Made by a program: the position numbers and the translations under genes. A stretch of 64,000 nucleotides of DNA, taken from positions 64,195-128,194 of the forward strand of contig CP064973.1 of the NCBI GenBank assembly GCA_016699365.1, in the 5' to 3' direction. Source of the stretch: Candidatus Nomurabacteria bacterium. GTDB lineage: Bacteria; Patescibacteriota; Minisyncoccia; Phycocordibacterales; UBA9973. Positions 1-64,000 of the stretch are shown here, one piece after another. Positions within the stretch are counted from its first letter, which is position 1, and each line of letters starts with the position of its first letter. The notes under the pieces were generated by a model that was not told where the DNA came from, made no database searches, and saw nothing but the letters and a program-made list of their open reading frames with translations.

Positions 1-1631
1 ACGATATCAAGAAGCTTCGCAGATACGATAGGATCTCCGTTTTGAGGTTTCAATAGATTTTTATTTGAAGCCATCAAGTCACGAGCCTCGTTTTGAGCAT
101 CATTTGAAAGAGGTAAGTAAACAGCCATCTGGTCTCCGTCGAAGTCAGCGTTGAATCCTGTACAAACAAGTGGGTGAACTTGAATAGCATTACCTTCGAT
201 TAGAACTGGATTGAAAGCTTGAATACCAAGTCTGTGAAGTGTAGGAGCGCGGTTCAACATCACATATTTACCTTGAATTGCCTCTTCTAGAATTGCCCAA
301 ACTTCTGGAACTCCTTCTTCAATCAATTTGTTTGCTCCACGTATGTTGAAAGCAAGTTCATTTTTTAGAATTTTTGAAATTATGAATGGTCTGAATAGCT
401 CAAGTGCCATGTGCTTTGGTAGACCACACTGGTTTAGTTTAAGCTGAGGACCCACAACGATAACTGAGCGTCCTGAATAGTCTACGCGCTTACCAAGAAG
501 GTTTTGACGAAATAGACCTTGTTTACTTTTTAGGTTATCAGAAAGAGATTTAAGTGCTCGTTTTTGAGACTGAGAAACTGCCTGAGAATCATTTTGTTTT
601 GCAATTGAGTTATCTATAAGCGCATCTACTGCTTCTTGTAGAATACGTTTTTCGTTACGCAAGATAACATCTGGTGCTCCAATCTCTTTTAGTTTCTTTA
701 GACGATTGTTTCGGTTTATAACGCGACGATATAGATCGTTTAGATCACTAGTTGCATGCCTACCTCCATCAAGAGCAACCATTGGTCGCAATGCTGGTGG
801 AATAACAGGTATAACAGAGAGGAACATCCACTCTGGACGAATCTTTGAATAGATCATTGAACGAAGTAGTGACATACGGCGCTCTAGCTTTTCTTTATCG
901 ATAGTACTTGCCTTTTCAGACATCTCTTCTGTTTGCTTTTTCAATTTTTCTAAATCAAGAGATTTAAATATATTGAAAATAGCCTCAGCTCCAATAGCTG
1001 CTTCAAAACAGATACCGTACTTCAATGAGAAGTGGTGGTAAGATATTTCGTTCAATACTTTACCAGTATGAATTTCAGCAATTTCTTTCTTTGTATTTAC
1101 AAGAAGATTTTTAAGTTTTTCACGAGTCTCCTCATCTTCAATACTCTTAACCTTTGCCTTGTATTCACTTTCTATATTTTTTATGATTTTAGCCTTTTCT
1201 TCTTCATGAACTTTAGTGATGATATATCCAGCAAAGTAAATTACTTTTTCTAAGTCAGAAACTGGGATATTTAGAAGTATAGACATACGAGATGGAACTC
1301 CACGCAAGAACCAAATATGAGCAACTGGACTTGCAAGCTCAATATGTCCCATACGTTCACGTCGAACTATAGACTTTGTAACTTCAACTCCACACTTTTC
1401 ACATATAATATCCTTGTAACGAATACGTCTGTATTTACCACAGTAACATTCATAGTCTTTTTCTGGACCGAAAACTCGCTCATCGAAAAGACCTCCACGT
1501 TCTGAACGTCCAGTTCGGTAGTTTATAGTTTCAGGTTTTGTAACCTCTCCATAAGACCAATCGCGTATATTTTCAGGTGAAGCCAGTTTGAGTGTTATGT
1601 AGTCAAAGTCACTTGTATCAATTGTTTTCAT
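1..1631 (-). CDS. rpoC: DNA-directed RNA polymerase beta' subunit, N-terminal part (gene continues beyond the window start)
   Basis: Minus-strand translation from the ATG at 1631 gives [56 protein letters not shown]... and further on ...[11 protein letters not shown] (catalytic Mg motif). Lies immediately downstream of rpoB in the canonical order. Not in the ORF track because there is no stop in the window. Confidence 0.9.
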
Positions 1632-1651
1632 AATTTTTATTTTTTAGATTA

Positions 1652-4600
1652 CTAAGCGCCGTTTAATTTTTCTTTAGTTCGACCCTTCTTTTTAAGATCT
1701 ACATTGAGTGACAACCCTCTCAAGTAATTTAACAATACATTGAATGATGCTGGAGCGTTCGGCGGTAGTATTTCTTCACCCTTGATAATCGAATCGAATG
1801 TTGCAGAACGTCCCATGATATCGTCAGATTTTATAGTGATCATCTCACGAAGTATGTGTGATGCTCCGTAACCTTCCAGTGCCCAGACTTCCATCTCTCC
1901 GAATCTTTGTCCTCCACCTTGAGCTTTACCTCCAAGCGGCTGTTGTGTAATAAGTGAGTATGCTCCAATAGAACGCATGTGAATCTTGTCTTCAACCATG
2001 TGGTGAAGTTTCAAAATATACATGTAACCGACAGCAATATCTTGCTCAAATTCTTCCCCAGTTCTTCCATCAAAGAGTTTCATTTTTCCACTTTCTGGCA
2101 TTCCAGCTTTTACAAGTTCGCCTTTGATTTCTTGAATAGTTGCTCCACAAAACGATGGTACAACAGCTTGGTATCCAAGTGCGTTAGCGGCATAACCCAA
2201 GTGCATCTCTAGGATTTGTCCCAAGTTCATACGAGATGGAACTCCAAGTGGCGTAAGCACTATATCTATAGGAGTACCGTCAGCCATAAATGGCATTTCT
2301 TCTTCTGGTAAGATAATTGAGATAACACCTTTGTTACCGTGACGTCCTGCAAGTTTGTCTCCAACTGAGATGTTTCGGATTTGTGCAATTTCAATTACAA
2401 CTTTTTTAATGATTCCACTTTCCAAGTTGTGTCCTTGATCACGAGAAAAGATTTTTACTCCTATAATACGTCCACGTTTTCCGTGTTCCATACGAAGTGA
2501 AGTGTCTTTTACATCACGAGCTTTTTCAGCAAAGATAGATCTTAGCAAGCGCTCTTCTGCAGTAAGCTCTGTCTCACCTTTTGGAGTAATTTTTCCAACA
2601 AGAATATCATTTTCACGAACTTCCGCTCCAACACGAACTATACCGTCTTCGTCTAGATCTTTTAGTTTTATTTCTCCAACGTTTGGAATATCACGAGTTG
2701 TTATTTCTGGTCCGAGTTTTGTATCACGAACTATACAAACGAACTCTTCAATATATATAGAAGTGAACTTACTTTCTTTTACAAGACGCTCAGATAGAAT
2801 AATCGCATCTTCGTAGTTAGATCCGTTCCATGACATGAAAGCAATCAATGCATTTTGTCCTAAAGCAATTTGTCCATGTGCTGTTGTTGAAGTATCAGCC
2901 AAAATCATACCCTTCTTCACCTTGTCTCCTATAGAAACACTAGGGCGCTGATGGAATGAACTAAAGTTGTTTGTTCTCTGGAAAGACATAAGATTGTAGT
3001 CTTCTTTTTTACCCTTAGAATTTTCAACAGTTATTTTTTTTGCGTCAACATATGTAACTTCTCCGTCTTCTTTTGCAACTATTAGTCTTCCTGAATATCG
3101 TGAAGCGAGTTCTTCCATACCTGTAGCCACAAGTGGAGCTTCTGGGCGAACACATGCCATAGCTTGTTTCTGCATATTACTTCCCATGAGTGCACGGTTA
3201 GCGTCATCGTTTTCCAAGAAAGGAATCATAGAAGTAGCAATAGAGAAAGCTTGGTTTGTTGATACGTCTATATAATCTACTTCTGCGCGCGCGATAAGTC
3301 CTGGCTCAGTTTTTACACGAGCTTCTACCATGTCTTCTACTATCTTTCCGTCTTCTGTGTATTTAATACCAGAGTGAGCAATGTTGTATTGCTCTTCTTC
3401 TAGAGCATTTAGATAAACTATTTCTTTTGTGATTACACCATTTTTTACTTTCGCGTAAGGTGTTTCAATAATACCGAAATCATTCACTCGAGCATAAGTA
3501 GACAAGTGAAGTATGAGACCGATGTTCGGACCTTCTGGAGTGTGAATAGGACAAACACGACCGTAGTGAGATGTGTGCACGTCACGAACCTCTAGTCCTG
3601 CGCGTTCACGTGTTAGTCCTCCGGGTCCAAGTGCAGATAAAATACGCAAGTGTTCAATCTCGTTTAGTACGTTTTCTTGTGACATGAACTGAGAAAGTTG
3701 GTTCGTTGTGAAAAATTCTTTTATGCGTGCCTGAAGTGGGCGTTGGTTGATTATGTTTATCGGCAAAGCTGTAGCAACGTCGATTGTAGACATACGATCC
3801 TGAATATTTCTCTTGATCTGTGTCATACCAACACGAATTTTTTGCTGGAGCAATTCACCAACATATCTAACACGACGTTGACCCAAGTGGTCGATATCAT
3901 CTGCTTTAGAGTTTGGAGTATTATTTAGAGATATTATGTGTTCAACAATTACCATCAAATCTTCTTTTGAGATTGTTCGGCGTTCTAGGTCTTTGTCTGT
4001 CATTGGCTTACCAAAACGCTTGTTGAATCTAAATCTTCCAACTGGAGATAGGTCGTAGCGTTCAGATGAAAACAGAGAATTTATGAATTCTTTTGCATTT
4101 TCTGTAGTAGCTAGGTCTCCATCTCTAAGACGCTTGTATATTTCTATAAAAGATTCATCAGATGTCTTTGCTGGATCTTTTTCTATTGAGAGTTTCAATA
4201 TATGACGAACTTCGTCAGTAGCTGCAGCAGCGAGCATTGACTCATCAGTAAAACCTAAAACACGAAGAAGCGAAGTAATCGAGAACTTTCGCTTTTTATC
4301 AATACGCACATATAAAACACCATCTGAATCAGATTCAATCTCAATCCATACACCACGAGCTGGGATTATTTTTGCACCAAAAAGTTTTTTACCTTTTAGA
4401 TCAAGGTCTGTGAAAAATACACCGAAACTTCTTGCAAGCTGAGAAACTATAACGCGTTCTACTCCGTTTATTATAAAAGTCCCATGATCTGTCATGAGTG
4501 GTATATCAGCAAGGAAAATTTCTTGTTCCTTTGATGATCCACCTAGAGTTTTGTTCATAAGCTTTACTCGTGCTTTTAGTTGAGCATCGTAAGTAAGCTT

Positions 4601-4843
4601 GTTTGCTTTTGCATAATATTCATCAAACTTTGGTTCACCAAGAGAAAATGATGTGAACTCAAGCATGAATTTTTTCTCTGAGTAATCGTTTATCGGAGAA
4701 AATTCTTTGAACACTTCTTTTAGGCCGTGTTCTATGAGCCATTTGTATGAGGCAAGTTGTGTCTCAAGTAAGTTTGGAAATTCGACCAGTGGTTTTTTGT
4801 ATTTTGAAAAATACTTCTTCTCGATTTTTGTTTTTGTCGACAT
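1652..4843 (-). CDS. rpoB: DNA-directed RNA polymerase beta subunit (short 1063-aa form)
   Basis: 1063-aa ORF with typical RpoB blocks (...GPGGLTRERAGLEVRDVHTSHYGRVCPIHTPEGPNIGLI..., ...MPFMADGTPIDIVLTPLGVPSRMN...). Followed by rpoC. Confidence 0.95.
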   Translation of the reverse strand: MSTKTKIEKKYFSKYKKPLVEFPNLLETQLASYKWLIEHGLKEVFKEFSPINDYSEKKFMLEFTSFSLGEPKFDEYYAKANKLTYDAQLKARVKLMNKTLGGSSKEQEIFLADIPLMTDHGTFIINGVERVIVSQLARSFGVFFTDLDLKGKKLFGAKIIPARGVWIEIESDSDGVLYVRIDKKRKFSITSLLRVLGFTDESMLAAAATDEVRHILKLSIEKDPAKTSDESFIEIYKRLRDGDLATTENAKEFINSLFSSERYDLSPVGRFRFNKRFGKPMTDKDLERRTISKEDLMVIVEHIISLNNTPNSKADDIDHLGQRRVRYVGELLQQKIRVGMTQIKRNIQDRMSTIDVATALPINIINQRPLQARIKEFFTTNQLSQFMSQENVLNEIEHLRILSALGPGGLTRERAGLEVRDVHTSHYGRVCPIHTPEGPNIGLILHLSTYARVNDFGIIETPYAKVKNGVITKEIVYLNALEEEQYNIAHSGIKYTEDGKIVEDMVEARVKTEPGLIARAEVDYIDVSTNQAFSIATSMIPFLENDDANRALMGSNMQKQAMACVRPEAPLVATGMEELASRYSGRLIVAKEDGEVTYVDAKKITVENSKGKKEDYNLMSFQRTNNFSSFHQRPSVSIGDKVKKGMILADTSTTAHGQIALGQNALIAFMSWNGSNYEDAIILSERLVKESKFTSIYIEEFVCIVRDTKLGPEITTRDIPNVGEIKLKDLDEDGIVRVGAEVRENDILVGKITPKGETELTAEERLLRSIFAEKARDVKDTSLRMEHGKRGRIIGVKIFSRDQGHNLESGIIKKVVIEIAQIRNISVGDKLAGRHGNKGVISIILPEEEMPFMADGTPIDIVLTPLGVPSRMNLGQILEMHLGYAANALGYQAVVPSFCGATIQEIKGELVKAGMPESGKMKLFDGRTGEEFEQDIAVGYMYILKLHHMVEDKIHMRSIGAYSLITQQPLGGKAQGGGQRFGEMEVWALEGYGASHILREMITIKSDDIMGRSATFDSIIKGEEILPPNAPASFNVLLNYLRGLSLNVDLKKKGRTKEKLNGA

Positions 4844-5068
4844 GTGGTGTTTTTGCTTAATGAGTAAAAAAATAAAAACTCAGGGCACTAAAAAGTACCT
4901 TTTGTGTAAGGCTAACGCTTTTTATTGGTTTGTTTCAGCAAATTTATAAATTGCTTTTGGCTAGTAAAGTAGATTGAAGCCTGTCGTAACTCAATCTTTT
5001 CAATCAAAATCAGTATACTCTAGCCGCAATACCTTGTCAAATATTACAAAATGACCCAATTTTGGGAT

Positions 5069-5749
5069 TTATTTACCCTTTTTCCACTCTTCTATTTTCT
5101 TGTGATCCCCTGACATAAGCACCTTTGGGACCCTGTATTTTTTACCCTTGAATTCCAAGATTTCTGGTCTAGTATAGAATTCGCTCGAAGACACCCTTTC
5201 CTCCTCCAAAGAGTCATGTTTACCTAGTACTCCTGGAATCTGTCGGGAAATACAATCGACAAGTATCATTGCTGGCAACTCCCCACCAGTCAGTACATAG
5301 TCCCCAATCGAAATTTTATCTGTCTTCAGTATCTTATCCACACGAGCATCTATACCTTCATAACGTCCGCAAATCAAAATTATATCTGAATATTTTTTAA
5401 CTGAATCTTTCGCATAAGCTGTAGTAAATTTTTTACCACTCGGAACAAAATTTATTATTTTTGTCTTCCCTCCCTTTTTAGTTTTTTTTAAAGCACTCTC
5501 CACTGCTTTCACAACAGGCTCTGCGCGGATTATCATACCTGGCCCACCGCCATATGGTCTATCGTCGACAACCTGTGACACATTCCCATCAGGCCAGACT
5601 TTCTTGTATTTTCCGGTTACAAACTTACGAGGATTATAGAAATTTACTTTTATCTTTTTCTCTTTTATTGCACGTCCAATAATCGATTCTTTTAAATATG
5701 AATCGAAGCTCTCAGGAAAAAGTGTAATAATATGAAATGTCATTTGCAA
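5069..5749 (-). CDS. trmD: tRNA (guanine37-N1)-methyltransferase
   Basis: 226 aa. N-terminus HIITLFPESF... and a GGGPGM motif, characteristic of TrmD (SPOUT fold). Confidence 0.85.
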   Translation of the reverse strand: MQMTFHIITLFPESFDSYLKESIIGRAIKEKKIKVNFYNPRKFVTGKYKKVWPDGNVSQVVDDRPYGGGPGMIIRAEPVVKAVESALKKTKKGGKTKIINFVPSGKKFTTAYAKDSVKKYSDIILICGRYEGIDARVDKILKTDKISIGDYVLTGGELPAMILVDCISRQIPGVLGKHDSLEEERVSSSEFYTRPEILEFKGKKYRVPKVLMSGDHKKIEEWKKGK

Positions 5750-5902
5750 TAACGTGCCTGCCCGCCTCTGGCGGGAAAAGTCATAAATTAGGTTATAGCT
5801 TAAAGGTTATAGGCAATAGTGAAAAAATGCAAATCTGTACATACAAAAAACTTGCAAAATATAAAATTTGTGTTATTATATTGATGAATCAAAAAAAATC
5901 AG

Positions 5903-6190
5903 ATGAAAAATTTGCTGTTGTCCTTTGTCTTGGGAATGGGAGTATTGTTTGGTGGATGCCAGAAAGCGGAAGAGCCAAAGTTGATTGTAACGATCACAAA
6001 AATGGACTTCGGGAAAGAAGGCAAGTATGTAGGATACATAGGATACCCAGACAACAAAGTATTCTTGCGAGCCGATCCTGAGACCAGCTCAAAAATACAG
6101 GAACTCCTGGAAAAAAATATGGAGGTGAGGGTCGAAGGAGAATTCCAGGATCTTCACACGAGAGAGGTCAAAGTGTTAACTCTATTATAA
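5903..6190 (+). CDS. small putative lipoprotein (hypothetical)
   Basis: 95-aa ORF with signal peptide MKNLLLSFVLGMGVLFGGC (lipobox-like LFGGC), followed by a hairpin+T-run terminator. Confidence 0.45.
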   Translation: MKNLLLSFVLGMGVLFGGCQKAEEPKLIVTITKMDFGKEGKYVGYIGYPDNKVFLRADPETSSKIQELLEKNMEVRVEGEFQDLHTREVKVLTLL

Positions 6191-6207
6191 AAAAGTTGAT
6201 ACAAATA

Positions 6208-6233
6208 AAAGCGGTCGAAAGACCGCTTTTTTA
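6208..6233. terminator. bidirectional rho-independent terminator
   Basis: gcggtc-gaaa-gaccgc hairpin followed by TTTTTT, between two convergent genes. Confidence 0.6.
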
Positions 6234-6243
6234 TTATTCAATT

Positions 6244-7353
6244 TTACAGATTACCTCTTGTTGCCTGCTCTCTCTCGATTGCTTCAAAAAGAGCTTTGAA
6301 ATTCCCTTTACCAAAAGTCTTTGCTCCACGGCGCTGGATAATTTCGAAGAAAAGCGTTGGCCTGTCTGTCACTGGCTTTGTAAAAAGCTGGAGCATATAC
6401 CCTTCATCATCATGATCTACAAGGATATTGAGCTTCTTGATCATCTCGAAATCCTCCTCTATTGGGAATTTTACCCTCTCAAGGACGTCTTCATAATATG
6501 TTTCTGGTACATGTAAAAACTCAACTCCTCTTCTTCGTAATTGAGATACGGTATACAGAATGTCATCTGTTGCTAGTGCGATATGTTGCACTCCGGAACC
6601 ATGATAGAAATCCAAGTATTCTTGAATTTGAGATTTATTTTTCCTGCTTTCGGCCGGCTCATTGATTGGAAATTTTATATATCCATTGCCATTTGCAACA
6701 ACCTTGCTCATAAGCGCAGAATACTCAGTTGAGATGTCATTGTCGTCGTATGTAACAAGTAATTTAAAACCCATTACATCCTCGTAGAACTTAACCCACT
6801 CATTCATTTTTCCGAGCTCTACGTTCCCCACACAATGATCTACATATTGAAGACCTACTGTTGATACAACACCGTTGCGATCAATTGGTTTATACCCCGG
6901 CATAAAAATGCCCTTGTATTTACTTCGGTCAACAAATTTGTGAATTGTATCTCCATATGTTTTGATGCCAGAAACTGAAACACTTCCCTCGCTTACATCA
7001 CAAAATTCTGTAGGAGACATGAACTTGATCGCACCTCGTGCAATAGTTTCTTCAAAACTTTTTACGGCATTTGGTACCTTAAGAGCAATAACCTTCACTC
7101 CATCACCATGGATCCTCACATGCTGTGAGATTTCGCTTTCAGGATCAAATGAAGTTGTAAAAACCAGGACGATTTTATTCTGCTTCAAAACATAACTTGC
7201 CTTGTCACGAACGCCGGTTTCAAGCCCAGCATATGCAACAATTTCAAATCCAAAAGCATTTTTATAGTAATATGCCGCCTGCTTAGCATTGCCAACATAA
7301 AACTCAATGTGGTCTGTGCCGAGTATCGGCAGAAAATCTTTTTGTTCTTCCAT
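6244..7353 (-). CDS. hppD: 4-hydroxyphenylpyruvate dioxygenase
   Basis: 369 aa. N-terminal HIEFYVGNAKQAAYYYKNAFGFE and the two-VOC-domain layout typical of HPPD. Confidence 0.8.
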   Translation of the reverse strand: MEEQKDFLPILGTDHIEFYVGNAKQAAYYYKNAFGFEIVAYAGLETGVRDKASYVLKQNKIVLVFTTSFDPESEISQHVRIHGDGVKVIALKVPNAVKSFEETIARGAIKFMSPTEFCDVSEGSVSVSGIKTYGDTIHKFVDRSKYKGIFMPGYKPIDRNGVVSTVGLQYVDHCVGNVELGKMNEWVKFYEDVMGFKLLVTYDDNDISTEYSALMSKVVANGNGYIKFPINEPAESRKNKSQIQEYLDFYHGSGVQHIALATDDILYTVSQLRRRGVEFLHVPETYYEDVLERVKFPIEEDFEMIKKLNILVDHDDEGYMLQLFTKPVTDRPTLFFEIIQRRGAKTFGKGNFKALFEAIEREQATRGNL

Positions 7354-7440
7354 AAAAGTAACTTTTTCTTGAGTCTACTTATCTATTTATCTATTGTCAA
7401 ACAAAAAAAACACCCAAGGAGTAGGTGTTCTGCGCACAAT

Positions 7441-7899
7441 TTATTTAAAATAACTTTCGACTACAGAATTCTCAATATACCGAATAGTTGTCTTGTAAGA
7501 CACTAGAGTGAATTGAAAATCTTTTGTTTCAATACCAAGAGCCTGCGCAATATCGCAGGTAAGTTTTTTTACTTCCTCGAAATTGCTCTCACCGCATATA
7601 TTAATATGCCATCCTCCAAGCTTACTGTCCCATAAATTTAACTGTATCGAACATATAAGTTCTGTCCTGTATAAATATTTTTCAAGACCAAAAAATTTAT
7701 TCCAATCTATACCGAAAAATTTTTCATTATTTTCTCTTGTTTTTCTCAGTATGTAGACCATTTTAGTGTCGATGGTTTTATCGCAACTCTCAAGTAATCC
7801 CAGAGAATTACCAAAGAGATAACCTTTTTGATCAAGAACATCAGCTATACTTAGTCTGATCGATTTTTTAACTTCACTAGTTACTACTTCCATTTTCAA
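7441..7899 (-). CDS. hypothetical protein
   Basis: 152-aa ORF with no recognisable motif. Hairpin+T8 terminator downstream at about 7405-7436. Confidence 0.4.
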   Translation of the reverse strand: MKMEVVTSEVKKSIRLSIADVLDQKGYLFGNSLGLLESCDKTIDTKMVYILRKTRENNEKFFGIDWNKFFGLEKYLYRTELICSIQLNLWDSKLGGWHINICGESNFEEVKKLTCDIAQALGIETKDFQFTLVSYKTTIRYIENSVVESYFK

Positions 7900-8006
7900 A
7901 AGTTTAAGTTACAAAATATTTCTACCTAAAGCATACTATATAATATTAACTTTGTCAAACAAAACAAAAAACACCTTCCAGGTGTTTCTTGTTTTGAAAA
8001 TTTAAT

Positions 8007-8342
8007 TTATATTCCCTTTAGATCATCCATTGCTTGGTCTACTGAGGAAGCTTGTGGGGCTTGTCTTGGCATACCACCTTCTGGTTCATTGATTTTTAGG
8101 TTTACACGAGCCTTGTTCTTCATACCAATCACGCGTAGTAGTGTTCGGATAGCTTTTGCAGTATTACCTTGGCGGCCAATTATCTTACCCATATCTGCTT
8201 GGTTTACTGTTAGAGTAACAAGTACTCCCATTTCATCTACTCCACGATCAATCTTTACATCGTCTGGATTGTCTACTAATGCTTTTACTACGTACTCTAA
8301 GAATGCTTTATCGTCTTGCATATATAATCTATATCTATTCAT
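8007..8342 (-). CDS. KH-domain RNA-binding protein (YlqC/UPF0109-like)
   Basis: 111 aa. GKIIGRQGNTAKAIRTLLRV is a KH GXXG-type motif. Positioned directly after rpsP, as in many bacteria. Confidence 0.7.
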   Translation of the reverse strand: MNRYRLYMQDDKAFLEYVVKALVDNPDDVKIDRGVDEMGVLVTLTVNQADMGKIIGRQGNTAKAIRTLLRVIGMKNKARVNLKINEPEGGMPRQAPQASSVDQAMDDLKGI

Positions 8343-8433
8343 AATCCGCAGTACTTCGACAAACTGACTGCTTCGATATAATTGTAACTAAAGTATAAAA
8401 TACAGTCAACAAAAAATACCCACAGGGGTATTT

Positions 8434-8742
8434 TTATTTTGCAGCTTTTAATTCTTTGCGCTTCTTTGTTGGAGATTTCTTTGACAAAACGTTTTTCTTC
8501 TTTGTCTTTAGAGCACCTTCCTTAACAAGAAAATTGTGCACTGTGTCTGATACTTGCGCACCATTTGAAACCCAGTGAGCAATACGATCTTGCTTCAAAT
8601 TTATAGTTGATTCATGCGGGTTGTAAGTACCCAAGATTTCTAAAAACTTACCACTTTTTGCACTATTTTTTGAGTCAGTCAAAACCACGCGGAAATGCGC
8701 TTCGTTTTTGCGACCTATGCGTTGTAATCTAATCATTAACAT
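8434..8742 (-). CDS. rpsP: 30S ribosomal protein S16
   Basis: MLMIRLQRIGRKNEAHFRVVLTDSKNSAKSGKFLEILGTYNP... is canonical S16. Confidence 0.9.
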   Translation of the reverse strand: MLMIRLQRIGRKNEAHFRVVLTDSKNSAKSGKFLEILGTYNPHESTINLKQDRIAHWVSNGAQVSDTVHNFLVKEGALKTKKKNVLSKKSPTKKRKELKAAK

Positions 8743-8801
8743 GTGTTGGCTATCTTACCAGAAAGTTCTCTGTAGGTCAAATAAAAACCCGTTCAATCTA
8801 T

Positions 8802-9449
8802 TTATATAGATTGCCCGGGTTTATCAAAATTGAACTCTTTAATTATCTTGTCTGCTAAAGCATTTTCTAGGACACTTTTAGCAGTCAGTGCTCTTTTTGC
8901 CAAAAACAAACGCTTTACCTGCATTTGGGTCATTTTAGAACCTATGCGGGTTGCGTATTGATTGTAAATTTCCCTCTGTTCTTTACGCATCTTATCGCGT
9001 TGTTCTTTAGCCCTGTCTATTATAGCCGTAGAAACATCGGACAAATTCGTGTGAGGAGTTAATCGTATTTTAAACTCCATCTCTACCCACATTGGATGCA
9101 AGAAGACATGAGAGCTATCTACAATCCACCGCTCCGAACATACTTCAAAGATATAGCTTGCGATAGACATCACGTCGCCTGTTGCTACACCTATAATCTT
9201 ACTGCGTGAACTTTCAATCGCGTCTTTAATCTTCATTCCGGCCTCAACGCTTCCACCGTCACTCTCCAGTATCAGATATATAGGCCTGCTAGACTTAGAA
9301 TTAAGATACTGAATGCTCTTGATTATACGACTTGCGTATTCAAGGGTAATTTTGTTTTTTACTTTTAAATCCTCTTTATTCTCGATGTATATTATACGCC
9401 TAGTAAGGAGGATGTCTTCTGTAAGTTGTTTTTTAACTGACAATTTCAA
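8802..9449 (-). CDS. ClpP-family (S14) serine protease-like protein
   Basis: 215 aa. LILESDGGSVEAGMKIKDAI resembles the ClpP INSPGGSVTAG block. A Ser (GDVMSIASY) and a His (FLHPMW) sit at positions matching ClpP catalytic residues. Divergent from ClpP overall. Confidence 0.5.
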   Translation of the reverse strand: MKLSVKKQLTEDILLTRRIIYIENKEDLKVKNKITLEYASRIIKSIQYLNSKSSRPIYLILESDGGSVEAGMKIKDAIESSRSKIIGVATGDVMSIASYIFEVCSERWIVDSSHVFLHPMWVEMEFKIRLTPHTNLSDVSTAIIDRAKEQRDKMRKEQREIYNQYATRIGSKMTQMQVKRLFLAKRALTAKSVLENALADKIIKEFNFDKPGQSI

Positions 9450-9551
9450 CCTCCTTTTATTTGACTTTTTAAACTTTCTAGTATATAATATAACCCATAA
9501 GATCTAACATGTCAATAGATTTTATTTTTAATAAATAAAATACAAATATAT

Positions 9552-9698
9552 GGATAATCACGAACCAGAAATTAAAAAAGATGAGCCTACTGAAGTAGTT
9601 GAAGTTATGGTGGGAGACACTGCTATGCTTATGACAAAGGAAGAGCGCGATGCTTACCTACAAGACAAGAGAGATGGAATGATTGATGACAAATAAAG
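9552..9698 (+). CDS. small acidic hypothetical protein (48 aa), not in the ORF track
   Basis: ATG..TAA ORF MDNHEPEIKKDEPTEVVEVMVGDTAMLMTKEERDAYLQDKRDGMIDDK, directly followed by a hairpin terminator (accgga-tctag-tccggt+T-run, 9711-9740). Confidence 0.25.
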
Positions 9699-9710
9699 TC
9701 ACAAAAAACA

Positions 9711-9740
9711 AAAACCGGATCTAGTCCGGTTTTTGTTTTG
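9711..9740 (+). terminator. rho-independent terminator
   Basis: accgga / tccggt 6-bp stem followed by TTTTTGTTTTG. Confidence 0.55.
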
Positions 9741-9911
9741 TTTAAAATTGAAAAATAAAAAAAACGCCCACCTTTTCAAGTGGACGCTCAATGATTTGCA
9801 GGTTTAACTTTTCTGACCTACGATCAGGACTAGTTTTTCTGCCATAAGAGACATGATTTTTTAGACTCGTTTTCTCATCTCACAGATACAAATTTAAAAA
9901 TAAAAAAATAA

Positions 9912-10133
9912 CTAAATCCCGGTAATCCCGAGACTACGCAGATTCTTTGTGATTCTAAAGCCTCTTTTAAAGGAGTTAGAGTCACGAAGGTCTTCGTCTT
10001 CGTTCAACATATTGAAGCCGCTTAAAAGCTTCATATCAACGGAGTTTTCGCCCCCACCAAAGCGGAATGCTTTGTCTTCGGCGTTATTTTTTTTGTTTGT
10101 TTCTTTGAATTGGTCGATTTTACTTTTTGCCAT
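9912..10133 (-). CDS. small hypothetical protein
   Basis: 73-aa ORF (MAKSKIDQFKETNKK...), no motif. It sits at the left end of the ~220-nt intergenic region before the + strand rnr gene. Confidence 0.3.
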   Translation of the reverse strand: MAKSKIDQFKETNKKNNAEDKAFRFGGGENSVDMKLLSGFNMLNEDEDLRDSNSFKRGFRITKNLRSLGITGI

Positions 10134-10361
10134 ATATCGGATTTTAAATGAAGAAAAAGTTTTGCGTTGATTGCACTTAAAAGCAATCTATTTGTTTTCA
10201 GCGCAAGACTTTTCCCTCATTTATAAAACAATCCTTTAATATGACTATTCTGGTAGTATTATATACCATACAAACTAATTTGTCAAGTACTAAAATATGT
10301 GGTACAATCTTAAAATCAATCTAAACATAAGGGTTTCTAACCTTTTTAGTATTCAAAAATA

Positions 10362-12356
10362 ATGAAAAATCCAAAAAATAAGCAAGTTACCCGTTTCCAA
10401 GCTAAATCGGCTTCAGATCCAAAAAAACCAATTCACACTAAAAAATCTCCAAAAACAGAGATTATAGAAGGGGTAATATCAGTATCTTCTCGAGGAGATG
10501 GGTATTTGCGTATTCGTGAACCAAAAGAAGACATAGCTATCATCCGAGGAGGACTAAACACTGCCCTACACGGAGATCTAGTGAGTGTCCGCGTATTGCC
10601 TATGCGCCAAAAAGGTTCTCGTATGGGTGAAGTCGAAAAGATTATCTCTCGCGGACGACCTGGCTTTTCTGGGGTGCTAGAAGAAAGTGAGGGCATGTTC
10701 TTCCTGGTTCCTTCTGATACAAAAATGTATACAGACATAATAATCCCGAAAGAAAAATTAAATGGAGCAAAAAATGGAGACAAGGTTTTTGGAGTTATTA
10801 GTTCATGGGAAGATCCAAAAAAATCTCCGATAGGAAAAATTGAAAAAGTCTTGGGTAGACCATATGAAAACAATGCAGAGATGCAAGGAATCGCACTTGA
10901 GCGCGGTTTTGACAGTGACTTCCCTATCGAAGTTACAAACGAAGCAAAGCACCTCTATGACAAATCTACGCATGACGAGGGAGTTCGTCGCGATATGCGA
11001 AAAGTTCCAACCTTTACTATTGATCCGTATGACGCAAAAGACTTTGACGACGCTCTTTCTTTTGTAGAACTACCTGATGGAACATACGAAATAGGAATTC
11101 ATATTGCAGACGTATCACATTTTGTCCGACCAGGAACAGCTCTAGATGAAGAAGCATATAAACGCGGAACTTCTGTGTATCTAGTCGATCGCACAATCCC
11201 CATGCTTCCTGATGTTTTATCAAACGACTTATGTAGTCTTAAGCCAAATGTGGACAGACTTTCTATGAGTGCGATTTTTATAATGAACAAAAGTGGAGCT
11301 GTTCTAAATGAATGGTATGGACGCACTATTATACATTCTATTAGACGCTTCACATACGAAGAGGCTCAAGAAGTTTTAAATACAAAAAAAGGAGATTTTG
11401 CTCGTGAGCTTGAAATTATGAATAGTATTGCAAAGAAGCTACTAAAAGCTCGCTACGACAAGGGAGCGATGTCTCTTGATCAAGAAGAAGTAAAATTCAA
11501 GCTCGATGAAAAAGGTGTGCCTATATCAGTCGTACGTAAGGTTCGTACAGATTCTCACAAACTAATCGAGGAATTTATGTTGCTCGCAAACAGAAAAGTT
11601 GCTGAATTTATATCTGGAAGCGGAAAACGTAAAGACAGAGTTTTTGTGTACAGAGTTCATGATGTCCCAGATAAAATGAGAATTGCAGACCTAGCATTCT
11701 TTTTGAAATCACTTGGTTATAAACTTCCACTTCATGAAGGACTTCCAAAACCAGAAGCGTTAAACAAATTACTCGAGGAACTGGATGGTCATCCTGAAAA
11801 AAATACGATTCAAACTGCGATTATTCGATCTATGGCCAAGGCTGTTTATTCTACAAAAAATATCGGCCACTACGGTCTTGCTTTTGATTTCTATACTCAC
11901 TTTACTTCACCTATCAGACGTTATCCAGATGTCATAGTTCACAGACTGCTTATGGAGTATTTGGCAAATAGAGAAATCAAAAAAGATTCTTGGCAAACTT
12001 ATCAAGAGAGCGCACTCTATGCTTCCGAACGTGAAAAACATGCTACAGATGCAGAACGTTCATCTATAAAATACAAACAAGTTGAATATATGTCTTCACA
12101 TGTAGGAGAAATATTTGAAGGTATAATTTCTGGAGTTACAGAATGGGGTCTATATGTAGAAGAAAAGGAAACAAAGTGCGAAGGTATGGTAAAATTGAGA
12201 GATCTTGAGGGAGATATATTTATATTCGACGAAAAACACATGGCTATAGTTGGTACTAAAACCAAGAAGCGCTACCGCATTGGGAATAGTATAAAAATCA
12301 AAGTTGTAAACGCAAACCTCGAGAAAAAAATAATTGATTACGCACTAGTTGCATAA
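10362..12356 (+). CDS. rnr: ribonuclease R (RNB-family 3'-5' exoribonuclease)
   Basis: 664 aa. RNB catalytic region (IDPYDAKDFDDALSF...HIADVSHFV...VYLVDRTIPMLP) and a C-terminal S1-like region. Confidence 0.85.
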   Translation: MKNPKNKQVTRFQAKSASDPKKPIHTKKSPKTEIIEGVISVSSRGDGYLRIREPKEDIAIIRGGLNTALHGDLVSVRVLPMRQKGSRMGEVEKIISRGRPGFSGVLEESEGMFFLVPSDTKMYTDIIIPKEKLNGAKNGDKVFGVISSWEDPKKSPIGKIEKVLGRPYENNAEMQGIALERGFDSDFPIEVTNEAKHLYDKSTHDEGVRRDMRKVPTFTIDPYDAKDFDDALSFVELPDGTYEIGIHIADVSHFVRPGTALDEEAYKRGTSVYLVDRTIPMLPDVLSNDLCSLKPNVDRLSMSAIFIMNKSGAVLNEWYGRTIIHSIRRFTYEEAQEVLNTKKGDFARELEIMNSIAKKLLKARYDKGAMSLDQEEVKFKLDEKGVPISVVRKVRTDSHKLIEEFMLLANRKVAEFISGSGKRKDRVFVYRVHDVPDKMRIADLAFFLKSLGYKLPLHEGLPKPEALNKLLEELDGHPEKNTIQTAIIRSMAKAVYSTKNIGHYGLAFDFYTHFTSPIRRYPDVIVHRLLMEYLANREIKKDSWQTYQESALYASEREKHATDAERSSIKYKQVEYMSSHVGEIFEGIISGVTEWGLYVEEKETKCEGMVKLRDLEGDIFIFDEKHMAIVGTKTKKRYRIGNSIKIKVVNANLEKKIIDYALVA

Positions 12357-12371
12357 TCAAAATAAAAATAA

Positions 12372-14720
12372 ATGCAAAAAAGAAGAATAAAACAAGTTTT
12401 TCTGGTATCCGGATTAACAATCGGGTCTGTTTTGTTTGGAATATTTGTAGCTATTTTTATATTTCAAGGATCTGTAAGGGCTTTCACATCAGCTAAGGCT
12501 TTTGGTGAACAGCTTAGTATTTTAGGAGACAGGATACGCGGTATAGACAACGATGTACTCAGTGAAAATTTTATAAATAAAGACACTCTATCTACGGAAG
12601 AACTATCGCCAGTAGAAATAACGCTTGGAAATATAAGTGATGGAATGTACACACCTCCGGAAACAGGAAAAGTAATCCGCATAAATCTTGAGAGTATGGA
12701 GCTTACTCAATATGAAGACGGAAAAATAATAAAAAATATTCCAGTTCTATCAAAAGGAAAAACAGGTTCTTATTGGGAGACACCAGGAGGAAAGTATAGT
12801 GTTTTATATAAAGAAGAAAGTCATCTTTCAAGTTTTGGTAAAGTATGGATGCCATGGAGCATGCAATTTTTTGGAAACTACTTTATCCACGGATGGCCAG
12901 TGGATAATTCAGGCAAACCTCTAGCAGACATAGGATATTCAGGTGGATGTATAAGACTAGACACATCAGATGCAAAAGCTTTGTATGAATGGGCAGACAT
13001 AGGGACAACTGTTTCTATATACAGCACCACGAGCGAAGAACCAACTTCCGTAGGAGAATCATCTCCTTACTTTTTGAAAAATCCAAAACTACTACCAAAA
13101 GTCTCGGCTAGTGCATATATAGTAGGAGATGTTTCTTCGGGAGATATTATCTTGGAAAAAAATATGGATGAAGTCCACCCTATTGCATCTGTATCAAAAC
13201 TCATGACTGCACTAACAGCACTAGACGTAGTTCATCAACGCGGAACATCTACTGTATCAAAAAAAGCTCTTTCTACTTATGGAGAAAATGGTGGTTTTTA
13301 TATAGGAGAAAAAATAAAAAATAGCGATCTCCTGTTCCCTCTTCTTTTAGAATCTTCGAACGATTCTGCAGAAATAATTGCTGAACAAGTCGGGCGCAAT
13401 TATTTTATGCGCGCAATGAACACCAAAGCTTCTTCTATTGGTCTAATACAAACAAATTTTGATGACCCAAGTGGATTGTCAGAAAACAACATATCAACAG
13501 CTAGAGATTTGTTTAAGATGGCTAGATATATACACGAGTTCAAGCACTATGTATACGACATAACCAAGTTAGAAAAATATTCCAACGGAACTCATACATG
13601 GGTAAACACAAATAGATACCTGGGAGAAGAAAATTATGCTGGAGGAAAAACTGGTTACACAAATCCTGCAAAAGAAACGATTGTTGCACTATTTGATGTA
13701 CCTATATCAGAATTTGAAAATAGAACAATTGCAATAATATTATTGCAAAGTTCAGACAGATATGGAGATACAAATGAGCTAATTAGTTACTTAAGAAAAA
13801 ATGTATACAGAGGAGCCAACAGACCAATTGAGATAGTTGAAAATACAGAAGAACCAAGCAGAAAAGTCAGCTTAGCTTTTGGTGGAGATGTAATGCTCGA
13901 CAGAGGTGTAAGAAGTTCTGTAGATAGAAATTTTGCAGGAGATTATTCTAGATTGTTCGAAAATCTAATTCCCTTAAAAGAAGCGGATATAAGTTTCATA
14001 AATCTTGAAGGACCAGTTTCAGACACCGGCAACAATGTAGGAAGTAAATATTCTTTTCGTATGGATCCTAAAGTTTTAGATGTTATGAGGTATGCGGGCA
14101 TAGATATTGTATCTTTTGCAAACAACCATGTCGGCGACTGGAATAAAAGCGCTTTCAATGACACTCTATCAAGACTAAGAGAATCTGGAATAAAATACAC
14201 AGGTGCTGGAAGCAACCGATCTGTCGCAATAGAGCCAACAATAATAGAAAAAAATGGATTGAAAATCGGATTCTTGGGATTCTCTGATGTTGGCCCAGAT
14301 TGGGTAAAGGCTACAGATACTTCATCTGGAATATTGATAGCAAGCGATCCAGATTTGGAAAATATAATAAGAAACGCAAATCAAAAAGTAGATATACTAG
14401 CTGTGTCTTTTCACTGGGGTACTGAATATTCAGAACATAACGCGCGACAAAAAACTCTAGCTTACAAAGCAGTAGAAAACGGTGCTGAGTTAGTTGTAGG
14501 ACACCATCCTCATGTCATACAAGATACAGAGGAATACAAAGGAGCACTCATAATGTACAGTCTTGGAAACCTAATATTTGATCAATACTTCTCAGAGGAA
14601 ACAATGCAAGGCTTAATAGTGGAAGTCAGCTTCTCTGGAGACAAACTAGAAAGTTACCAAAAAAAACTTGTTAAATTGAATTCTTATTTCCAACCCCAAG
14701 AAATCTTGGATTACCCATAA
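12372..14720 (+). CDS. membrane-anchored tri-domain cell-wall enzyme: L,D-transpeptidase (YkuD) + D-Ala-D-Ala carboxypeptidase (S11/PBP5-like) + CapA/PgsA-type metallophosphatase
   Basis: 782 aa. N-terminal TM helix. YkuD motif HGWPV...GYSGGCIRLD. S11 motifs SVSKLMT (SxxK), SSND (SxN), GGKTGYT (KTG). C-terminal CapA-like blocks VSFANNHVGDW, LAVSFHWGTEY, GHHPHVIQ. Confidence 0.75.
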   Translation: MQKRRIKQVFLVSGLTIGSVLFGIFVAIFIFQGSVRAFTSAKAFGEQLSILGDRIRGIDNDVLSENFINKDTLSTEELSPVEITLGNISDGMYTPPETGKVIRINLESMELTQYEDGKIIKNIPVLSKGKTGSYWETPGGKYSVLYKEESHLSSFGKVWMPWSMQFFGNYFIHGWPVDNSGKPLADIGYSGGCIRLDTSDAKALYEWADIGTTVSIYSTTSEEPTSVGESSPYFLKNPKLLPKVSASAYIVGDVSSGDIILEKNMDEVHPIASVSKLMTALTALDVVHQRGTSTVSKKALSTYGENGGFYIGEKIKNSDLLFPLLLESSNDSAEIIAEQVGRNYFMRAMNTKASSIGLIQTNFDDPSGLSENNISTARDLFKMARYIHEFKHYVYDITKLEKYSNGTHTWVNTNRYLGEENYAGGKTGYTNPAKETIVALFDVPISEFENRTIAIILLQSSDRYGDTNELISYLRKNVYRGANRPIEIVENTEEPSRKVSLAFGGDVMLDRGVRSSVDRNFAGDYSRLFENLIPLKEADISFINLEGPVSDTGNNVGSKYSFRMDPKVLDVMRYAGIDIVSFANNHVGDWNKSAFNDTLSRLRESGIKYTGAGSNRSVAIEPTIIEKNGLKIGFLGFSDVGPDWVKATDTSSGILIASDPDLENIIRNANQKVDILAVSFHWGTEYSEHNARQKTLAYKAVENGAELVVGHHPHVIQDTEEYKGALIMYSLGNLIFDQYFSEETMQGLIVEVSFSGDKLESYQKKLVKLNSYFQPQEILDYP

Positions 14721-14785
14721 AGATACTTTTATCTGGTATAATTAGTCCGTCGCATTACTCGTTTAGAAACGTGTTTTAACTCTAT

Positions 14786-16993
14786 ATGAAAAATTTTTTA
14801 AAAGATCCAGAATATAACTCAATCAAAAGTATTTTTCTGGTTGTGTTTGTGATTGGAGTAGGTTATTTTATAGGTCAATTTGCAATAAACAGAAGCAATT
14901 ACCTAAAAGCACTAGTAAACCCAGAAGACGTAGCCACAATAAGTATAAATTTAAATTCAATTGGAGGAGCTGATTCTGTAGAACCAGGGATATATGGTAT
15001 TCATATGGCAAAGCTCTTAGATGAAGCCGGTGTTGCTGATGGATGGTTATCTACTATAGAAGACTTCACTAGTGACTTAGAGCCTCACTATGCCAGATTT
15101 TTTGCCGGAGGCGAAGTGAGTTACTATCATTTTAAGACTACATACCTAGAGACAGGCAGACTCTCTGCAGCTGAGATAGCAAGTCTTGCTCCTGGAAACG
15201 AAATCCGCGGAAATGGATTTATTATTGCGGACAGAGAGGACGAAGAAGCTAATGGGAACACTGGAGAACTAGACCAGCTTCTAGCAACAAAACCTAGATA
15301 TGGAAATCTATCTTATTTAGAAGGATTCCAAAATACAAAATCTCGTAATTTTATTAGAGATTACGTTGATATATTAGATGCAGGAAATTCTAAATCTATG
15401 TTTGTTCTAAACCTAAGATATTCAACACCACAAGCAGAATTGGAGAAAATAGATTTCTTGATAGAAGAGGGTGTAGAAATAATAGGCATCGAATGCGGCA
15501 ATGAAGCATACGCAAAAACTCACCCTTGGTACAACACAGGCAACCCAACGATAAATGCTCCTCTATCTGTAGAGGAATACTTAGATACTTGTGATACTTA
15601 TAGAGATCTAATACTTGCTTCACACCCTGGCATACCGTTTGCAGTTTCAGCTGCTCCAAAAAAGAATTTTGAAGAAGGAGCAGAATGGGAAGCTAGTGAC
15701 TTCAATACAGAATGGAATATTTCCCTGGCAACAAAAATGAACGAGCATGGGTATGACAATTACACCGTTCACTTCTACGCACCTTTCAATAGCTGTGAAG
15801 ATGAAGTCGCCACAGGAGATAGAGATTCTATATTTACATGTGGACTCGAAGAAATACGCGATCTACGAAATACAGTAGAGGGACCAAATGGAACAGTAAG
15901 ATTACCTGTAATATTTAGTTGGTATAAAGAAAATTTCCCAGGAAAAGATATGTGGTTTACTGAATGGAACATAAACCAAGATCCTCTAAATGGAACAGAT
16001 GCAAAATACGCAAACTCAATACTTCATGCTGCTTTTGTTACGAATGTAATGAATATTATAAATATGCAAAATGCATATAATGGAAACTTTATTCCATTTG
16101 CAAACTTACATACATATGTAACCGATGGCGGAAACGCAATGATAAATCTACATGTATCAAAAGGAGTTGGTAACAGCGAACCAGAGGATACTGGTGAATT
16201 TGTAAGACGAACACCGTACTTTGCTTATATGTCTATGAAAGAAATATTTCAAGACGACTACAAACCACTTGAAACTACATTTACAATAAATACTCCGGGA
16301 TTAGACCCAAATGACGTAACAATATATGGATATAAAAAAGATAATGGAGACATAGCATTGGCGTTTACAAATCTCACAAGTAAAACTTTACACATAGATG
16401 AACTCACAATCGACGGAGACGCCGTGGACTTAAATAGCTCTAGTGCAAATCTATATTCAATCGACGGAGACGCCAATTACGCAAGTAGAGGAAAGACTGA
16501 GTTCGCTGTAAATCCTGGACATGAGGTTACAATAAGAGAAAATGACTTCTATTCAAGTATCACAAATCTTTATATACCATCTTTTGGAATATCTACAGTA
16601 ACTATAAACACAGATATCGTAGAAGATAATCCTGGTTGTACTATACTGGAAAATATAACTGGAAACTGTGATGAAGATATCAATGAACCAGAAAACGATA
16701 CAGAAGCACCTACTATTGAATTAGCTGGACCTGCAGATAAATTCATCCTAAACGGAGCTACAACAGTAGTAGCAGCAAGCGCAGCAGACAACATCGGTAT
16801 ACAGAAGGTAGAGTTCTATTATGGCAGTACAGCGGATATGAAAAATCTAATTGCAACAGATGATACAGCTCCTTACAAATCTACGTGGAATACAGCCCAA
16901 TTACCTGTAGGTACATATAGAGTTGGAGCAAAAGCTTACGACACTTCTGGAAATACCACTTTCAGTAATTATGTGACAGTAAAAAAACAATAA
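14786..16993 (+). CDS. membrane-anchored putative glycoside hydrolase (clan GH-A-like TIM barrel) with C-terminal Ig-like domain
   Basis: 735 aa. N-terminal TM. GIECGNEAY and WFTEWN resemble the acid/base and nucleophile Glu motifs of clan GH-A enzymes. The C-terminal ~90 aa (…VEFYYGSTADMKNLIATDDTAPYKSTWNTAQLPVGTYRVGAKAYDTSGN…) is a typical Ig-like domain of secreted hydrolases. Confidence 0.5.
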   Translation: MKNFLKDPEYNSIKSIFLVVFVIGVGYFIGQFAINRSNYLKALVNPEDVATISINLNSIGGADSVEPGIYGIHMAKLLDEAGVADGWLSTIEDFTSDLEPHYARFFAGGEVSYYHFKTTYLETGRLSAAEIASLAPGNEIRGNGFIIADREDEEANGNTGELDQLLATKPRYGNLSYLEGFQNTKSRNFIRDYVDILDAGNSKSMFVLNLRYSTPQAELEKIDFLIEEGVEIIGIECGNEAYAKTHPWYNTGNPTINAPLSVEEYLDTCDTYRDLILASHPGIPFAVSAAPKKNFEEGAEWEASDFNTEWNISLATKMNEHGYDNYTVHFYAPFNSCEDEVATGDRDSIFTCGLEEIRDLRNTVEGPNGTVRLPVIFSWYKENFPGKDMWFTEWNINQDPLNGTDAKYANSILHAAFVTNVMNIINMQNAYNGNFIPFANLHTYVTDGGNAMINLHVSKGVGNSEPEDTGEFVRRTPYFAYMSMKEIFQDDYKPLETTFTINTPGLDPNDVTIYGYKKDNGDIALAFTNLTSKTLHIDELTIDGDAVDLNSSSANLYSIDGDANYASRGKTEFAVNPGHEVTIRENDFYSSITNLYIPSFGISTVTINTDIVEDNPGCTILENITGNCDEDINEPENDTEAPTIELAGPADKFILNGATTVVAASAADNIGIQKVEFYYGSTADMKNLIATDDTAPYKSTWNTAQLPVGTYRVGAKAYDTSGNTTFSNYVTVKKQ

Positions 16994-17000
16994 AAAAATA

Positions 17001-17033
17001 AAAACGGAATTTTTTAAAATTCCGTTTTTTTAT
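17001..17033. terminator. bidirectional rho-independent terminator
   Basis: aacggaatttt-ttaa-aaattccgtt hairpin flanked by A/T runs, between convergent genes. Confidence 0.6.
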
Positions 17034-19279
17034 TTAGCAACTTTTAACGCTTCGTCAAATTTTATAGAAAGTAATTTTGATCCTCCGTCAGACCCAATCG
17101 TAACTCCATAGAGTATATTTGCACGAGACATCGTCTCTCTGTTGTGAGTAACAACAATCAACTGAGAATACTTGGCCAAGGACTCAATCATGTCACCATA
17201 TTTTCTACTATTTGCTTCATCGAGCGCTGCATCTGTTTCGTCCAGTACCAAGAATGGCGGTGGGTTAACTTGAGACATCGCAAACAAGAGCGCGATAGAA
17301 GTGAGTGATCTTTCTCCTCCTGAGAGCATATGAAGGTCTTTAACTTTTTTATGTGGCAATGCTACGTTTATCTCGATTCCCCTCTCAAACAAAAGCTCAG
17401 AGCTAGAATCTTCACCTACAACCTCTTCCTTGTATTCATCTTCAGATTCACGAACACCTTTGTGTTCGACCATTATACGCAAGAAAGCAGTTCCTCCGCC
17501 GAACATTAATGCAAAAAACTTTTGAAATTGTTCATTTATCTTCTCAATTCCGGAATTAAACTCTTCATCCAAAGTATCACGTAAATCACGTATTAGAGTC
17601 TTTAATTCTAAAATACTACTTTCTAGGTCAGCCAATTCTTTTGCTAAAAATTGATCCCTAGAAACTGTTTCTTCATATTCTTTCAAAATATCTCCACCAG
17701 CTCCACCGCCAACGTCTTCTATTTTTATCTTTAGTCTCTCTATTCTCCTTCGTACATCTTCTTGGTCTATCCTACTAACCTCTCTACCGATAGATGGATC
17801 ATAAGCACTAGCTCCAAAACCAATCAAAACCTCAGCTTCTTTTAATTCATCTTGAAAAGAAACCTCCTGACTCTTTAGTGTTTCTTCTTGTACCAAAAGT
17901 ATATCTCGAGCTCCTATCAATTCAGTTTCTTTTTGTTTTAATTCATAGCGTTCTTTTTCACCTTCCCTATCTTCTCTTTCTTTGTTTCTAAGTATATTAC
18001 GCGCTTCTTCTAAGATAGATTCTTTTTTAGATCTCTCTTCGGATAAATTCTTCTCTAAGACAGACAGTTCATCATAAGAAATTTCCAAAATTTTTATCTC
18101 CTCAATCAAATCATTGTTTTTTGTATTTGTATTTTCACCAGAAGAAACAAAAGACTGGAGTCGATTTTTTAAAGACAGCAAAGCTTCGACAATCTCTTCT
18201 CTGGATTGTCTTTGTATAGCTTCATCAATAGAACTAGAAACCTCATCGAGCATTTTTCTAACCTCAGATTGTGATATCAACAAATCTTCTGTGTTCTCTT
18301 TTGTTTGTGATAAAGATTTCTTTGCTTCAAGTAGTCCCTCTAGTCGAGCAATCTTTCTAATTATTTCATCTCTCTCTGTATTTATATCAAGTAAAGCTTT
18401 CTGTGCTTCTCTTACAGCAATCTCATCATCGTTTGTTTTCTTACTATCTGGAGTACTAAGTAGCCCGAGAGAATGTGTAATCTTATCTAGCTCAGCAGCT
18501 ATTGTAGATTTTTTTATTTGAACCCTGCTTCTTTCTCTGTCTAGGTAAAAAGCTTCATTTGCAAAATACTCTGCATATAAACCAGAAAGTTCTACGCGCA
18601 TTTCTTTTGCTTTTTCAATTTTTTCAACTTGTTTCTTAAGAAAATGTAAGTGCGGACCTATCTCGCGACGCAATGTTGCTATCTCCTTCATATTAAGAGA
18701 AGTTCTTTCTAATTTTCTTTCACTTTCTCTTATGCGGTATTGATATATTTTTAAACCAAGAGCATCTTCAATCATTGCCCTTCTGTCTTTTGAAGAAGAG
18801 TTAAGTATTCGATCAGCCTCACCTTGTGAGATCATGTGGTGACCCGAGCTACCTATGTGCACACTAGAGAGCAATTCAACTATATCTTTCAGTCTTACAT
18901 CTGTACCATTTATCTTGTATACATTCTGCCCATCAGAATATACTTCACGAGATATAGAGACTTCATCAAAAAGCAGCTCTGGCGCACCTTCTTTGTTTGC
19001 AAAAGAAAATATTTTTTTAGTATTATCAAAAACAATCTCTACAGAAGCACGATTTGGGGCAGAGAGACCTTTCGATCCCTTGAAAATCAAATCTGTGCCA
19101 GATTTTCCGCGCATTGATTTTATAGATTGTTCACCTAAAACGAAGCGAAGAGATTCAACTACGTTTGACTTACCTGATCCGTTTGGTCCAACTATGGCTG
19201 TAACTGGCGCCGAAAACTCAAGAACTGTTTTCTTGGCAAAAGATTTAAATCCAGTTAATTCAATACGTTTAAGATACAT
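17030..19279 (-). CDS. smc: SMC-family ATPase (short chromosome-segregation Smc-like protein)
   Basis: 749 aa. Walker A (GPNGSGKSN), long coiled-coil middle, C-terminal ABC signature and Walker B (LSGGERSLTSIALLFA...FLVLDETDAALD). Adjacent to rnc as in many bacteria. Much shorter than canonical ~1180-aa Smc. Confidence 0.65.
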   Translation of the reverse strand: MYLKRIELTGFKSFAKKTVLEFSAPVTAIVGPNGSGKSNVVESLRFVLGEQSIKSMRGKSGTDLIFKGSKGLSAPNRASVEIVFDNTKKIFSFANKEGAPELLFDEVSISREVYSDGQNVYKINGTDVRLKDIVELLSSVHIGSSGHHMISQGEADRILNSSSKDRRAMIEDALGLKIYQYRIRESERKLERTSLNMKEIATLRREIGPHLHFLKKQVEKIEKAKEMRVELSGLYAEYFANEAFYLDRERSRVQIKKSTIAAELDKITHSLGLLSTPDSKKTNDDEIAVREAQKALLDINTERDEIIRKIARLEGLLEAKKSLSQTKENTEDLLISQSEVRKMLDEVSSSIDEAIQRQSREEIVEALLSLKNRLQSFVSSGENTNTKNNDLIEEIKILEISYDELSVLEKNLSEERSKKESILEEARNILRNKEREDREGEKERYELKQKETELIGARDILLVQEETLKSQEVSFQDELKEAEVLIGFGASAYDPSIGREVSRIDQEDVRRRIERLKIKIEDVGGGAGGDILKEYEETVSRDQFLAKELADLESSILELKTLIRDLRDTLDEEFNSGIEKINEQFQKFFALMFGGGTAFLRIMVEHKGVRESEDEYKEEVVGEDSSSELLFERGIEINVALPHKKVKDLHMLSGGERSLTSIALLFAMSQVNPPPFLVLDETDAALDEANSRKYGDMIESLAKYSQLIVVTHNRETMSRANILYGVTIGSDGGSKLLSIKFDEALKVAK

Positions 19280-19306
19280 TTTTTAAAATCAATTTTTTAA
19301 AATATT

Positions 19307-20032
19307 TTAATCAAGCCAATTCTTAACTTTCAATGCTTCAGTTGCTGCTTTTTGTTCTGCTTCTTGTTTAGACTTACCTTTACCTTGGGCTATCAAATCT
19401 GCTCCAAAAAATATACCAGTAGTAAAATGCTTGTCGTGATCTGGGCCTGCTTCTGATAATACCTTATAAGAAGGCGTAACTCCTACAAATTCTTGGGCTT
19501 TTTCTTGGACAAGACTCTTAGGATCTCTCCAGGATTTATTTTTTACAATCTCATCAGTCAAAGGAAATAGTGTCTTAGAGACAAATAATTCAGATTTTTC
19601 GTATCCTTGGTCTAAGTATACCGCACCTAAAAAAGCCTCATATGTGTTTGCCAATATGTATTGTCTAGCCTTACCGATATCTTTTGCTTCACCTTTAGAT
19701 AACAATAGAAATTCTCCCATACCTATCGAAGTAGCAACCTCAGCAATTGTCACAGCATTCACCAAAGCCGCCCTAAAAGCTGTTAGCTCCCCTTCGTTGT
19801 GTTGTGAAAACTTTTTATACAAATAATCTGTAATGATAAGCTCGAGTACTGCGTCGCCTAAAAACTCCAACCTTTCATTGTGAGAAAAACTTAGATTTGG
19901 ATTTTCATTTAGATATGAGCGATGGACAAAAGCCTGCATTAGCAAATTTTTATCTTTGAAAGTCATTCCGACTTTCTTTTCAAAAAGAGAGAAGTCAACC
20001 ATATATTTATTGAAGTATGAATTATGAATCAA
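19307..20032 (-). CDS. rnc: ribonuclease III
   Basis: 241 aa. RNase III signature NERLEFLGDAVLEL, plus a dsRBD at the C-terminus. Confidence 0.9.
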   Translation of the reverse strand: MIHNSYFNKYMVDFSLFEKKVGMTFKDKNLLMQAFVHRSYLNENPNLSFSHNERLEFLGDAVLELIITDYLYKKFSQHNEGELTAFRAALVNAVTIAEVATSIGMGEFLLLSKGEAKDIGKARQYILANTYEAFLGAVYLDQGYEKSELFVSKTLFPLTDEIVKNKSWRDPKSLVQEKAQEFVGVTPSYKVLSEAGPDHDKHFTTGIFFGADLIAQGKGKSKQEAEQKAATEALKVKNWLD

Positions 20033-20083
20033 GCGTTTTTGGCTTCATTCCTAATTCTTAACTCATAGTTTTTAAACTAAAAT

Positions 20084-20980
20084 TTATTTTGTAATTTTTT
20101 CAATAGACTTAGCAAGTAGAGGCAGGATATCATCATATGTTTTGATATCTCCTATCTGACTTAAACTAAACCATTTTGCATCATCAAGTCCACCACTTGA
20201 AGTCAGCGCAAGCTCCTGATACGGTGCTTCAACCAAGAAGTAATGAACTTCTTTTCTGATCTTTCCTTTCTCAGGATGCGAAGCAATATACTCATTTTGC
20301 CCTAGCTTTTCTTTGACTACTATAGGCAATCCTACCTCGTCTTTAATTTCTCGAACAACAGCAACAGCCTCGTCTTCACCGTCCTCTACACCACCCTTAG
20401 ATAGAGTCCAGTAACCAAAAACATCATGTACAAGTGCAAAATATACTGCACCTTCGTGGCGAGCATATATAACAGCACCTGCCTTTTTTTCAGTAGGTAA
20501 TTTTGTTATATCAACAGGTGTGTCATCTTTTTTCTTTTTAGAAGTTTGATCCTTTCCCGGTTCTCCTATTTCTTTGTATACAGCACCTAAAACTCCGTTT
20601 ACAAATTTACTAGATGTTTCACCTCCAAAAGCTTTCGCAAGTTCAATTGCTTCATTGATTGCTACTTTAGGCGGGACTTCTTCTCTGTTACCAAATAAGA
20701 GCTCAGCTAAACCAAGTCTTAGAATATTTCTATCCACAACTGATATTTTATCAATAGGCCAATCTGGAGCAGCTTTAGTAATTATTTCATCTATTATTGA
20801 ACGCTTCTTTAGCACAAGTTCAGCTAGATTTTCAATAAAAGTAAAATCATCTAAGCCTGGACCAAATTCGCTTTCATTGCGCTTCAATATAGGGACGATT
20901 ATGTCGTCTTGTTTACCGTTGAAATCCCACTCAAAGAGTGATTGGAGAACTATTGATCTTGAAAGGTGCCTGTTTGCCAT
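20084..20980 (-). CDS. nusB: NusB antitermination factor fused to a C-terminal NUDIX hydrolase domain
   Basis: Residues ~1-140 match NusB (…PPKVAINEAIELAKAFGGETSSKFVNGVLGAVYKEIGEP). The C-terminal ~150 aa carry a Nudix box (SKGGVEDGEDEAVAVVREIKDEVG). Confidence 0.75.
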   Translation of the reverse strand: MANRHLSRSIVLQSLFEWDFNGKQDDIIVPILKRNESEFGPGLDDFTFIENLAELVLKKRSIIDEIITKAAPDWPIDKISVVDRNILRLGLAELLFGNREEVPPKVAINEAIELAKAFGGETSSKFVNGVLGAVYKEIGEPGKDQTSKKKKDDTPVDITKLPTEKKAGAVIYARHEGAVYFALVHDVFGYWTLSKGGVEDGEDEAVAVVREIKDEVGLPIVVKEKLGQNEYIASHPEKGKIRKEVHYFLVEAPYQELALTSSGGLDDAKWFSLSQIGDIKTYDDILPLLAKSIEKITK

Positions 20981-21041
20981 TTTGTTGTTTACAACTTTTT
21001 TTAATTTTTATATGAACGAAAGAACACAGTAAATCAAATTA

Positions 21042-21263
21042 CTATGCTTTCTTTGTTTTTGCCATTTTCTCGGCTTTCTTTATGGATTTTTTGTTAACCT
21101 CTAGTACCTTTCTACCTCTGTACATACCAGTTGTGGTGCATACATGGTGACGAAGGTGAGGAACTCCAGTTTCTGTATCAACAGAGAAAATGCGCGCTTT
21201 TAAAGCGTGATGTGAACGTCTGTTGGCGGTATGTGACCGCGTATGTCTCATTCGGACTACCAT
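21042..21263 (-). CDS. rpmF: 50S ribosomal protein L32
   Basis: MVVRMRHTRSHTANRRSHHALKA...GVPHLRHHVCTTTGMYRGRKV matches the L32 pattern. Confidence 0.8.
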   Translation of the reverse strand: MVVRMRHTRSHTANRRSHHALKARIFSVDTETGVPHLRHHVCTTTGMYRGRKVLEVNKKSIKKAEKMAKTKKA

Positions 21264-21293
21264 GTGGACGAGTATAGCATAGGGGTATATAAA

Positions 21294-21950
21294 TTACAAG
21301 ACTTTTTTCAAAAATGTCTTCCTGTGTATGTCTGTAATACCATATCTATATATAGCCTCATAGTGAGCTTTTGTCCCATACCCTTTATGCATATAAAAAT
21401 TGTATTTTGGGTATATTTTTGAAACCCTATCCATATATCTATCACGTGTGACCTTGGCACATATGGAAGCTAGAGCAATTGCCGGCTCTTTTTCGTCCCC
21501 TTTTATAATTGTTTTCTGACGGGCAAACTCTTTTGGCGCCTTGAGGCCACCATCGAGTAATACTATCTTATAATCTGAAGTCTTTAGTTTATAAATAGAA
21601 TTTGAAAGAGCTCTTTTGATGGCAGGAACTATACCTATAGAATCAATTTTAGCCGCAGATACGAGCGTTACCTTATAGTCACACTTCCCTTCTTTTTTCC
21701 ATTTTTTAATTACTTCAAACCATTTTTCCCGTTCTGCGTGAGACAACTTTTTTGAGTCTCGTAGTTTTAAATTGGTTTTTTTAACTAAAATTTTAAAATT
21801 CTTGTTTTCAATATCAAGCCGAAATACTCCAACTGCTACTGGTCCTGCTATCGGCCCTCTCCCTACTTCATCGATGCCGAAAATAGATTGCATGTAGTTT
21901 ATTATAGCAAAATAAAAAATCAGGTTTTTACCTGATTTTAAAATTATCAA
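21294..21950 (-). CDS. rnhB: ribonuclease HII
   Basis: GIDEVGRGPIAGPVAVGV motif. True start is probably the internal Met (MQSIFGIDEVGRG, near 21891). Confidence 0.85.
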   Translation of the reverse strand: MIILKSGKNLIFYFAIINYMQSIFGIDEVGRGPIAGPVAVGVFRLDIENKNFKILVKKTNLKLRDSKKLSHAEREKWFEVIKKWKKEGKCDYKVTLVSAAKIDSIGIVPAIKRALSNSIYKLKTSDYKIVLLDGGLKAPKEFARQKTIIKGDEKEPAIALASICAKVTRDRYMDRVSKIYPKYNFYMHKGYGTKAHYEAIYRYGITDIHRKTFLKKVL

Positions 21951-21958
21951 TTACGAAT

Positions 21959-22627
21959 CTATTCAAAGAAAAGACTCCCTAGCTTCATAAAAATATCCCT
22001 TATGATACTTCTACCAGAATAAAAGTAAGAATCCTCAGTAATAGTAGTCCATGGCTCGATTTCCGGCTGATAGCTGTTCGAGACAACTTTCACTGATAAA
22101 ACGAATGCTTGTGGCGAAGTTATATCTCCTACCACGATTTCGCATGAACCATTGTCTCTACTATAAAAACTGTATGACATGGTTATAGCTCCATCAGTTT
22201 CCTTTTCAACCGTAAGCCCCTCATGACTAAAAGTATCAACGCTTTTGAGTAACTTTTGCAGCTTTGGAAGTATTTTGGCGCATGGCATTTCAATAATTCC
22301 TCCCTTTTCCGGAAAAACATTTACTGTAATATTTGCCATATCTAACACATGAATTTCATTTTCCGCTCTTTTGCGAAAACCTTCTTTCTTGGCCAACCTT
22401 GCTTTTTCCGCTATCGAATTTTCTTCTTCCTTCTTTTTTCGATTGTTATCAGATTCAATTTTTTCTGCTTCTTTCAGCTTATCGAGATCTAACCCTAAGA
22501 TAGAGATTTCTTTTTCGAAACCTTCTACTTCCTCAGGCTTTTCATTTGCCAAGGCTCGCAGCACAAGCTTTTTAAGTCGATTAATTTCCTTTCGGATATC
22601 TGAGGCTGTTTTTACTTTAGCTTCCAT
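21959..22627 (-). CDS. hypothetical protein (N-terminal coiled-coil)
   Basis: 222-aa ORF, Lys/Glu-rich N-terminus, no motif. Confidence 0.4.
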   Translation of the reverse strand: MEAKVKTASDIRKEINRLKKLVLRALANEKPEEVEGFEKEISILGLDLDKLKEAEKIESDNNRKKKEEENSIAEKARLAKKEGFRKRAENEIHVLDMANITVNVFPEKGGIIEMPCAKILPKLQKLLKSVDTFSHEGLTVEKETDGAITMSYSFYSRDNGSCEIVVGDITSPQAFVLSVKVVSNSYQPEIEPWTTITEDSYFYSGRSIIRDIFMKLGSLFFE

Positions 22628-22724
22628 TTAGTATATTTATTTTTAGGTGAAATTATTTTTCGAACTATACTCTTAGATATCAATATTGTCAAATATAAAT
22701 CACCCTACAGTCGCAGGGTGATTT

Positions 22725-23045
22725 TCACTTTATAACTCTATCGTTTCTACGTAGAGTTTTATATTTCTTTTTATGATTCAAGTAATTGTTTCTAAACTTC
22801 GTCTGCTTGCCGTAAAACCTAGGCTCGCGGTCAAAAAAACCTATCAACAGTTCAGGAACCTGAATAATTTCAATAGGAATTTTATTTCTAAATTCAAATT
22901 CCTTTTTCGACACTTCTTGAGTGTTGTCGATAACAATCATTTCTACCCCCACTTCTCTGTGCATCATTTCTATAAGAGCAGCAGTGGTGGTCCCTGTACC
23001 AATGTGGCCACATACAATAATTCCTATATCTCGTCTTTCTGACAT
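22725..23045 (-). CDS. hypothetical protein (possibly a gene fragment)
   Basis: 106-aa ORF starting GIIVCGHIGTGTTTAAL. Downstream hairpin terminator at about 22692-22722. Confidence 0.3.
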   Translation of the reverse strand: MSERRDIGIIVCGHIGTGTTTAALIEMMHREVGVEMIVIDNTQEVSKKEFEFRNKIPIEIIQVPELLIGFFDREPRFYGKQTKFRNNYLNHKKKYKTLRRNDRVIK

Positions 23046-23083
23046 AAATTACAATTTACTTTATTATAACAGAAATATATATT

Positions 23084-26000
23084 TTGTCAAAAATTAAAGA
23101 CATCTGTTATAATCTACGCATGTCATTCGTCCATCTGCATACACACTCACACTATTCCCTACTCGACGGCCTAACAAAAATAGATGATCTAGTAAAAACC
23201 GCAAAAGCACATGGGATGAATGCTGTTGCACTTACTGATCACGGAAGTATGTATGGCGCAATAGAATTCTATAAAGCTTGTAAAAAGGAAGGTATCAAAC
23301 CCATTATTGGAGTAGAGGCATACATCGCTGAGCGCACACGCTTCGACAAAGATCCGGGTCTTGATAGTAAGCGATATCATCTGACTCTTCTTGCTAAAAA
23401 CGAAAAAGGTTATCGAAACTTGATGAAGCTTGTATCTCGCGCAAACCTGGAAGGTTTTTATTACAAGCCTCGAATGGACAAAGATCTTCTAAAAGAATTT
23501 GGAGAAGGAATAATCTGCCTATCTGGCTGCCCAGGAAGTGAATTCGTAAATTTAATAAAAAATAAACACTTAGATAGAGCTAAGGATCTTTTAAAATACT
23601 ATATAGATACTTTCGGTAGAGAAAATGTTTTTGTTGAAGTGATGAAACATGATGATGTTGAATGGTACACACCACTAATAAAAGACATTGTGCAAATAGC
23701 AGAAGATATGGATTTACCAATTGTCGGTACATGGGATTCACATTATTTACACCAAGATGATGCCGAAGCCCAAGACACATTGGTAGCAATAAACACTGGA
23801 AGTGAAGTTGGAGATAGTTCCATGAGTATGAAGAACGGGGATTATTCTTTTATTTCTGATTCGAGAGCAAGAGAAATATTTCGCGATATACCAGGAGCTT
23901 ATGATAATACTGCAAAAGTAGCTGACATGGTAGACATAGAAATATCTCTTGGTGAATGGGTTTTCCCAAAATATGAAATCCCAGAAGGAACAACATATGA
24001 CGAAGAACTTAGAAGAGTTACATATGAAGGCTTCGCTTCACGTAACATCGAACAGACTCCAGAGATGGTAGAGCGCGTAGAGTATGAACTTGAAATAATA
24101 AAAAACAAAGGTTATTCACCATACTTTTTGGTTGTGTCTGACCTACTTCGCTATGCTCGAGAAAACAATATTATATCTACAACCAGAGGATCTGCTGCTG
24201 GATCTTTTGTGTCTTATCTAAATTTCATTACCACAGTAGATCCAATTCACTTCAAATTACCCTTTGAGAGATTTTTAAATCCCTTCCGTCCTTCCCCTCC
24301 CGATATTGATATGGATATCGCCGACAACAGACGCGATGACATGATTAGCTACGCAAAACAAAAATACGGAACTGCAAATGTTGCGCAAATTGGTACATTT
24401 GGAACCATGATGGCACGCGGATCTGTGCGCGATGTGGCACGCGCATTGGGATATTCATATTCCATCGGTGACAGACTGTCTAAAATGATCCCTATGGGCT
24501 CCCAGGGTATGCCTATGACAATAGACAAGGCTTTTGAGCTAGTACCTGAATTAAAATCTGCATATGAAAACGAAAGAGAAACAAAAGAAATAATCGACTT
24601 AGCAAAAAAAATGGAAGGCTGCGCAAGGCATATATCAGTGCATGCTGCAGGTGTGGTCGTTGCACCAACTCCAGTCGAAGATTTTTCACCAATACAATTT
24701 GATCCAAAAGGCGACAAAATTATCACACAATACGACATGTACTCTATCGAAGAAGCAGGTCTACTGAAATTGGATTTCTTGGGTATTAGAAACCTGGCAA
24801 TTTTAGGAGATGCAATAGAACGTATAAAAAAAATACGTGGGATAACTATAGATCTCGAAAAAATACCTTACGACGATAAAAAAACTTTTGAAATGCTAGC
24901 CCGCGGAGAAACAGTCGGAGTTTTCCAGTTATCTGGAGATGGTATGACAGTGTATGTAAAAGATCTAAAACCAACTTGCGTAGACGATCTTAACGCAATG
25001 GTGGCCCTGTATCGACCAGGCCCGATGGAAACAATTCCAGAATACATTAAACGCAAAAATAATCCTGAGCTTATTTCATACCCTGATCCTAGAATGGAAA
25101 AATATCTAAAGGCATCTTATGGATTGATAGTTTACCAAGACGACCTTCTCTTCTCTGCGCTCGAACTTGCTGGATACAACTGGGAAGAAGCTGATAAATT
25201 CCGCAAAGCTGTGGGTAAAAAAATTCCCGCAGAGATGGCGGCCCAAAAACAAAAACTTATAAAAGGTATCGTTGCTAACGGTCAAACACAAAAATTTGCT
25301 GAAACCCTATGGAAACTTTTTGAACCATTCCAGGCGTATGGATTCAACAAAGCTCATGCTGCAAGTTATGGGAAAGTTGCATATCAAACAGCTTATATGA
25401 AAGCCAACTACCCTGCTGAATACATGTCTTCTATCCTAACCGCAGAAAGTGATGACTTAGAAAAAGTAGCGGAAGTTATCGACGAATGTAAAAGAATGGG
25501 ATTCGTAGTACTCCCTCCAGATATAAATGAAAGTTTTTCTGACTTCACTGTTGTAATGGAAAACGGAAAAATAAGTAACAAAATTCGTTTTGGTCTAAAT
25601 AGTATAAAAAACTTTGGAGAAGAAATAGGCAAAGCAATTATTCACGACAGAAAAGAAAAGGGACCTTTTACAAGCTTGGCCAACTTCTTGGAACGTGTTC
25701 ATCATCGCAGTCTAAACAAAAAATCTCTAGAGGCCCTAATCAAATCTGGGGCTATGGATATATATGGAGACAGAGGAGAACTTCTAGGTAATATGGAAAT
25801 TTTGCTTGCATACAACAAACAAACAGAAAGTAACAAAGGCCAAGAATCTCTGTTTGGCGGAATGGACTACAACAGTAGTGCAAAGTTAAATCTACACGAA
25901 GCATCTAAAATAGAAGAAGTAGACAAGCTGGCTTGGGAAAAAGAATTTTTAGGCCTATATATTTCTGGACACCCTTTGGAAAAATGTTCTCACTTAATTG

Positions 26001-26296
26001 AAAAGAGTGGAACAAATATAAAAGAAATTATAGAAAAAACTGCAAATGGATTCCCTGTTACTTTTGTTGGTATGCCAAGTAGTATAAAAACAATTATTAC
26101 AAAGAAAAACGAGAAAATGGCATTCATGAAAATAATAGACCTGACTGGAAGTATTGAAGCTGTTGTATTTAGTCGGACTTTTGAACAATATTCTCCATTG
26201 CTTCTAGAAGATAAGTGCCTGGTCTTCAAAGGAAAAGTATCCATTAGAAACAATGAAAAAAGCATCTTGCTTGAAGCAGTGAAATTGGCAGAATAA
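23084..26296 (+). CDS. dnaE: DNA polymerase III alpha subunit
   Basis: 1070 aa. N-terminal PHP domain (FVHLHTHSHYSLLDG...ALTDHGSMYG), polymerase core, C-terminal OB fold. True start likely MSFVHLH at about 23120. Confidence 0.9.
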   Translation: MSKIKDICYNLRMSFVHLHTHSHYSLLDGLTKIDDLVKTAKAHGMNAVALTDHGSMYGAIEFYKACKKEGIKPIIGVEAYIAERTRFDKDPGLDSKRYHLTLLAKNEKGYRNLMKLVSRANLEGFYYKPRMDKDLLKEFGEGIICLSGCPGSEFVNLIKNKHLDRAKDLLKYYIDTFGRENVFVEVMKHDDVEWYTPLIKDIVQIAEDMDLPIVGTWDSHYLHQDDAEAQDTLVAINTGSEVGDSSMSMKNGDYSFISDSRAREIFRDIPGAYDNTAKVADMVDIEISLGEWVFPKYEIPEGTTYDEELRRVTYEGFASRNIEQTPEMVERVEYELEIIKNKGYSPYFLVVSDLLRYARENNIISTTRGSAAGSFVSYLNFITTVDPIHFKLPFERFLNPFRPSPPDIDMDIADNRRDDMISYAKQKYGTANVAQIGTFGTMMARGSVRDVARALGYSYSIGDRLSKMIPMGSQGMPMTIDKAFELVPELKSAYENERETKEIIDLAKKMEGCARHISVHAAGVVVAPTPVEDFSPIQFDPKGDKIITQYDMYSIEEAGLLKLDFLGIRNLAILGDAIERIKKIRGITIDLEKIPYDDKKTFEMLARGETVGVFQLSGDGMTVYVKDLKPTCVDDLNAMVALYRPGPMETIPEYIKRKNNPELISYPDPRMEKYLKASYGLIVYQDDLLFSALELAGYNWEEADKFRKAVGKKIPAEMAAQKQKLIKGIVANGQTQKFAETLWKLFEPFQAYGFNKAHAASYGKVAYQTAYMKANYPAEYMSSILTAESDDLEKVAEVIDECKRMGFVVLPPDINESFSDFTVVMENGKISNKIRFGLNSIKNFGEEIGKAIIHDRKEKGPFTSLANFLERVHHRSLNKKSLEALIKSGAMDIYGDRGELLGNMEILLAYNKQTESNKGQESLFGGMDYNSSAKLNLHEASKIEEVDKLAWEKEFLGLYISGHPLEKCSHLIEKSGTNIKEIIEKTANGFPVTFVGMPSSIKTIITKKNEKMAFMKIIDLTGSIEAVVFSRTFEQYSPLLLEDKCLVFKGKVSIRNNEKSILLEAVKLAE

Positions 26297-26474
26297 CTTG
26301 CCAAACTATTAAGCTAGGTGCATACTTAATCTATGCAAATAAACACAACGACTACAACTACCACCACCTAAGGGGGTTTGTATTCGTCATACTGCGAAAC
26401 ATAGCCCCCAAATAGGGGTATTTTTTATTAAAAAACGCTCGAAATTATAATTTTAAAATGATATAGTAACCCAT

Positions 26475-28226
26475 ATGAATGAAGAACAATTGCACCCAAA
26501 AAGACATACACTAGCCCACCTTTTAGGAGCGGCTGTATTAGAAATATACCCAGGATCAAAACTAACACTAGGACCTTCAATAGAAGATGGTTTCTACTAT
26601 GATATAGATGTTTCAGGAAAAATAAGTGAAGGAGATCTATCAAAAATTGAAGATAAAATGCGCGAACTACTTCCTACTTGGACAAGCTTTTCACATAAAA
26701 AAAATACTCCCGAAGAAGCAAAAAATGTATTTGCAGGCAATGAATACAAATCAGAGCTAATAGACGAGATCGCAGCAAAGGGCGAAGATATAACTTTGTA
26801 TACTTCAGGAACTTTTACAGACCTTTGCCGTGGTGGTCACGTAGAAAATCCTAGCGTAGATATAACAGAAGGGTCTTGGAAGCTCGACCGTGTTGCAGGC
26901 GCATACTGGCGTGGAAGCGAAAAAAATAAAATGCTTACTCGTATATACGGACTCGCATTTGAATCAAAAGAAAAAATCGATGAGTATCTAAACATGCGTG
27001 AAGAAGCGCAAAAACGTGATCACAGAAAAATTGGCCAAGAACAAAAACTTTTCTTTGTCGACGAGATGGTAGGAAAAGGTCTCATAATGTGGCAACCAAA
27101 CGGTACAATCATCCGAGATGAAATCGAGAAATTTGCTCGAGCAATGGAAAGTGATGCTGGGTATGTGCGCGTTGTGACTCCCCACTTAGCCAAAGAAGAG
27201 CTATTCCTAACCTCTGGGCACCTTCCTTATTACAAAGATGATATGTACCCAGCAATGGTTATGGATGACGGAACATACTATCTAAAAGCTATGAACTGTC
27301 CGCACCACCATATAATCTTCCGCCATGAACACAGAAGCTATCGTGACCTGCCTGTACGCCTGGCCGAATACGGAACAGTATACAGAAACGAACTCTCTGG
27401 AACTCTAGCAGGACTACTACGTGTACGATGTCTTGCTATGAACGATGCACATATATACTGCCGTAAAGATCAGATACGCGATGAGTTCAAAAATGCTCTT
27501 GCACTCACAATGAAATATTTCGAAATATTCGGACTCAAAGATTATTGGTTCAGACTCTCACTTTGGGACCCAGAAAGAAAAGACAAGTATGTAGATGAAC
27601 CAGAAAACTGGAATTATACAGAAGGAGTATTACGTGATGTGCTTGTAGAACTAGGAGTAAAATTCATCGAAGTAAAAGATGAAGCTGCTTTCTATGGACC
27701 AAAAGTCGATATCCAATTCAAATCTGTAATCGGACGCACTGAAAGTATGTCCACAGTCCAACTAGACTTCATCGCAAAGAAACGTTTTGAACTTTCATAT
27801 GTAGATGAAACTGGAAAAGTAAATGACGAAATATTTGTAATCCATCGCGCGCCACTCTCTACACATGAACGCTTCACAGCATTCTTGATCGAACACTACG
27901 CTGGTATATGGCCAACATGGCTTGCACCAGTTCAGGTACGCATCGTTCCGGTAAGTGAAAAGTTCAACGATTTTTCTATGAGTGTATTGAGTAGCTTAAA
28001 ATCAGCTGGAGTACGTGCAGACCTAGATGGTGCTAGTGACACACGCGGCAAGCGTATCAGAAATGCGAAGACTGAAAAGGTTCCTTATGTAGTTGTAATT
28101 GGTGAAAAAGAAGTTACTGCAAACTCTCTAACTATAGAGAAACGTTCTGGTGATAAAATAGAAAATATAAGTGTAGAAAATTTTGTAGAAATACTAAATG
28201 AAGAAATCAGTACAAGAAAATCTTAG
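26475..28226 (+). CDS. thrS: threonine--tRNA ligase (lacks N-terminal TGS domain)
   Basis: 583 aa. Starts at the N2/editing domain (RHTLAHLLGAAVLEIYPGSKLTLGPSIEDGFYYD). Class II catalytic motifs (HRSYRDLPVRLAEYGTVYRNELSG) and anticodon-binding domain present. Confidence 0.9.
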   Translation: MNEEQLHPKRHTLAHLLGAAVLEIYPGSKLTLGPSIEDGFYYDIDVSGKISEGDLSKIEDKMRELLPTWTSFSHKKNTPEEAKNVFAGNEYKSELIDEIAAKGEDITLYTSGTFTDLCRGGHVENPSVDITEGSWKLDRVAGAYWRGSEKNKMLTRIYGLAFESKEKIDEYLNMREEAQKRDHRKIGQEQKLFFVDEMVGKGLIMWQPNGTIIRDEIEKFARAMESDAGYVRVVTPHLAKEELFLTSGHLPYYKDDMYPAMVMDDGTYYLKAMNCPHHHIIFRHEHRSYRDLPVRLAEYGTVYRNELSGTLAGLLRVRCLAMNDAHIYCRKDQIRDEFKNALALTMKYFEIFGLKDYWFRLSLWDPERKDKYVDEPENWNYTEGVLRDVLVELGVKFIEVKDEAAFYGPKVDIQFKSVIGRTESMSTVQLDFIAKKRFELSYVDETGKVNDEIFVIHRAPLSTHERFTAFLIEHYAGIWPTWLAPVQVRIVPVSEKFNDFSMSVLSSLKSAGVRADLDGASDTRGKRIRNAKTEKVPYVVVIGEKEVTANSLTIEKRSGDKIENISVENFVEILNEEISTRKS

Positions 28227-28374
28227 AGGCACTGTATCTGTAGAACACTTGCACCATTTCCGTTGTGGAGCGTGCGACAAATGGTGGAGTGTTGGAGATC
28301 CAAAAATTGCCAAGAAAAAGATTCTAGATTGGTTCTGTCCATGGTGTGGTAAAAAACAAAAATTCAATAAATAA
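28198..28374 (+). CDS. possible 58-aa zinc-ribbon mini-protein overlapping the thrS 3' end (not in the ORF track)
   Basis: ATG at 28198 to TAA at 28372-28374: MKKSVQENLRGTVSVEHLHHFRCGACDKWWSVGDPKIAKKKILDWFCPWCGKKQKFNK (CxxC...CxxC). Followed by a strong bidirectional terminator at 28381-28409. Confidence 0.25.
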   Translation: MKKSVQENLRGTVSVEHLHHFRCGACDKWWSVGDPKIAKKKILDWFCPWCGKKQKFNK

Positions 28375-28380
28375 TATAAA

Positions 28381-28409
28381 ATCCCCTGCAGGCCGCAGGG
28401 GATTTTATA
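28381..28409. terminator. bidirectional rho-independent terminator
   Basis: atcccctgc-aggcc-gcaggggat perfect hairpin followed by TTTT. Confidence 0.65.
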
Positions 28410-28417
28410 TTTATAAT

Positions 28418-28771
28418 TTATTTAAAAAATAATCGTATTGCTATGAGCACCAGCACTACTGCAAAGATTTTAGTGAGAATATCATGATCTACTATAAAGG
28501 CAAGTTTTGATCCAGATATACTCCCTACTATAAAACCCAGAGCAAGTAATAGCGCGATAGTTAGATCTACGTGTCCCGCTCGATAATAATTCATAAAAGC
28601 AAATATAGAAAGTGGCACCACAAACAATGCGAGACTTGTACCCTGGGCTGTAAGCTGAGGAATATTTGCAAGCAACATAAGTGCTGGCACCACAATAATC
28701 CCTCCACCTATACCAACAAGACCACTCAAAGTTCCAGCTACTAAGCCTATGGCAATATAGAGCGCAAACAT
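28418..28771 (-). CDS. small membrane protein, TauE/SafE (DUF81)-like half-size unit
   Basis: 117 aa, 4 predicted TM helices, Gly-rich GIGGGIIVVP motif typical of TauE/SafE repeats. Confidence 0.45.
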   Translation of the reverse strand: MFALYIAIGLVAGTLSGLVGIGGGIIVVPALMLLANIPQLTAQGTSLALFVVPLSIFAFMNYYRAGHVDLTIALLLALGFIVGSISGSKLAFIVDHDILTKIFAVVLVLIAIRLFFK

Positions 28772-28774
28772 GTT

Positions 28775-30823
28775 TTATATATCTAACTCTGCCATTTTGG
28801 CATGTGTTTGAATAAAGCTCTTACGAGGCGCAACATCAGACCCCATAAGCATATCAAAAACTTTATCAGCTTCTTCTGCGTCGTTTATAGTAACTTGTTT
28901 CAAGATACGACGTGTGTGATCCATAGTTGTCTCCCATAGCTCGTCTGCGTTCATTTCTCCGAGACCTTTATATCGCTGTACTGATATTTTCTGAACTCTA
29001 GCTTTTACTTCCTTTGCATCAGCAGTAATTTCAGTGTCTCCAGATTCTTCGGTTTCATCTTCCTCTGTGCTTTCATCTATATTTTCACTCGAACCCGCAA
29101 AAGCAACTTTTTCTTCTTCGGAATATGCATAGAAAACTTCTTTTCCTTTTTTGATCTTATATAGAGGCGGTTGAGCAATATAAATAAATCCTCCGTCCAA
29201 AAGCGGTTTGAAATATCTATAAAGTAGAGTGAGTATAAGTGTTCGAATGTGAGCTCCGTCAACGTCCGCATCAGTTGCGATTATAACTTTATGATAACGA
29301 AGTTTAGAAATATCAAATGTATCTCCGATTGCAGTTCCCATAGCCACTATCAAGTTACGCACTTGTTCTGACTGCATGATTTTATCTAGACGTGCACGCT
29401 CTATGTTTAGAATCTTTCCACGAAGTGGCAAGATAGCCTGAGTACGTCGGTCACGACCCATTTTCGCTGTACCTCCCGCAGAGTCTCCCTCTACTATAAA
29501 TAGTTCTGATTCTTCAGCACTTTTACTTTGACAGTCAGCAAGCTTTCCAGGCAATGTCATACCTTCGAGTGCACCCTTACGGAGCACAGAGTCTTTTGCG
29601 GCTTTTGCAGCTTTACGCGCGCGCACCGCTAGAACAACCTTGCCTATAATAGCCTTTGCCTCATCTGGATTTTCTTCTAAGTATGCAGCAAATGCCTCAC
29701 CGAAAACACTGGCTACTGCTCCTTGTGCCTCCATCGATCCTAATTTACTTTTTGTCTGTCCTTCAAATTGAATTTCGCGAAGTTTTACTGATATAACCGC
29801 AGTTAAACCTTCTAACACATCTTCTCCTGTAAAACCTCCATCAGATTCTTTGATGATGTTGTTCTTTTTTCCGTAAGTATTTAAAACACGAGTGAGGGCT
29901 GTTTTGAATCCAGTAACATGAGTACCTCCTTCTGGAGTATGAATATTGTTTGCAAAAGCAACGATCTTTGCGCTTATGTCATCTACGTATTGAAGCGCAA
30001 TCTCAATCCCCACTCCATCAAGTTCCTTGTCTACATAAAATATTTTATCTTGAACCTCCTTTTCGTTTCGATTGTAATAAGAAACAAGTGATACAAGTCC
30101 ACCTTCAAAATAAAAAGTTGTGGATGGGATTTCTAATTTTAAATCTTCAAAATAAAATATATCATCTAGGTCTGCGTTCCAGTCTGCTTCACGCGCATCA
30201 AGTATTGATATGCGTAATTTTTTTACCAAATAAGCTTGCTGGCGAAGATGGTTTACGATTGTATTCCAATCAAACTTTAAAGTTTTGAATATTTCTTCAT
30301 CTGGTTCAAATGTAACTATAGTTCCTTTTTCTTTTGAAGATCCAATTTTTTTGACATTGGCTTTTTTCTTACCCTGAGAATATTCTTGCATGTGCTTACC
30401 ACCCTCTCTGTGTACAATTGCCTGAGTGTAGATAGAAAGCGCATTTACAACAGAAGCACCCACACCATGCAAACCTCCGGAAACTTTATACCCTTCGCCG
30501 CCAAATTTTCCTCCAGCATGAAGTGTGGTCATAACAGTTTCTAGTGCAGAAACTTTTGTCTTTGCGTGAACATCTACAGGGATTCCACGTCCGTTGTCAG
30601 CAACGCGAATACGATTGTCTGGAAGTAGAACCACTTCTATGTGGTCACAATGTCCCGCCATGGCTTCGTCGCGAGAGTTATCGAAAATCTCCCACACCAA
30701 ATGATGCAAGCCTTCTGGACCCGTTCCTCCGATATACATTCCAGGACGCTTACGTACTGGCTCTAGACCCTCCAAAACCGAGATATCACTAGCACTGTAT
30801 GAACCTTCCTTTTTATCTGCCAT
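28775..30823 (-). CDS. gyrB: DNA gyrase subunit B (type IIA topoisomerase ATPase subunit)
   Basis: 682 aa. GHKL ATPase motifs (LHHLVWEIFDNSRDEAMAG, VADNGRGIPVD), Toprim EGDSAGG and PLRGKILN. Confidence 0.85.
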   Translation of the reverse strand: MADKKEGSYSASDISVLEGLEPVRKRPGMYIGGTGPEGLHHLVWEIFDNSRDEAMAGHCDHIEVVLLPDNRIRVADNGRGIPVDVHAKTKVSALETVMTTLHAGGKFGGEGYKVSGGLHGVGASVVNALSIYTQAIVHREGGKHMQEYSQGKKKANVKKIGSSKEKGTIVTFEPDEEIFKTLKFDWNTIVNHLRQQAYLVKKLRISILDAREADWNADLDDIFYFEDLKLEIPSTTFYFEGGLVSLVSYYNRNEKEVQDKIFYVDKELDGVGIEIALQYVDDISAKIVAFANNIHTPEGGTHVTGFKTALTRVLNTYGKKNNIIKESDGGFTGEDVLEGLTAVISVKLREIQFEGQTKSKLGSMEAQGAVASVFGEAFAAYLEENPDEAKAIIGKVVLAVRARKAAKAAKDSVLRKGALEGMTLPGKLADCQSKSAEESELFIVEGDSAGGTAKMGRDRRTQAILPLRGKILNIERARLDKIMQSEQVRNLIVAMGTAIGDTFDISKLRYHKVIIATDADVDGAHIRTLILTLLYRYFKPLLDGGFIYIAQPPLYKIKKGKEVFYAYSEEEKVAFAGSSENIDESTEEDETEESGDTEITADAKEVKARVQKISVQRYKGLGEMNADELWETTMDHTRRILKQVTINDAEEADKVFDMLMGSDVAPRKSFIQTHAKMAELDI

Positions 30824-30948
30824 AAATTAAAAAATACCCTTAAAATTAAGCTTTAATATGTTATTTATTACCCTAACATTATAGCAAAAAAATCCACTTT
30901 CTCCTAGTAGAAAATAGTGGATTTCTCCTTATTTTAAGGCCTAAAATA

Positions 30949-32757
30949 CTACCGAATCTCGAAACCTTTATCTTGGAGAGATTTGGTTATAGAGTTCATG
31001 GATTCTGCGACTTCTATATCTGTAAGCGTCCTATCAAAACTCTGAAAAACCAACCTAAAAGCTAGACTTTTTTTGCCGTCTTTTTCAAATGAATCTAGTA
31101 AATCTGGACCTCTAACAACTAAATCCCCCATGTTCTCTCTAATTACTGGAGAAACATCTATAGAATCAACGTTGGATGGAACCCACATTGAAATATCACG
31201 TACAATAAATGGATATTGAGACCAGGGAGAAAAGTTTTCAGATTTTAACTCTAAACTATTAGGTAAAACAGAATCGTACGAACTTCCGATTTCTATATCC
31301 TTTGTATATTCTTCTAGGGTCATTTCTTGTACCCCTTTTTTATCCATCCAAGCAACATGTGTTTCTTCAACACCTGCAGCTGGAAAAACATTACCAACTT
31401 CAAATATTTTTATTTCAGATTCTCCAAGTAGTGGCGCGTTAAGTCTATTGAGCTCATACGCTTGCTTCAATCCATCACTTAGATTTGTCCGGAGCGCTTC
31501 CTTGCCCTTTGCTCCATAAGCAACATACACTTCGCCTTTTTTTGTAAATGCATAAGTATAGACTTCTCTAAATCTATCTTCGGTAAGTTTTTTCTTTGCT
31601 GATAAAATTCTATAAAAAATTTCATTTGTTTTCGGCTTGAAATCTATTATCGGTAATTCTGGTAAAACCCTATCGTATCCAAGCACTCTTCCAATCTCCT
31701 CTACCAAATCATGGGGACCAATAAGATCCAAGCGAAGTACAGATGGAGAGACGACAAAAGCCTCCCCTTCTCTACGAAAACTAATTCTCAAACGCATTAA
31801 AACATTCTCGATCTCTTCCTCTTTAAAATTTGATCCGAGTTTTTTGTTGATATAGTCAGTTGTAATTTCAATATCTTGTCTTGTCTCCCATTTCTGCTTG
31901 TCAGGAAACACATCAACAATATCTTCGAACTCTGCATCCGGACACATTTCAAATATAAGTGCTGACAGCTCTCGCATTGCATATTCTGCACGCACAGGAG
32001 ATAGATCATTCTCAAATCTTTTTATTGCATCTGTAAAAAGTCCCATTCCACGGCCAGTCTTTCGCACAGTCACCGGGTCGAAGTTTGCTACTTCTAGTAT
32101 TATATCTGCTGTATTCTCGTCTACCTCAGCTCGTGTTCCACCTTTCACTCCAGCAATCGCCAAAACATTATCTTCTCCGTCGGTAATCACCAAGTCGGTT
32201 TCTTTTAAATCTTTTTCTTCACCGCCAAGAAGGCTCACCTTTTTTTGACTGCCTGTTTCTTTTATTCGTATTGTACTTCCAACTTTTTTAGCATCAAATA
32301 CATGAGTTGGGTTTCCACAATCAAACATCACAATATTTGTTGCATCTACGACATTGTTTATACTTTTCTGTCCTACTGACTCAAGATGCTTCACTACCCA
32401 CTCCGGACTTGGACCAACTTTTACATTTCGAACTATTCGTCCCATATATCTGCGGCATTTATCATTTTCAATTTTCACTTCAAGACTTGTTGGTTTTGAC
32501 GTAGGAATTTTGTACATATCAACTGGACTCTTGTATTCGATATCGAGAAGCGCAGAAAGTTCTTGTGCGACCCCCTGATGATTTAGTAAATCGTGGGCAC
32601 GATTTGGCAAGATATTGATATCGAAAATAGTATCTCCATCTGACATTTTATCCATACTCTCTACTTCACAGAGATGAAATGTAAAAACATCCCAGAGCTT
32701 ATCGGGTTCACAAATGTCAGGTATATACGATTTGAGCCAGTTGTAAGATATTTTCAT
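30949..32757 (-). CDS. pheT: phenylalanine--tRNA ligase beta subunit (short, lacks N-terminal tRNA-binding domain)
   Basis: 602 aa. Starts MKISYNWLKSYIP (typical PheT start). B3/B4 and B5 regions present and C-terminal FDX-ACB-like end. About 200 aa shorter than E. coli PheT. Confidence 0.85.
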   Translation of the reverse strand: MKISYNWLKSYIPDICEPDKLWDVFTFHLCEVESMDKMSDGDTIFDINILPNRAHDLLNHQGVAQELSALLDIEYKSPVDMYKIPTSKPTSLEVKIENDKCRRYMGRIVRNVKVGPSPEWVVKHLESVGQKSINNVVDATNIVMFDCGNPTHVFDAKKVGSTIRIKETGSQKKVSLLGGEEKDLKETDLVITDGEDNVLAIAGVKGGTRAEVDENTADIILEVANFDPVTVRKTGRGMGLFTDAIKRFENDLSPVRAEYAMRELSALIFEMCPDAEFEDIVDVFPDKQKWETRQDIEITTDYINKKLGSNFKEEEIENVLMRLRISFRREGEAFVVSPSVLRLDLIGPHDLVEEIGRVLGYDRVLPELPIIDFKPKTNEIFYRILSAKKKLTEDRFREVYTYAFTKKGEVYVAYGAKGKEALRTNLSDGLKQAYELNRLNAPLLGESEIKIFEVGNVFPAAGVEETHVAWMDKKGVQEMTLEEYTKDIEIGSSYDSVLPNSLELKSENFSPWSQYPFIVRDISMWVPSNVDSIDVSPVIRENMGDLVVRGPDLLDSFEKDGKKSLAFRLVFQSFDRTLTDIEVAESMNSITKSLQDKGFEIR

Positions 32758-32764
32758 AATTACT

Positions 32765-33739
32765 CTATTTTAATTCTCCAATCATCAATTCTGCCTTGTT
32801 GTCTATATCTGAAAGTTTTTTGTTAAAAATTTGCAAAAACTTTTCTGGTAAAAGTGCTTTAAAATTGTGGTCTCTGCTAAAATACAGCCCATTACCATCT
32901 CTTCCTTGAGAAAGAAAATATTTTAAATCAGAATATCCCGCTCCAAAATAAAACTCAATTTTATTGTCTTCAATAGTAACTGAAGATCTACCTATTATAT
33001 GCCTGCCCTCTTTATACCCTTCTCCGTGTTCAATTTTATCAGTAGTATCACTATTGTTGTATTCATAGAAAGCCTCCAAAAAAGCACCGTCTATCATATC
33101 TCCCAATTTATGATAAATCTCGCGGAGCTTTGGTTCTTTTGATTCTTTTATATTTTTTTCAAAAACAGTTTCTTTGTGGTATATACCTGTTGGATACCTA
33201 ACCGGCCAATTTTCTCTACCTTCTGGCGTATCCACAGACAATTCAAACAAATCTCTATCTATAGAATCCACTCTCCAATGCAAAATAGTTGAAACACCTC
33301 GCAGGTTTTGATAATCAGGGTTTTCTATATTCAAGGTTTGAATCAATTCATTTTTCATCTTCTTTAGATCTTCAATATTTTGATGAACCAATTCCTCTGA
33401 CGAACTCATATCGAAAACTTCATCTGTATCAGAAAAATTCTCCTGCATTTCTGATATATTTGAGACTCCTCTTTCAGCCAGCAATTTCTTTTTTTCTTCA
33501 TCTTCAAAAAGAGGTAGTAAATTTTCCAAAGCATTTTTAAATTTTACCCTGTTGCCTGCAAGCTCAGCTCTTTTGGCTTTTATATCTTCAATAAGTTGTA
33601 GGTACTGGGTCTTTTGCTCTTCCAGCTTGGACATATCTTCTCTAACTTCAGATAAAATATTTTCTTTTTTAGTTTGAATTACTTCTTCTTCTGCTGTCTT
33701 AAAGCTATTTAGTTTTCCAAAAATCGAATTTTCGTTCAT
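32765..33739 (-). CDS. hypothetical protein with N-terminal coiled-coil, inserted between pheS and pheT
   Basis: 324-aa ORF with no recognised motif. Confidence 0.45.
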   Translation of the reverse strand: MNENSIFGKLNSFKTAEEEVIQTKKENILSEVREDMSKLEEQKTQYLQLIEDIKAKRAELAGNRVKFKNALENLLPLFEDEEKKKLLAERGVSNISEMQENFSDTDEVFDMSSSEELVHQNIEDLKKMKNELIQTLNIENPDYQNLRGVSTILHWRVDSIDRDLFELSVDTPEGRENWPVRYPTGIYHKETVFEKNIKESKEPKLREIYHKLGDMIDGAFLEAFYEYNNSDTTDKIEHGEGYKEGRHIIGRSSVTIEDNKIEFYFGAGYSDLKYFLSQGRDGNGLYFSRDHNFKALLPEKFLQIFNKKLSDIDNKAELMIGELK

Positions 33740-33761
33740 AGTGTAAAAATAATTAATAAAA

Positions 33762-34502
33762 TTAAAACTGATTTATTCTCAAATCTCCCTGATAAAGGAA
33801 TCGTACATCTGGAATATTGTGTTTAATCATTAAAATACGATCAAGCCCTCCACCGAATGCGAAGCCTTGGACTTTTTCCGGATCTAGCCCTGCGTTCCGT
33901 AAAACATTTGGGTGGAGCATTCCACCTCCCATCATCTCGAGCCACTTGCCGTTAAACTTTGCATGTACTTCCACTGACGGCTCAGTAAACGGAAAGAAGC
34001 TCGGACGAAACTGTATCTCAGTCTCAGAGCCAAGCATGGTCTGGTAGAATTTAATCAAAACTGCCTTCATATTTGCGAGTGTAATATTTTCTCCAATCAT
34101 AACTCCATCTATCTGATGAAATTGTGCTTCGTGAGTGATGTCTGTTGCTTCGTTACGAAAAGTTTTTCCGATTGCGATATATCCAGCTTCCTTTATTCCA
34201 TCTTTTGCCATTTTTTCAATCATACGCATAGAGACACTTGTCGTGTGTGTACGCAAAACTGGACGAGAGCTTCGTTCGCCACTTTGTGCTTTTGCAATCT
34301 CCTCAGGAGTTTGCTTTATCCAAAAAGTATCTTGCATGTCGCGCGCTGGATGGTCTTTTGAAACATTTAGTGCATCGAAGTTGTACCATTCGTGTTCAAG
34401 TTCCGGCCCAACAGCCATTTCAAAACCGAGCTCTGAAAAAACCCGAATTGCATCTTCCGCAAGGAGTGTCATTGGATGAAGTTGTCCTTTAGATATCTGC
34501 AT
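33762..34502 (-). CDS. pheS: phenylalanine--tRNA ligase alpha subunit, catalytic core only
   Basis: 246 aa. Class II motifs (FRNEATDITHEAQFHQIDG, FRPSFFPFTEPSVEV, GFAFGGGLDRI). Begins at the position equivalent to E. coli residue ~100, so the N-terminal helical domain is absent. Confidence 0.85.
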   Translation of the reverse strand: MQISKGQLHPMTLLAEDAIRVFSELGFEMAVGPELEHEWYNFDALNVSKDHPARDMQDTFWIKQTPEEIAKAQSGERSSRPVLRTHTTSVSMRMIEKMAKDGIKEAGYIAIGKTFRNEATDITHEAQFHQIDGVMIGENITLANMKAVLIKFYQTMLGSETEIQFRPSFFPFTEPSVEVHAKFNGKWLEMMGGGMLHPNVLRNAGLDPEKVQGFAFGGGLDRILMIKHNIPDVRFLYQGDLRINQF

Positions 34503-34908
34503 AAGCTTGTTTTAAAACTTCCGTACCTGCAATTATATCTTCATTGCTATAGTCATTTACATTATTGAACATATCTACAAGATTGTTCTGATCAGTCATA
34601 AAATCTTCGACAGTAGACATCGTATTCAATGTATCTTTATCACCGAGACCATCCTCTGACACAGATTCAAGTTTTGACACCATTCTCTCTGCTAAATCTT
34701 TTATTGTTGAATATGCTTCTGTTCCTAAATCTGTGTGTAATGTCTCTATCATACCTCTGCAGAAAATAACTAATTTTTTCAGATCTCTTATGTGTGATTC
34801 TATAGAATTCTCCATATCACTCACTCCATCATCTTCGAAAAAGTCCTCTCTGGGTTCACTGGGTTTAGTATCGAAATTATTTTCTCTAGGCTTACCAAAT
34901 GGGGACAT
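34489..34908 (-). CDS. acidic hypothetical protein overlapping the pheS start by 14 nt
   Basis: 139-aa ORF, acidic and helical-looking. Could be a detached N-terminal PheS domain or an unrelated small protein. Confidence 0.35.
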   Translation of the reverse strand: MSPFGKPRENNFDTKPSEPREDFFEDDGVSDMENSIESHIRDLKKLVIFCRGMIETLHTDLGTEAYSTIKDLAERMVSKLESVSEDGLGDKDTLNTMSTVEDFMTDQNNLVDMFNNVNDYSNEDIIAGTEVLKQAYADI

Positions 34909-34911
34909 AAA

Positions 34912-35187
34912 TTATACGCGTGAGATTAATAAATAAATATTATTACCCTTGTACATCAATGTAAACTGATGGTTTTCATTATCTTCAAACTGAGCACTCT
35001 TTTTATCATGAGCTTGAGCAAAAAATACTTTTGCCTCAAGAGGTTCAATTTTATTGTCCAAATAGTTTATACCGTCACGAATATGCCTGTCTTCGCTTTC
35101 GTATTCAACCTTTATTCCGTGAATATACTCGTATTTAACCATACTAGCGATTATAGCAAAAAATGGGCTCGAAATGCTATACTTCAA
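34912..35187 (-). CDS. hypothetical protein
   Basis: 91-aa ORF directly downstream of the tail-fibre-like gene. Confidence 0.3.
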   Translation of the reverse strand: MKYSISSPFFAIIASMVKYEYIHGIKVEYESEDRHIRDGINYLDNKIEPLEAKVFFAQAHDKKSAQFEDNENHQFTLMYKGNNIYLLISRV

Positions 35188-35322
35188 GCATATGAAAAAG
35201 CGTTATATTTTCTTGGTAATATGCATCTTAATACTATCTGCCATAGGGTTCTATTTGGGTAGATTGGACGAAGAAAGAAGAAAAATTGATGTCTTTTCCC
35301 TACCTAGTAGACTTGATCTATA

Positions 35323-35352
35323 AAAAAACACCCCGCAAGTATGGGGTGTTTT
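35323..35352 (-). terminator. rho-independent terminator
   Basis: acacccc-gcaagta-tggggtgt hairpin flanked by A/T runs. Confidence 0.55.
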
Positions 35353-35354
35353 GT

Positions 35355-36614
35355 TTAATTTTCTAAAAGAATTTTTAGTTTTATAACTTCTTCTTCTGTA
35401 AGACATGTGTCACCTACACACAATAATTCTGTTTCGATTTTTGGAGTAGTGATTTTTTCGTTTTCAATTTTCTCGAATCTGGAAGCAAGATCAGTAAGAC
35501 TGCCAACAATATATGGAATCAAGCCACTCATAGAAATACGTTTCTGGTTATTTTCTGTAACTACAACCTCTGGTAATATCGCCTCAACTTCCTGAGCAAT
35601 AAATCCAGATGTTTTGTTTTCTTTATCGGATTCATTTTTCCAATTGTATTTGACGGGACGAAGATTTTTTATAATATCCAAAGACTCACCACTTGATATA
35701 CTTTCAATATTTTTCTTCAAATTAACATCTGATGTACAAGTGATTCCACCTGCAACCGCCGGGTTTATAGAACATGTCCCGCTTGTATTTGTAAATGTTG
35801 CCACATCTAAAGTTCCAGTCTTTTCTACATCAAGAGGAGTCTCTGGAGTTGTATCTCCAATACCAACATTTCCATCCGCGTCTACCACCATTCTAGTTTG
35901 CAAGATAACAGATCCCCGTCCGGTTGTTCGAAAGAAGAGCCCTGTTCCCCATGCACTATCTGAGAAAGTTTCTGCCGCAATAACACGCATACCTGCAGTT
36001 GTAGAAGGAGCAAAAGCGGTTGTTCCGTATCCAAGTCCTGAGAATTCAGCAAGAATGTCATTGTTTTGAACAGGTAAAGGAGAAATTCTGGTTCCACGAG
36101 CAGCACGGCCACCAAAAACAGTTTTTGTGGTAAAAGTTGGAGATGTACTAAACGTGTCAGCAACTATCTCAACATTTTGTCCATCATTTGCAACTTCAAA
36201 TTCATATGTTGGATTTGATAGACCAACACCTATGCGGTCATTTACACCATCAATAAACAAAAGATCATTTTCATTATCAGATTTTATTCTGATATTTTTT
36301 GCATCCCCAATGTCATTTAAAGTTAAAGTACTAGTTAGTGCATCGTATGAAAAAGGATAATTTCCACTTACTCCACCCACACCCAAAGATCCTGTAAGTG
36401 TATTTCCTACTACAGTAAGTGGTGATGACGGAGAGTTTGTACCAATACCTAGATAGTTAAGTGTGTCGTTCCAAAAAAAGTTCAAATTATCTTGGCCTGT
36501 GTTTTTACCTACTGGATTAGCAAAAACAACAGACCCTGGAGTCAGGGCGGCATTTGTATTTAAATATGGAACAAAAACTATAAAAGCAATAAATAAGTAA
36601 GCAAACTTTTTCAT
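35355..36614 (-). CDS. secreted phage-tail-fibre-like protein with C-terminal intramolecular chaperone (peptidase S74) domain
   Basis: 419 aa. Signal peptide (MKKFAYLFIAFIVFVPYLNTNA). Repeated IGIGT/IGVG..P..L.V fibre-like motifs. C-terminus SDVNLKKNIESISSGESLDIIKNLRPVKYNWKNESDKENKTSGFIAQEVEAILPEVV matches the auto-cleaving chaperone domain of phage tail-spike/endosialidase proteins. Confidence 0.6.
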   Translation of the reverse strand: MKKFAYLFIAFIVFVPYLNTNAALTPGSVVFANPVGKNTGQDNLNFFWNDTLNYLGIGTNSPSSPLTVVGNTLTGSLGVGGVSGNYPFSYDALTSTLTLNDIGDAKNIRIKSDNENDLLFIDGVNDRIGVGLSNPTYEFEVANDGQNVEIVADTFSTSPTFTTKTVFGGRAARGTRISPLPVQNNDILAEFSGLGYGTTAFAPSTTAGMRVIAAETFSDSAWGTGLFFRTTGRGSVILQTRMVVDADGNVGIGDTTPETPLDVEKTGTLDVATFTNTSGTCSINPAVAGGITCTSDVNLKKNIESISSGESLDIIKNLRPVKYNWKNESDKENKTSGFIAQEVEAILPEVVVTENNQKRISMSGLIPYIVGSLTDLASRFEKIENEKITTPKIETELLCVGDTCLTEEEVIKLKILLEN

Positions 36615-36675
36615 AATCTATATATAATAAGCCAATAATGAACACATACTGTCAGTAAATGTGATCAATGTCAAC

Positions 36676-36996
36676 CTATTTAAACTCAAAAAATATCTCT
36701 TCAAAGTTTTTTATTTTCCCTGTTTTTGGATCTACATCTATTCCCTCTTTTTTATAAAGAGCCATTCGTTCTTTTCTGTGCTTGTCGTCTATCCATACTT
36801 TCCCACCAGCGTAGACTATCCTATGCCATGGGATATTCTTCACATCTTCATCGTATGCTTTACCGAGGATAGTAGTAATACTCTGACTTGCCATCGGCCC
36901 CGCACCACAAGCACGGGTAATAGCTCCGTATGTAGTAACTCTACCTTTTGGTATAGAGAGTGCGGCTTTCAAAACACGTTCAGAAAATGTAGACAT
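36676..36996 (-). CDS. alkyltransferase-like (ATL) protein / MGMT-fold DNA-binding protein lacking the active-site Cys
   Basis: 106 aa. O6-alkylguanine-DNA alkyltransferase C-terminal fold with PWHRIV in place of the PCHRV motif (Trp replaces the catalytic Cys), typical of ATL damage sensors. Confidence 0.7.
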   Translation of the reverse strand: MSTFSERVLKAALSIPKGRVTTYGAITRACGAGPMASQSITTILGKAYDEDVKNIPWHRIVYAGGKVWIDDKHRKERMALYKKEGIDVDPKTGKIKNFEEIFFEFK

Positions 36997-37447
36997 ATGT
37001 ATACTCTATCACTAAAAAGAAATCTTTGACAAAAATATTTCTAGTAGTAACATGAAGAAAAATTGTAAATTATGAAAAAATTACTGCTTATTTTATTAGC
37101 GATAATAATTATAGTAGTTGGCGTAGCTGTTGGTTTAAGTTCGTTATATTTTATTGCTGCACCATTACCAAAATGGTTAACAGAGAATCCCGTTGCTTCT
37201 TTCTTTTTATTCAACCAACGCAGGTCATCTAATATATGTATTTGTTTCAATGATACTTGGATATATTATGGTGTTTTGCTCATTTTTAATTCTTGAAATA
37301 GTTGAACCGGGCACAGAAAAACCAAAGGGTCAGTCGAGTTTATACAAAATAGACAAGCTTTTATGAAAACCAAAAATCCGCATTAGCGGATTTTATTTTT
37401 TATAAATTTCTCTTGCCAACTTACATTGCTCACATTCATCTCCCCCG

Positions 37448-38206
37448 CTATATACTTTTTGCAAAGCATGGTCTTTCGGTCCACTCACCTGTTTTCAAAA
37501 GTCTATCGTAATCAGTTATATCTCTAATCAGTAGATCAATCTGTTCTTCTCCTACTCGTGTCGCATAAATCATATTTTTGTCACCATCTTTTGCTTCAAG
37601 GAAATAAAGTTTTGAAGATACTACTTCTTTTTTATCAGAACCTCGCACCAAGTATGAATACATCGCCAACTGTCGCATGTAAGTAGAAAGCCTATTTTCA
37701 TCATCCAGTTTTTCTATAACACCAGAAGTTTTTGTAGAACCAGTTTTGAAATCTGTTACTGAAACACTCCCATCAGGGAATTTTTCTGTAAGGTCAATCT
37801 TTCCATACATGTTCAAATTTGGAAAACGTGAATCTTTAAAAGAAACGGATCTTTCGCTATCACGATTTTGGATGAGATCTTTATATGAATTTTTAATCCA
37901 CTTCGCAACTATTTCTGTTGCATCTTTTGAAAGCTTACTTAAAACCCGAGAATCGCTAACACCCTCGCGTTCAAAACTACTTTTTATACACTCCACTATG
38001 TCTTTATCAGAAGGTATGCTTGGAGATTTCAAAACAAATTCTATTGCCGCATGTACCGCAGACCCTAGTGCAAGAGAATCAGATTTTATCTCAGGCAACT
38101 TCAGAAAATTTCTAAAATACCATTTCCAAGGACATTCGAAAAAGTTGTTAAGTAATGATACAGAAATATTCACACTCTCGTATTCATCTGTGACAAGAGT
38201 TTTCAT
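37448..38206 (-). CDS. PD-(D/E)xK (RecB-family) nuclease domain protein, translationally coupled to the upstream helicase
   Basis: 252 aa. Motifs GKIDL ... VTDFKTG ... QLAMYSY are the RecB/AddA-type nuclease motifs II, III and QxxxY. Start ATG overlaps the helicase stop (ATGA). Confidence 0.55.
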   Translation of the reverse strand: MKTLVTDEYESVNISVSLLNNFFECPWKWYFRNFLKLPEIKSDSLALGSAVHAAIEFVLKSPSIPSDKDIVECIKSSFEREGVSDSRVLSKLSKDATEIVAKWIKNSYKDLIQNRDSERSVSFKDSRFPNLNMYGKIDLTEKFPDGSVSVTDFKTGSTKTSGVIEKLDDENRLSTYMRQLAMYSYLVRGSDKKEVVSSKLYFLEAKDGDKNMIYATRVGEEQIDLLIRDITDYDRLLKTGEWTERPCFAKSI

Positions 38207-40371
38207 CTTCTCAAAATCATCACCTTCTGGTATTGGTTCACTACGTACATATACATCCGGACCCTCTGCGAGTAGATCTTCTTCTGTTTTTGTGGCATCT
38301 TTTTAACAAAATGCATGTCTGGTAGCTCACGTATAACCTCTGCAAGCTCAAGCTCTCCACCCCTAACATCATTTTTCGCGTATGAGATAGTGCAGAATTT
38401 TTTAGCACGTGTGATTGCTACATATACTTCACGTTTTGCTACAGACTTATCCTTCTCTTCAATTTTTTCTTTTACAATCTCGGGCAAAGTAAAACCACCT
38501 CTTTTCTGAGACATTAGAGTTTCTTCGTTCATATGCGCAATCCAAACAGCTTCAAACTCTAAGCCTTTTGATTTATGCAAGGTCATAACCGAAACACCTT
38601 TGTGTGCGCCAAAAGTTGCAAGTGGTATGTGCATCTTATATGACTCTAATCTTTCTATATACTGTAAAAAATCTCCCAAGGTCACATGTGGATTTTTTTG
38701 TATTTGAATTTCTGCCAAATGAAACACTGTCCTCAAAGCTTCAGAATTCTCCAACAAATCTTCATGACTACCAGCACTCTTAATCAACAAGTCGTTCCCA
38801 ATTAGACTAAGTAGAGAAAGAAGTCCGCTTTTTGTAGATTCATTTATGAATAGCTCAAGTTTTTTGCCCCATTTGTATATCTGATCTTCATTTTCAAATA
38901 AACCAAAACTATCTTTTTGGGCTATGAGATTTTCAATGCTAAAATTTTTATTTTTCTTGTCACGAAGAAACTTATGAACTTCTATTGTATCGATCGAAGA
39001 TATATCATCTAGCATTGTATCAACAAGTGCGACAGTATTATTTGGATCTACTATAACTTTCAAGACCTTTCTAAAGCTCATAACCTTTCTAGAATCAAAA
39101 AAAGATGCTGAGTCCCCCATAGAAACAGGTACACCAAGATTCCGCAAACTAACAAGTGCGCTACGAACATGATAATTTTTAGGCACAAGCAAAGCGCATT
39201 CACGAGGATCTATTCCTGTAGAAATAATTTTCTTGAAATATAAACCTGCGCCAATTATCTCATCTCGTGGATACGAATATTCCGATAAATATATTTCATC
39301 AGAACCAGCACGATTACTCTTGAGTTTTTCATTTGTAAGACTACTAGATAGCAGTGTGTCAGCCAGTGACAATATTGGCGCTGTGGAACGATAATTTTCA
39401 ACCAGAGTTATGAGTTCAGCCTTACCAAAAGCTGTTTTGAATTCTTCAAAATACGATAACGATGCCCCTCCAAAACCATATATAAGCTGGCGATCATCTC
39501 CCACTACAAATATATTTGGTTTCTCCACCGAACCCCACACTGCTTTCAAAAAGCTATTTTGAACACCAGAAGAATCTTGATGTTCGTCGACAAGTACATA
39601 TAGCGCGCTCTCACCTACATCCGCACGCACATCTTCAGAATCTTCTACAAGTTGTACTGCGTACTCGAGCACGTCGTCATAATCCATAAGGATTCTATTT
39701 TGTTTTTCTGTCTCATAGCTTTCGTAAAATTCTACCACCTCACTTGTACGTTCAAGTGCTTCTATTTTTTTCAATACATCTTTTTTAATTTCACCTTTTG
39801 TAACACCTCTACTGGAAACACTGTCCGGATTTTTCTTGAGATCTTCTATCTCTTTCTCGATCTGCGCTTTAAAATCAATAGGTGAAATTCGTTCACGCTT
39901 CAAAAGTGAAATTAGGGACTTAAGGTCATGAAAATATGTTTCTGGCTTTACTCTAGGACGCAAATGTTTCCAATCTCTAGAATGTAAGAGTTCATCTGCT
40001 AGAAAAATTGACTCCTTTTCATCTAGCAAACTAGGGACATGACTAAGCCCTAAGCTTAGATAATTATCTTCTATAAGCCCAATAGCATAACTATGAAAAG
40101 TCGTAATACGCACATCATTTGCGCGAGTGCCTATGTACTTTTCGAGTCTCTTGCGCATTGCAGTTACACCAGAGCGTGTAAAAGTAAGACATAAAATACC
40201 CGAAGCCGGGGTATCAGTTTTAGTTAAAATATTTGCAATACGAAGCGCCAAGACCTCAGTTTTGCCGGTTCCAGGCCCTGCTATAACCATAACTGGACCT
40301 TCTATAGTATCAACAGCATCTCTCTGAGCTTCGTTTAGATTTTTATATGCATCAGCAAAGGGGGTGTTCAT
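38203..40371 (-). CDS. UvrD/PcrA-family superfamily-1 DNA helicase
   Basis: 722 aa. Walker A GPGTGKT, DEHQD, YRST and the remaining SF1 helicase motifs. Confidence 0.8.
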   Translation of the reverse strand: MNTPFADAYKNLNEAQRDAVDTIEGPVMVIAGPGTGKTEVLALRIANILTKTDTPASGILCLTFTRSGVTAMRKRLEKYIGTRANDVRITTFHSYAIGLIEDNYLSLGLSHVPSLLDEKESIFLADELLHSRDWKHLRPRVKPETYFHDLKSLISLLKRERISPIDFKAQIEKEIEDLKKNPDSVSSRGVTKGEIKKDVLKKIEALERTSEVVEFYESYETEKQNRILMDYDDVLEYAVQLVEDSEDVRADVGESALYVLVDEHQDSSGVQNSFLKAVWGSVEKPNIFVVGDDRQLIYGFGGASLSYFEEFKTAFGKAELITLVENYRSTAPILSLADTLLSSSLTNEKLKSNRAGSDEIYLSEYSYPRDEIIGAGLYFKKIISTGIDPRECALLVPKNYHVRSALVSLRNLGVPVSMGDSASFFDSRKVMSFRKVLKVIVDPNNTVALVDTMLDDISSIDTIEVHKFLRDKKNKNFSIENLIAQKDSFGLFENEDQIYKWGKKLELFINESTKSGLLSLLSLIGNDLLIKSAGSHEDLLENSEALRTVFHLAEIQIQKNPHVTLGDFLQYIERLESYKMHIPLATFGAHKGVSVMTLHKSKGLEFEAVWIAHMNEETLMSQKRGGFTLPEIVKEKIEEKDKSVAKREVYVAITRAKKFCTISYAKNDVRGGELELAEVIRELPDMHFVKKMPQKQKKIYSQRVRMYMYVVNQYQKVMILRR

Positions 40372-40837
40372 GAACTATATTATACGTAAAATTACTCTTT
40401 CTGATACTATTGACCAAATCGTAAAAAACTGTATACTAATAAAAATTTGTAAATTTATGCAAGGAAAAATTGAACTCGAGGACTACAAGAAATGTCAGTC
40501 CGCAAAGAACGCCGCCCTAGTGGTGGCAGTGTTGAACAAGGGCACGACAGCCCTTGCTCTCGGAATCTCAAAACCTCTTGAGAAAGAGATACGGGACCGA
40601 GCGAAGAAATATGTGAATGCAAAGAACGCCATTATGAAATGGCTCGGTGCAAAAACGCCAACAAATGCGCGACTCGCATTTGCCGAGATTAACAAATGTA
40701 AAATCAAAGATGAGAACATTGTCCGAGATTTTGCGGGGACACTAGACGGATTTGGCCTCGAAGAGATGAAGCGAATGTCACAGAAGGACATGCCTTCTCC
40801 ACAGGAGGCACAAAAACAAGAAGCAGAACAACAATAA
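40364..40837 (+). CDS. hypothetical protein in a GC-rich islet
   Basis: 157-aa ORF (more likely starting at MQGKIELEDY, about 40457). Local GC is visibly higher than surrounding DNA. Followed by a terminator. Confidence 0.4.
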   Translation: MFMNYIIRKITLSDTIDQIVKNCILIKICKFMQGKIELEDYKKCQSAKNAALVVAVLNKGTTALALGISKPLEKEIRDRAKKYVNAKNAIMKWLGAKTPTNARLAFAEINKCKIKDENIVRDFAGTLDGFGLEEMKRMSQKDMPSPQEAQKQEAEQQ

Positions 40838-40847
40838 TAATAAAAAA

Positions 40848-40876
40848 ATAAAAGCCCCGAATTTTCGGGGCTTTAA
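40848..40876. terminator. bidirectional rho-independent terminator
   Basis: gccccgaa-tttt-cggggc hairpin with flanking A/T runs, between convergent genes. Confidence 0.65.
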
Positions 40877-40880
40877 TTAT

Positions 40881-41681
40881 TTATGCAAGATAAATATTGT
40901 CATCTTGCACAACAACCACTGGCTTTCCTTTGGCCAAATGATCTACAGTAACCTGTAATTGCTTTTCAGCAACCTCATTTAGACATTTTCTATAATCCTC
41001 CACATTGAGGTTAGGAAAAAGTCTTTTCATAAAACCATAGGTGTGGTCGCATACATCATCGAGGATTTTTTTATGCCAAGATCGGTGGTATCGATACACC
41101 TGCAGACCGCTTCCATCTTGAGCAGGCAATCCTGTAGTAGTATCGTCAATCACGACAACTGCAACAGCATTGTGAGATCCAGAATATAAATCCGGACTCA
41201 CCCCTCTTGCGTTCAAGTTGTGGAGATAATTTTCTAGAATAAATCTAGCATCATCTTCATGAATACCGTATGTATCCAACTTGGTAAGCGCGCCTTTTGC
41301 GTGCCCACAACCAGCGCATAACATAGAATTTTCTCCATGATCTCCATCATCACTGTGATAAGTAACAGTACCAATAGCTCTCTCTAGATCTTCAATAAAT
41401 TCAGAGATATCATGATCTCCACTGATTCCATGAGATTTTCTAAATAAATCTAAACTTCCGAGAGCTGTTATTACAACCCCCAAACCAGCACCTGGTAGAG
41501 CGACATCAGGCAAAAAGCCCTTTTGTCGGTGCTCTCTATCATCTATACAGCCTTTTGAAACTGCATAAACCGGTCTTTGGCCAATGTCATAGCGATTTCT
41601 TTTTATAAAATCGATTACATCTTCTGGTGAAAAAGGCATAACGCCCAATTCTACATCATGTTGTGCTTGCTGTTCATTCAT
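40881..41681 (-). CDS. hypothetical protein in a GC-rich islet
   Basis: 266-aa ORF with distinctive HSDDGDHGENSMLCAGCGHAKG block. I cannot assign a family from sequence alone. Confidence 0.45.
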   Translation of the reverse strand: MNEQQAQHDVELGVMPFSPEDVIDFIKRNRYDIGQRPVYAVSKGCIDDREHRQKGFLPDVALPGAGLGVVITALGSLDLFRKSHGISGDHDISEFIEDLERAIGTVTYHSDDGDHGENSMLCAGCGHAKGALTKLDTYGIHEDDARFILENYLHNLNARGVSPDLYSGSHNAVAVVVIDDTTTGLPAQDGSGLQVYRYHRSWHKKILDDVCDHTYGFMKRLFPNLNVEDYRKCLNEVAEKQLQVTVDHLAKGKPVVVVQDDNIYLA

Positions 41682-41750
41682 ATCCTATGTTTTTAAATAC
41701 AATAACAAAACCAAAGATGACAATAGCACGCTTAAATACAAAAGACAATA

Positions 41751-42422
41751 TTAGTTTTGAACTTCTAGTGGGACGGCCGGAGTTTCATTTTTTTCTTCAA
41801 CTACAGGCTCGAGACGACGTAAAAGTTTATCGTACACATAAGCATAAGCTATAGCAGAAAGCGGAACTGTAACTAGTAGACCCACAACAAAACAAAGTAA
41901 GCCTAGTAGGTTAATAAGTCCTATAAGAATAGTAAACAAGAAAAGCTTCCATGTTACACCTTTTGTTATAAGCATAGACTCTCTCATGGCCTGACGGATA
42001 GTTATGTCTTTTTTGTCTATAATGAGATATTTATAGAATCCCAACCTAATCATCAAGATTACACCTGGCACAATCAGTAATACAAAACCAAGTAATACAA
42101 AAAATGCATAAACTAAACTTCCTCCAAAATATTTCCAGAATTGAGGAGCGGGCTTAACTATATCCTTAACCCCAAAAGATTCCCCTCTAACAGAAAGTAG
42201 AGTTATGTATATATAACCCATACCCAACAGAACACCAAAAACTACTTGAGCAATATTGAATATAATTATTGCTATAGAGTTGGTAGAATTTGAAGCTGCT
42301 TCACTAAAAAGCAAAGAGACACAAAAAATAGTAAAAGACAGTAAGGCAAAAAATGATAAATTTTCCTTGGCTTTCATCCAGCCAAATTTTATTGATTCTT
42401 TATTTGAAAAAAGTGTATTCAT
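41751..42422 (-). CDS. hypothetical polytopic membrane protein
   Basis: 223 aa with multiple predicted TM helices. Confidence 0.45.
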   Translation of the reverse strand: MNTLFSNKESIKFGWMKAKENLSFFALLSFTIFCVSLLFSEAASNSTNSIAIIIFNIAQVVFGVLLGMGYIYITLLSVRGESFGVKDIVKPAPQFWKYFGGSLVYAFFVLLGFVLLIVPGVILMIRLGFYKYLIIDKKDITIRQAMRESMLITKGVTWKLFLFTILIGLINLLGLLCFVVGLLVTVPLSAIAYAYVYDKLLRRLEPVVEEKNETPAVPLEVQN

Positions 42423-42436
42423 ATTTATATTATGAG

Positions 42437-43669
42437 TTACTTACCACTATTTTCCAAGTTTTCTGATATAGATCGAACAATATTTTCAAACAAAACAGCT
42501 TGAGCTCCGTAGTCTTCTGCTATGAAGTCTCCTGAAGGAATGTCTTTCGATAGTAAGTTTTTATCTTGCAGATACTGCTCTATTTCCTCACTGTTTTTGT
42601 ACATGTCACTCTTAGAGAATAGAAACGCATACCAAGGCATTCGTGTTTTTATATTTCCTAAAACATCTACTGTTACTTTTTCACGGAGAAATGTTTTTCC
42701 AAATCCTAAAAATTTAGCATCAACCGCATATACGAATGATATTTTAGAATCTCCGATTGATACTTCTTTTATACGATCATCTTTATGCATCATAGTTTTT
42801 GAAAATACTTCCAAATCAATCAGAGATGAAACACCCACACTAGATATATAAATATCCTCATCTTTCAGATCAGTCCTTTTGATGGTAAGTTTTTCGCTTT
42901 CTGTATTAGAAGTTAAACCAGCCAAATAAGGTTTGTTTGTAAACCACAAAGAAACTATTTCGGTGTGAATTCTATTTATATTTACAACCGCTTCTGTATT
43001 TACTTCATCTACAGAGCCACTAGTTTCTATACACTTAATAAGCTTTCCTTGAAAATCAAGTAAGGCTTCAACACGCTCCTGATCTGGAAGTGAATCTTTT
43101 CTGTATTCATCAACCACTTCTATAGAGACAGATCTGTAGATCGCCTTTAGTCTATTTAGTACCAAAGACGATGTCTCGTCTTGAGATGTCACTTTCTCTA
43201 CCTCGTCTATCATATCTGATCTTAGACCTAGAGTTTCTTTGTATAGAGAACCCTGAATTTCACTCATGCCGTCTTGTGCATTTTCTGGCAATGTATAACT
43301 ATCTTTCTGCCAAGCAAAACTCTGTTTATCTATATCTTCTTGGTTAGTAAAATAAGTATCTACTAAACTACAAAAATCTGAATCAGAAGGATTCTCGTCA
43401 TTGACTGAAGTTACTAATTTGTCAGTCACAAAAGCTAAGTAGCCAAAAGTTTGTGGAAGATATGTAGTAGAAGGTGCCTGAAGAGCAACGGTATCAACTA
43501 TTGTCTCAGTATCTGGTAGATAATCCTGTGAAAAAACAATACTTTTGGTGGTAGGAAATCCCACAAATATACTAAAAATACTTATAAAAATGGCTATTTT
43601 TTGGATCTTTTTCATAAAAACAGTATAACACCTAGGTAAAATATGAAAAGTATTGAAAAAATTGAGCAC
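42437..43669 (-). CDS. hypothetical secreted protein
   Basis: 410 aa. Probable start at MKKIQKIAIFISIFSIFVG (signal peptide). Confidence 0.45.
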   Translation of the reverse strand: MLNFFNTFHILPRCYTVFMKKIQKIAIFISIFSIFVGFPTTKSIVFSQDYLPDTETIVDTVALQAPSTTYLPQTFGYLAFVTDKLVTSVNDENPSDSDFCSLVDTYFTNQEDIDKQSFAWQKDSYTLPENAQDGMSEIQGSLYKETLGLRSDMIDEVEKVTSQDETSSLVLNRLKAIYRSVSIEVVDEYRKDSLPDQERVEALLDFQGKLIKCIETSGSVDEVNTEAVVNINRIHTEIVSLWFTNKPYLAGLTSNTESEKLTIKRTDLKDEDIYISSVGVSSLIDLEVFSKTMMHKDDRIKEVSIGDSKISFVYAVDAKFLGFGKTFLREKVTVDVLGNIKTRMPWYAFLFSKSDMYKNSEEIEQYLQDKNLLSKDIPSGDFIAEDYGAQAVLFENIVRSISENLENSGK

Positions 43670-43691
43670 AAATTAACAACAAATGTCAAAA

Positions 43692-44261
43692 TTATGATTT
43701 CTTACATCTAAAACAATCCTTCGTGTGATCATCTACCATACCAATACCCTGCATAAATGCATAACAAATAGTAGAACCGAAAAATTTAAAACCCCTCTTT
43801 TTCAAATCCTTGGATAATAGATCTGATATATTACTCTGAGACAGAACTTTAGAATAGTTTGTCGGCTTGTTTACAATACTTTTACCATCTACAAAACTCC
43901 AAAAATATTTAGAAGCTGTACTGAATTCTTTTTGTAAATCTAAAAATGCTTTAGCGTTCCCTATTGTTGCTTCTATTTTGCCTCTATGGCGAATTATTCC
44001 AGGATTTTTCATTAGTCTATCTACATCTCGCTTTGTCATTTTAGAAATTTTGCGTGGGGCAAAATTATAAAAAGCTTTAGCGAAATTATCACGTTTATGA
44101 AGTATACAGGCCCAAGATAATCCAGCCTGATTTGAATCTAAAACCAAAGCTTCAAAAATATCTATATCCTTCTTCTTTGGAACACCCCAAACATAATCAT
44201 GATAATCTCGCATCAAGATATCTTCCCCATTCGCCCATCTACAACGTCTCCTTTTTTTCAT
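43692..44261 (-). CDS. tag: DNA-3-methyladenine glycosylase I
   Basis: 189 aa. CRW..., YHDYVWGVP, ALVLDSNQAGLSWACIL and C-terminal Cys residues match Tag. Confidence 0.8.
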   Translation of the reverse strand: MKKRRRCRWANGEDILMRDYHDYVWGVPKKKDIDIFEALVLDSNQAGLSWACILHKRDNFAKAFYNFAPRKISKMTKRDVDRLMKNPGIIRHRGKIEATIGNAKAFLDLQKEFSTASKYFWSFVDGKSIVNKPTNYSKVLSQSNISDLLSKDLKKRGFKFFGSTICYAFMQGIGMVDDHTKDCFRCKKS

Positions 44262-44354
44262 GTGTTTATTATACTATTTAACTTGCTAATTTTAAAAAAA
44301 TGTATTAGAATGTAGACCTTATCAATTATGCGTGGATAACTCCCACATAAATAC

Positions 44355-44474
44355 ATGTCAGACGAAATAATAAAGGATGAAGAAATGGAAGCTGTAGAAG
44401 GAGCTGAAGTAGCTGCTACAGAAGGAGAAGTAGTTGCTGATGAAGAAGTTTCTTCAGAAGAAGTAGCTGCATAG
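44355..44474 (+). CDS. possible 39-aa highly acidic mini-protein (not in the ORF track)
   Basis: MSDEIIKDEEMEAVEGAEVAATEGEVVADEEVSSEEVAA, followed at about 25 nt by a strong hairpin terminator. Confidence 0.25.
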   Translation: MSDEIIKDEEMEAVEGAEVAATEGEVVADEEVSSEEVAA

Positions 44475-44498
44475 TATTCGATACTAATCGAAATAATA

Positions 44499-44526
44499 AA
44501 AAGCGGGCATTGCCCGCTTTTTATTA
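44499..44526. terminator. bidirectional rho-independent terminator
   Basis: gcgggca-t-tgcccgc hairpin followed by TTTTTATT. Confidence 0.65.
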
Positions 44527-44533
44527 TTTTACC

Positions 44534-44956
44534 TTATCTCCATGAACCTAATATAAAACCAAAAACCATAAACAACACCAGATTATATCCTGCGGAAATT
44601 AAGAAAACTTTCCATGCATCCTTGCGTGGACGAGAACTCCACATACATGACCCCGCAACCACTGGCATAACAAATCCAAGCCAGACCAAAAGTGCATTTG
44701 AAATCCCATTTATACTGGTCCAGTTTTTTATATATACAACCAAAACATATGCCTGTAAAAGCGCGAGGATAAACTGTGTAGCGTATAGCTGCCACATTTT
44801 TTTCTGTATTTCAGCCATTTTTTCAGGCGTCATACCTATATCCATACCAGAAGCTTTAATAAAAGCGTTCCCAAACAAAAGTTTCGAATGCCACAAAGAC
44901 CCTACGATCATAGCAGCAACTCCACACACTAAAACTGCAAGTAAATTTATATCCAT
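44534..44956 (-). CDS. hypothetical membrane protein
   Basis: 140 aa with 4 predicted TM helices. Confidence 0.45.
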   Translation of the reverse strand: MDINLLAVLVCGVAAMIVGSLWHSKLLFGNAFIKASGMDIGMTPEKMAEIQKKMWQLYATQFILALLQAYVLVVYIKNWTSINGISNALLVWLGFVMPVVAGSCMWSSRPRKDAWKVFLISAGYNLVLFMVFGFILGSWR

Positions 44957-45057
44957 AAATTGTTTTTAACTCATAAAACTAGTCCAATTATACCCCAAAT
45001 ATGCCTTACCAAAAATATAGTCTAAACATTGACATATATAGATTTATGTGATATTCT

Positions 45058-45666
45058 ATGAAAAAATACAATATGAAGATATTTGAAAAAGTAGTAAAAA
45101 CCATAACGGTACTGTACCTAAGAAGACATCTAAAGGAGAGCTTCCGCATAGGCAGAATAAACATTTTAATGGAAAAACTGAAAAACTGCCTGGAAGAAAA
45201 GGATACGAAGAAGGCAATAATCTCGTATGTAAGAGCACTAGTGATTCTAGAAAAATGCTCGTGGGAATTCTACTCTTTATCAAGAATAAAAAGTAGAGAA
45301 AAAACAATTTTCTATCAGAAACTAGGTCAGTTACTAACTCTGCACTTAGACTTGAAGAACAATAATCGCCTTATGTTTATAGGACAACCCATTTTCTGGG
45401 GAGGACAGAACATGGAGGACGGTACTCATATATACCATATGCACGTATGGAAAAATTCATTCAACGAGACCGAAGATTATTTCAAGCTATCCAAGCTCTC
45501 TACACTGAACGAGCCCAACAAAGAAGTGGACGAATCTTGGGGGTTTATGAAAGCATCAATCCAGAGATTCTACGATAAAATGATTGAGGTAAACTCAATG
45601 TTAAATAATACAGAAGAAATAAAAATAAAAGGGATGGAGGCTTATGATCCTCTACCCTTGAGATAA
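45058..45666 (+). CDS. hypothetical protein
   Basis: 202-aa ORF. Terminator gccgcatca-aaaa-tgatgcggc+TTT at 45666-45700. Confidence 0.4.
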   Translation: MKKYNMKIFEKVVKTITVLYLRRHLKESFRIGRINILMEKLKNCLEEKDTKKAIISYVRALVILEKCSWEFYSLSRIKSREKTIFYQKLGQLLTLHLDLKNNNRLMFIGQPIFWGGQNMEDGTHIYHMHVWKNSFNETEDYFKLSKLSTLNEPNKEVDESWGFMKASIQRFYDKMIEVNSMLNNTEEIKIKGMEAYDPLPLR

Positions 45667-45944
45667 AAAAAGCCGCATCAAAAATGATGCGGCTTTAATA
45701 TTTAAATATTATTCTTCTGCCGGAATAAAGCTTGTTCCATATATTCGCATTTGATTAAACTTTCCCCAAAAAGCTACAAATACAATAGCTAGTACAATTA
45801 CAAAAGAAACAAAAATCTGCATTTTTTTCATATAACAAATTGTAACGCTTAAATAGAAACTATCAAAATATAAATTTGACTAATATTAACAACAAGCTAT
45901 AATGTGCTAAAGAAAAGATTTTCAAAAAAATAAAACTTTTTATA

Positions 45945-46364
45945 ATGGCGAAGTTACCAGAAAACAAAAGGCTTTACCAAATAAAAGATTTGGGTATTGG
46001 AGAGACTGCATATGTTTCAGTCTATGCATTAAGAGTCGATCAAGATGAAGAGTGTTATCTACTAAAAGATTACGCTATATTCAAAAAAAAGAATGATGAC
46101 AATGCCCAACTAAAAATAAAAAGGGTGAAAAATGGATTCATCGCATTTATTCTTGATATTAACTACCACTGGGGAATATCTGATGACATAGAATACACTG
46201 CGGGTGAAAAATCACAGTACTTACCAATCATAGGTTTCGGAGATGTGCTTGTATATGAGAAGCTTTCTATTAAAGAACTCAGAGATGCTCTTTTGGCAGC
46301 TGAGCAAGTTGAAGATTATGAGGAAGCAAGCAAAATTAGAAATCTATTGGCTCAGAAAAAATAA
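45945..46364 (+). CDS. hypothetical protein with C-terminal UVR (UvrB/UvrC-type) motif
   Basis: 139 aa. C-terminus LSIKELRDALLAAEQVEDYEEASKIRNLLAQ resembles the UVR domain. Terminator at 46363-46396. Confidence 0.45.
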   Translation: MAKLPENKRLYQIKDLGIGETAYVSVYALRVDQDEECYLLKDYAIFKKKNDDNAQLKIKRVKNGFIAFILDINYHWGISDDIEYTAGEKSQYLPIIGFGDVLVYEKLSIKELRDALLAAEQVEDYEEASKIRNLLAQKK

Positions 46365-46402
46365 AAAAACTCCGCAGTTTGCGGAGTTTTTCTTTTGGAA
46401 AT

Positions 46403-46939
46403 TTATTTCATTTCGTGACCTGTACAAACACCACCCTTCTTGCAATCGTCACATCCATCACATTTAGAAGCACCACATGTTCCGCATCCACAATTGCAAA
46501 CATCTTCTTTTGAGCAATCACATCCGCCAGAATGACAAGATTTGCATCCGCATCCACAAACATGTCTCATAAGAGAATACTTACCAGGTCCACCAAAAGC
46601 TATAGCAAGTGATGAAACAAGAAGTATTATATCTATTTCAGCCGCATTGAATCCCATACCAGACTTTACAAGAATTATTGCAAAGATCATTACAACAGAT
46701 AGGAGTATTCCTGCATATCTAGCAAAAACACCCAATAGGACAGCAATACCACCAACCAATTCAATAGAAGCAACTATGTAGGCAAATATTGAACTTAGTC
46801 CTAGTGATCCAAAAAATCCAATTGTAGCATCCATGTTTTGGAATTTAGATATACCGTGGGAAATAAAAATTGCCGCAACACCGATTCGAAGTAGTAGTAA
46901 ACCGGTATCAGGACAGTGCATTTTTTTCATCATTTTCAT
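46403..46939 (-). CDS. DoxX-family membrane protein with metallothionein-like Cys-rich C-terminal tail
   Basis: 178 aa. DoxX-like 4-TM core (LLLLRIGVAAIFISHG...). The C-terminal 55 aa contain 19 Cys (CGCGCKSCHSGGCDCSKEDVCNCGCGTCGASKCDGCDDCKKGGVC). Confidence 0.6.
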   Translation of the reverse strand: MKMMKKMHCPDTGLLLLRIGVAAIFISHGISKFQNMDATIGFFGSLGLSSIFAYIVASIELVGGIAVLLGVFARYAGILLSVVMIFAIILVKSGMGFNAAEIDIILLVSSLAIAFGGPGKYSLMRHVCGCGCKSCHSGGCDCSKEDVCNCGCGTCGASKCDGCDDCKKGGVCTGHEMK

Positions 46940-46998
46940 AATTAAACTAAATAAAATAAATTTATAATGTTTGTATTATATCATACAAAATATCTTGT

Positions 46999-47520
46999 CT
47001 ATTTTTTCTTGACTGTTGCTACTTTCTTCTTTGGAGCTTTCTCAGCTTTAACTGCTTTTTTAACAATAGGCTTTTCTGGAGCCATCTTTTCCACCTTTGG
47101 GGTATTCATTTTTTCTATAGCACCGATTAACCTATCTAGCTTCATACTTATTTCTGCTAGCTGTTTTTTTGTATCATCATTTTGAGGGGCTGGTCTAAAT
47201 TCCTGTCTAGAAGCAGGTGCTCTGCTACCACCAAAATCCTTGCGTGAATTTCTGTCACCACCTTCTCTTTTGCTACCAAAACAATTTGAACAGTACACAG
47301 GCTTCTCACCTGATGGTCTAAAAGGCACTTCACAATTATTTCCACATTCACTACAAGTAGCTTTATGCATAACTACAGAATCTCTACTTCCACCCTTGTC
47401 TCCTCCCCAACTTTTTTTCTGAAAATCCGGTCGTCCACCGCTATTTCCACCTCTAAAACCTCCCCCACCCCTGTTATCTCTATCCTTAAAATTTCCCATA
47501 TAGTTTATGTCTATCGCCAA
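46999..47520 (-). CDS. Gly/Arg-rich zinc-ribbon protein (putative nucleic-acid binding)
   Basis: 173 aa. N-terminal RGG/GGNSGG repeats, CSECGNNC...CSNCF zinc ribbon, Lys-rich C-terminal tail. Confidence 0.45.
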   Translation of the reverse strand: MAIDINYMGNFKDRDNRGGGGFRGGNSGGRPDFQKKSWGGDKGGSRDSVVMHKATCSECGNNCEVPFRPSGEKPVYCSNCFGSKREGGDRNSRKDFGGSRAPASRQEFRPAPQNDDTKKQLAEISMKLDRLIGAIEKMNTPKVEKMAPEKPIVKKAVKAEKAPKKKVATVKKK

Positions 47521-47599
47521 TAATATGACGAATATATTTATTAATTAGTAAGTCTTGCCCATAGTCTATGCTTTTAATCGACAATAATCAAATAAAATC

Positions 47600-47989
47600 T
47601 TATTCTTTGAAATCTATAGAACATGAATTTACACAAAAATGTTTGCCGGTTTTTGCGTGACTATCATCAAACAGGTGCCCCAAATGTGAGCCACATTTCG
47701 AACAAACCACCTCTGTACGCTTCATACCAAGTGAATCATCGTCTTTAAATTCCACAGAACCTGGAATAGCTTCATCAAAAGACGGCCAACCCTGAAGTCC
47801 AGACGGACCAGAATTTGAATCCATCTTTGTATCAGAAGAAAACAGAACTTGTCCGCACACTTTGCATGTGTAAGCGCCCTTTTCATTGTGATTCACAAAT
47901 TTACCGGAAAATGGCACCTCAGTTCCCTTTTCTTGGGTAACGTGATATTCCTCGGCTGATAATTTTTGTTTTAGTTCGTCTTTATTCAT
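47600..47989 (-). CDS. msrB: peptide-methionine (R)-S-oxide reductase
   Basis: 129 aa. Two CxxC pairs (CKVCGQ, CSKCGSHLGH), the GWPSF motif and a C-terminal catalytic Cys context. Confidence 0.85.
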   Translation of the reverse strand: MNKDELKQKLSAEEYHVTQEKGTEVPFSGKFVNHNEKGAYTCKVCGQVLFSSDTKMDSNSGPSGLQGWPSFDEAIPGSVEFKDDDSLGMKRTEVVCSKCGSHLGHLFDDSHAKTGKHFCVNSCSIDFKE

Positions 47990-48074
47990 ACTTTCATTGT
48001 AACATTTGTGTCAAATTTGCAGGTTTGACATGGGTATCGTTTTAAAATAATATGAGGGCAAACAAAAGTTATTT

Positions 48075-49220
48075 ATGCAAAACTTTACACATCCTGTCTG
48101 GGCCGAATATATATGGATAGACGGCCAGGAAACGGGCAAGCTCCGGTCAAAAGCTCAAAGAATTGAATACCCTGAAGGATTGATGGGTAAGCTCGCTGTA
48201 TCTAAAATTCCCGAATGGGGGTTTGACGGATCAAGTACAATGCAAGCCGAAGGTCACTTCAGCGACTGCGCACTCAAACCAGTCTATGCAGTACTCGATC
48301 CGGTACGAGGAGGAAGGAATATTCTCGTATTGTGTGAGGTAATGAATCCTGATGGTTCACCTCACAAAACAAATACGAGACATCATCTCTTTCAAACTAT
48401 TGCAAAATATCCGGAAGCAGAAGCATGGGCCGGTATCGAACAAGAGTACACGCTCTATGGAGCAAACGGAAGACCATTTGGTTGGCCTAAAAAAGGCAAT
48501 CCTGATCCACAGGGTAAGTATTATTGTGGTGTAGGTTTTGACGAAGTGCACGGAAGACCACTTGTGGAGGCTCATATGAAAGCTTGTGTGGATGCTGGAA
48601 TTTCTATCACCGGTGAAAATGGTGAGGTAATGCCAAGCCAACATGAATTCCAAATTGCAGTCAGAGATGCGCTGGAATGTGCAGATCAGCTATGGATTGC
48701 ACGCTGGCTTTTGTATAGACTCGGCGAAGACTTTGGAGCATATGCCAAACTTGATCCTAAGCCTATGAGTGGCGACTGGAACGGAGCTGGAGGACATGTG
48801 AACTTCTCAACCAAATCTATGCGAGAAGAAGGTGGAATCAAGGTCATTCGTGAAGCTTGCGAAAAACTTTCCAAATCTCACTGTGAACATATGGCAGTGT
48901 ACGGAGTAGACAATGACAAACGTCTGACCGGTAAGCATGAAACATGTTCATACAAACAATTTCGTTTTGGTGTAAGCAACCGCGGAGCATCAATCCGGAT
49001 TCCTATGGCCACAGCAAAGAATAACAAAGGCTATCTGGAAGATCGCAGACCTGCTGCAAATCTCGATCCGTATAAAGTACTTACAGCTTTGATGGAAACA
49101 ATTTGTGGAGATGGTTTCAATCCGAAAAATTTTGGATGGAAGCCTGATCTGGTTGTGACAGAATATGCTGTACTTTTTGAAAAGAATGCTGATATCCCGG
49201 TTGAGCAGCCGACAATATAA
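48075..49220 (+). CDS. glnII: glutamine synthetase, type II (eukaryote-like GSII)
   Basis: 381 aa. GKYYCGVG signature and the overall size and layout of GSII rather than the 12-mer GSI. Local GC looks elevated. Confidence 0.75.
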   Translation: MQNFTHPVWAEYIWIDGQETGKLRSKAQRIEYPEGLMGKLAVSKIPEWGFDGSSTMQAEGHFSDCALKPVYAVLDPVRGGRNILVLCEVMNPDGSPHKTNTRHHLFQTIAKYPEAEAWAGIEQEYTLYGANGRPFGWPKKGNPDPQGKYYCGVGFDEVHGRPLVEAHMKACVDAGISITGENGEVMPSQHEFQIAVRDALECADQLWIARWLLYRLGEDFGAYAKLDPKPMSGDWNGAGGHVNFSTKSMREEGGIKVIREACEKLSKSHCEHMAVYGVDNDKRLTGKHETCSYKQFRFGVSNRGASIRIPMATAKNNKGYLEDRRPAANLDPYKVLTALMETICGDGFNPKNFGWKPDLVVTEYAVLFEKNADIPVEQPTI

Positions 49221-49225
49221 CAAAA

Positions 49226-49266
49226 CAATCCCCCGAAAATTCGGGGGATTTAATTTTTATTTTTGG
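49226..49266 (+). terminator. rho-independent terminator
   Basis: atcccccgaa-aat-tcgggggat hairpin followed by T-rich run. Confidence 0.65.
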
Positions 49267-49315
49267 AAAGATCTATCCTGGTATTGGAAAATACATCGAA
49301 ATTCTAATTGTAGTT

Positions 49316-49603
49316 TCATCTGATCGGATTGTCATCACATATTCCATCATCGTGCCACATTATAAAGGCATTACCATGAACCATTATCAAAGACCTCCAA
49401 AAGATGAACTCATTCCATGCAGGGTATGCTACACACAAGCTTCTGCTATATCTTTTCTCAGCTTCTCTTTCACCCGAGTTAAAATTCAAAACTATTTCTA
49501 AACTGTTCAATCCCAAATTCGTTTTCTGGGTTTCCAGCACATTGGTTTCAGGTGAAAATATCTTCCCATCTTCATCTGGCTTGCATACAATTGAAAATAT
49601 CAC
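49316..49603 (-). CDS. hypothetical ORF, possibly a gene remnant
   Basis: 95-aa ORF in a ~1 kb region otherwise lacking long ORFs. The neighbouring minus-strand frames contain stop-interrupted protein-like stretches (…IVYEIPQKDPKEEEDAVGWMEKAALVAEKALCLRAKLEE*). Confidence 0.2.
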   Translation of the reverse strand: MIFSIVCKPDEDGKIFSPETNVLETQKTNLGLNSLEIVLNFNSGEREAEKRYSRSLCVAYPAWNEFIFWRSLIMVHGNAFIMWHDDGICDDNPIR

Positions 49604-50031
49604 GAACCATACATTTGGCTTTCTTCATAACTTTTGTCTTCATTTAATCTTGCTCTGAGTAAAGTCGATATTCAAATTCATCGAGGATAAGCATTTTATC
49701 ATTTTCACAAATACTTTTCCTCCGTTCTAACAATCACTCTTCCAATTTTGCACGCAAACACAGTGCCTTTTCAGCCACAAGAGCTGCTTTCTCCATCCAT
49801 CCAACTGCATCCTCTTCTTCTTTTGGGTCTTTTTGAGGTATTTCATAAACAATGTTTGTAAATTAAAAATATTTGTGGAAAGCAAGAGATTTGAAACTTA
49901 CAGTTTCAGTACACCTTTTCGATGAATTCGGAATAAATTCCTCATTCATAACGAAAAGCTCTTCAAATCTCTCACGCGAGCAAAGCAGTTTGCTCGCTCG
50001 TCTCCGCAGTTCTTCACTGCGTTCAGACCTG

Positions 50032-50118
50032 CGGAGACGGAGAGATTTGAACTCTCGAAGGCTTTGACACCTTGCCGCCTTTCCAAGGTAGTGCACTAGA
50101 CCGCTATGCGACGTCTCC
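50032..50118 (-). tRNA. tRNA-Ser (anticodon GGA), class II tRNA with long variable arm, CCA not encoded
   Basis: Minus strand: GGAGACG-TC-GCAT...TGC (D arm, GG in loop) - anticodon loop TTGGAAA (U33, GGA, A37) - 18-nt variable hairpin (AAGG/CCTT) - T arm GAGAG-TTCAAAT-CTCTC - CGTCTCC-G. Perfect 7-bp acceptor stem. One A-C mismatch in the anticodon stem. Confidence 0.8.
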
Positions 50119-50269
50119 ATAGCCCTCACCCGGAGGTGAGAGCAGGTTGCCGCGCCGATAGCTAACCCCTTCGGTGGAAACATTAATACGTGTCCACCTA
50201 AACTTAAAGAACTCTACGTCTATACTAACGATTAAAAGAAAACCTGCAAGTTTATTGCAGGTTTTTATC

Positions 50270-51142
50270 TTATTTATTCAACAAAGCTTTCACTCTATCC
50301 TCTACTGGAGGATGCGTCGCGAACAATCCTCGAACTTTACCTCCAAACGGATTTGCAATAAAAAGGTGTGCTGTAGCTTTGTGTGCTTTTTGTAGTGGTG
50401 CGCTATGTGAAGAAATCTTCTGTAGTGCGCTCGCAAGACCTTCTGGATAACGTGTAAGTAGTGCACCAGATGCATCAGCTAGAAATTCGCGTTTGCGTGA
50501 TATAGAGAGCTGCACAAGCATCGCAAATATCGGCGCGAGTATCGCAAGCACTATTCCTACAATCATAAGAATACTTCCACCTTTAGAATCATTGTCACGC
50601 CCGCCAAAGATTTGTGAGCGTAAAAATATATCAGCAATAAGAGAAATAAACCCAGCCAGCACTACTGCTATTGTTGAGACTAAAATATCTCTATTCCCTA
50701 TGTGAGAAAGTTCGTGCGCAGCGACGCCTTCTAGTTCAGTTCTATCTAAAATATCTAATATACCTGTTGTAAAAGCCACTGCTGCATGCTCTTTGTTGCG
50801 ACCAGTTGCAAATGCGTTCGGTGCAGAGTCGTTTATGATATACACTTTCGGTTTTGGAATACCAGCTGTAATAGAAAGATTTTCGATAATATTGTGGAGT
50901 TCCCTGTATTGAACTTCGTCGGCTGGCTTTGCTCCTGACACACGGAGTGCAATCTTTGCACTATTCCAATAAGCAAAAATATTCATAAATATGGAAAAGA
51001 TAAAAAATCCATAAAGAATACTCGGATTACCGTAGACTTGTGAAAACACAAATCCAATACCGACAATCAAAACCAAAAACGTAGACATGAGAAGCCATGT
51101 ACGCCGAACATTTTTATCTTGTTGTGTGTAAAGTGTTGCCAT
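50270..51142 (-). CDS. htpX: zinc metalloprotease HtpX (M48)
   Basis: 290 aa. N-terminal TM helices, HELSHIGNRD (HExxH) motif, HtpX-like layout. Confidence 0.85.
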   Translation of the reverse strand: MATLYTQQDKNVRRTWLLMSTFLVLIVGIGFVFSQVYGNPSILYGFFIFSIFMNIFAYWNSAKIALRVSGAKPADEVQYRELHNIIENLSITAGIPKPKVYIINDSAPNAFATGRNKEHAAVAFTTGILDILDRTELEGVAAHELSHIGNRDILVSTIAVVLAGFISLIADIFLRSQIFGGRDNDSKGGSILMIVGIVLAILAPIFAMLVQLSISRKREFLADASGALLTRYPEGLASALQKISSHSAPLQKAHKATAHLFIANPFGGKVRGLFATHPPVEDRVKALLNK

Positions 51143-51170
51143 AATTTATTTAAACTCTAGATCAAGCCTT

Positions 51171-51674
51171 TTATTTTAAATTATATTTATCAACAAAGTA
51201 GGAATTTGGATTGCCTTGTGTATAAGCTTGTCCATACACTACCTCATTACATGCCCCAACCAATGCCTCACAAATACCAGAGGGTGTATAAGTTGCGAGC
51301 TCATAAGATGTCAGACAATCACCCATTATTGCACCCTGCTCATTGTAATAAACCACATTTAGATCTGCGATTCTAGAATCTTTTTTTAACATAAACTGTG
51401 TCCCGTCTGCCCAGTGACATTCAGCTATCTCCGCATAAGGATATGTGGAAACAAGTCCTTTTAAGAAAACAATCGTTGGGTCTACAGGCTTTGATTGCGT
51501 AACTTCCGGTTCTTCTTCTTTTACAACCACGTCCTTTACCACACTTGTTTCTATATCACTTTCGATTCGCTCAGATACTTTGTCATTTACTGCGAGCATC
51601 CAAATACCGATTGCAAGCAAAATGATAACGGTAATGAGAAGTATTGTATTTAATTTTGAATTATTATTTTGCAT
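51171..51674 (-). CDS. hypothetical membrane-anchored/secreted protein
   Basis: 167 aa. N-terminal hydrophobic anchor (ILLITVIILLAIGIWMLAV). Confidence 0.4.
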   Translation of the reverse strand: MQNNNSKLNTILLITVIILLAIGIWMLAVNDKVSERIESDIETSVVKDVVVKEEEPEVTQSKPVDPTIVFLKGLVSTYPYAEIAECHWADGTQFMLKKDSRIADLNVVYYNEQGAIMGDCLTSYELATYTPSGICEALVGACNEVVYGQAYTQGNPNSYFVDKYNLK

Positions 51675-51679
51675 AAAAA

Positions 51680-52179
51680 CTATTGAATTATAATCGGAAT
51701 ATAGATTGCCTTGTCGTTTTCTGGTAATCCTGATGCATTGTCGTTGTGAATCTCAATAAATGCGAGTCCTGATGGAAGTCCTGTAAAATCAATTGTCCCT
51801 GTAAAAGATACTGGACCTACGGTCATCCAATCTGTGATTGCGTTACCATGGCTTACACGAAGCAAATTTTTATTCTCGTCTAAGATATTTAGTAAAACAT
51901 TGCCTTCGAAAAAGTATCCACCTTTTATATTTCCACTAAATACAATTGGTTGCTTTACAACAGAATCCCCGGCATAATCGATGCAGATATAAAGTTCGCA
52001 GTATCTCCTTCTAGAGCAGGAACTGTTGTGTCTGGAACATCTATATCAACAATCGTATCTTTTGGTAAATCGTCCACTACTACGTTTCTATCTTTTACAT
52101 ACACCAAAAAAGCTATTACCATTACGAGGAACAGTATTAAGAATCCCGCTAGATAATCAAAAAATTTATGTAGTGTCAT
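51680..52179 (-). pseudogene. frameshifted hypothetical membrane-anchored protein (two ORF pieces 51955..52179 and 51680..51865)
   Basis: The N-terminal piece (MTLHKFFDYLAGFLILFLVMVIAF...) ends at a stop. A second frame continues without a start codon (…IDYAGDSVVKQPIVFSGNIKGGYFFEGNVLLN...LRVSHGNAITDWM...) up to 51680. Shift lies near 51975-52020. No homopolymer at the site. Confidence 0.4.
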
Positions 52180-52185
52180 CGTGTT

Positions 52186-52743
52186 TTAGAATTTTACTTC
52201 CACTGGCTTACTCTCCACTCCATCATCTGGAATATCAAAGAATTCCATTTTTGCAAATGAAAACATTTTTACAAATATATTTCCTGGAAACATTTCAATC
52301 TTTGTATTTAAGTCACGAACGTTCGTGTTGTAAAAACGTCGCGCTGCTTGAATCTTGTTTTCAGTATCTGATAGTTCACGTTGAAGTTCCATAAAGTTCA
52401 CATTTGCTTTCAAGTCGGGATATGCCTCTGCGATACCGAAAAGCCCTGTGATAGCTTGTCCGAGCATAGCCTCAGTTTTTCCATGCTCACCTGCAGTTTT
52501 TGCCCCCATAGCAGCAGCACGAGCCTGTGTGACCTTCTCGAAGGCAGTAGATTCATGAGTCGCATAACCTTTTACAGTAGAAACAAGGTTTGGGATGAGG
52601 TCATAGCGACGTTTTAGCTGGACTTCAATATCCGCCCAAGCTTCTTTTGTGCGATTTACAAGACGAACAAAGCCGTTGTACATCCCGATCGAGAACACGA
52701 CCAGAACAGCTAGAATAATTAATACGATGATTAGTGGTGACAT
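52186..52743 (-). CDS. lemA: LemA family protein
   Basis: 185 aa. N-terminal TM, then MYNGFVRLVNRTKEAWADIEVQLKRRYDLIPNLV, typical of LemA. Confidence 0.8.
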   Translation of the reverse strand: MSPLIIVLIILAVLVVFSIGMYNGFVRLVNRTKEAWADIEVQLKRRYDLIPNLVSTVKGYATHESTAFEKVTQARAAAMGAKTAGEHGKTEAMLGQAITGLFGIAEAYPDLKANVNFMELQRELSDTENKIQAARRFYNTNVRDLNTKIEMFPGNIFVKMFSFAKMEFFDIPDDGVESKPVEVKF

Positions 52744-52836
52744 AAAATTTATTTAAAATAAAGCGATAAAGCGACTTCTTGTATTATAACAAAAAACAGA
52801 GATATATCAGTTTGACTTTTTATTAAATTTGATGTA

Positions 52837-53145
52837 TTGTTTGCAAAAAATGAAATGTCAAAAATACTCAACCTTGACGAATTAGAATTACTACAAAGAC
52901 AAGGGCTCTGCGAAGACATACGAAACAAACTTAGCGCCCCTCTCTCACTCGCAGATATAGTCTTGAACTTTTTTGATAATACAGAATTGAACGAAGAGAA
53001 AAAGAAAGAGTGTATAAGGATAGCTATAGATGCTGCGAAAATTTCAAAAGACAGTATAGAGCACATAACCGCAAGCCTCGATTACATATTATCTCTATCA
53101 AATGAGAAAATACCAGAATTGATAAGAGGAAATAGAAAAAAGTAA
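52837..53145 (+). CDS. hypothetical protein
   Basis: 102-aa ORF, followed by hairpin terminator (aaaaaccactaattagtggttttt, about 53149-53173). Confidence 0.35.
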   Translation: MFAKNEMSKILNLDELELLQRQGLCEDIRNKLSAPLSLADIVLNFFDNTELNEEKKKECIRIAIDAAKISKDSIEHITASLDYILSLSNEKIPELIRGNRKK

Positions 53146-53236
53146 CAAAAAACCACTAATTAGTGGTTTTTATTTTATATTACGTCTTATTTGACTTTTC
53201 ACATAAAAAGTGATATAATACCATAAAACGTATATC

Positions 53237-53488
53237 ATGAAAAAAATATTCAATACAAAAACTTCGAAAGGTTTGTTAAACCTAGCAACATTTTCTGTGT
53301 TTCTATGCATGTTGGCATTCACTGCTGCGGCATACCACAGAGCATTTATCGACGGCACCCTTACCCCTATTATTAAATGGGGATTTGCATACAATATGCT
53401 ATGTTTAGCATTTGTATTTGAGGTTACGACATTTTTACTCCTTTTCTGGTTAATTATGAAGCGTCGTAAAGAAAAGGCTGTTGAATAG
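53237..53488 (+). CDS. hypothetical small membrane protein
   Basis: 83 aa with 2 predicted TM helices. Terminator at about 53520-53550. Confidence 0.35.
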   Translation: MKKIFNTKTSKGLLNLATFSVFLCMLAFTAAAYHRAFIDGTLTPIIKWGFAYNMLCLAFVFEVTTFLLLFWLIMKRRKEKAVE

Positions 53489-53551
53489 CAGTAAATGATT
53501 ATAAATAAATAAAAATAAAAAAAACCGCCTACCTTGAGGCGGTTTAATTTT

Positions 53552-54463
53552 TTATTTTTTTAGCTTCCTAGCTCTTCTCTGCTCCCAAGCCACAAGTAAT
53601 GGAGATGCTAAAAATATAGATGAATATGTTCCGAAAAACATTCCCGCAGTAAGCATTATTGCAAAGTACCGAGTAGATTCTGGACCAAACACTGCAAGTG
53701 CTGCTAGGGCCAATATCACAGTCAAAGATGTATTTATGGAGCGAGTAAATGTCTGGGATATACTTTTTCCTACAGTTTCTTTGAAATCTTCTTCCTTGTT
53801 TTTATCTAAATTATCCTTTAGATTTTCTCTGATTCTGTCGAACACAACAATAGTATCTGAAACTGAAAGACCCAATATAGTTAGGATTGAAACTATCAAC
53901 AGCGTATCAACTTCAAGATTTTTAAAACTTGCTATAGCTGCAAATATTCCAAGAGGTATCAGAACATCGTGCAAAAGTGTACACACAGCGATAATTCCGT
54001 ATTTCCAAGAAGAAACTGGTTTTGAAACTTTTCTAAATGCATATGCAATAAACAAGACTATTCCGAAACATACTAAGATGATCTGAATTATTGCCTTCCT
54101 TTTCAATTCCGTCCCAACAGAAGGGCCCACTGAGTTGAAACTTATTTCTTCTATACTCACTGTGCCTGATAAGCCAAGTGCATTGAACAAAGACTGTCTT
54201 TCTACATCAGTTAAATCACGAGTTTTTACAAGATATCCATTTTCACCAGCTGGTTGAAATATAGGACCTATATCAAGACCTGAAACTTCATTTTCTAAAA
54301 TAGATACTTCTGGTCTACCAGATGGATAGTTAACTTCCATTACTGCCCCACCTTTGAAATCAATTCCTAGACTAAGTCCAAAATAAGCAATACTCGATAC
54401 AGCTAAAAGGACCAAGGCAACTGACAACCAGATAAATATTTTTTTGTACTTGATGATAAACAT
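53552..54463 (-). CDS. secF: protein-export membrane protein SecF
   Basis: 303 aa. GIDFKGGAVMEV start region and the SecF TM topology. Directly downstream of secD. Confidence 0.85.
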   Translation of the reverse strand: MFIIKYKKIFIWLSVALVLLAVSSIAYFGLSLGIDFKGGAVMEVNYPSGRPEVSILENEVSGLDIGPIFQPAGENGYLVKTRDLTDVERQSLFNALGLSGTVSIEEISFNSVGPSVGTELKRKAIIQIILVCFGIVLFIAYAFRKVSKPVSSWKYGIIAVCTLLHDVLIPLGIFAAIASFKNLEVDTLLIVSILTILGLSVSDTIVVFDRIRENLKDNLDKNKEEDFKETVGKSISQTFTRSINTSLTVILALAALAVFGPESTRYFAIMLTAGMFFGTYSSIFLASPLLVAWEQRRARKLKK

Positions 54464-54464
54464 A

Positions 54465-55847
54465 TTATTTTGAAAATCCTGAACTAAATAAAAATCTAGT
54501 AATCTTATTGGTCTTTTTAATATTCAATGCGTACAAGAATAATCTAGTTATAGATATAGCAGAAACAAGAGATATGATAACACCAAGACCAAAAGTAAGT
54601 GCGAAACCTTGGATAACTGATGTTCCAAATATGAAAAGTATTAAAGCTGTAATAATACTTGAAGTATTAGAATCACGGATAGATAGCCATGCTCGTTCAA
54701 ATCCTGTGTGAATTGCATCCGAAATACTTCTATCGTGTTTTCTAATTTCTTCTTTTATGCGTTCAAATATAAGAACATTGGCATCTACAGCAATACCTAT
54801 AGATATGATAAATCCAGCAATACCGGCAGCAGTAAGCGTAATCGGAATAATCTTGAATAATGCGAGCATCATAACTATATACATAACCAAAGCTATAACA
54901 GCAATAAGTCCTGGAAGTCTGTACCAGAAAATAAGAAAAGCAGATATCAATAAAAATCCAATCAGTCCTGCAGAAACACCAGCTTCTACAGCACTAGCTC
55001 CTAGTGTTGCCCCAACTGTCTGAGTAGATATAAGTTCAATAGGTACAGGCAGTGCTCCTGAATTTAGACGGCCAACTAGCTGCTTTGCTTCTTGAGGTGT
55101 AAATAGACCTGTTATTTGAGCCTGACCACCCGATATAACAGATCTAACTACTGGAGTCGATATAGGTGAACCGTCCAAATATATAGCAACTGTTTTTCCT
55201 ATGTTCTCTCGTGTGATGTCTTCAAACATCTTTGCACCTTGTTCATCAAACTGCAGGGAGACTATAGGTTCACGTGTTGAGGGATCAAATTCGAGAGTTG
55301 CTCTTTTTAGATATCTTCCTGTTAGCTCAGTGCTTATATAATTTAAATTATTTAGATTTATACTATCTAGGTTTATATTTCCATCAACTACATTACTAGC
55401 ATCCAATTGAATTGGCGCGTTCGGATCTGGATTTTCTATTTTAAATTCAAGAAGTGGAGTCTGCCCTATCATCTCTACAGCCTCATCAATGTCTGTAACC
55501 CCAGGTAAATCTATAGACAATCTTTCTTCTTGATTGTTTGCAAAACTTCCCTCTTGTACCTGAACAACTGGCTCTGCAACACCAAACAAATTGACTCTGC
55601 GCTCTATAACATCACGCAGTGCATTCATAGAATCGTCCACCTCAGAAGGAGTTATGGCACTAGTATCAGCTCTGTAGACCAAATGTGTTCCACCAGAAAG
55701 ATCCAAGCCTAGTTTAAATTTAAAATTCTCAAAAAAAGCAGGTGTCGAAAATATTGCTTTATCTTTGTTTTCTGAACCTACAACAAAGTAACCTACGAGG
55801 AGGCCAAATATCAAAACTATTACAGCTAAAATTCTTGTTTTAATCAT
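54465..55847 (-). CDS. secD: protein-export membrane protein SecD
   Basis: 460 aa. Periplasmic domain followed by a 6-TM region with SecD-like motifs. Confidence 0.85.
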   Translation of the reverse strand: MIKTRILAVIVLIFGLLVGYFVVGSENKDKAIFSTPAFFENFKFKLGLDLSGGTHLVYRADTSAITPSEVDDSMNALRDVIERRVNLFGVAEPVVQVQEGSFANNQEERLSIDLPGVTDIDEAVEMIGQTPLLEFKIENPDPNAPIQLDASNVVDGNINLDSINLNNLNYISTELTGRYLKRATLEFDPSTREPIVSLQFDEQGAKMFEDITRENIGKTVAIYLDGSPISTPVVRSVISGGQAQITGLFTPQEAKQLVGRLNSGALPVPIELISTQTVGATLGASAVEAGVSAGLIGFLLISAFLIFWYRLPGLIAVIALVMYIVMMLALFKIIPITLTAAGIAGFIISIGIAVDANVLIFERIKEEIRKHDRSISDAIHTGFERAWLSIRDSNTSSIITALILFIFGTSVIQGFALTFGLGVIISLVSAISITRLFLYALNIKKTNKITRFLFSSGFSK

Positions 55848-55902
55848 ATCAATATAATAGGCCTATTCTATATTTTTTAATATAAAACGCAAACTTGACC
55901 TT

Positions 55903-56476
55903 TTACCAATTTAGTATCCTTTTTACTTTAGGTCTAAGGGATCTGTATACAACAAAAGAAGTAACCGCCCCCAAAACAAACCCCGCTAAAATATCAAATG
56001 GAAAATGTACACCTGCAACAATCCTAGATACACCAATAATCAAAGCTCCTAGAAGATAGAAAATTCCAATTCTTTTGTGGTACATAAAAAGAGCAACTCC
56101 TAGCGCAGAAAAAAAAAGTTGCGTGCCCAGAAGGAAAAGAGTCATAACTACCATAATCAAAAAGTGGTTTTATTTCTGTGTAAGTTATAAAAGGCCTCGG
56201 ACTGTCGAAAATATCCTTTAAAATAAGGACGAAAAGCCATGACAGAAATGCGGACGTGAGAATGACAGAAGCTTCCCCGATCTTTCTTTTCACCTTATCA
56301 AAAGAATACTGGGAACCTTCTTCGTCGTGATGAAATATCAGAAACAAAAATACTCCAACTGTTAGCAGTGTACCGAAAGATGTGGCCAAGAATACAACAA
56401 TAGAATCAAAAAACACAGACTCCGATGTAAGGCTATTTAAGAAAATAAATATATTTTTATCTAATATTCCAATCAT
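55903..56476 (-). pseudogene. PAP2-family phosphatase (undecaprenyl-diphosphatase-like), frameshifted at a T9 homopolymer
   Basis: PAP2 motifs 1 and 2 (KDIFDSPRP, PSGHATFF) lie in ORF 56024..56476. Motif 3 (SRIVAGVHFPFD) lies in the overlapping ORF 55903..56160 in another frame. The frame switch maps to the A9/T9 run at 56104-56112. Likely sequencing/assembly indel or a slippage tract. Confidence 0.65.
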
Positions 56477-56478
56477 AA

Positions 56479-57294
56479 TTATCTATTTAATCTAATCAAA
56501 TTTCTAAATAATACTGCAATCGTAATAGGACCAATACCCCCAGGAACTGGAGTTAGTAAGCTAGCTTTACTTAAAACACCACTATCAACATCACCTAAAA
56601 TCTTTACACCTACTTCACTTGTCCCGGCATCTATTAAGATAACACCATCTTTTATATTATCGTTTTTTATAAGACCAGGAGATCCTGCGCCGGAAATCAC
56701 TATGTCTGCATTTAATAAAACTTCGTTGAAATCCATACTAGAACGAGTGAGTACTGTAGGCCTTATACCTAAACCCTCCAACCATATCCGCGCTGGATCA
56801 CCCACGAGCCTACCCTTACCAATTATGACTATTTTTTTATCCTTTAGGTCTACGGAATACTCTTTGAAAATTTCATCAATAGCACCAATTACTGGAGGTA
56901 GTACACCCTTCTCTTTTCCTAGATTTATAAATGTATCTTCTCTCAAAAGATCGGTGTCATTATCTTGTGGAATATTAGAAATAATCTTTTCTTGATCTAA
57001 ATGTTTTGGAAGTGGGAGCTGGACAATTATTCCTGTATTTTTATCTACAGAGTTTTTTATCTTCTCTATAAGTTCGTTTTCACTTATACTCTCATCTAAA
57101 TTAATAATTTCTACAGCAATACCAATACTTTCACCAAATTTCTTTTTTAAATTTACAAAAACATCTATAACTGGATTATTCCCAATATAAAAAAGTACAA
57201 GCTTTGGTTTAGAATCCATATTCGAAATATCAAGAATTAAATCTTCTTTTATCTTGTCTCGTATTTTCTTTCCATCAACTATTTGTGTTTGCAT
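56479..57294 (-). CDS. folD: bifunctional methylenetetrahydrofolate dehydrogenase/cyclohydrolase
   Basis: 271 aa, MQTQIVDGKKI...VPGGIGPITIAVL, typical FolD. Confidence 0.9.
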   Translation of the reverse strand: MQTQIVDGKKIRDKIKEDLILDISNMDSKPKLVLFYIGNNPVIDVFVNLKKKFGESIGIAVEIINLDESISENELIEKIKNSVDKNTGIIVQLPLPKHLDQEKIISNIPQDNDTDLLREDTFINLGKEKGVLPPVIGAIDEIFKEYSVDLKDKKIVIIGKGRLVGDPARIWLEGLGIRPTVLTRSSMDFNEVLLNADIVISGAGSPGLIKNDNIKDGVILIDAGTSEVGVKILGDVDSGVLSKASLLTPVPGGIGPITIAVLFRNLIRLNR

Positions 57295-57302
57295 TTTATA
57301 TT

Positions 57303-58423
57303 TTACAATCCAAGAAATTCGTTACGCATATCATCTCTGTGTATTGCTCGAGCATACTTACGCATACTCATCAAAATACCAAGACCTAAAAATGAAGTGA
57401 GCAGGTGCGAACCTCCGTAACTCATAAAAGGCAATGTAATTCCCGTAACTGGCATAAGGCCGATATTCATCCCAACATTGATTATAAAGTGACTCATAAA
57501 AAGTATTGCGAGACCCATACCAAAAAGCACTTCGAAGTTTGATGAACCATGCATAGCATTTGCAAGTATCCTCCAGAAAACTATCCCGTATAAAATGAAA
57601 AGTAATAAAACTCCTATGAATCCCCATTCTTCGGTATAAGCAGAAAATATAAAGTCTGTCTCATATTCTGGTAAAAATTGTAGTCTAGACTGAGTGCCGT
57701 ATCCTACCCCTTTGCCCAATATCTCCCCTGAACCAACTGCTATGGTCGACTGGTAAGCATTGTATCCAGTACCCTGTATATCAGCCAAAGGATGGATGAA
57801 GTTCATGATTCGAGCTTTTTGATAGGGCTGAAAAACAAATAACCACAGAATAGTAAATATCACAGCTCCGGCACCAACTACAAACATCAAATGTTTTTTT
57901 GACATCCCAGATACCAAGACCATCCCAAACCATGTCAAAAATATAATAATTGCACTACCAAAGTCTGGCTGTAAAAAACTAATATAAATGGAACAAAAGC
58001 ATATAACCCAGAAATAACTATATGCCTCCAGTGAGCAATCTCCACATGTCTTCGAGAAAAATATTTTGCAAGCATCAAAACCACAACAAGCTTCATCATG
58101 TCTGAGGGCTGGAGAGATATTCCTCCAAAATCAAACCAACTCTGCGCCCCTTTCGATACTGTTCCAACAACAAACAAAGCTAAGAGTAAGCCACAAAAAA
58201 ACAAGAAAAGATACACCAATACATCTGTGCGTTTCAATATTCTCACATCGATAGAAGAGACAACAAAGAAAACAATAAAGGATATAAGTATCCACAATAA
58301 CTGCCTATCAAACAGAACTGCTTGCCCTGTAAAAGAATGCATCGTGATCAACCCTGCAAACAAAATAGGTAAAAGGGCTAAAATCAAAATCCAGTCAATT
58401 TTTCGTATATTTCTCTCTATCAT
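57303..58423 (-). pseudogene. SEDS-family peptidoglycan glycosyltransferase (FtsW/RodA), frameshifted at a T6 homopolymer
   Basis: ORF 57935..58423 carries the N-terminal half including the LQPSDMMKL motif. The frame of ORF 57303..57938 extends upstream without a start and encodes the conserved …FLQPDFGSAIIIF… motif, then the C-terminal half (GTQSRLQFLPEYETDFIF...). The switch maps to the A6/T6 run at 57973-57978. Confidence 0.7.
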
Positions 58424-58426
58424 AAA

Positions 58427-59254
58427 TTAGCGAAGTGGGATTTCAAAAACACTTGTTCTAGGATATATCTTTTTATTTACTATGTTTTCCATAAAAGGCG
58501 CAGGCCAAGTGAAGAATACTTGATCTCTTGAGCCAGGCAGTATGCTTTCTACGATAGTAGAACTAGCTCCGACTACGTTCTCATTCTCATCAAAAAGTAG
58601 AGCTACAGCCGTGATGTTTGATATTTCATAAATAGAAGAATTTTCAATATCTGCGATTAGTCTAGGTCGAGTCCCTAAATTTTCTATCTGAATATCTTGT
58701 GATGACAAAAATACATCTAGTGCTCTTGGGTCTACGCGTTCAAAACGAGGGGGTCCTTTGAATTCAAAAATTGTATATTTAGGAGGACGATTGCCTACAT
58801 CTACTCCTCCTTCAAAAACTACAAATGCTCCGTTTGGATTTACATAAGTAACACCCTCACGTTTTGCGATAAATATATTATCTGCATCATATATACGGAA
58901 TTCATAATTTATACTACGGATTCCAGCATCGCGATTTGGGTTTTCTATATATGCGACTAAGTTATAAATACTTCCCGTAACAGGGAGAGCTCGTGACCAT
59001 TGTATAGTTAGAGGCTGCACATCATTTACACAATATAATTTACATATTCCCCCACAGTCTACCCCAGACTCAGTGCCGTTTTGTCTACCATCAGAACATG
59101 TAGCGGGTTTGGTAATTTTTGGAACGATAATAAGTGCGAGGATTATAAGTCCACATGCAATCAAAATCGCAAGGATTGTAAGTTGTCGTTTGTGTGCCCA
59201 AGTCATATGAAATAAGTATATATTATTGGAGCTAAAGTATAAAGCAAAAACCAC
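58427..59254 (-). CDS. hypothetical membrane-anchored protein with Cys-rich segment
   Basis: 275 aa. TM anchor (LTILAILIACGLIILALIIV) followed by CSDGRQNGTESGVDCGGICKLYC. Confidence 0.4.
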   Translation of the reverse strand: MVFALYFSSNNIYLFHMTWAHKRQLTILAILIACGLIILALIIVPKITKPATCSDGRQNGTESGVDCGGICKLYCVNDVQPLTIQWSRALPVTGSIYNLVAYIENPNRDAGIRSINYEFRIYDADNIFIAKREGVTYVNPNGAFVVFEGGVDVGNRPPKYTIFEFKGPPRFERVDPRALDVFLSSQDIQIENLGTRPRLIADIENSSIYEISNITAVALLFDENENVVGASSTIVESILPGSRDQVFFTWPAPFMENIVNKKIYPRTSVFEIPLR

Positions 59255-59297
59255 CGAGTTTTCTCGATGTTTTTATTTTTAGAAATATATACTTTGT

Positions 59298-59402
59298 TCT
59301 GGCGACTACCTACTTTTGCCCTAAGACTATCATCGGCACAACAGCGCTTAACTTCTTTGTTCGGAATGGAAAAAGGTGTGACCACTGCGTCAAATCACCA
59401 GA
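59298..59402 (-). rRNA. rrf: 5S ribosomal RNA
   Basis: Minus strand TCTGGTGATTTGACGCAGTGGTCACACC...CCGAACAAAGAAGTTAAGCGCTGTTGTGCCGATGATAGT...GTCGCCAGA aligns with bacterial 5S (CCGAAC...GAAGTGAAAC...GCCGATGGTAGT). Ends pair as helix I. Confidence 0.8.
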
Positions 59403-59937
59403 ACAAAACATATATTTTTTCTATGGAACGAAATGTGTATTGAAAAACACCTCGGCAGGTACGACGGTACCGTACGGAGAAAATTTCTAGCAAGAAATTT
59501 TTGTGTGTTTTGAAATATACATGAGTGTATATTGTATGTGATTTTCAGATTTCCTAATAGGAATCGAATAATTAGTACTTCTCGGCTCAACACATTACTG
59601 TGCGTACACCTAAAGCCTATCAACGTGATCATCTCTCACGGTTCTCAAACGATTCCTTATCTTAGGGGGGGCTTCCTTCTTAGATGCTTTCAGAAGTTAT
59701 CCCTTCCCGACATAGCTACCGAGCAGTCCATTTGGTAATAGAGCTCGTACACCAGAGGTCAGTCCACTCCGGTCCTCTCGTACTAGGAGCAGCGCCCTTC
59801 AAGAATCAACGAGCGCAGTAGATAGGAGACCAACCTGTCTCACGACGGTTTGAACCCAGCTCGCGTACCTTTTTAATTAGCGAACAGCTAAACCCTTGGC
59901 AGCTTCTCCACCGCCAGGATAAGGTGAGCCGACATCG

Positions 59938-60299
59938 CTGTCGATTTATCTCAAGAAAAATAAAAAACTTTTCAATCTTTCTTGAGAGTCTTCTGTCACC
60001 AGAAGGATCGGACTATATCTTCATCCTTTCATATAAATATGATTAGGAGATTGGCGTTTAGTCTCTGAGGATTCTTCATGTCTTTTGTAAAAAAGATTTA
60101 GAAGTCTTTCCTGCTGATTGTCTCAACATGCATAATTTTTTAAAACCACTCAGTATATTCTTTCGAATTGCTGTTTGGGTATATGCATTTAAAAGAGAGT
60201 TCCAGCATTTGGCCAATTTTTTGTATCTTTTATTTTGCTATCTACAACAAATATAAAAGACGGCTAATAATATCTCTATCATGGCACCCCGATATGTTA
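59938..60299 (-). mobile_element. group I intron (362 nt, ORF-less) in 23S rRNA domain V (E. coli ~2500 region)
   Basis: Exon sequence ...GGAGTTCGGCACCT | [insert] | CGATGTCGGCTC. 5' exon ends in U, insert ends in G. The insert contains S-element AAGATATAGTCC (plus 60010-60021, rc) and R-like TCAGAGACTAAACG. Confidence 0.75.
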
Positions 60300-60521
60300 A
60301 GGTGCCGAACTCCGCCGTCGATATGAACTCTTAGGCGGAACTAGCCTGTTATCCCCGGAGTAGCTTCTATCCGTTAATCTTCGGCCGCATCTAATGCGTA
60401 CCATCGGTTCACTAGGTTCTGCTTTCGCACCTGCTCGAGATGTCCCTCTTACAGTCAAGCCAGCTTGTGCCCTTACACTATCGGCACGATTTCCATACGC
60501 GCCTAGCTGACCTTAATAAAC

Positions 60522-60562
<41 letters not shown>

Positions 60563-60869
60563 ACCCACCAGATACTGTCTCTCTGTGTTTTTGCCACAGG
60601 GATTAGAATATACATGTCACAAGAATGGTATTTCACTGACGAGTATTACACAGCCGAGACCGTGCACATAACCTCTCCCATCTATGCTACGCAGGTAAAA
60701 CGTATATTCAATATCAAGTTGTAGTAAAGCTTCCGGGGTCTTTTCGTCTATCTGCGCTTAACCGGCATCTTCACCGGTATTGTATTTTCACCGAGCTATT
60801 CCCCGAGACAGTTCTCCAGTCATTACACCATTCGTGCGCGTCGGAACTTACCCGACAAGGTATTTCGCT

Positions 60870-61075
60870 CTTCTATACCTAAGAAGGACTCTATCTTCAT
60901 CCTCTCTTTCGAGGTGGGATGCTTGACGCTGGTCTCTCGTTAGTCAAGTTTGGACCACATATCATTACTGACATGTAGGTAGCTTTCGAATGATTTAATA
61001 ATTTTTTAATTTAATTGTTTACCTTTTTCTACAACAGTCCCAGTCCTTTCACATACAACCGAAGTCATATGCGAA
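60870..61075 (-). mobile_element. small group I-like intron (206 nt, ORF-less) in 23S rRNA at the GGTCCTAAGGT|AGCGAAAT site (E. coli ~1917 region)
   Basis: Conserved exon junction GGTCCTAAGGT ... AGCGAAATaCCTTGTCGGGTAAGTTCCGAC interrupted by a 206-nt AT-rich insert containing AAGATAGAGTCC (S-like) and GAGAGACCAGCG (R-like). Exon ends in U, insert ends in G. Confidence 0.6.
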
Positions 61076-61110
<35 letters not shown>

Positions 61111-61961
61111 CAGGGCTTATATCAGTCAGCTTCTCCCTACCCGAAGGCAGAGAGAAACCGCCGATATTTGACCTTCTCGCATTGGTCAGGTGTCACCCCC
61201 TATACATCCTCTTACGAGTTCGCAGGGAGCTGTGTTTTTGGTAAACAGTTGCCAGAGATACTTTCGCTGCGCCCCCCATAATGGTGAACTACAATATAAA
61301 TACTGAAGTCACCATTATGGGGGGAAGCCTTATTCCGAAGTTACGGCTGCTTTTTTGCCGAGTTCCTTGGGGAACACTCACTCGTTCGTCTTGGTCTTCT
61401 CGACCCGATCACCTGTGTTGGTTTGCGGTACGGTTTCTGTTCTGTTATGCTTAGAAATTTTTCTTGGAAGCGTGCTTTGTAAAATTTACATGGGCGAACC
61501 CACATATTTATGCTCTACTTGGATGTCGCTTTTACGCCAGTTTCCGGATTTGCCTAGAAACCACCCTCATAGCACAAACAGAAATCCAATAATCTGCTCT
61601 ACATACTACCCTCCGTCCTTCCATCGCACAGAAAAGAAGTCATGGAATATTAACCATGTGTCCATCACGTTCGGCTATCGCCATCTGCTTAGGACCGACT
61701 AACCCTTGGCTGATCAACATCGCCAAGGAAACCTTGATCTTTCGACGTGCAGGGATCTCACCTGCATTGCGGTTACTTGTGCCAACATTCTTACTTCGAC
61801 ACGCTCCAGCATGGGTCACCCCTTTGCCTTCAACGCAGAGTCGAATACTCTCCTACCACTCCATATTTCCTCAGAAATATGAAATCCTCAAATTCGGTAC
61901 AATGCTTAGCCCCGATTATCTGCGGCGCGGAATCTCTTGATGAGTGAGCTGTTACGCTTTC

Positions 61962-61993
<32 letters not shown>

Positions 61994-62572
61994 TCATTGT
62001 CGAAGAAATTCCACATCCTTGGTTTGCACTTAACATTGATTTAGGGACCTTAATTAGAGATCTGGGCTGTTTCCCTTTTTACTGACGGAGCTTCGCCCCC
62101 GTAGTCTAACTGCTGCGCTTTTAACTCTTGGTATTCGGAGTTTGATAGATGTCGCGAGATTGCTCCCTGTCGAAATCTTCCAGTGCTCTACCCCCAAGAG
62201 GAACGCACAACGCTAGCCCTAAAGCTATTTCGGAGAGAACCAGCTATTACCAGGTTCGATTAGCTTTTCACTCCAACCCACAAGTCATCCGAGAGTGTTA
62301 AACGGCTCACCGGTTCGGGCCTCCAGTGTGATTTCTCACACCTTCACCCTGCTCATGGGTAGCTCACCTGGCTTCGGGTCTTATGTATACTACCAATTAC
62401 GCGCTATTAACACTTGGTTTCCCTGCAGCTCCAGTCTTTTAAAACTTTAGCTAAGCAGCATACATAAACTCGTTGGCTCATTCTTCAATAGGCACGCCAT
62501 GGCGGACCCGAAGGCCCGCTCTGACTCTTTGTAAACATATGGTTTCAGGTCTATTTCACTGTCCTTTCGGAC

Positions 62573-62611
<39 letters not shown>

Positions 62612-63365
62612 ATCTCTACATGTATTTAGCCTTGCCGGTTAGTTCCGGCGGATTCCCTCAAGCTATTCGTGTCTTGAGGTACTCAAGAATGACAACAAAA
62701 GAGATATATTAATTTCGTGTACCGGGCTATCACCGTCTTTGGCGTTGCTTTCCAACAACTTCTACTATCAATACATTTTGTAACTCTTTACGTAATAAAA
62801 CGTCGTTATCACCTTACAACCCCGATTAATAATATCTTGCGACATTATCATTCGGTTTGGGCTCTTTCCATTTCGCTCGCCGCTACTTCGGAAATTTTGT
62901 CCTTACGGACTTTGTTTTCTTTTCCTCCAGGTACTGAGATGTTTCACTTCCCTGGGTATACTCTTTTTGATTAATCAAAAAGTTATTGAGGTTTACTCAA
63001 TAGGGTTTCCCCATTCGGAGATCTTCGGATATATCGGTTGCTAGGCACCTCCCCGAAGCTTATCGCAGCCATGCTACGTCCTTCATCGCCATGTAGAGTC
63101 AAGGCATCCACCATATGCTCTTAATTTCCTATTAGGAAATCTAAAAACCACATACTCACTAAATACTCTCTCCGGAATATTTAGTGTTTTGAATTCATAC
63201 TAAAACCAAAATCCAACCGCTTGGATAATATCAATATCTAGTATGAATTCACTCTGTTTACGACACGACTTAAAAGACCCCATGTTCTAGATAACCTAGA
63301 ACAAAAAGATTGTATGCCGTAACAGAATTCAGTTTTCAATGAGTAATCGTCCGGTAAATTTTTGA

Positions 63366-63392
63366 CTAAAAAAACCGCCATTTGGCGGGCCA
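63366..63392 (-). terminator. rho-independent terminator upstream of the 23S promoter region
   Basis: Minus strand GCCCGCCAAATGGCGG hairpin followed by TTTTTTT. Confidence 0.5.
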
Positions 63393-63532
63393 AGCTAAAA
63401 CAAAAGAGTTTTAGAATCCCCGCTTAGACTTTGTTTTGTTAGTTATATTCATAACAGTACAAAGAGTATATAGGAACCAAAATCCAATGTCAAGCTTTTT
63501 CTTGTAATATTCTGAGAGTATTAAAATATAAT

Positions 63533-63562
63533 AAAAGCCCTTAAAAATAAGGGCTTTTTAAA
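63533..63562. terminator. bidirectional rho-independent terminator
   Basis: aagccc-ttaaaaataa-gggctt hairpin flanked by A/T runs, directly after the 63567..63920 gene. Confidence 0.55.
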
Positions 63563-63566
63563 TACT

Positions 63567-63920
63567 TTATTTATCTATATTTTCAATAAATTTACCGAGA
63601 CCAGAATGCAAATTTTTAAGTCCGGTTTTCATAGTTTCCTTCAAATCTTTACTGAAGTCTTTTCCAGCATCTTTCATGCGAAGATATGTTTGCAGTGCAG
63701 AACGTCCTGTAGAAATAGCACTGAATTGAAACTGGCCTTCAACATGAAATGTATCGAGTAAATCATACTCTGATAAATAACATACGGAAAACACATTATC
63801 AAAAACCCTACCAATGAAAACCACTTCGCCGGGCATAAGCTTTTCCTTGCTGCTAAGCGGAGACAAGAGCAAATTTTTATATTCATCTCCATAAGTTTCA
63901 CTGCTTAATTTTTTAAACAA
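63567..63920 (-). CDS. hypothetical protein
   Basis: 117-aa ORF upstream of the rRNA locus. It occupies the place where a 16S gene would be in a canonical operon. Confidence 0.35.
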   Translation of the reverse strand: MFKKLSSETYGDEYKNLLLSPLSSKEKLMPGEVVFIGRVFDNVFSVCYLSEYDLLDTFHVEGQFQFSAISTGRSALQTYLRMKDAGKDFSKDLKETMKTGLKNLHSGLGKFIENIDK

Positions 63921-64000
63921 AGCCTCAGCTTTATTTTCAGTGACAATGAAAAATAAAGTCGCAATCTTCGGACTTGTTGTAACTACTTCCTCAAATGACA

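Follow-up and report, generated by a model that had tools for sequence, protein, structure and literature searches.

A membrane-anchored YkuD–S11–CapA fusion protein of Patescibacteria and its glycosidase-like neighbour

DD-carboxypeptidases and L,D-transpeptidases work in partnership, as do DacA/PBP5 with LdtD in E. coli and DacB with LdtMt2 in M. tuberculosis, the S11 enzyme producing the tetrapeptide donor needed by the YkuD enzyme. In these model organisms the S11 and YkuD enzymes are separate proteins, whereas the protein described here, ORF A, carries the same two enzyme families, with the same donor logic, on one polypeptide together with a third domain, of the CapA family. The authentic CapA/PgsA proteins of Bacillus (capBCADE on pXO2; pgsBCA) are stand-alone proteins of ~410 aa, with the Pfam PGA_cap domain facing outward from an N-terminal anchor. 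Genetic and isotope evidence favours PgsA/CapA as an epimerase (PMC6029982, PMC8179263), but this role is a proposal that has never been demonstrated directly (PMC8179263). Epimerase activity has been demonstrated only for MslH, a one-metal enzyme that epimerises the C-terminal Trp of a lasso peptide and has GDxM in place of the DxH motif (PMC10406935). Peptide epimerisation is the only biochemistry known or proposed in the CapA family (PMC10406935, PMC8179263, PMC6029982).

ORF A (GenBank QQR76723.1) occupies positions 12372..14720 (+) of the window, by which we mean the whole 64-kb stretch of DNA analysed, from the very small genome (~705 kb) of a Candidatus Nomurabacteria bacterium. A preliminary description had presented it as a single-ORF, three-domain fusion of 782 aa with an N-terminal membrane anchor, and this holds exactly, coordinates included. 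The reading frame is uninterrupted, with no internal stops, and the 90%-identity cluster of ORF A contains six 782-aa members from NCBI, ENA and Logan assemblies. The intact reading frame is thus seen in independent assemblies, and the fusion is genuine. The identical protein was deposited in GenBank as 'CapA family protein', so the three-domain protein is not new to databases.

The transmembrane (TM) anchor (~aa 9–31, 12396..12464 (+); helix 2–32 in the AlphaFold2 model) is preceded by the basic stretch MQKRRIKQ and, according to the positive-inside rule, the catalytic domains would face outward. They comprise a YkuD L,D-transpeptidase domain with HG...SGGCIRL (aa 100–216, 12669..13019 (+); Pfam PF03734, 1.9e-17), an S11 serine DD-peptidase domain (aa 242–480, 13095..13811 (+); Pfam PF00768 at aa 242–439, 5.3e-37) and a calcineurin-fold CapA/PGA_cap domain (aa 496–778, 13857..14705 (+); Pfam PF09587 at aa 501–738, 4.9e-67), the last two also matched in the Foldseek search. 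All three Pfam matches exceed the gathering thresholds, in agreement with the domains first proposed. In the AlphaFold2 model the domains are confident, but the pTM is 0.48 and the linkers at aa 51–87 and aa 484–491 are disordered, suggesting that the domains are independent beads on a string; the low pTM of the model lends no support to a fixed channelling geometry.

The YkuD and S11 motifs quoted in the preliminary description are all present and conserved in an alignment of 64 homologues (52 for the YkuD residues). The YkuD catalytic residue H173 is kept in 52/52 homologues and C193 (S-G-G-C193-I-R) in 40/52, being lost in 12/52. In the S11 motif S273-x-x-K276, the serine is found in 62/64 sequences and the lysine in 64/64, and the motifs S328-x-N330 and K426-T-G428 are also intact. 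The CapA residues D506, E546, N585-H586, D589, H681, H712 and H714 are each conserved in 63–64 of 64 sequences, within the motifs GD506VM, NLE546, ANN585H586xxD589, H681WGxE685Y, GHH712PH714 and SLGNxxFD737Q. Every domain of ORF A is under strong, uniform purifying selection, with dN/dS of ~0.03–0.09 across the domains; the values against a 90%-identical orthologue (YkuD 0.042, S11 0.030, CapA 0.038) are rough, because dS exceeds 1. In the PDB, the YkuD domain matched ErfK/YbiS (5bmq, 1e-9), and the best matches of the S11 domain included DacB (3mfd, 3e-28) and a PBP7-type endopeptidase (6muq, 1.6e-23). The S11 module had been called a PBP5-like carboxypeptidase; the S11 assignment stands, but the label is too narrow, since ORF A lacks the PBP5-type C-terminal domain and PBP7-type DD-endopeptidases are among its best matches. 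The module is as similar to DacB-type as to PBP7-type enzymes and could equally be an endopeptidase.

The fusion had been regarded as an unusual combination; it is instead a common, widely conserved architecture in Patescibacteria. The ORF A family search yielded >1800 matches, and relatives occur in the genomes of at least 596 species, nearly all of them Patescibacteria. Among the best 120 protein clusters, ~79 have the three-domain fusion, 28 are S11–CapA and 13 contain VanY. The architectures at 89 loci include CapA alone (54), S11–CapA (22) and YkuD–S11–CapA (10). A CapA–VanY fusion was found in five species, and other relatives have CapA–Peptidase_M23, S11–VanY–CapA, S11–CapA–VanY or S11–CapA–CapA–VanY. 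The modules are also found as split adjacent genes (YkuD–S11 and CapA at loci L044 and L085, YkuD and CapA at L075, S11 and CapA at L057), each CapA having its own Met and TM anchor, and at L008 the three-domain gene has its stop codon overlapped by a gene for Amidase_3 + PG_binding_1. Locus L003 has a YkuD–S11 gene without CapA, and the whole ORF A gene is missing from L001; given these absences and the loss of the YkuD cysteine in some homologues, the modules are individually dispensable among relatives. CapA is the hub of the family: the same CapA clade is joined, in varied domain order, to four mechanistically unrelated peptidoglycan peptidase families. These repeated fusions tie CapA to the ends of peptidoglycan stem peptides, and the CapA domain probably also works on the peptide stems of the wall.

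The relationship of this domain to the characterised family members is clearest for MslH, which was its sole PDB sequence match (9e-15) and its best Foldseek match (8gq9, 3.3e-21). Both share the calcineurin-like fold and GDxM, and the MslH residues D11, E44, N87, H88, D91, H259 and H295 correspond to D506, E546, N585, H586, D589, H681 and H714, so that ORF A has invariant residues at the positions of both His/Asp catalytic dyads and of three of the four Ca ligands of MslH. However, the two are only ~19% identical, and the ORF A domain scored 63.9 bits against the MslH equivalog NCBIfam model, the cut-off of which is 700. MslH is, moreover, a cytoplasmic RiPP-tailoring enzyme requiring a leader-peptide-binding partner, whereas the CapA domain of ORF A is predicted to be extracytoplasmic and is fused to peptidoglycan peptidases. 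The Ca ligand His261 of MslH has no counterpart in ORF A, whereas H712 (64/64) and E685 (63/64), missing in MslH, are invariant in the ORF A clade, so the metal site may differ from that of MslH and might even accommodate a second metal. With B. anthracis pXO2 CapA the domain shares 32.5% identity over 86% of its length and every family motif, indicating that it is a genuine member of the CapA family, albeit as the C-terminal module of a fusion.

We consider it reasonably probable that ORF A is an outward-facing, membrane-anchored housekeeping enzyme of Paceibacteria-type Patescibacteria that processes the C-terminal ends of stem peptides. A single N-terminal anchor would carry three flexibly linked active sites, possibly with channelling of substrate between them. 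The S11 domain would act on D-Ala-D-Ala, as a DD-carboxypeptidase that takes off D-Ala5 or as a DD-endopeptidase that opens 4-3 cross-links, and the YkuD domain, through Cys193, would convert the resulting tetrapeptides into 3-3 cross-links, or exchange or remove residue 4. The in-cis supply of tetrapeptides by the DD-peptidase to the L,D-transpeptidase suggested in the preliminary description fits the established biochemistry of L,D-transpeptidases. The CapA domain, as the presumed ancestral core of the family, would most likely use a single metal site to bind the free C-terminal carboxylate of the trimmed stem peptide, whose terminal residue it would then modify. By analogy with MslH, for which the reaction is demonstrated, and PgsA/CapA, for which it is proposed, the likeliest reaction would be Cα epimerisation, with His586/Asp589 and His714/Asp506 as the catalytic dyads.

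The strongest competitor, which we regard as possible but clearly less probable, is that the CapA domain, instead of epimerising, serves as a metallo-hydrolase, for example a phosphodiesterase trimming lipid-pyrophosphate carriers or phosphodiester-linked polymers of the wall, or else as a non-catalytic scaffold keeping the peptidases where the wall is synthesised. The preliminary description had named it a CapA-type metallophosphatase, which is correct only at the level of the fold. In favour of this alternative, the domain has a calcineurin-like fold, a full M2-type ligand set (E546, N585, H681 and H712) is conserved, a second metal could sit at D506 and H714, and the clade-specific invariance of H712 and E685 sets the domain apart from MslH. 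The direct demonstration of epimerase activity that authentic CapA lacks (PMC8179263) also leaves room for a hydrolase or scaffold. Beyond the fold, however, the phosphatase label fits poorly: GDVM stands in place of DxH at motif I, with Met at the His position in 63/64 sequences, as in the one-metal MslH, and no phosphatase outranked this epimerase in the PDB sequence or fold searches. Furthermore, the fusion partners are nearly all stem-peptide peptidases, with no teichoic-acid or lipid-carrier enzymes among them, and the near-invariance of all the active-site residues argues against a scaffold. The description was thus confirmed as an observation and only partly supported as an interpretation, its departures being rarity, the PBP5 and phosphatase labels, and the pairing with the next gene.

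That gene, ORF B (14786..16993 (+), 735 aa; GenBank QQR76724.1, deposited as 'hypothetical protein'), had been described as a GH-A-like hydrolase that is anchored in the membrane and ends in an Ig-like domain, and its coordinates and architecture were both borne out. It has a (β/α)8 barrel (~aa 46–492, 14921..16261 (+)), delimited from the AlphaFold2 model with DSSP, invariant columns and Foldseek, followed by a β-sandwich (~aa 493–612, 16262..16621 (+); model and Foldseek) and a Big_7 bacterial Ig-like domain (aa 642–713, 16709..16924 (+); PF17957, 7.5e-14). Big_7 was its only Pfam match, and none of 20 members of the family had a significant match to a Pfam GH family. The model (pLDDT 86) nevertheless matched clan GH-A structures, with GH51 α-L-arabinofuranosidase (2vrk, 5e-21) followed by GH79 β-glucuronidase/heparanase (3vny/7pr9), GH30 and GH39 (to 1e-13), at only 10–14% identity. 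It resembles the clan in having Asn-Glu after β4, Glu on β7 and a β-sandwich packed after the barrel, but differs from these families in its TM anchor and Big_7 tail. The invariant barrel residues are R104, N209, N239-E240, H329/Y331 (β6) and E393, and the putative catalytic-type glutamates E240 (G-N-E after strand 232–236) and E393 (T-E-W, strand 388–396) are invariant in 20 homologues. The family is tiny (21 matches, ~9 representative clusters) and confined to Patescibacteria. Its relatives carry fn3, DUF642 and BD-FAE esterase modules, the latter of the feruloyl/acetyl-xylan type, which suggests a polysaccharide substrate rather than peptidoglycan; ORF B is probably a surface glycosidase in its own right, with the clan GH-A fold and a polysaccharide other than peptidoglycan as its substrate.

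It seems unlikely that ORFs A and B are a co-evolved envelope-editing pair, the toolkit first envisaged, in which the glycosidase would cut a glycan or wall polymer and ORF A would edit the peptides. Both are membrane-anchored ectoenzymes, adjacent on the same strand, and the terminator scan found no terminator in the 65-nt spacer between them. Genes of the B family always follow the A slot immediately, both in the window and at L003, L005, L007, L032, L042, L091 and L092. However, this family is present at only 10/89 loci and is vastly outnumbered by that of ORF A; ORF B occurs without ORF A (L001) or with a CapA-less A (L003), ORF A occurs without ORF B (L009), and the A slot is often occupied where no B is present. 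ORF B is 40% identical to a relative with flanks 80–94% identical, and 59–63% identical in relatives with flanks only ~50% identical, indicating that it has been exchanged independently of ORF A, and its phylogeny conflicts with that of the flanks. The accessory modules of its relatives are typical of polysaccharide degradation and, to our knowledge, CAZy places no peptidoglycan glycan hydrolase family in clan GH-A. The spacer also contains an extended -10-like sequence, TGgTATAAT (14734..14742 (+)), on which a consensus promoter scan was silent for want of a -35 and which is possibly a promoter of ORF B's own. ORF B shares only a chromosomal slot with ORF A and looks functionally unrelated to it.

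Patescibacteria are frequently episymbionts or parasites with amino-acid auxotrophies, and secreted peptidoglycan peptidases are common weapons, so ORF A might be an offensive enzyme remodelling or harvesting the wall of a host rather than its own. We consider this improbable, given the N-terminal TM helix tethering ORF A through a ~60-residue linker, the purifying selection on all its domains, its conserved context of housekeeping genes (rnr, smc, rnc, nusB) and the rapid turnover that ORF B shows and ORF A does not. It is likewise improbable that ORF A is a genuine CapA serving a poly-γ-glutamate capsule, with peptidase domains attaching or remodelling the capsule anchor on peptidoglycan. 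The similarity to pXO2 CapA speaks for it, as does B. anthracis CapD, which is encoded beside capA and links the capsule to peptidoglycan. However, the locus lacks the CapB/CapC/CapD context of Bacillus, with no homologue of CapB, CapC, CapD or CapE among the scanned window ORFs (150 aa or longer) or the gene families recurring within 3 kb in 80 genomes, where no CapB/CapC-like gene recurred near the ORF A family gene, and the surroundings are those of housekeeping genes in minimal genomes. As the window covers 64 kb of the ~705-kb genome, a PGA synthetase could be encoded elsewhere.

The housekeeping role favoured for ORF A is accompanied by a recurrent upstream neighbour. The RNase R gene (10362..12356 (+)) lies immediately 5' of ORF A, with a gap of 15 nt; an RNB/S1 protein occupies this position in relatives of the locus too, and RNase R is encoded 5' of the ORF A family gene, on the same strand, at 31 of 80 species loci. 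No terminator-like site was found between the two by the terminator scan, and the RNase R gene is probably the first gene of one transcription unit with ORF A. A hairpin with a 13-bp stem and T-runs on both strands (17000..17029, assigned to neither strand) lies where ORF B and SMC converge, between their stop codons; by its sequence, it is a bidirectional terminator-like site that would close the rnr–A–B unit.

ORF A (12372–14720, + strand) encodes a single protein of 782 aa with three Pfam domains far above the curated thresholds: YkuD (PF03734, aa 100–216; 1.9e-17, 64.7 bits against a cut-off of 23.4, profile positions 2–146 of 146), Peptidase_S11 (aa 242–439; 5.3e-37, 128 bits against 27.6) and PGA_cap, the CapA domain (PF09587, aa 501–738; 4.9e-67, 226.5 bits against 27). 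The three-enzyme fusion claimed in the preliminary description was therefore confirmed, with its motifs. The YkuD active-site motif HG...S-x-G-C-[IV]-R corresponds to H173-G and S190-G-G-C193-I-R195-L, and in the alignment of relatives His173 was kept in 52 of 52 sequences and Cys193 in 40 of 52. The S11 motifs (SxxK, S273VSK276; SxN, S328SN330; KTG, K426TG428) have residues kept in 62–64 of 64 sequences, except for the middle residue of KxG, which is variable. The protein begins with a signal-anchor, MQKRRIKQ and then 23 hydrophobic residues, modelled as a helix by AlphaFold2, in agreement with the proposed membrane anchoring. In this model (mean pLDDT 85.8, pTM 0.48), the helix is followed by a disordered linker (51–87) and by three confident domains with a second disordered linker (484–491), and the pTM value suggests that the domains are strung together as independent beads.

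We rejected the possibility that the fusion arose from a frameshift or mis-assembly. There are no internal stops, and the identical 782-aa protein is present in GenBank (QQR76723.1, "CapA family protein", Candidatus Nomurabacteria bacterium, 705,143-bp contig), with a 90%-identity cluster of six 782-aa members from NCBI, ENA and Logan assemblies, so that the ORF is intact in independent assemblies. Orthologues with identities between 41% and 90% retain the same architecture. The catalytic residues are kept as well, and strong purifying selection acts on each domain. In the comparison with a 90%-identical orthologue, dN/dS was 0.042 for YkuD, 0.030 for S11, 0.038 for CapA and 0.22 for the anchor and linker, values that are semi-quantitative only, since dS was at least 1 in every comparison and above 1 in this one. 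ORF A is a membrane-tethered protein, probably facing outwards, with three intact active sites evolving under constraint. In 12 of the 52 YkuD-bearing relatives (e.g. P0037 in alignment A1), the YkuD cysteine is replaced with Ser, Gly or Asp or is deleted, His173 and the remaining domain being retained; in these lineages, the module may be a non-catalytic peptidoglycan-binding domain.

The second domain had been described as a PBP5-like carboxypeptidase. Its assignment to S11 stands, on the basis of the profile and the three motifs, but the PBP5 subtype, marked by a C-terminal β-sandwich domain (PBP5_C) and an amphipathic anchor at the C-terminus, does not, as ORF A had no Pfam match to PBP5_C and the S11 fold of the AlphaFold2 model stops at about residue 480, where the linker and CapA follow. 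The module matched DacB in the PDB (3mfd, 3e-28), and its top NCBIfam match was a PbpG-type endopeptidase model, with a score under the cut-off of that model. Given the missing PBP5 C-terminal domain and the equally good matches to DacB- and PBP7-type enzymes, the module may be either a carboxypeptidase or an endopeptidase.

Relatives of ORF A were detected in at least 596 genomes (scan with one genome per species), almost all labelled as Paceibacterota, Nomurabacteria, Vogelbacteria, Yanofskybacteria or other Patescibacteria. About 79 of the 120 best protein clusters contained YkuD, S11 and PGA_cap, about 28 contained S11 and PGA_cap, and 13 had an added VanY domain; the three-domain fusion is not unusual within its own lineage. 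A scan of 89 loci fetched from the genomes of relatives, with HMMs for the three modules built from our own alignment, identified 54 CapA proteins standing alone (about 330–390 aa), 22 S11-CapA, 10 YkuD-S11-CapA in addition to that of the window, four YkuD-S11 without CapA and one CapA-CapA. CapA was also found as a separate gene adjacent to YkuD-S11 (L044 and L085), YkuD (L075) or S11 (L057), and each of these CapA genes has a separate start codon and encodes a transmembrane anchor of its own, indicating that they are genuine separate genes and not the result of frameshifts. The relatives of odd length were CapA-VanY (five species), CapA-Peptidase_M23, S11-VanY-CapA, S11-CapA-VanY, S11-CapA-CapA-VanY and one Memo-CapA.

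The M23 fusion lies in an unclassified MAG (L059, about 1500–3350) and the fusion with a Memo-like domain (PF01875) in a MAG labelled Gammaproteobacteria (L082, about 3092–4843). In one distant relative, a gene encoding Amidase_3 and PG_binding_1 domains overlaps the stop codon of the ORF A relative's gene. Downstream of stand-alone CapA genes in four genomes (L061, 6735–8717, and three other loci) there is a protein of about 660 aa that, judged by eye, looks like a family-5 solute-binding protein with a segment of peptidoglycan-binding type.

S11, VanY, YkuD and M23 are four mechanistically unrelated peptidoglycan peptidase families, three of which act at the C-terminal end of the stem peptide, and their joining to CapA in differing orders identifies CapA as the hub and implies several independent fusion events. 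The gene itself is no discovery: its three domains belong to known families, and GenBank already listed the protein, with a generic name. The novelty lies in the pattern, in which one Patescibacteria CapA clade has been fused repeatedly to these four families and also occurs as a separate neighbouring gene. No description of CapA fusions was found in the literature, although this is a weak negative result, since the search terms were imperfect ("capa" also matched "capacity" and "capabilities"). By a Rosetta-stone argument, the repeated fusion and adjacency suggest peptidoglycan peptide ends as the target of this CapA clade.

The CapA domain is a genuine member of PGA_cap: aligned over 86% of its length with the protein encoded by capA on B. 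anthracis pXO2, it shows 32.5% identity (E = 1e-31), and the motifs of the family, GDxM, NxE, ANNHxxD, HWGxEY, GHHPH and SLGNxxFDQ, are all common to both. The sole PDB entries matched by the domain sequence (9e-15) were those of MslH, the lasso-peptide C-terminal Trp epimerase. With the complete three-domain model as query, Foldseek likewise ranked MslH first (3.3e-21), above all penicillin-binding proteins and all phosphatases. MslH depends on Ca(II) and epimerises a peptide at its C-terminal residue, with the substrate carboxylate at the metal, and α-proton exchange involves two His/Asp dyads, H88/D91 and H295/D11 (PMC10406935). These dyads align with H586/D589 and H714/D506 of ORF A, invariant in 64 of 64 sequences, and the Ca(II) ligands E44, N87 and H259 correspond to E546, N585 and H681, likewise invariant. 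However, the ligand H261 has no counterpart in ORF A, leaving the ligand set incomplete, and H712 and E685 are invariant in the ORF A family, unlike in MslH. ORF A also scored far under the cut-off of the MslH equivalog NF038314 in NCBIfam (63.9 bits against 700). Deletion of pgsA lowered the D-glutamate content of PGA from 75% to 5% (PMC6029982), and the authors of the MslH work, who called CapA "function-unknown", suggested an epimerase role (PMC8179263); an epimerase function has thus been proposed for authentic CapA/PgsA.

A hydrolase or scaffold role for CapA was weighed as an alternative to epimerisation, and the fold of the domain agrees with the term metallophosphatase used in the preliminary description. 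In classical binuclear (calcineurin-like) metallophosphoesterases, motif I is D-x-H, which provides metal site 1 with its second ligand. The corresponding motif of ORF A is G-D506-V-M508 (Met in 63 of 64 sequences), and that of MslH is likewise changed, to GDCM, which indicates that metal site 1 is degenerate in both. The phosphatase motif I is absent and the closest structure is that of an epimerase; "metallophosphatase" therefore describes the fold of this domain and not a known activity.

Epimerisation of the terminal residue of peptides is the only biochemistry known for the CapA/PGA_cap family, which makes stem-peptide epimerisation a concrete hypothesis for CapA, with named active-site residues. 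S11 enzymes cleave D-Ala-D-Ala, and YkuD enzymes use tetrapeptide donors. In the mechanism we propose, the S11 module of ORF A would cleave D-Ala-D-Ala, as a carboxypeptidase or an endopeptidase, the YkuD module would use tetrapeptide donors through Cys193, and the CapA module would take the trimmed stem as its substrate and act at the free C-terminus, epimerisation being the most probable reaction. We consider it highly probable that ORF A is a peptidoglycan stem-peptide processing enzyme. The assignment of its CapA module as an epimerase is tentative, and we are somewhat inclined to accept the statement that joins the two. The broader proposal, that CapA/PGA_cap of Patescibacteria is an extracytoplasmic stem-peptide epimerase flipping the C-terminal residue exposed by the fused DD-, LD- or endopeptidase, seems unlikely, and we know of no epimerisation at the C-terminus of stem peptides in cell-wall biology. 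If it were true, PGA_cap, a large and mostly uncharacterised family, would consist in general of C-terminal peptide epimerases and not of capsule or phosphatase proteins. The hypothesis bears on this poorly understood family and on wall maturation in ultra-small bacteria with minimal genomes.

The next gene, ORF B (14786–16993, + strand, 735 aa), had been presented as an anchored GH-A-like hydrolase with a C-terminal Ig-like domain. Its AlphaFold2 model (pLDDT 86.1, pTM 0.76) consists of a transmembrane helix, a (β/α)8 barrel, a β-sandwich, a disordered linker and an Ig domain, and its sole Pfam match is Big_7 (PF17957, aa 642–713; 52.6 bits against a cut-off of 24.1), such that the anchor and the Ig-like domain were both recovered. 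The Foldseek matches of the model, all from clan GH-A and with 7–14% identity, were GH51 arabinofuranosidase (5e-21), GH79 β-glucuronidase and heparanase, GH30, GH39 and glucocerebrosidase. The hallmark of this clan is an acid/base Glu (N-E) after β4 and a nucleophile Glu on β7. Residues R104, N209, N239-E240, H329/Y331 (β6) and E393 (β7) are invariant in 20 ORF B homologues, and in the model N239-E240 follows the β4 strand (232–236) and E393 lies within strand 388–396. The predicted fold and the invariant hallmark residues thus support the GH-A-like reading. No Pfam GH family was significant in the 20 members, the best scores being those of Glyco_hydro_cc (0.044) and GH30C (0.12). The family yielded 21 matches in one search and about nine representative clusters in another; the full-length profile search was flooded by giant tandem Big_7 proteins, about nine of the 150 listed representatives matching the catalytic region, and its counts (36127, 14591 and 3245) are uninformative on the GH-like family. 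Larger members carry a BD-FAE feruloyl/acetyl-xylan-type esterase, fn3 domains or DUF642, which suggests that the substrate of the family may be a decorated polysaccharide. Clan GH-A is not known to include any peptidoglycan glycan hydrolase.

ORF A and ORF B had been read together as an envelope-editing toolkit. There is no terminator between rnr, ORF A and ORF B, and a bidirectional hairpin (17000–17029) closes the unit. Against a functional pair, the 65-nt spacer between the two ORFs includes TGgTATAAT. ORF B was found in 10 of the 89 loci. It occurs without any ORF A gene in L001, with a CapA-less ORF A in L003 and with CapA alone in L042, and it is absent from L009, where the ORF A slot is filled. 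The flanking proteins of L005 are 80–94% identical to those of the window and its ORF A is 82% identical, but its ORF B is only 40% identical; for L001 and L003, the figures are about 50–55% for the flanks and 59–63% for ORF B. At least two divergent types of ORF B are found in one slot (window versus L005, L092, L001 and L003). The two ORFs are probably not a functional pair, since ORF B is rare, is present without ORF A and has a history at odds with that of its flanks. In these comparisons, ORF B, a member of a small clan GH-A-like family without Pfam assignment, has the behaviour of a surface cassette that diverges fast and is exchanged within a conserved slot, and the pattern suggests that the cassette was replaced or that a surface protein came under diversifying selection.

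A true capsule system was also weighed, given the relationship of the CapA domain to the pXO2 protein. In poly-γ-glutamate synthetase systems, the CapB/PgsB ligase and CapC/PgsC normally share one operon with CapA/PgsA, and the gene order in pXO2 is capB-capC-capA-capD-capE. Neither CapB nor CapC was found among the scanned window ORFs of at least 150 aa, a local test covering 64 kb of a 705-kb genome, and these ORFs are housekeeping genes (rpoB, trmD, rnr, smc, rnc, nusB-nudix, rnhB, dnaE, thrS, gyrB, pheST, uvrD-like and secDF). CapB and CapC were also not among the recurrent families within 3 kb in 80 genomes, which were RNase R (31 of 80, upstream and on the same strand), SMC (30 of 80), RNase III, S16, KhpA and TrmD; the RNase R figure is that of neighbour clustering, and a phmmer search using the protein from the window, limited to gaps below 400 nt, gave 10 of 86. 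The poly-γ-glutamate operon reading was therefore rejected, there being no CapB, CapC or CapD neighbour among the scanned window ORFs or the recurrent families in the 80 genomes. In surveys of CPR genomes, these genes should not be read as capsule or resistance (VanY, PBP) genes. An anti-host offensive enzyme, the remaining alternative weighed, seems very unlikely.

Several other features of the window were recorded. The 23S rRNA gene (59553–63134, − strand) has 3582 nt, against 2925 nt for the model, and contains a group I intron at 59989–60265 (− strand; Rfam RF00028, 80 bits); the 5S rRNA is at 59297–59402. CPR bacteria are known for insertions in their rRNA genes. A NusB-NUDIX fusion of 298 aa (20084–20980, − strand) is kept at the same position in L001, L003, L005 and L009. 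A 418-aa protein (35355–36614, − strand) with a Peptidase_S74 domain, an intramolecular chaperone of the endosialidase/tail-fibre type (2.6e-17), may be a fibre or spike-like protein of phage origin within a minimal genome. Between pheS (33762–34502) and a short pheT (30949–32757, 601 aa, with B3_4, B5 and FDX-ACB only) there is a 323-aa ORF without Pfam match (32765–33739, − strand); the N-terminal part of PheT might have been split off into this ORF or replaced by it. A protein of the glyoxalase/4-hydroxyphenylpyruvate-dioxygenase type (368 aa, 6244–7353, − strand; Glyoxalase 3e-22, HPPD N-terminal 7.6e-8) is a metabolic enzyme unexpected in a 705-kb CPR genome.

Follow-up and report, generated by a model that had tools for sequence, protein, structure and literature searches.

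The window, that is, the whole 64-kb stretch of DNA analysed, carries on its minus strand at 20084..20980 an uninterrupted open reading frame of 298 codons plus a stop, which begins with ATG and encodes a 298-aa protein. The gene is part of a cluster with a common orientation. Upstream lie rnhB, which encodes RNase HII (21294..21950; Pfam RNase_HII), and, directly adjacent, rpmF, which encodes L32 (21042..21263; Pfam Ribosomal_L32p). Directly downstream is rnc, the gene for RNase III (19307..20032; Pfam Ribonucleas_3_3, Ribonuclease_3 and dsrm), followed by a 749-aa SMC-like gene (17030..19279; Pfam SMC_N), the last of the cluster. A bidirectional, terminator-like hairpin of 13 bp can be read from the sequence at the cluster end (17000..17029). 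The housekeeping neighbourhood (rnc, smc, rpmF and rnhB) named in a preliminary description of this DNA is confirmed by Pfam for all four genes, each of them on the minus strand. The true start of rnc may be an ATG ten codons further in.

The protein encoded at 20084..20980 is a fusion of NusB with a Nudix domain. Pfam places NusB (PF01029) at residues 7-136 (108.1 bits, cut-off 23.1, E 5.5e-31) and NUDIX (PF00293) at residues 167-278 (52.7 bits, cut-off 21.1, E 5.8e-14), and the NCBIfam nusB equivalog TIGR01951 is matched with 122.1 bits (cut-off 88.35). The N-terminal half had already been taken for NusB, and both PF01029 and TIGR01951 put it above their cut-offs, as PF00293 does for the Nudix half. 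The predicted structure consists of two confident domains and a disordered, Lys-rich linker: in an AF2 model of the fusion (pTM 0.56), each domain has a pLDDT of ~90. The NusB domain comprises residues 1-138 (20567..20980, minus strand) and is all-helical, with seven helices. The linker spans residues 139-164 (GEPGKDQTSKKKKDDTPVDITKLPTE; 20489..20566, minus strand), with pLDDT below 50 for residues 141-154, and the Nudix domain takes up residues 165-298 (20087..20488, minus strand). No fixed NusB-Nudix interface is predicted in the AF2 model of the fusion protein, and thus the Nudix pocket is not positioned relative to boxA by anything.

NusB and ribosomal protein S10 bind boxA in nascent rRNA and so seed the antitermination complex. 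The NusB half matches PDB entries of NusB with E 1e-18, and Foldseek aligns it with the proteins of M. tuberculosis (1eyv, TMt 0.83-0.85) and T. maritima (1tzt, 0.81). In Aquifex NusB, boxA contacts span the N-terminus to helix α7, and F122 stacks on U8 (PMC3177189). F126 of the fusion corresponds to Aquifex F122 and does not vary in any of 66 fusions, the most distant at 31% identity. D83, the equivalent of the base-reading acidic residue E81 of Aquifex, is conserved at 90% or more, as is the N-terminal R4; R8 is invariant. The boxA-contact residues (N-terminal basic residues, acidic reader and α7 aromatic) are all present in the NusB half. A boxA-like motif, TTACTCATTGAAAAC, can be read from the 23S rRNA leader (63332..63346, minus strand), and the 23S-5S operon has a promoter-like site, TTGACA-17-TATACT (63465..63493, minus strand), with 11/12 matches. 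The window has a single copy of the boxA core TCWTTGAAAAC, which lies in the 23S leader on the rRNA strand. We take TTACTCATTGAAAAC to resemble the boxA of Firmicutes and E. coli; judged by its sequence, it is likely to be the RNA target of the NusB half.

Gene order is strongly conserved around the fusion. rpmF lies upstream in 77/77 loci with enough flank and rnc downstream in 74/74; smc follows rnc in most loci, and rnhB is found upstream in a subset of the close loci and also in a divergent one (L088). Both L088 and the divergent L089 have the same operon carrying the fusion, and in one relative (L086) the nusB of this operon is plain and encodes 140 aa. The conserved order rpmF-nusB::Nudix-rnc-smc, together with this plain nusB in the same operon of a relative, identifies the fusion gene as the organism's own nusB. 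There is no second NusB-like or Nudix-box ORF in the 64-kb window. Because the rpmF-nusB-rnc context also exists without the Nudix domain, it is uninformative on the added domain specifically.

A pair of genes joined by a sequencing or assembly error had been raised as the alternative to a true fusion. This reading is refuted, and its probability is negligible: a protein 100% identical to the window ORF (P0001) is represented by 13 member sequences, which come from several sources and lie on 20 contigs, relatives of the fusion are encoded in at least 491 GTDB species genomes, the best 80 of which all match at full length, and there are 48 full-length fusion clusters at the 50% identity level. 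The fusion, expected in related genomes if genuine, is found there down to about 31% identity. In comparison with a 97%-identical relative, pN/pS is 0.04-0.06 for NusB, linker and Nudix alike (0.05 for the linker and 0.06 for the Nudix half), and the linker is thus under purifying selection. A conserved linker, suggested earlier as something to look for, is seen in the close clade (A1), in which G139, E140, P141, G142, K143, K148, K150, D157, P162 and E164 are invariant, but not among distant clusters, in which its sequence is variable. A profile search using divergent members recovered the same large clade, and with the divergent P0223 as query all names among the matches were those of Patescibacteria or Paceibacterota. 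Several of the fusions are encoded on contigs 600-850 kb long. The nusB::Nudix fusion is real, ancient and maintained by selection; it is common to hundreds of related species and spread over a large branch of Patescibacteria, a branch of the Candidate Phyla Radiation. The literature searched, on NusB-Nudix fusions, Patescibacteria NusB and Candidate Phyla Radiation Nudix, holds no description of it.

Two apparent cases of separate domains were rejected. P0211 resembles a stand-alone Nudix protein; it sits at the edge of its contig, the read has a stop after four codons, and the residues upstream look like a NusB tail. P0220 (L082), which looks like a two-gene split, is a fusion broken by a single in-frame TAA that replaces the conserved Tyr of GAVYKE. 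P0266 (L083) is a genuine stand-alone Nudix relative and occurs in an integrase, DNA methylase and Phage_rep_O context. The NusB relatives P0254, P0269, P0263 and P0262 have long C-terminal extensions without a Pfam match; the fusion-family HMM finds these extensions with E values of 0.02-1 only, and their ends appear Nudix-like by eye.

A complete Nudix box had been reported for the C-terminal half, and the window copy indeed has one. The box, GGVEDGEDEAVAVVREIKDEVGL (residues 196-218; 20327..20395, minus strand), was matched by regular expression and is unique in the six-frame translation of the window. It fits GX5EX7REUXEEXGU at all motif positions (G196, E202, R210, E211, D214, E215, G217 and L218) but for a single conservative substitution, in which Asp takes the place of the first Glu of 'EE'. 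The AF2 model and Foldseek matches to many Nudix structures agree on the fold. By sequence and modelled structure, the domain is of the diadenosine-polyphosphate (ApnA) hydrolase type and not RppH, since Foldseek (Aquifex Ap4A hydrolase, TMt 0.86; Ndx1, 0.85) and phmmer (Ndx1, 2.6e-8; C. elegans Ap4A hydrolase, 5e-7; Aquifex, 1.2e-5) both rank ApnA hydrolases first. The NCBIfam RppH models give the fusion 14-26 bits against cut-offs of 116-259, PDB entries of RppH reach phmmer E values of 0.27-0.57 versus about 3e-8 for Ndx1, and no RppH-described entry is among the 50 Foldseek matches listed.

Roles of the pocket residues were taken from work on Ap4A hydrolases (PMC4734340) and transferred by residue mapping, an assignment by homology to enzymes that are 22-29% identical. 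K195 maps to the P1-phosphate ligand Ce K36/Hs K42, Y282 to the stacking aromatic Ce Y121/Hs F128 and K243 to Hs K89. The window protein has both K195 and Y282, which are near-invariant; at the position of the loop-5 Tyr (Hs Y82) it has His235, and this position varies in distant clusters.

Conservation of catalytic and pocket residues was assessed in a diverse set of 48 clusters (50% identity level) and a close set of 120 relatives. The Nudix box is intact in the window copy and in 8/9 of its nearest relatives (at least 72% identity), and the catalytic glutamates are not invariant among orthologues: the canonical catalytic set is strictly intact in 9/48 diverse clusters and 67/120 close relatives. 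E211 maps to E58 of NUDT2, whose substitution by Ala abolishes activity (PMC8616924). It is kept in 11/48 diverse clusters and 91/120 close relatives and replaced in the other 37 and 29, respectively. Loss of a catalytic Glu on alignment, which the preliminary description would have held against its proposal, thus does not apply to the window protein but does apply to most of the family. Even in the close clade, E211 ranks 72nd of 134 in conservation, and the catalytic residues there are only median-conserved; in the diverse clusters the box residues other than E211 remain relatively well conserved, with E215 ranking 14th, E202 24th and R210 31st of 134. Pocket residues are kept in nearly all of the 48 diverse clusters (W191 in 45, K/R195 in 47, Y/F282 in 47 and W270 in 45). 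Parsimony on a rough UPGMA guide tree requires 27 or more state changes at E211 and 35 or more for the strict box, compared with 1-3 for K195, W191 and Y282. For P0223, in which the box has decayed to KIMKEK, a full Nudix fold is still predicted (pLDDT 92.6). With the catalytic Glu absent from most of the family, catalysis cannot explain why the domain stays on NusB family-wide. The box is eroded and not randomised, however, and some metal-dependent chemistry may therefore persist more widely than the strict count suggests.

Because the pocket residues are kept family-wide and the catalytic set is mostly lost, the conserved role is probably binding of a ligand or RNA 5' end at the antitermination complex, with hydrolysis retained here and dispensable elsewhere. 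More specifically, and tentatively, at somewhat less than an even chance, we favour a core role in binding a 5'-polyphosphate nucleotide beside boxA-bound NusB, probably accompanied by hydrolysis where the box is intact. In a large Patescibacteria branch, nusB has gained a C-terminal Nudix domain of the diadenosine-polyphosphate-hydrolase type. About 25 flexible, Lys-rich residues tether this domain to NusB, starting from the end of helix α7, which contacts boxA RNA. Selection appears to keep a nucleotide-polyphosphate pocket, composed of phosphate-binding Lys residues, the loop Trp-Thr and a base-stacking Tyr, and not to retain the metal-binding and catalytic glutamates likewise. Candidate ligands are the nascent leader, bound by its 5'-triphosphate or NpnN cap, and free alarmones of the ApnA type. 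Binding of a nucleotide polyphosphate by the pocket, an RNA 5' end or ApnA as its ligand, and any effect on antitermination or rRNA processing are inferred. In intact-box copies, namely the window protein and its nearest relatives, the domain probably also hydrolyses its ligand; intactness of the box in 8/9 relatives at 72% identity or more makes catalytic activity of the window copy plausible. The Ap4A hydrolase NUDT2 trims PPP-RNA (PMC8616924), and RNAP initiates with NpnN, giving caps that the Nudix enzyme RppH removes (PMC7044304). A narrower version, possible but more doubtful, gives the antitermination factor a sensor or capture module in the form of this domain. The module would bind either the leader's 5'-polyphosphate or NpnN-capped end, holding the 5' end at the polymerase, or an Ap4A-like stress alarmone, and hydrolysis would only reset the signal where the catalytic Glu is kept. 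If true, rRNA antitermination and processing would be coupled to transcript 5'-end chemistry or alarmone levels in minimal-genome bacteria.

Catalysis would instead be central if, as the preliminary description suggested, an RppH-like RNA 5'-pyrophosphohydrolase or decapping enzyme were tethered to the antitermination complex. NusB would deliver it to nascent boxA transcripts, where conversion of 5'-PPP or NpnN to 5'-P would trigger leader processing or decay. The complete box in the window protein and 8/9 nearest relatives, the position of the gene directly upstream of rnc and a tether that exits NusB beside the boxA site are consistent with such an enzyme, as are dephosphorylation of PPP-RNA by NUDT2, a member of the same Ap4A-hydrolase subfamily, and removal of NpnN caps by RppH. 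We nevertheless consider this reading unlikely. The domain is of the Ap4A/Ap6A-hydrolase type and matches RppH family models and structures poorly, the NUDT2-E58-equivalent Glu and the strict catalytic set are lost in most diverse clusters and in many close relatives, and E211 holds only a middling rank even in the close clade. Mature rRNA ends already receive their 5'-P through RNase III cleavage, so that a need for Nudix 5'-end activity is not evident. The proposal is supported in part: NUDT2 is a precedent for an Ap4A-type Nudix enzyme that acts on RNA 5' ends (PMC8616924), which keeps decapping viable for this organism.

Repeated loss of the catalytic Glu under purifying selection is also not what would be expected of a purely enzymatic housekeeping domain, and it makes an incidental fusion very unlikely. 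On that account, a housekeeping Nudix gene for ApnA or NTP cleaning that adjoined nusB became joined to it, the halves are independent and the sole gain is co-expression. Small genomes are prone to gene fusion, and a flexible linker with a sequence not conserved among distant clusters, together with the lack of a predicted interface, would suit such an event; against it, no genuine split version was found among the relatives, and the fusion persists in at least 491 species, down to about 31% identity. Erosion of the catalytic motif with retention of the fold would fit a non-catalytic structural module as well, one whose protein-protein or protein-RNA contacts stabilise NusB/S10 in the antitermination complex, like the phosphatase-fold protein SuhB in E. 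coli, and whose pocket is vestigial. Nudix-fold proteins with non-enzymatic roles are recognised (PMC5389931), and the Nudix domain of NrtR is among the Foldseek neighbours (rank 11). Still, we regard a structural module as quite unlikely: the best-conserved residues (K195, W191/T192, K243 and Y282) line the phosphate/base pocket of Ap4A hydrolases and form no obvious separate surface, the window's own lineage has kept the box intact, and the AF2 model shows no interface.

As a rule NusB, a core and nearly universal transcription factor, consists of one bare domain. The fusion proteins are annotated as plain "NusB" in public databases, and hence the extra domain is invisible to database users. 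Long retention of a Nudix domain on NusB in a branch of the Candidate Phyla Radiation points to a connection, on which the literature searched is silent, between the antitermination complex and either ApnA alarmones or the chemistry of RNA 5' ends (triphosphate or NpnN caps). Across the family, Nudix boxes range from intact to decayed while the rest of the protein is conserved, a natural series that lends itself to telling binding and catalysis apart. Were the domain merely a co-expressed housekeeping enzyme, the finding would amount to a modest annotation correction.

The fusion shares with canonical NusB (TIGR01951/PF01029) an N-terminal half above the equivalog cut-off with the same helical fold, the boxA-stacking Phe (F126) and N-terminal Arg residues, and the rpmF-nusB-rnc slot occupied by the plain nusB of a relative. 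Canonical NusB stops soon after helix α7, at ~130-150 aa, whereas in the fusion a Lys-rich linker follows and then a Nudix domain of 134 residues. To our knowledge, the one well-known fusion of a NusB-like domain to an enzyme acting on rRNA is RsmB/Sun, the 16S rRNA m5C967 methyltransferase, which likewise has a NusB-like N-terminal domain and a C-terminal enzyme domain. Its NusB-like domain is part of a methyltransferase and not an antitermination factor, whereas the N-terminal half of the fusion is a nusB orthologue, matched weakly by the RsmB models of NCBIfam, and its partner is a Nudix domain.

The best sequence and structure matches of the Nudix half are ApnA hydrolases, namely T. thermophilus Ndx1 (Ap6A), Aquifex aq_158, the C. 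elegans Ap4A hydrolase, human NUDT2 and mycobacterial MutT1/Rv2985. Common to these and the fusion are the W-T-x-x-K-G phosphate loop, a basic hairpin (K238/K240/K243) and the C-terminal stacking aromatic (Y282), and the window copy likewise has their full Nudix box. ApnA hydrolases, however, stand alone or are fused to a histidine phosphatase, have a loop-5 Tyr in place of the His of the window protein and keep the REx2EE glutamates, whereas the NusB fusion family has mostly lost the 'RE' Glu. RppH, which also hydrolyses ApnA and NpnN caps (PMC7044304), shares the Nudix fold, but the window protein lies outside the RppH family, with weak model and structure matches. Precedents for an enzyme fold in a structural or ligand-sensing role in transcription control are SuhB, which serves in the E. 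coli rRNA antitermination complex (PMC6614801), and NrtR and other non-catalytic Nudix regulators (PMC5389931). Unlike the fused Nudix domain, SuhB is a protein in its own right and differs in fold, and the partner of the Nudix domain in NrtR is a domain that binds DNA instead of an elongation factor that binds RNA.

The 298-codon ORF at 20084..20980 (minus strand, ATG start) encodes a NusB domain at residues 7-136 (Pfam E 5.5e-31, 108 bits) and a NUDIX domain at residues 167-278 (E 5.8e-14, 52.7 bits). Both score well over their curated Pfam cut-offs, bearing out the two-domain reading of the preliminary description, and the NCBIfam nusB equivalog TIGR01951 gives 122 bits against a cut-off of 88. 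The Nudix box, GGVEDGEDEAVAVVREIKDEVGL (residues 196-218, nt 20327..20395), is complete with respect to the consensus GX5EX7REUXEEXGU, with Asp replacing the first Glu of "EE". In six-frame translation of the window this box is unique and no second NusB-like sequence was found.

The identical protein (P0001) is represented by 13 sequences, which lie on 20 contigs of differing source, and the best 120 database matches are all 296-308 aa long, with query coverage of at least 96% and both Pfam domains. Relatives are encoded in at least 491 genomes (one genome scanned for each GTDB species), the best 80 of which all match over full length. An exhaustive search yielded 48 full-length fusion clusters (50%-identity representatives), so the same fusion does occur in related genomes; in the alignment of 66 fusions identities reach down to ~31%. 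Compared with a 97%-identical relative (L001), pN/pS is 0.04 for NusB, 0.05 for the linker and 0.06 for Nudix (pS 0.35-0.45); by this measure all three parts are evidently kept by selection. The 20 contigs, the spread over species and the selection on every part argue against a sequencing-joined gene pair, and we dismiss an artefact almost with certainty. The data show that nusB is joined, through a flexible basic tether, to a Nudix domain of the ApnA-hydrolase type, and that this fusion is real, ancient and selected.

Two candidate two-gene versions were rejected. One protein, P0211, sits at a contig edge. The other, L082:542-1459 (GCA_013565675.1), is an orthologous fusion in which the conserved Tyr of GAVYKE is replaced by one in-frame TAA, past which the reading frame runs on into the linker; it is annotated as separate nusB and Nudix genes because of this single codon, and may reflect a sequencing error, a pseudogene or read-through. 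Source names of the matches are Candidatus Pacebacteria, Paceibacterota, Nomurabacteria, Minisyncoccia or Patescibacteria. For many MAG records with this Paceibacteria-type gene the title reads "uncultured Candidatus Saccharibacteria", and for one it reads "Marinimicrobia" (loci L001, L005, L006 and others; protein P0362); automated mislabelling or faulty binning is the probable cause, rather than a real occurrence in those groups.

The housekeeping neighbours proposed from sequence (SMC-like, RNase III, L32 and RNase HII) were all found by Pfam in the same orientation. The cluster is preceded by strong promoter-like sites and followed, directly 3' of smc, by a bidirectional hairpin of 13 bp; no convincing terminator was found within it. 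Among 80 species loci, rpmF is directly upstream of the fusion in 77/77 with enough flank and rnc directly downstream in 74/74, usually followed by smc. Loci with divergent fusions read L32, fusion, rnc, smc (L089) and RNase HII, small ORF, fusion (L088). A related contig (L086) carries rpmF, a 140-aa nusB without Nudix, rnc and rpsP. This plain nusB and the conserved gene order indicate that a Nudix domain was added, specifically in this lineage, at the C-terminus of the gene in the nusB slot; the fusion gene is the organism's own nusB.

The SMC-like protein (17030..19279, minus strand) has 749 aa, with the SMC_N profile covering residues 2-731. Bacterial SMC proteins usually have ~1150-1200 aa, implying a truncated coiled coil. 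Upstream of rnhB, two co-oriented ORFs without a Pfam match, of 222 aa (21959..22627, minus strand) and 106 aa (22725..23045, minus strand), are preceded by near-consensus promoter-like sites (22692..22664, 11/12; 23090..23063, 12/12). A tblastn survey with the window's proteins detected the 106-aa ORF in 1 and the 222-aa ORF in none of 80 related loci.

In the Aquifex NusB-NusE-BoxA structure, NusB touches BoxA from its N-terminus to the conserved C-terminal helix alpha-7, with F122 stacking on U8 and E81 reading a base (PMC3177189). HMMER alignment places F126 and D83 of the fusion at these two positions. Across the 66 fusions (31-85% identity) F126 and R8 are invariant and D83 and R4 at least 90% conserved; these residues suggest a competent NusB half. 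A 23S-5S operon in the window has a promoter-like site of its own (TTGACA-17-TATACT, 63493..63465, 11/12 matches), and its 23S leader contains the boxA-like TTACTCATTGAAAAC (63346..63332, minus strand); the core of this motif occurs once in the window. Known rRNA boxA elements are UGCUCUUUAACAA in E. coli and UGUUCUUUGAAAAC in Firmicutes. The leader motif, which we take to be similar to these, is suggestive of a boxA. Between promoter and motif sits a terminator-like hairpin (63375..63388, minus strand; CCGCCAAATGGCGG plus T7, T-run to ~63366) that may act as an attenuator, mark where a small leader RNA ends, or be there by chance. The 23S gene (59553..63134, minus strand) contains a group I intron (59989..60265; Rfam RF00028, 80 bits), and the 5S gene lies downstream of it (59297..59402, minus strand). 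There is no 16S upstream of the window's 23S, where a protein gene ends at ~63567; together with the separate 23S-5S promoter, this indicates that the rRNA genes are apparently unlinked.

An AlphaFold2 model built from the 66-sequence alignment (mean pLDDT 88, pTM 0.56) folds residues 2-138 into the seven helices of NusB and residues 163-297 into a well-formed Nudix alpha/beta/alpha domain, with residues 141-154 between them disordered (pLDDT < 50); at this pTM, inter-domain packing is without confidence. The linker, GEPGKDQTSKKKKDDTPVDITKLPTE, begins directly past alpha-7, so that, going by the Aquifex structure (PMC3177189), the tether would exit beside the BoxA-binding surface. The preliminary description proposed to look for a conserved linker; it is strongly conserved in the window's clade but variable and gapped in distant clusters.

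The Nudix half is of the ApnA-hydrolase type. Among solved structures, Foldseek places it nearest to the mycobacterial diadenosine polyphosphatase MutT1/Rv2985, the Ap4A hydrolase of Aquifex (TMt 0.86), the Ap6A hydrolase Ndx1 of T. thermophilus (TMt 0.85), the Ap4A hydrolases of C. elegans and humans, and Chlamydia CT771. No RppH-described entry is among the 50 matches listed. Sequence matches agree (Ndx1, 2.6e-8; C. elegans Ap4A hydrolase, 5e-7; Aquifex, 1.2e-5), RppH entries match weakly (E ~0.3-0.6), and NCBIfam RppH models reach 14-26 bits against cut-offs of 116-259. The RppH-like type proposed earlier is thus replaced by ApnA hydrolases, closest by sequence and structure.

Printed alignments and deposited human sequences equate W191, T192 and E202 with C. 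elegans Ap4A hydrolase W32, T33 and E43, and D214 and E215 with its E55 and E56. K195 corresponds to C. elegans K36 and human NUDT2 K42, R210/E211 to R51/E52 and R57/E58, H235 to Y76 and Y82, K243 to K83 and K89, and Y282 to Y121 and F128. In Ap4A hydrolases a loop Lys (Pf K48 / Hs K42) and Pf K94 / Hs K89 are placed at the P1 phosphate, and the adenine is stacked by a loop-5 Tyr and a second Tyr/Phe (PMC4734340). Deposited human E58A entries read RATQEE (wild type RETQEE), and E58A abolishes NUDT2 phosphatase activity on PPP-RNA (PMC8616924).

Across the fusion family the pocket appears conserved and the catalytic residues patchy. Among 120 close homologues (at least 63% identity) W191, K/R195, W270 and Y/F282 are kept throughout, and among 48 diverse 50%-cluster representatives in 45, 47, 45 and 47, respectively. 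The strict canonical set (E202, R210, E211, E/D214, E215) is present in 67/120 and 9/48, and E215 in 114/120 and 36/48. Loss of the catalytic Glu, the weak point named in the preliminary description, does not apply to the window's copy, but E211 is kept in 91/120 close homologues and just 11/48 diverse clusters (otherwise I/V/A in 26, K in 8). E211 ranks 113th of 134 Nudix-half positions in conservation in the diverse clusters and 72nd, about the median, in the close clade. A rough guide tree implies 27 or more changes of state for E211 and 35 or more for the strict box, against 1-3 each for K195, W191 and Y282. The other box residues stay in the upper conservation quartile of the diverse clusters (E215 14th, E202 24th, R210 31st), where the box is eroded rather than randomised. 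A fusion with the box decayed to KIMKEK (P0223) is predicted to have a complete Nudix fold and flexible tether (pLDDT 92.6). The strict set is kept in 8/9 relatives at 72% identity or more, the window's lineage, in ~50-55% at 63-72% and in 14-29% below 63%.

The near-invariant pocket and the mostly replaced NUDT2-E58 equivalent make binding the most likely retained function, and we tentatively favour nucleotide-polyphosphate binding as what keeps the domain on NusB. The pocket would bind its ligand beside boxA-bound NusB, with the nascent leader's 5' end (5'-ppp or NpnN-capped) and a free ApnA alarmone as candidate ligands. RNA 5' ends are credible ligands because NUDT2 trims PPP-RNA (PMC8616924) and RNAP initiates with NpnN, caps that the Nudix enzyme RppH takes off (PMC7044304). 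Hydrolysis may be retained in some lineages, probably including the window's own. A primarily catalytic, RppH-like role, as first proposed, would draw on these intact boxes; set against the poor RppH scores and the erosion of E211, it is rather unlikely. Nudix domains without an enzymatic role are recognised (PMC5389931), and the decayed P0223 is predicted to keep its fold; a purely structural domain is nevertheless improbable beside a near-invariant pocket. Slightly more doubtful again is an incidental fusion of independent functions, which a linker variable in distant clusters would suit. Binding versus catalysis is directly testable in this family, whose members form a natural series from intact to decayed boxes.

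A stand-alone Nudix protein (P0266, 150 aa, L083:4001-4453), 44% identical to the Nudix half, is encoded in a phage or mobile-element setting (integrase, DNA methylase, Phage_rep_O) that might hint at the domain's origin. Same-phylum NusB relatives carry other C-terminal additions (P0254, P0269, P0263, P0262; P0183, P0158, P0252; P0125): some have ~65-205 aa extensions without a Pfam match and with Nudix-like ends by eye, a low-complexity Glu/Lys insert replacing the box region; others have plain Lys-rich or acidic tails; and P0125, a fusion, has an additional weak Rho_N-like tail (E 0.0015, below cut-off).

The fusion proteins are already in public databases, named only "transcription antitermination factor NusB", and full-text literature searches found no paper describing a NusB-Nudix fusion. 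What is new is a NusB with an accessory Nudix domain, which would be unexpected to a transcription specialist. An enzyme-fold protein with a structural or sensing role in a transcription complex is known in SuhB (PMC6614801), and the nearest precedent is RsmB, in which a NusB-like fold is joined to an enzyme.

Follow-up and report, generated by a model that had tools for sequence, protein, structure and literature searches.

A probable cellular S74-matured fibre protein of the MAT-like class encoded beside pheS in a Nomurabacteria genome

How ultrasmall CPR bacteria recognise their hosts and attach to them is largely unknown, and a gene for a protein resembling a phage tail fibre in the chromosome of such an organism raises the question whether it belongs to a virus or to the cell, and what the product binds. 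The gene lies in a 64-kb stretch of Candidatus Nomurabacteria DNA, called the window below, in which the ORF list and translation gave a protein of 419 amino acids encoded at 35355..36614 on the minus strand. A first-pass annotation had described this protein as stand-alone and similar to phage tail fibres, a description borne out by the ORF itself and by Pfam, PHROGs and Foldseek searches. Exactly the same 419-aa protein carries the name 'tail fiber domain-containing protein' at NCBI. The evidence presented here indicates that it is very probably a cellular, non-viral, S74-matured fibre of the class of the Bdellovibrio mosaic adhesive trimers (MATs).

The C-terminal module, ascribed earlier to the S74 type, matches Pfam family PF13884 (Peptidase_S74) with E=2.6e-17 and 63.3 bits against a cutoff of 22, residues 295-351 being aligned to model positions 1-57 of 58. 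This intramolecular chaperone/autoprotease domain spans residues 295-352 (35559..35732, minus strand). The SDxxxK dyad can be read directly from the translation as T-S295-D-V-N-L-K300, with the predicted nucleophile Ser295 at 35730..35732 and the predicted base Lys300 at 35715..35717, both on the minus strand. The motif is invariant among 12 aligned orthologues, and across 42 homologues the serine is kept in 38 and the lysine in 36. The predicted fold of the domain resembles solved chaperones (Foldseek, 4UW8 E=1.6e-8; 7DC3 E=1e-5; 3GW6 just E=0.1), and Ser295 aligned to the equivalent position in the MyRF ICA chain (7DC3). The model is that of a monomer with a mean pLDDT of 74, in which the N-terminal 110 residues are poorly predicted; block means are ca. 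79-95 at residues 111-260, 56-62 at residues 261-300 and ca. 80-90 at residues 301-380. The protein matches 30 PHROGs families at E<=0.1, with tail or tail-fibre annotation in 21 of 25 among the matches listed, and some of these alignments extend N-terminally to residue ~64. No NCBIfam model matches the protein, and a sub-threshold Pfam match to AIM24 (E=0.04) was disregarded.

At the other end, hydropathy predicts a signal peptide of residues 1-22 (MKKFAYLFIAFIVFVPYLNTNA before A23; 36549..36614, minus strand). Residues 1-21, which consist of MKK, 15 hydrophobic residues and NTNA|A, form the sole hydrophobic segment of the protein, and values of KD15 >1.6 were obtained solely in windows beginning at residues 1-7. 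The orthologues retain the positive n-region and the small residues at -3/-1, while the signal sequence itself drifts (18-43% identity). By this heuristic assessment the segment fits a Sec/SPase I signal, in agreement with the signal peptide proposed earlier. It is followed by a conserved N-terminal fibre module, residues 23-70 (36405..36548, minus strand), delimited by orthologue conservation. Across five orthologue pairs this module shows 74-91% identity; its pN/pS (0.07-0.21) is lower than that of any other region, and it also occurs within a phage tail fibre (L014, 55% identity) and within giant cellular fibres.

The next segment, residues 71-125 (36240..36404, minus strand), is variable: two of the orthologues (L001 and L003) have it exchanged for unrelated sequence (16-18% identity) between flanks that are >74% identical, and model confidence is low across it. 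The distal beta-rich fibre/tip module, residues 126-294 (35733..36239, minus strand), was assigned from conservation and from homology to Bdellovibrio Bd1334, and is 82-91% identical in every orthologue pair. The repeated fibre motifs that had been noted before were found in three copies of the pattern [ILV]G[ILV]Gx2-4Px3[LFIM]x[VIL], which can be summarised as (I/V)G(I/V)Gxx(x)PxxxLxV. Copy 1 (LGIGTNSPSSPLTV, residues 55-68, 36411..36452) lies inside the N-terminal module; copy 2 (residues 128-141, 36192..36233) and copy 3 (residues 250-263, 35826..35867) lie in the distal module, all on the minus strand. A Cys281/Cys293 pair sits immediately upstream of the predicted cleavage site and is kept only in the orthologues and in CPR paralogues. 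Residues 353-419 (35358..35558, minus strand), the C-terminal part of the fragment that would be released, are predicted to form a long helix (362-385), a beta-hairpin with Cys399/Cys404 (ETELLCVGDTCLTEEE) and a terminal helix. The LCxGxTC motif of this region is common to the CPR paralogues (an 875-aa protein of L001, P0208, L011 and P0060) and is missing from distant S74 proteins.

The window belongs to the core chromosome, and the genomic context is that of a cellular gene. The flanking genes are those named by the first-pass annotation, pheS (33762..34502; PF01409, E=1e-84) and an ATL-type gene (36676..36996; PF01035) in which PWHRI replaces PCHR. The rest of the window is of housekeeping character (among its genes rpoB, SMC, dnaE, thrS, gyrB, pheT, a UvrD-like helicase and rRNA). 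Pfam and PHROGs searches found no phage, integrase or tailocin gene within the window, and none of its ten unidentified ORFs matches a phage structural gene in either collection, so that the placement outside any prophage stands. A six-frame hmmsearch gave no paralogue of any part of the fibre elsewhere in the window. The GC content of the gene is close to the window average (z = -0.2). Sequence inspection and a pattern scan located an intrinsic terminator, a hairpin followed by a U-run, at 35325..35352 on the minus strand, starting 3 nt past the fibre stop codon; the hairpin folds with a dG of -15.6 kcal/mol (z = -4.6), and none of 200 shuffled sequences folds as well. This terminator of its own was counted toward an independent transcription unit, cellular rather than viral. 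Orthologues with 62-79% identity adjoin pheS in five other genomes, and the chromosomal position is stable across all six diverged genomes. A dN/dS of ~0.12 relative to the L004 orthologue points to purifying selection on the gene, which has a chromosomal, vertically inherited context.

Two small acidic ORFs that follow the gene had been noted as well. One, of 139 aa, is indeed acidic (pI 4.2); the first is more likely a 76-aa ORF (34912..35142) than a 91-aa one, and its acidity is slight (pI 5.7). Neither was retained as functionally linked to the fibre: the two ORFs are cut off from the fibre gene by the strong terminator hairpin, and they are found together beside it in just one of five related loci, which rules them out as conserved partners. 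The 139-aa ORF was also considered as the detached N-terminal arm of a split PheS, an idea that arose as relatives carry a PheS of 377-379 aa. It was rejected: the long PheS proteins are single chains with a C-terminal FDX-ACB domain, the L006 locus has a 245-aa PheS without an ORF of the 139-aa type, and the ORF itself has no PheS-N match and just 29% identity to its L004 counterpart. Sub-threshold matches of the 139-aa ORF to the type III secretion protein SctI (E=0.0026, 17.9 bits against a cutoff of 39) and of a 324-aa ORF to the Bep BID domain were disregarded.

Among proteins of known structure, the closest relatives of the 419-aa protein are MAT fibres of Bdellovibrio. MATs have been shown on the surface of the predator, and for one of them prey glycans are the ligand; self-cleavage by the S74 domain was demonstrated for Bd3182, where it is blocked by S782A (Caulton et al., Nat Microbiol 2024, PMC10769870). 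The best PDB sequence match is Bd1334 (phmmer to 8OML, E=1.6e-8), which is also matched by fold (Foldseek, 8OML E=1e-13; also 8ONF, 8ONC and 8OND). By fold, Bd1334, Bd2439, Bd3182 and Bd2133 ranked first; T5 pb1 including its chaperone and MyRF ICA came after them. Alignment of the distal module to the Bd1334 fibre body with hhalign gave a probability of 95.8% (E=7e-9). The fibre body is homologous to solved MAT bodies, and a trimeric state is predicted for it. As in the S74 subgroup of the MATs (e.g. Bd3182; for the body, Bd1334), the gene is chromosomal and not part of a phage, and the product has a signal peptide, a beta-rich fibre body of the trimeric type, VGIGTxxPxxxLxV-type loops and an S74 cap with SDxxxK; there are several paralogues per genome, and the middle segment is exchanged in mosaic fashion.

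The differences from MATs are also clear. All 21 MATs of strain HD100 carry a conserved domain, beta-rich and ~130 aa in length, right after the signal peptide (PMC10769870). Comparison with the full-length Bd1334 orthologue (L008:1998-5357) by BLASTP and hhalign aligned residues 53-264 of the Nomurabacteria protein to residues 736-1006, left the first ~150 residues of the orthologue unaligned and revealed no such domain in the 419-aa protein. The Bdellovibrio gene came from a genome scan; a protein homologue search with a 100-aa Bd1334 fragment as query gave no match. Whereas MATs measure ~600-1,900 aa, the protein described here has 419 aa and resembles the final ~270 residues of a long fibre joined to a signal peptide. 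It has extra cysteine pairs, beside the cleavage site and in the released tail, and it comes from a monoderm CPR bacterium instead of a Gram-negative predator, where it is known from its sequence and a model.

Homologous S74 domains occur in other settings. The L-shaped tail fibre pb1 of phage T5 (4UW8/4UW7) and the CIMCD of the K1F endosialidase (3GW6) share the S74 fold, the Ser-Lys motif and a beta-helical fibre directly upstream. However, the Nomurabacteria gene is located outside any phage genome, its product has a Sec signal in place of the virion-attachment N-terminus of phage fibres, and in sequenced phages tblastn picks up only its S74 region. The eukaryotic MyRF ICA (7DC3) is a homologous S74 autoprocessing and trimerisation domain (phmmer E=0.009, Foldseek E=1e-5), but in a wholly different context, where it frees a membrane-bound transcription factor.

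These relationships suggest how the protein may mature and work. The precursor would be exported via Sec by its N-terminal signal. The C-terminal S74 chaperone would then align three chains and nucleate the folding of an intertwined beta-rich fibre, after which the Ser295/Lys300 dyad would cut just before Ser295 and release a C-terminal fragment of 125 residues. Cleavage would expose a new tip ending in C293-T294, probably stapled by Cys281/Cys293. By analogy with characterised family members, the mature product, a short fibre, would comprise three chains of 272 residues each, sit at the surface of the monoderm cell or close to it and serve for binding, with a glycan or another surface feature of a partner organism as the most likely target. 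Overall, a cellular, trimeric, S74-capped MAT-like fibre that serves as an adhesin-type binding device is the explanation that we favour, with moderate confidence. The idea of a domesticated fibre acting as adhesin was already put forward in the first-pass annotation, and it was reasonable, although the precedent was not named there: the Bdellovibrio MAT fibres, being the best structural and sequence matches, provide direct experimental precedent that makes the role plausible.

A specific role in adhesion to a host is more tentative, and we place it somewhat short of even chances. The tip is nearly invariant among the orthologues, unlike receptor-binding proteins engaged in an arms race, and such a tip would fit a housekeeping or self-directed ligand too. 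Elements for anchoring to the cell were sought in the 419-aa protein and not found (no sortase motif, no second hydrophobic segment, no MAT N-domain); the mature fibre could therefore be released instead of displayed. It also speaks against such a role that the essential adhesins published for CPR belong to different types (type IV pili, and proteins with VCBS, dockerin or FnIII domains). To our knowledge Nomurabacteria have no cultured representative, so that their host-dependent lifestyle is itself deduced.

The same observations bear on the possibility that the protein is structural or secreted and directed to the cell's own needs, for example as a fibril of its own envelope, an S-layer-associated spike, a cohesion or biofilm factor or a free lectin, with no recognition of a partner. 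A tip and N-terminal module that stay almost invariant while the genes are 62-79% identical overall are what a conserved, possibly self, ligand would lead one to expect; the missing anchor domain, the location amid core housekeeping genes in all genomes examined and the use of the same module in giant surface proteins of many bacteria point the same way. Against this, the only cellular relatives studied by experiment, the MATs, act on prey, and S74-capped fibres were enriched in predators and epibionts in the MAT survey (PMC10769870); we regard a self-directed function as unlikely. Still less probable is a secreted or surface polysaccharide-degrading enzyme of the tailspike depolymerase type, matured by S74 as endosialidases are and cutting host capsule or cell wall. 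Endosialidases and further depolymerases of the tailspike type carry S74 caps (the Pfam family has the name 'Chaperone of endosialidase'), and there are matches to a PHROGs hyaluronidase family (E=7e-5, solely over the S74 region) and, weakly and by fold, to a depolymerase from a phage (8OPZ, E=0.03) and to a hyaluronidase from Streptomyces (4UFQ, E=0.35). However, neither Pfam nor NCBIfam identified a catalytic domain, non-enzymatic fibres are matched far more strongly (E=1e-13 to 1e-5), and much of the mature part, which is just 272 residues long, is fibre repeat common to non-enzymatic shafts.

A leftover or component of a mobile element, be it the tail-fibre gene of a prophage, the fibre of a tailocin or a gene recently acquired from a CPR-infecting phage, would account for the PHROGs tail-fibre matches, for the N-terminal module in a real phage fibre (L014, a true phage locus in which a lysis cassette follows the fibre gene) and for a fold and domain architecture common to hundreds of BFVD phage fibre predictions, which align over 350-400 columns with E down to 3e-19. 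Yet the gene has kept its place in six diverged genomes under strongly purifying selection and with native composition, surrounded by no phage, integrase or tailocin gene in the window, and 50,697 phage genomes searched by tblastn matched the S74 module alone, at <=43% identity. Sheath, tube and baseplate genes were found neither in the window nor in any orthologous locus, and the predicted Sec signal, which virion and tailocin fibres do not need, is incompatible with assembly in the cytoplasm. The tailocin fragment offered earlier as an alternative, like the prophage reading, was rejected on these grounds, and we consider a mobile-element origin of any of these kinds highly improbable.

The protein is thus a short addition to a known class, cellular S74-matured trimeric fibres, and not a new type of system. 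The expectation of undescribed biology was not upheld: the protein had already been named by NCBI, it has >10,000 cluster-level relatives, and a characterisation of S74 fibres of cells appeared in 2024 (PMC10769870). MAT-like fibres of the S74 type have already been listed for other epibiotic or predatory lineages, namely Micavibrio and Omnitrophica (PMC10769870). Since the class, the chemistry of its maturation and its occurrence outside phages are all established already, the advance would be incremental. The fibre body ties a Nomurabacteria lineage to an adhesin system experimentally characterised in Bdellovibrio; we found no report in the searchable literature linking S74-capped fibres to CPR. 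The candidates published so far comprise type IV pili along with a small number of Saccharibacteria adhesins that contain VCBS, dockerin or FnIII domains. Should the fibres turn out to mediate attachment, the present protein, being small and conserved and having a single module, would serve conveniently as a model in studies of structure and ligand, and as a marker from which host range could be predicted in metagenomes. It is a doubtful, speculative extension that CPR/Patescibacteria use families of S74-matured trimeric fibres as main host-recognition devices, in parallel to the Bdellovibrio MATs, with the minimal 419-aa fibre, retained beside pheS across Nomurabacteria, as a core, anchor-less adaptor whose near-invariant tip binds a conserved host-envelope glycan and whose N-terminal module docks onto another surface structure of the epibiont.

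The fibre-body module is present in 10,090 cluster representatives, many of which are giant CPR proteins. Giant 'tail fiber domain-containing proteins' of other CPR bacteria that end in S74 (Paceibacterota L011, at least 2,471 aa; Daviesbacteria L013, 1,774 aa; Nomurabacteria P0208, 1,070 aa) are built from the repeat module of the 419-aa protein, have its Cys pair ahead of SDxxxK and bear export or membrane signals, and L011 and P0208 also share the LC..TC tail after the S74 domain. They repeat the module many times and add other domains (collagen-like; HTH with a TM anchor), whereas the 419-aa protein, with roughly one and a half modules, is the minimal form. Export signals are likewise found on the CPR paralogues P0208, P0060 and the 875-aa protein of L001. 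The 1,070-aa P0208 is probably a second fibre paralogue in the source genome, which would then hold a fibre repertoire, as is the case with MATs; a cluster-mate of this paralogue adjoins another S74 fibre gene, upstream of rpsL. Several distant homologues of the fibre protein carry a precomputed PF26696 annotation.

The fibre gene (35355..36614, minus strand) encodes a polypeptide of 419 residues, and the feature singled out in the first-pass annotation, a stand-alone secreted tail-fibre-like protein, is real and was correctly described. The sole hydrophobic segment is the N-terminus (MKKFAYLFIAFIVFVPYLNTNA followed by A), a putative export signal with Sec/SPase I layout. The repeated fibre motif is present in three copies (residues 55-68, 128-141 and 250-263), and the S74 module expected at the C-terminus was found with Pfam as Peptidase_S74 at residues 295-351 (E=2.6e-17, 63 bits vs a cutoff of 22). 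This domain starts with T-S295-D-V-N-L-K300, i.e. the SDxxxK Ser-Lys motif of the autoprotease family, which shows no variation across 12 aligned orthologues; among 42 diverse homologues the catalytic positions hold Ser in 38 and Lys in 36. It is well supported by homology that the protein would be exported, that the S74 cap would fold and trimerise the fibre, and that the cap would then cut itself off at Ser295. NCBI lists an identical protein as 'tail fiber domain-containing protein', on a contig of 705,143 bp.

The best sequence match in the PDB is a non-phage protein, Bd1334 of Bdellovibrio (8OML/8ON4, E=1.6e-8, residues 165-264). An AlphaFold2 monomer model (mean pLDDT 74; block means of ~79-95 over positions 111-260 and of ~80-90 over 301-380, with the first ~110 residues poor) gave the Foldseek order Bd1334 (E=1e-13), Bd2439, the chaperone-bearing fibre pb1 of phage T5 (4UW8, E=1.6e-8), Bd3182, MyRF ICA (7DC3) and Bd2133. 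The Bdellovibrio proteins are mosaic adhesive trimers (MATs), chromosomal trimeric adhesins that carry a signal peptide and are displayed on the predator; 13/21 have a C-terminal S74 domain containing SDxxxK, Bd3182 was shown to cleave itself, and one MAT binds a prey glycan (Caulton et al. 2024, PMC10769870). Fibre residues 53-264 align to residues 736-1006 of a full-length Bd1334 orthologue (L008:1998-5357, 1,120 aa; BLASTP and hhalign, probability 95.8%, E=7e-9), whereas nothing in the protein aligned by either method to the conserved MAT N-terminal domain, and the defining MAT feature is therefore absent. By analogy the protein would work like an S74-type MAT, but the most fitting description is the final ~270 residues of such a fibre joined straight onto a signal peptide. 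Its N-terminal module (residues 23-69) is also present in a true phage fibre (L014, 55% identity), behind which lies a lysis cassette, and in giant cellular fibres, and is therefore a generic fibre segment and not an obvious anchor.

Likeness to phage proteins extends further. At E<=0.1, 30 PHROGs families match the protein, with tail or tail-fibre families making up 21/25 among the matches listed and some alignments reaching back to residue ~64; predicted phage structures in BFVD match the entire architecture with E down to 3e-19. A tblastn search of 50,697 sequenced phage genomes detected the S74 region alone, at <=43% identity. The first-pass annotation had offered a tailocin-like fragment as an alternative, while stating that no phage structural genes lie nearby. 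The latter holds for the 64-kb window, both for the named genes and for ten unnamed ORFs searched with Pfam and PHROGs. The window is ordinary chromosome, with rpoB, trmD, SMC, RNase III, dnaE, thrS, gyrB, pheT, pheS, a UvrD-like helicase with PD-(D/E)XK nuclease, a 23S rRNA gene (59553..63134, minus strand) interrupted by a group I intron (59989..60265, Rfam RF00028, 80 bits), and 5S rRNA directly downstream (59297..59402). Reading the gene as part of a prophage or tailocin is effectively excluded for this locus. In GC content the fibre gene does not stand out from the window (z = -0.2).

The possibility of a decaying prophage gene was likewise rejected, since regional conservation does not match it. 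Fourteen orthologues were found, at 62-85% identity to the protein, and pheS adjoins the fibre gene in 5/5 readable loci, the second neighbour being variable (an ATL or a rhodanese gene). In five orthologue pairs, amino-acid identity is 74-91% in the N-terminal module (24-70), 82-91% in the distal module (residues 126-294), 64-67% in the S74 domain (295-352) and 50-63% in the C-terminal tail (353-419); the middle segment (71-125) is replaced outright in L001 and L003 (16-18%). The predicted released S74 fragment and tail are therefore less constrained than the fibre. Against L004, the closest relative, dN/dS is ~0.12, with synonymous sites almost saturated. The regional pattern is the one seen in a cellular gene that is passed on vertically and shows some mosaicism.

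The fibre-body module is abundant: when the fibre body alone (residues 24-294) was run with phmmer on 1.84 billion cluster representatives, 10,090 of them matched at E<=1e-3, of which 1,350 also passed E<=1e-10. Many are proteins of 1,000-4,800 residues with the module repeated up to 32 times, and 5 of the best 10 of the 10,090 carry an S74 C-terminus. The protein is a short new representative of a known class, the cellular S74-matured trimeric fibres. Members from the Patescibacteria lineage (CPR) include a Paceibacterota fibre of at least 2,471 aa (L011), a Daviesbacteria fibre of 1,774 aa (L013, 2571..7895) and the 1,070-aa Nomurabacteria paralogue P0208, which is probably encoded in the same genome as the fibre gene; a cluster-mate of P0208 adjoins a further S74 gene, immediately upstream of rpsL-rpsG-fusA. 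A Cys pair right before the predicted cleavage site is common to CPR members and an LC..TC hairpin in the predicted released tail to all except L013; the distant S74 homologues compared lack both. The L013 fibre has at its N-terminus a MerR-like HTH segment plus a transmembrane helix, after which come collagen-like GXY repeats; it exemplifies a membrane-anchored version. In a related Paceibacterota genome (L015), two neighbouring S74 fibre genes are followed ~7 kb further downstream by a diversity-generating-retroelement-like pair (bAvd and reverse transcriptase, 20345..21689).

A role as adhesin for a partner organism, as the first-pass annotation had suggested, is plausible given the example of the MATs and the way of life presumed for the organism; this reading is weakened because the fibre has no anchor and its tip is near-invariant. 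The fibre may instead have a self-directed structural role, while an enzymatic one is less likely. According to the survey in PMC10769870, S74-type relatives occur in Micavibrio, Omnitrophica and other lineages; it names none from CPR. In the literature searched we found no paper linking S74 fibres with CPR, and the CPR adhesins described to date are of other types. The protein has modest value as a lead on CPR-host attachment.

A stable hairpin with U-run begins 3 nt past the fibre stop codon (dG -15.6 kcal/mol, z = -4.6), which makes the fibre gene a transcription unit in itself. The upstream gene (36676..36996, minus strand) was correctly identified as alkyltransferase-like (ATL), with PWHRI replacing the PCHR active site. 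The 61-bp spacer separating ATL from the fibre gene contains a perfect TTGACA hexamer (36668..36673, minus strand); no good -10 box was found at the usual spacing after it, nor a clear Shine-Dalgarno before the fibre ATG.

Downstream, on the minus strand, lie a 76-aa ORF (34912..35142; 91 aa with an upstream TTG start) without family match in Pfam, PHROGs or NCBIfam, and an acidic 139-aa ORF (34489..34908, pI 4.2). Both accompany the fibre gene only in L004 and are missing from L001, L003, L005 and L006; neither ORF is a conserved companion of that gene. The 76-aa ORF and an L004 ORF of equal length at the equivalent position share ~85% identity, and the 139-aa ORF shares 29% identity with its L004 counterpart, vs 77% for the fibre. 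The 139-aa ORF overlaps the start of pheS (33762..34502, minus strand; only 246 aa, without the usual N-terminal arm) by 14 nt, as in L004. The pheS-pheT spacer insert differs between genomes: in the window an acidic 324-aa protein without hits (32765..33739, minus strand), a 74-aa ORF in L004 (3598..3822) and a 23S_rRNA_IVP gene in L006 (4789..5145). L001, L003 and L005 have a single-chain PheRS instead (core and FDX-ACB, 377-379 aa). Elsewhere in the window, a 782-aa protein (12372..14720, plus strand) combines YkuD L,D-transpeptidase, S11 D,D-carboxypeptidase and PGA_cap in one chain, next to a 735-aa protein (14786..16993) ending in a Big_7 Ig domain.

Follow-up and report, generated by a model that had tools for sequence, protein, structure and literature searches.

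An ORF-less group I intron between U2500 and C2501 of a bacterial 23S rRNA gene

The interrupted 23S rRNA gene

The window, by which we mean the whole 64,000-nucleotide stretch of DNA analysed here, carries a 23S rRNA gene and, behind it, a 5S rRNA gene (Table 1). With its insertions, the 23S gene is 3582 nt long, versus 2925 positions in the Rfam model. When it was aligned with E. coli 23S rRNA (L001) using MAFFT, the largest extra piece turned out to be a 362-nt insertion (window 60299..59938, minus strand). A sequence-only reading of this DNA had described the minus-strand 23S as collinear with other bacterial 23S up to ...GGCACCU and as resuming at CGAUGUCGGCUC after 362 nt, which is the arrangement found in the alignment. 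The same reading had proposed using E. coli to fix the insertion coordinate. The annotated E. coli gene is one base ahead of canonical numbering because of an additional base at its start (GGGGAUAACAGGC is found at 2445 instead of 2444), and the insertion is therefore placed exactly between U2500 and C2501 (site L2500).

The interrupted strand, G2494-GCACCU followed by CGAUGU-2506, lies in the central loop of domain V and is part of the peptidyl-transferase centre. Across the junctions, the sequence runs from ...GGCACCU in the upstream exon to UAACAUAUCGGGGUGCC ... AAAUCGACAG in the insert, and on to CGAUGUCGGCUC in the downstream exon. As the first and last bases of the insert (U and G) are unlike the adjacent exon bases, the boundaries are fixed and cannot slide. 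The insert starts after a U, ends in a G and has a GC content of 32%, as expected from the earlier description of an AT-rich insert with these terminal nucleotides.

No ORF of more than 52 aa with a start codon overlaps the insert. Its longest stop-free frames comprise 53 aa in sense and 64 aa in antisense direction, and neither has a Pfam match, in agreement with the earlier statement that a homing-endonuclease ORF is absent. When the intron was compared with phage genomes by blastn, no match was obtained.

Occurrence in other assemblies and host organism

The intron was found with 100% identity over 386 aligned bases, and with the same junctions, in three other assemblies. One of them (L002) is an NCBI MAG contig (GCA_017991335.1), the other two (L003 and L007) come from ENA assemblies. 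Flanking protein-coding DNA is 98.5-98.9% identical in other assemblies, and L002 as well as several contigs of ENA assemblies have a gene for a SecD protein that is exactly that of the window. Assemblies that contain the source organism include ERZ2272035, ERZ2271942, ERZ2272800, ERZ2272718 and ERZ27239146. Several assemblies of the source species break inside the 23S gene. The earlier warning that the insert is a trap for rRNA-based binning and primer design is thus a reasonable one.

The 3' exons of the 23S gene are 85% identical to those of a 'Candidatus Parcubacteria' MAG (L114), 82-84% identical to Yonath-, Nomura-, Taylor- and Saccharibacteria loci, and 72-76% identical to non-CPR bacteria including E. 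coli. The window has a GC content of about 37%, contains one tRNA in 64 kb, and encodes ordinary bacterial proteins (SecDF, FolD, RodA, HtpX, LemA, MsrB and a UvrD-like helicase). The window did not give a single 16S rRNA match, and the 866 nt that precede the 23S gene were no exception. Judging from these features together, the host is a CPR/Patescibacteria bacterium of the Parcubacteria group.

Group I identity and anatomy of the intron

The Rfam group I intron model (Intron_gpI, RF00028) matches 59989..60265 over its full length (model positions 1-253) with 80.1 bits, well supported by an E-value of 9.6e-19 for the 64-kb window and set against a gathering score of 50. The covariance-model check that had been suggested in the sequence-only reading is thus positive, and none of the other L2500 introns that were scanned scored higher with Rfam. 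In the following, an intron position p is converted to a window coordinate as 60300-p.

Table 1. Features of the interrupted 23S rRNA gene and of the L2500 intron
Feature	Window position	Strand	Intron positions and remarks	Basis
23S rRNA gene, host of the intron	59553..63134	minus		Rfam LSU_rRNA_bacteria, 2226 bits, model positions 1-2925
5S rRNA	59297..59402		follows the 23S	Rfam
ORF-less group I intron, 362 nt	59938..60299	minus		MAFFT vs E. coli; Rfam Intron_gpI; folding z-score -5.87
P1, 5' exon strand	60300..60306	minus	G2494-U2500, GGCACCU	Read from sequence; RNAalifold
Internal guide sequence	60283..60295	minus	AUAUCG (5-10, P10 strand) followed by GGGUGCC (11-17, P1 strand)	
P10, 3' exon strand	59932..59937	minus	C2501-U2506, CGAUGU; pairs with 5-10	
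P2 hairpin	60267..60282	minus	18-33; GAGA (GNRA) tetraloop	MFE
P2.1 long hairpin	60225..60261	minus	39-75; optional peripheral element	MFE
P3, 5' strand	60212..60217	minus	83-88, AUUGGC; partner 245-250	
P4-P6 domain	60069..60207	minus	93-231	MFE, RNAalifold, subfamily pair counts
P4			93-98/183-188	
P5			102-105/176-179	
P5 extension (P5a-d)			112-172	
P5a			112-118/166-172	
P5b			120-122/153-155	
P5c			127-129/147-149	
P5d			132-135/140-143; GAAA loop	
P6			189-191/229-231	
P6a			196-199/223-226	
P6b			204-209/214-219	
R element	60050..60068	minus	232-250; J6/7, P7 5' strand, P3 3' strand (245-250)	Exact motif
P8 hairpin	60024..60048	minus	252-276	MFE
S element	60010..60023	minus	277-290; J8/7 and P7 3' strand (UGAAGAUAUAGUCC)	Exact motif
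P9 hairpin	59990..60005	minus	295-310; GUGA (GNRA) tetraloop	MFE
P9.1 peripheral hairpin	59950..59986	minus	314-350	MFE; poorly alignable
Terminal guanosine (omega-G)	59938	minus	362; 3' splice site	Read from sequence

P1 consists of 7 bp between the exon strand and the GGGUGCC part of the guide and closes in a U2500·G11 wobble, with U2500 (at 60300) being the 5' splice-site nucleotide. P10 is a contiguous helix of 6 bp that abuts the P1 strand on its 5' side. Because the P10 strand lies immediately 5' of the P1 strand, one unbroken guide aligns both exons. P7 starts with G235-C290, followed by a bulged A236 and the pairs G237-C289 through A241-U285, a pattern which we take to be the guanosine-binding site, as in the Tetrahymena and Azoarcus structures.

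Both the S and the R element that had been pointed out in the sequence-only reading are exact (AAGAUAUAGUCC at 60021..60010 and UCAGAGACUAAACG at 60068..60055). Such short motifs are not significant singly; for the R motif, which is weak on its own, a match with 2 mismatches was found in 36 of 100 shuffled sequences. The fold as a whole is far more stable than those of shuffled sequences (z = -5.87), and the unconstrained MFE structure contains P2, P2.1, P3, P4, P5, P5a-d, P6, P8, P9 and P9.1, the P7 pseudoknot being the only helix that it misses. The P6 region measures 37 nt, with neither an ORF nor an ORF remnant inside, and the window intron has no intron-encoded endonuclease gene of the kind that characterizes homing introns. 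In P8, a sequence similar to the 11-nt GAAA tetraloop receptor was noticed by eye; it is not the canonical one.

RNAalifold also paired the 5' strand of P3 with the 3' region of P7. Because P3 and P7 each have support as helices, we dismiss this pairing as an artefact; the method is unable to represent pseudoknots.

Covariation among ORF-less relatives

We aligned 47 ORF-less L2500 introns using MAFFT E-INS-i (family alignment A4). In this alignment, 94.9% of the cells expected to pair are paired, versus 35-42% when the pairing partners are slid out of register by 1-3 columns. Changes on both sides were found in 25 of 50 pairs, and the observed values were not attained in any of 500 shuffles.

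Compensatory changes are numerous in P2, P3, P8 and P9. In P2, 96.5% of cells are paired and all 6 pairs have compensatory changes; in P3, 99.6% of cells are paired, with double changes in 4 of 5 tested pairs; in P9, compensatory changes were seen in all 6 pairs. P8 is 90% paired in the family after a register shift of 1 nt. P4 reads UGCUG/CAGCA in the subfamily of the window intron and ACGGU/ACCGU in most relatives, so that each P4 pair is altered on both sides. Both P4 and P8 were scored in the majority register, which is offset by 1 nt, and the rows of the window intron itself were counted as unpaired there. In the close subfamily of five members (A2), the core helices are 100% paired, and compensatory changes are present in P5, P6a/b, P8 and P9.

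The P7 pairs G237-C289 through A241-U285 are invariant and the S element is nearly so in the 47 relatives, while G235-C290 is replaced by A-U in 14 of them. P1 and P10 are paired in 97% and 96% of cells in the relatives, respectively, and are incapable of covarying, the exons being invariant and the guide sequence being part of the search pattern. A terminal G is present in 33 of 47 relatives, and some family members end in A. Covariation support was not obtained for P2.1, which is uninformative and which only some of the relatives possess, or for P9.1, which is poorly alignable and common in position only to L137, L203 and L190.

Together, the Rfam score, the placement at L2500, the presence of P1, P10 and the terminal guanosine, the covarying P2-P9 fold and the absence of an ORF bear out the central claim of the sequence-only reading, that an ORF-less group I intron resides in domain V of this 23S rRNA.

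Distribution and variants of L2500 introns

Genomes, one per GTDB species, were scanned for GGCACCU without a directly following CGAUGUC. At least 21 loci with an insertion at L2500 were detected in the GTDB species genomes; among the matches listed, 17 of 21 have a complete insertion exactly between U2500 and C2501. The CPR hosts among the matches listed are Parcubacteria, Campbell-, Yonath-, Nomura- and Jacksonbacteria. Those listed from outside the CPR are a Coxiella endosymbiont, Omnitrophota, Actinomycetota/Thermoleophilia, Eremiobacterota, Chloroflexota and others. With a loose 5-nt guide pattern, 99 of the 123 listed matches turned out to be 23S genes without an intron, in which GGGTG occurs by chance 24 nt downstream; these genes served as controls. 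Intron-less 23S genes were many in the genome scan, including at least 11 from CPR, and occupancy of the site is patchy among CPR.

The sequence-only reading had called the intron a lineage marker. It is a weak one, since the site is filled patchily across many phyla; in CPR, the position of insertions has been found to be unrelated to host phylogeny (PMC11270868).

A metagenome scan with the CPR-type P1 motif detected at least 120 loci, at least 106 of them with complete introns, and lengths among the matches listed are bimodal (230-570 nt for the ORF-less forms and 790-910 nt for the long ones). The long L2500 introns encode LAGLIDADG_2 proteins (E-values 1e-34 to 1e-45), for which 6x1j and I-SceI are the nearest solved relatives. 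The LAGLIDADG gene is located between P4' and P7, i.e. in the P6 loop. Among the matches listed, L229, L137, L203 and L190 are closest to the window intron, with about 76-79% core identity, and there was no close match to it among the approximately 120 introns collected.

In 39 of 47 relatives, 37-93 nt with two hairpins are found between the 5' strand of P7 and P3', which is the P7.1/P7.2 position. The window intron and seven others have 0 nt there (in the window intron, between GAGACU and AAACGCC). Since these hairpins, which define subgroup IA, are missing, we do not place the window intron in IA. What it does have is P9.1 and a P5 extension of the longest class (CCCAAACAGYAAUUCGAAAG...CUGNGYGG), the latter being also carried by L137 and L203. 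The L2500 family looks IA-derived, with a member in the window that appears to have swapped peripheral elements.

The window intron is most likely descended from L2500 introns with an I-SceI-like LAGLIDADG gene in P6. One ORF-less relative (L118) reads ...GNTVGSL..., which, as judged by eye, resembles the N-terminus of the endonucleases of its relatives. Invasion, endonuclease decay and ORF loss make up a familiar cycle, and we infer an origin of this kind, which fits the data.

A second insertion at L1931

The same 23S gene contains a second insertion of 206 nt (61075..60870, minus strand), located exactly between U1931 and A1932, which likewise follows a U and ends in a G. The Rfam group I model gives only 22.2 bits (E-value 0.0013 for a search space of 401 nt), and no more than 8 bases of the insert align with the 89 model positions across P4-P6. 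Inserts of 198-233 nt are present at the same site in nine other CPR-like loci. In the fold of this family, 96.3% of cells are paired, versus 34-42% when slid, and double changes were found in 28 of 57 pairs.

The elements of this common fold are a 5' hairpin that starts from intron base 1, a GNRA-capped hairpin, P8, P9 and a terminal G. A segment URGGACUG is complementary to the exon sequence CGGUCCUA, and a J8/7-P7-like element reads GAAGAUAGAGUCC. Only about 15 nt separate the strands of P3 (UAAC-GAGAGACC-AR), so that a P4-P6 domain is missing from its canonical place. The spliced junction (AGGU joined to AGC) has its complement in a near-invariant motif, GCUACCU. The predicted P1 would comprise 4 bp, with U1931 paired to A rather than to G, and the predicted P10 would comprise 3 bp. 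Substitutions in this motif among the ten sequences are two only, both C-to-U, with G·U pairs kept.

The 3' half of the L1931 insert is group-I-like, and the insert as a whole looks like a compact intron of this kind without P4-P6. In the literature, to which access was limited, we did not find a description of natural group I introns without P4-P6. The insert is more unusual than the L2500 intron, and it is likelier than the latter to teach about minimal group-I-like ribozymes.

Proposed splicing and alternative explanations

With a probability of about 0.9, we consider that the L2500 insertion of this CPR 23S rRNA functions as an ORF-less group I intron and is excised by standard guanosine-initiated two-step splicing. 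The guide (intron 5-17) would pair with G2494-U2500 to form P1, so that the U2500·G11 wobble marks the site of cleavage. The bond after U2500 would be attacked by a free guanosine held in the P7 G-site (G237-C289 and bulged A236), and the terminal G362 would then replace the exogenous guanosine in this site. P10 would hold the 3' exon (intron 5-10 with C2501-U2506) for the attack of U2500 after G362. Exon ligation would restore the strand of the peptidyl-transferase centre, with ...GGCACCU joined to CGAUGUCGG... as the expected junction. P4-P6 with the P5 extension, together with the GNRA-capped P2 and P9, would act as a scaffold. Without a homing endonuclease the intron would not be self-mobile, and would persist through clean splicing.

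Accurate removal should be essential, because the intron interrupts the peptidyl-transferase strand and a single 23S copy is usual in CPR genomes (PMC11270868); the interrupted gene is probably the only 23S gene of the organism. The intact core and the identity across strains are consistent with such a requirement. Insertions in CPR rRNA are missing from transcripts according to metatranscriptome-based work summarised in PMC11270868, and group I introns in Patescibacteria tRNAs are self-splicing in vitro (PMC13011429). With these published results, activity of the window intron is likely, though not proven.

Excision in vivo might not be autonomous. Many organellar group I introns need proteins, and the window intron, which is AT-rich (32% GC), is without the P7.1/P7.2-like insertion of 39 of its 47 relatives. 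It might thus have lost a peripheral stabilising domain and depend on a protein cofactor, such as a maturase-like LAGLIDADG protein encoded elsewhere, or a chaperone or helicase. We regard such a dependence as rather unlikely, given that the core is complete and canonical (80 bits), that the P5 and P9.1 extensions and three GNRA loops could compensate for the loss, and that a look through the ORFs of at least 120 aa in window 40000-64000 did not bring up a maturase-like gene. In the absence of P7.1/P7.2, the lineage-specific P5 extension together with P9.1 may be what keeps the intron stable, or else a protein may be.

Guanosine-dependent splicing of the L2500 intron, together with that of the L1931 insert, could also serve as a checkpoint that gates the supply of active ribosomes by the GTP/guanosine pool or by folding state. 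In that case, the loss of P7.1/P7.2 and the gain of the P5 extension and P9.1 would amount to a tuning of the splicing step. A reduced set of ribosome-biogenesis factors has been described for such organisms (PMC12641178). We consider such a checkpoint very unlikely.

It is highly improbable that the insert is a decayed intron or intervening sequence that does not splice, and is either retained in mature 23S rRNA or excised by RNase without ligation, leaving the 23S fragmented. Fragmenting intervening sequences are known in bacterial 23S rRNA, and probably occur in CPR (PMC11270868), and the family members that end in A instead of G might be viewed as a sign of decay. In the window intron, however, the pairs of the catalytic core, P1, P10 and omega-G are all intact, the sequence is identical across strains, and a retained insert or a nick between U2500 and C2501 should be very damaging in the peptidyl-transferase strand. 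The ends of the insert are not paired with each other in either the MFE or the centroid structure and do not form the long stem that is typical of RNase III-processed intervening sequences; a full ribozyme core is present; and the insertion lies in the central loop strand of domain V rather than at H9, H25 or H45, the sites of such sequences.

Finally, an assembly artefact, a chimera or rRNA of an organelle or contaminant is already effectively refuted. In favour of such an explanation, misassembly is frequent in rRNA regions, the 5' end of L003 diverges, breaks inside the 23S gene are found in several contigs, and the window has homopolymer indels. Against it, the insert and its junctions are identical in one NCBI MAG and two ENA assemblies, share a contig with protein genes of the genome, including the identical SecD, in each assembly, and have bacterial genes as neighbours.

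Implications

Under the favoured reading, that of a splicing-competent group I intron, an ultra-small bacterium offers a clean and well-delimited case of a ribozyme intron that interrupts rRNA at the very heart of the peptidyl-transferase centre. The 23S rRNA of the source species will be split or given a wrong size by annotation and by tools that rely on rRNA, primers and probes across 2490-2510 will fail on DNA, and assemblies are prone to breaks at this locus. The intron adds one divergent and compact member to a large and little-described L2500 family of CPR and several other phyla, which displays the whole cycle from endonuclease-bearing to ORF-less forms. It does not change a current view. 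Introns of this kind are already known to be common in CPR.

Comparison with known systems

The surprise that the sequence-only reading derived from the rarity of rRNA introns in bacteria was overstated. The host itself belongs to the CPR, and in a study of 348 CPR 23S genes (Tsurumaki et al., 2024; PMC11270868), insertions were present in 82%. The same study counted 433 group I introns in CPR 23S, 222 of them ORF-less, with clustering around the peptidyl-transferase centre, and stated several insertion sites in domain V to be new for bacteria. The window intron resembles the ORF-less group I introns of CPR 23S (Brown et al., 2015; PMC11270868) in host group, gene and clustering in domains IV-V, is recognized by the same Rfam model, and likewise lacks an ORF.

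A search of the literature for a group I intron at L2500, including LSU, chloroplast and LAGLIDADG introns, did not retrieve anything relevant, and L2500 is absent from the 2007 compilation of bacterial rRNA introns, which has L1917, L1931, L1951 and L2593. The classical bacterial 23S introns (Thermotoga/Simkania L1931, Coxiella burnetii L1917/L1951, Synechococcus L1917/L1931/L2593) likewise lie in domains IV-V. They differ from the window intron in occupying other sites in other phyla, and most have single-motif LAGLIDADG endonucleases. Self-splicing of the Thermotoga and Coxiella 23S introns has reportedly been shown.

With regard to subgroup, most L2500 relatives are similar to introns of the IA type (phage T4 td, Twort orf142-I2), which are defined by P7.1/P7.2, whereas the window intron lacks these hairpins. 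Group I introns in Patescibacteria tRNAs are mostly IA (PMC13011429).

A further comparison is with L2500 introns of CPR and other bacteria that contain a homing endonuclease gene (for example L029, L032, L114 and L116). They occupy the identical site and use the same P1/P10 guide (...AUCGGGGUGC), and their P7/J8/7/P9 core is 87-96% identical to that of the window intron over those segments. In contrast to the 362 nt of the latter, they are 790-1070 nt long and carry a double-motif LAGLIDADG gene of 190-230 aa in the P6 loop.

A second insertion in the 23S rRNA gene

Besides its L2500 intron, the 23S rRNA gene carries a second insert, located precisely between U1931 and A1932 and ending in G (the L1931 insert). 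It scored only 22 bits against the Rfam group I model. Related inserts of 198-233 nt were found at 9 further CPR-like loci, and the family covaries, with P3, P7, P8, J8/7 and P9 of group-I-like type. The P4-P6 domain is absent from the P3-P7 interval in this family. A candidate guide, GCUACCU, is complementary to the exon junction AGGU/AGC and would place a U-A pair at the splice site, not U·G. Other length differences from the E. coli 23S include the short expansions listed in the table and a deletion of 17 nt near position ~2783.

Features of the rRNA locus and neighboring genes
Feature	Window coordinates	Strand	Detail
L1931 insert	60870..61075	minus	206 nt
23S expansion vs E. coli	62774..62841	minus	68 nt, close to ~286 in E. 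coli
23S expansion vs E. coli	61525..61540	minus	16 nt
23S expansion vs E. coli	61142..61153	minus	12 nt
23S expansion vs E. coli	62901..62911	minus	11 nt
23S-5S spacer	59403..59552		L002:6256-6445 in the same species
RodA/FtsW-family gene	57303..58423	minus	two ORFs, site ~57979
PAP2 phosphatase gene	56024..56476	minus	150 aa vs 190 aa, site ~56117

Gene arrangement and assembly quality

No 16S rRNA was found upstream of the 23S in the window (63135..64000), and in L002, another assembly of the same species (GCA_017991335.1), protein-coding genes are called in its place (L002:1-2672). The 16S rRNA gene therefore appears to be unlinked from the 23S-5S pair in this species, an arrangement frequently reported for CPR. 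A difference of ~40 nt separates the window's 23S-5S spacer from that in other assemblies of its species, and megablast does not align the two. The flanking genes are at least 98.5% identical.

The RodA/FtsW-family gene of the window is broken and the PAP2 phosphatase gene shortened by single-base indels in T runs (T6 in the window versus T7 in L002, and T9 versus T8). Both genes are called intact in every other assembly examined, and the disruptions are probably due to long-read homopolymer error and not to pseudogenization. In L003, an ENA contig of the same species, positions 1-430 are only 82% identical to the matching 23S segment of the window, as opposed to 99.8% for the remainder. This 5' end is probably a chimeric join to another CPR 23S, and an example of how such rRNA genes break assemblies.

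Variation among L2500 relatives

Scanning for L2500 insertions also collected a locus on the Nocardiopsis dassonvillei chromosome (L060), where 23S-like sequence reaches GGCACCT at oriented position 6670 and continues with CCACGGTGGTCT. The downstream exon CGATGTCGGCT was not found in the remainder of the 8-kb locus; a large insertion is conceivable here, as are a truncated copy of the rRNA and a fortuitous match.

The P6 region of one ORF-less L2500 intron from Nomurabacteria (L118:947-1315) contains an open frame, ...GNTVGSL..., similar by eye to DNTVGSLTQ, the N-terminal sequence of LAGLIDADG_2 endonucleases in ORF-bearing relatives. This likeness suggests a remnant of a decayed endonuclease. 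Several further ORF-less L2500 introns have P6 regions of 100-160 nt.

Directly before CGAUGUC, the apparent final base is A, not G, in 14 of the 47 ORF-less L2500 introns (L082, L141, L142, L145, L155, L170, L181, L182, L190, L210, L213, L218, L229 and L240). The true boundary or the exon sequence may be different in these cases; alternatively, the introns may lack omega-G, comparable to Cbu.L1917 of Coxiella.
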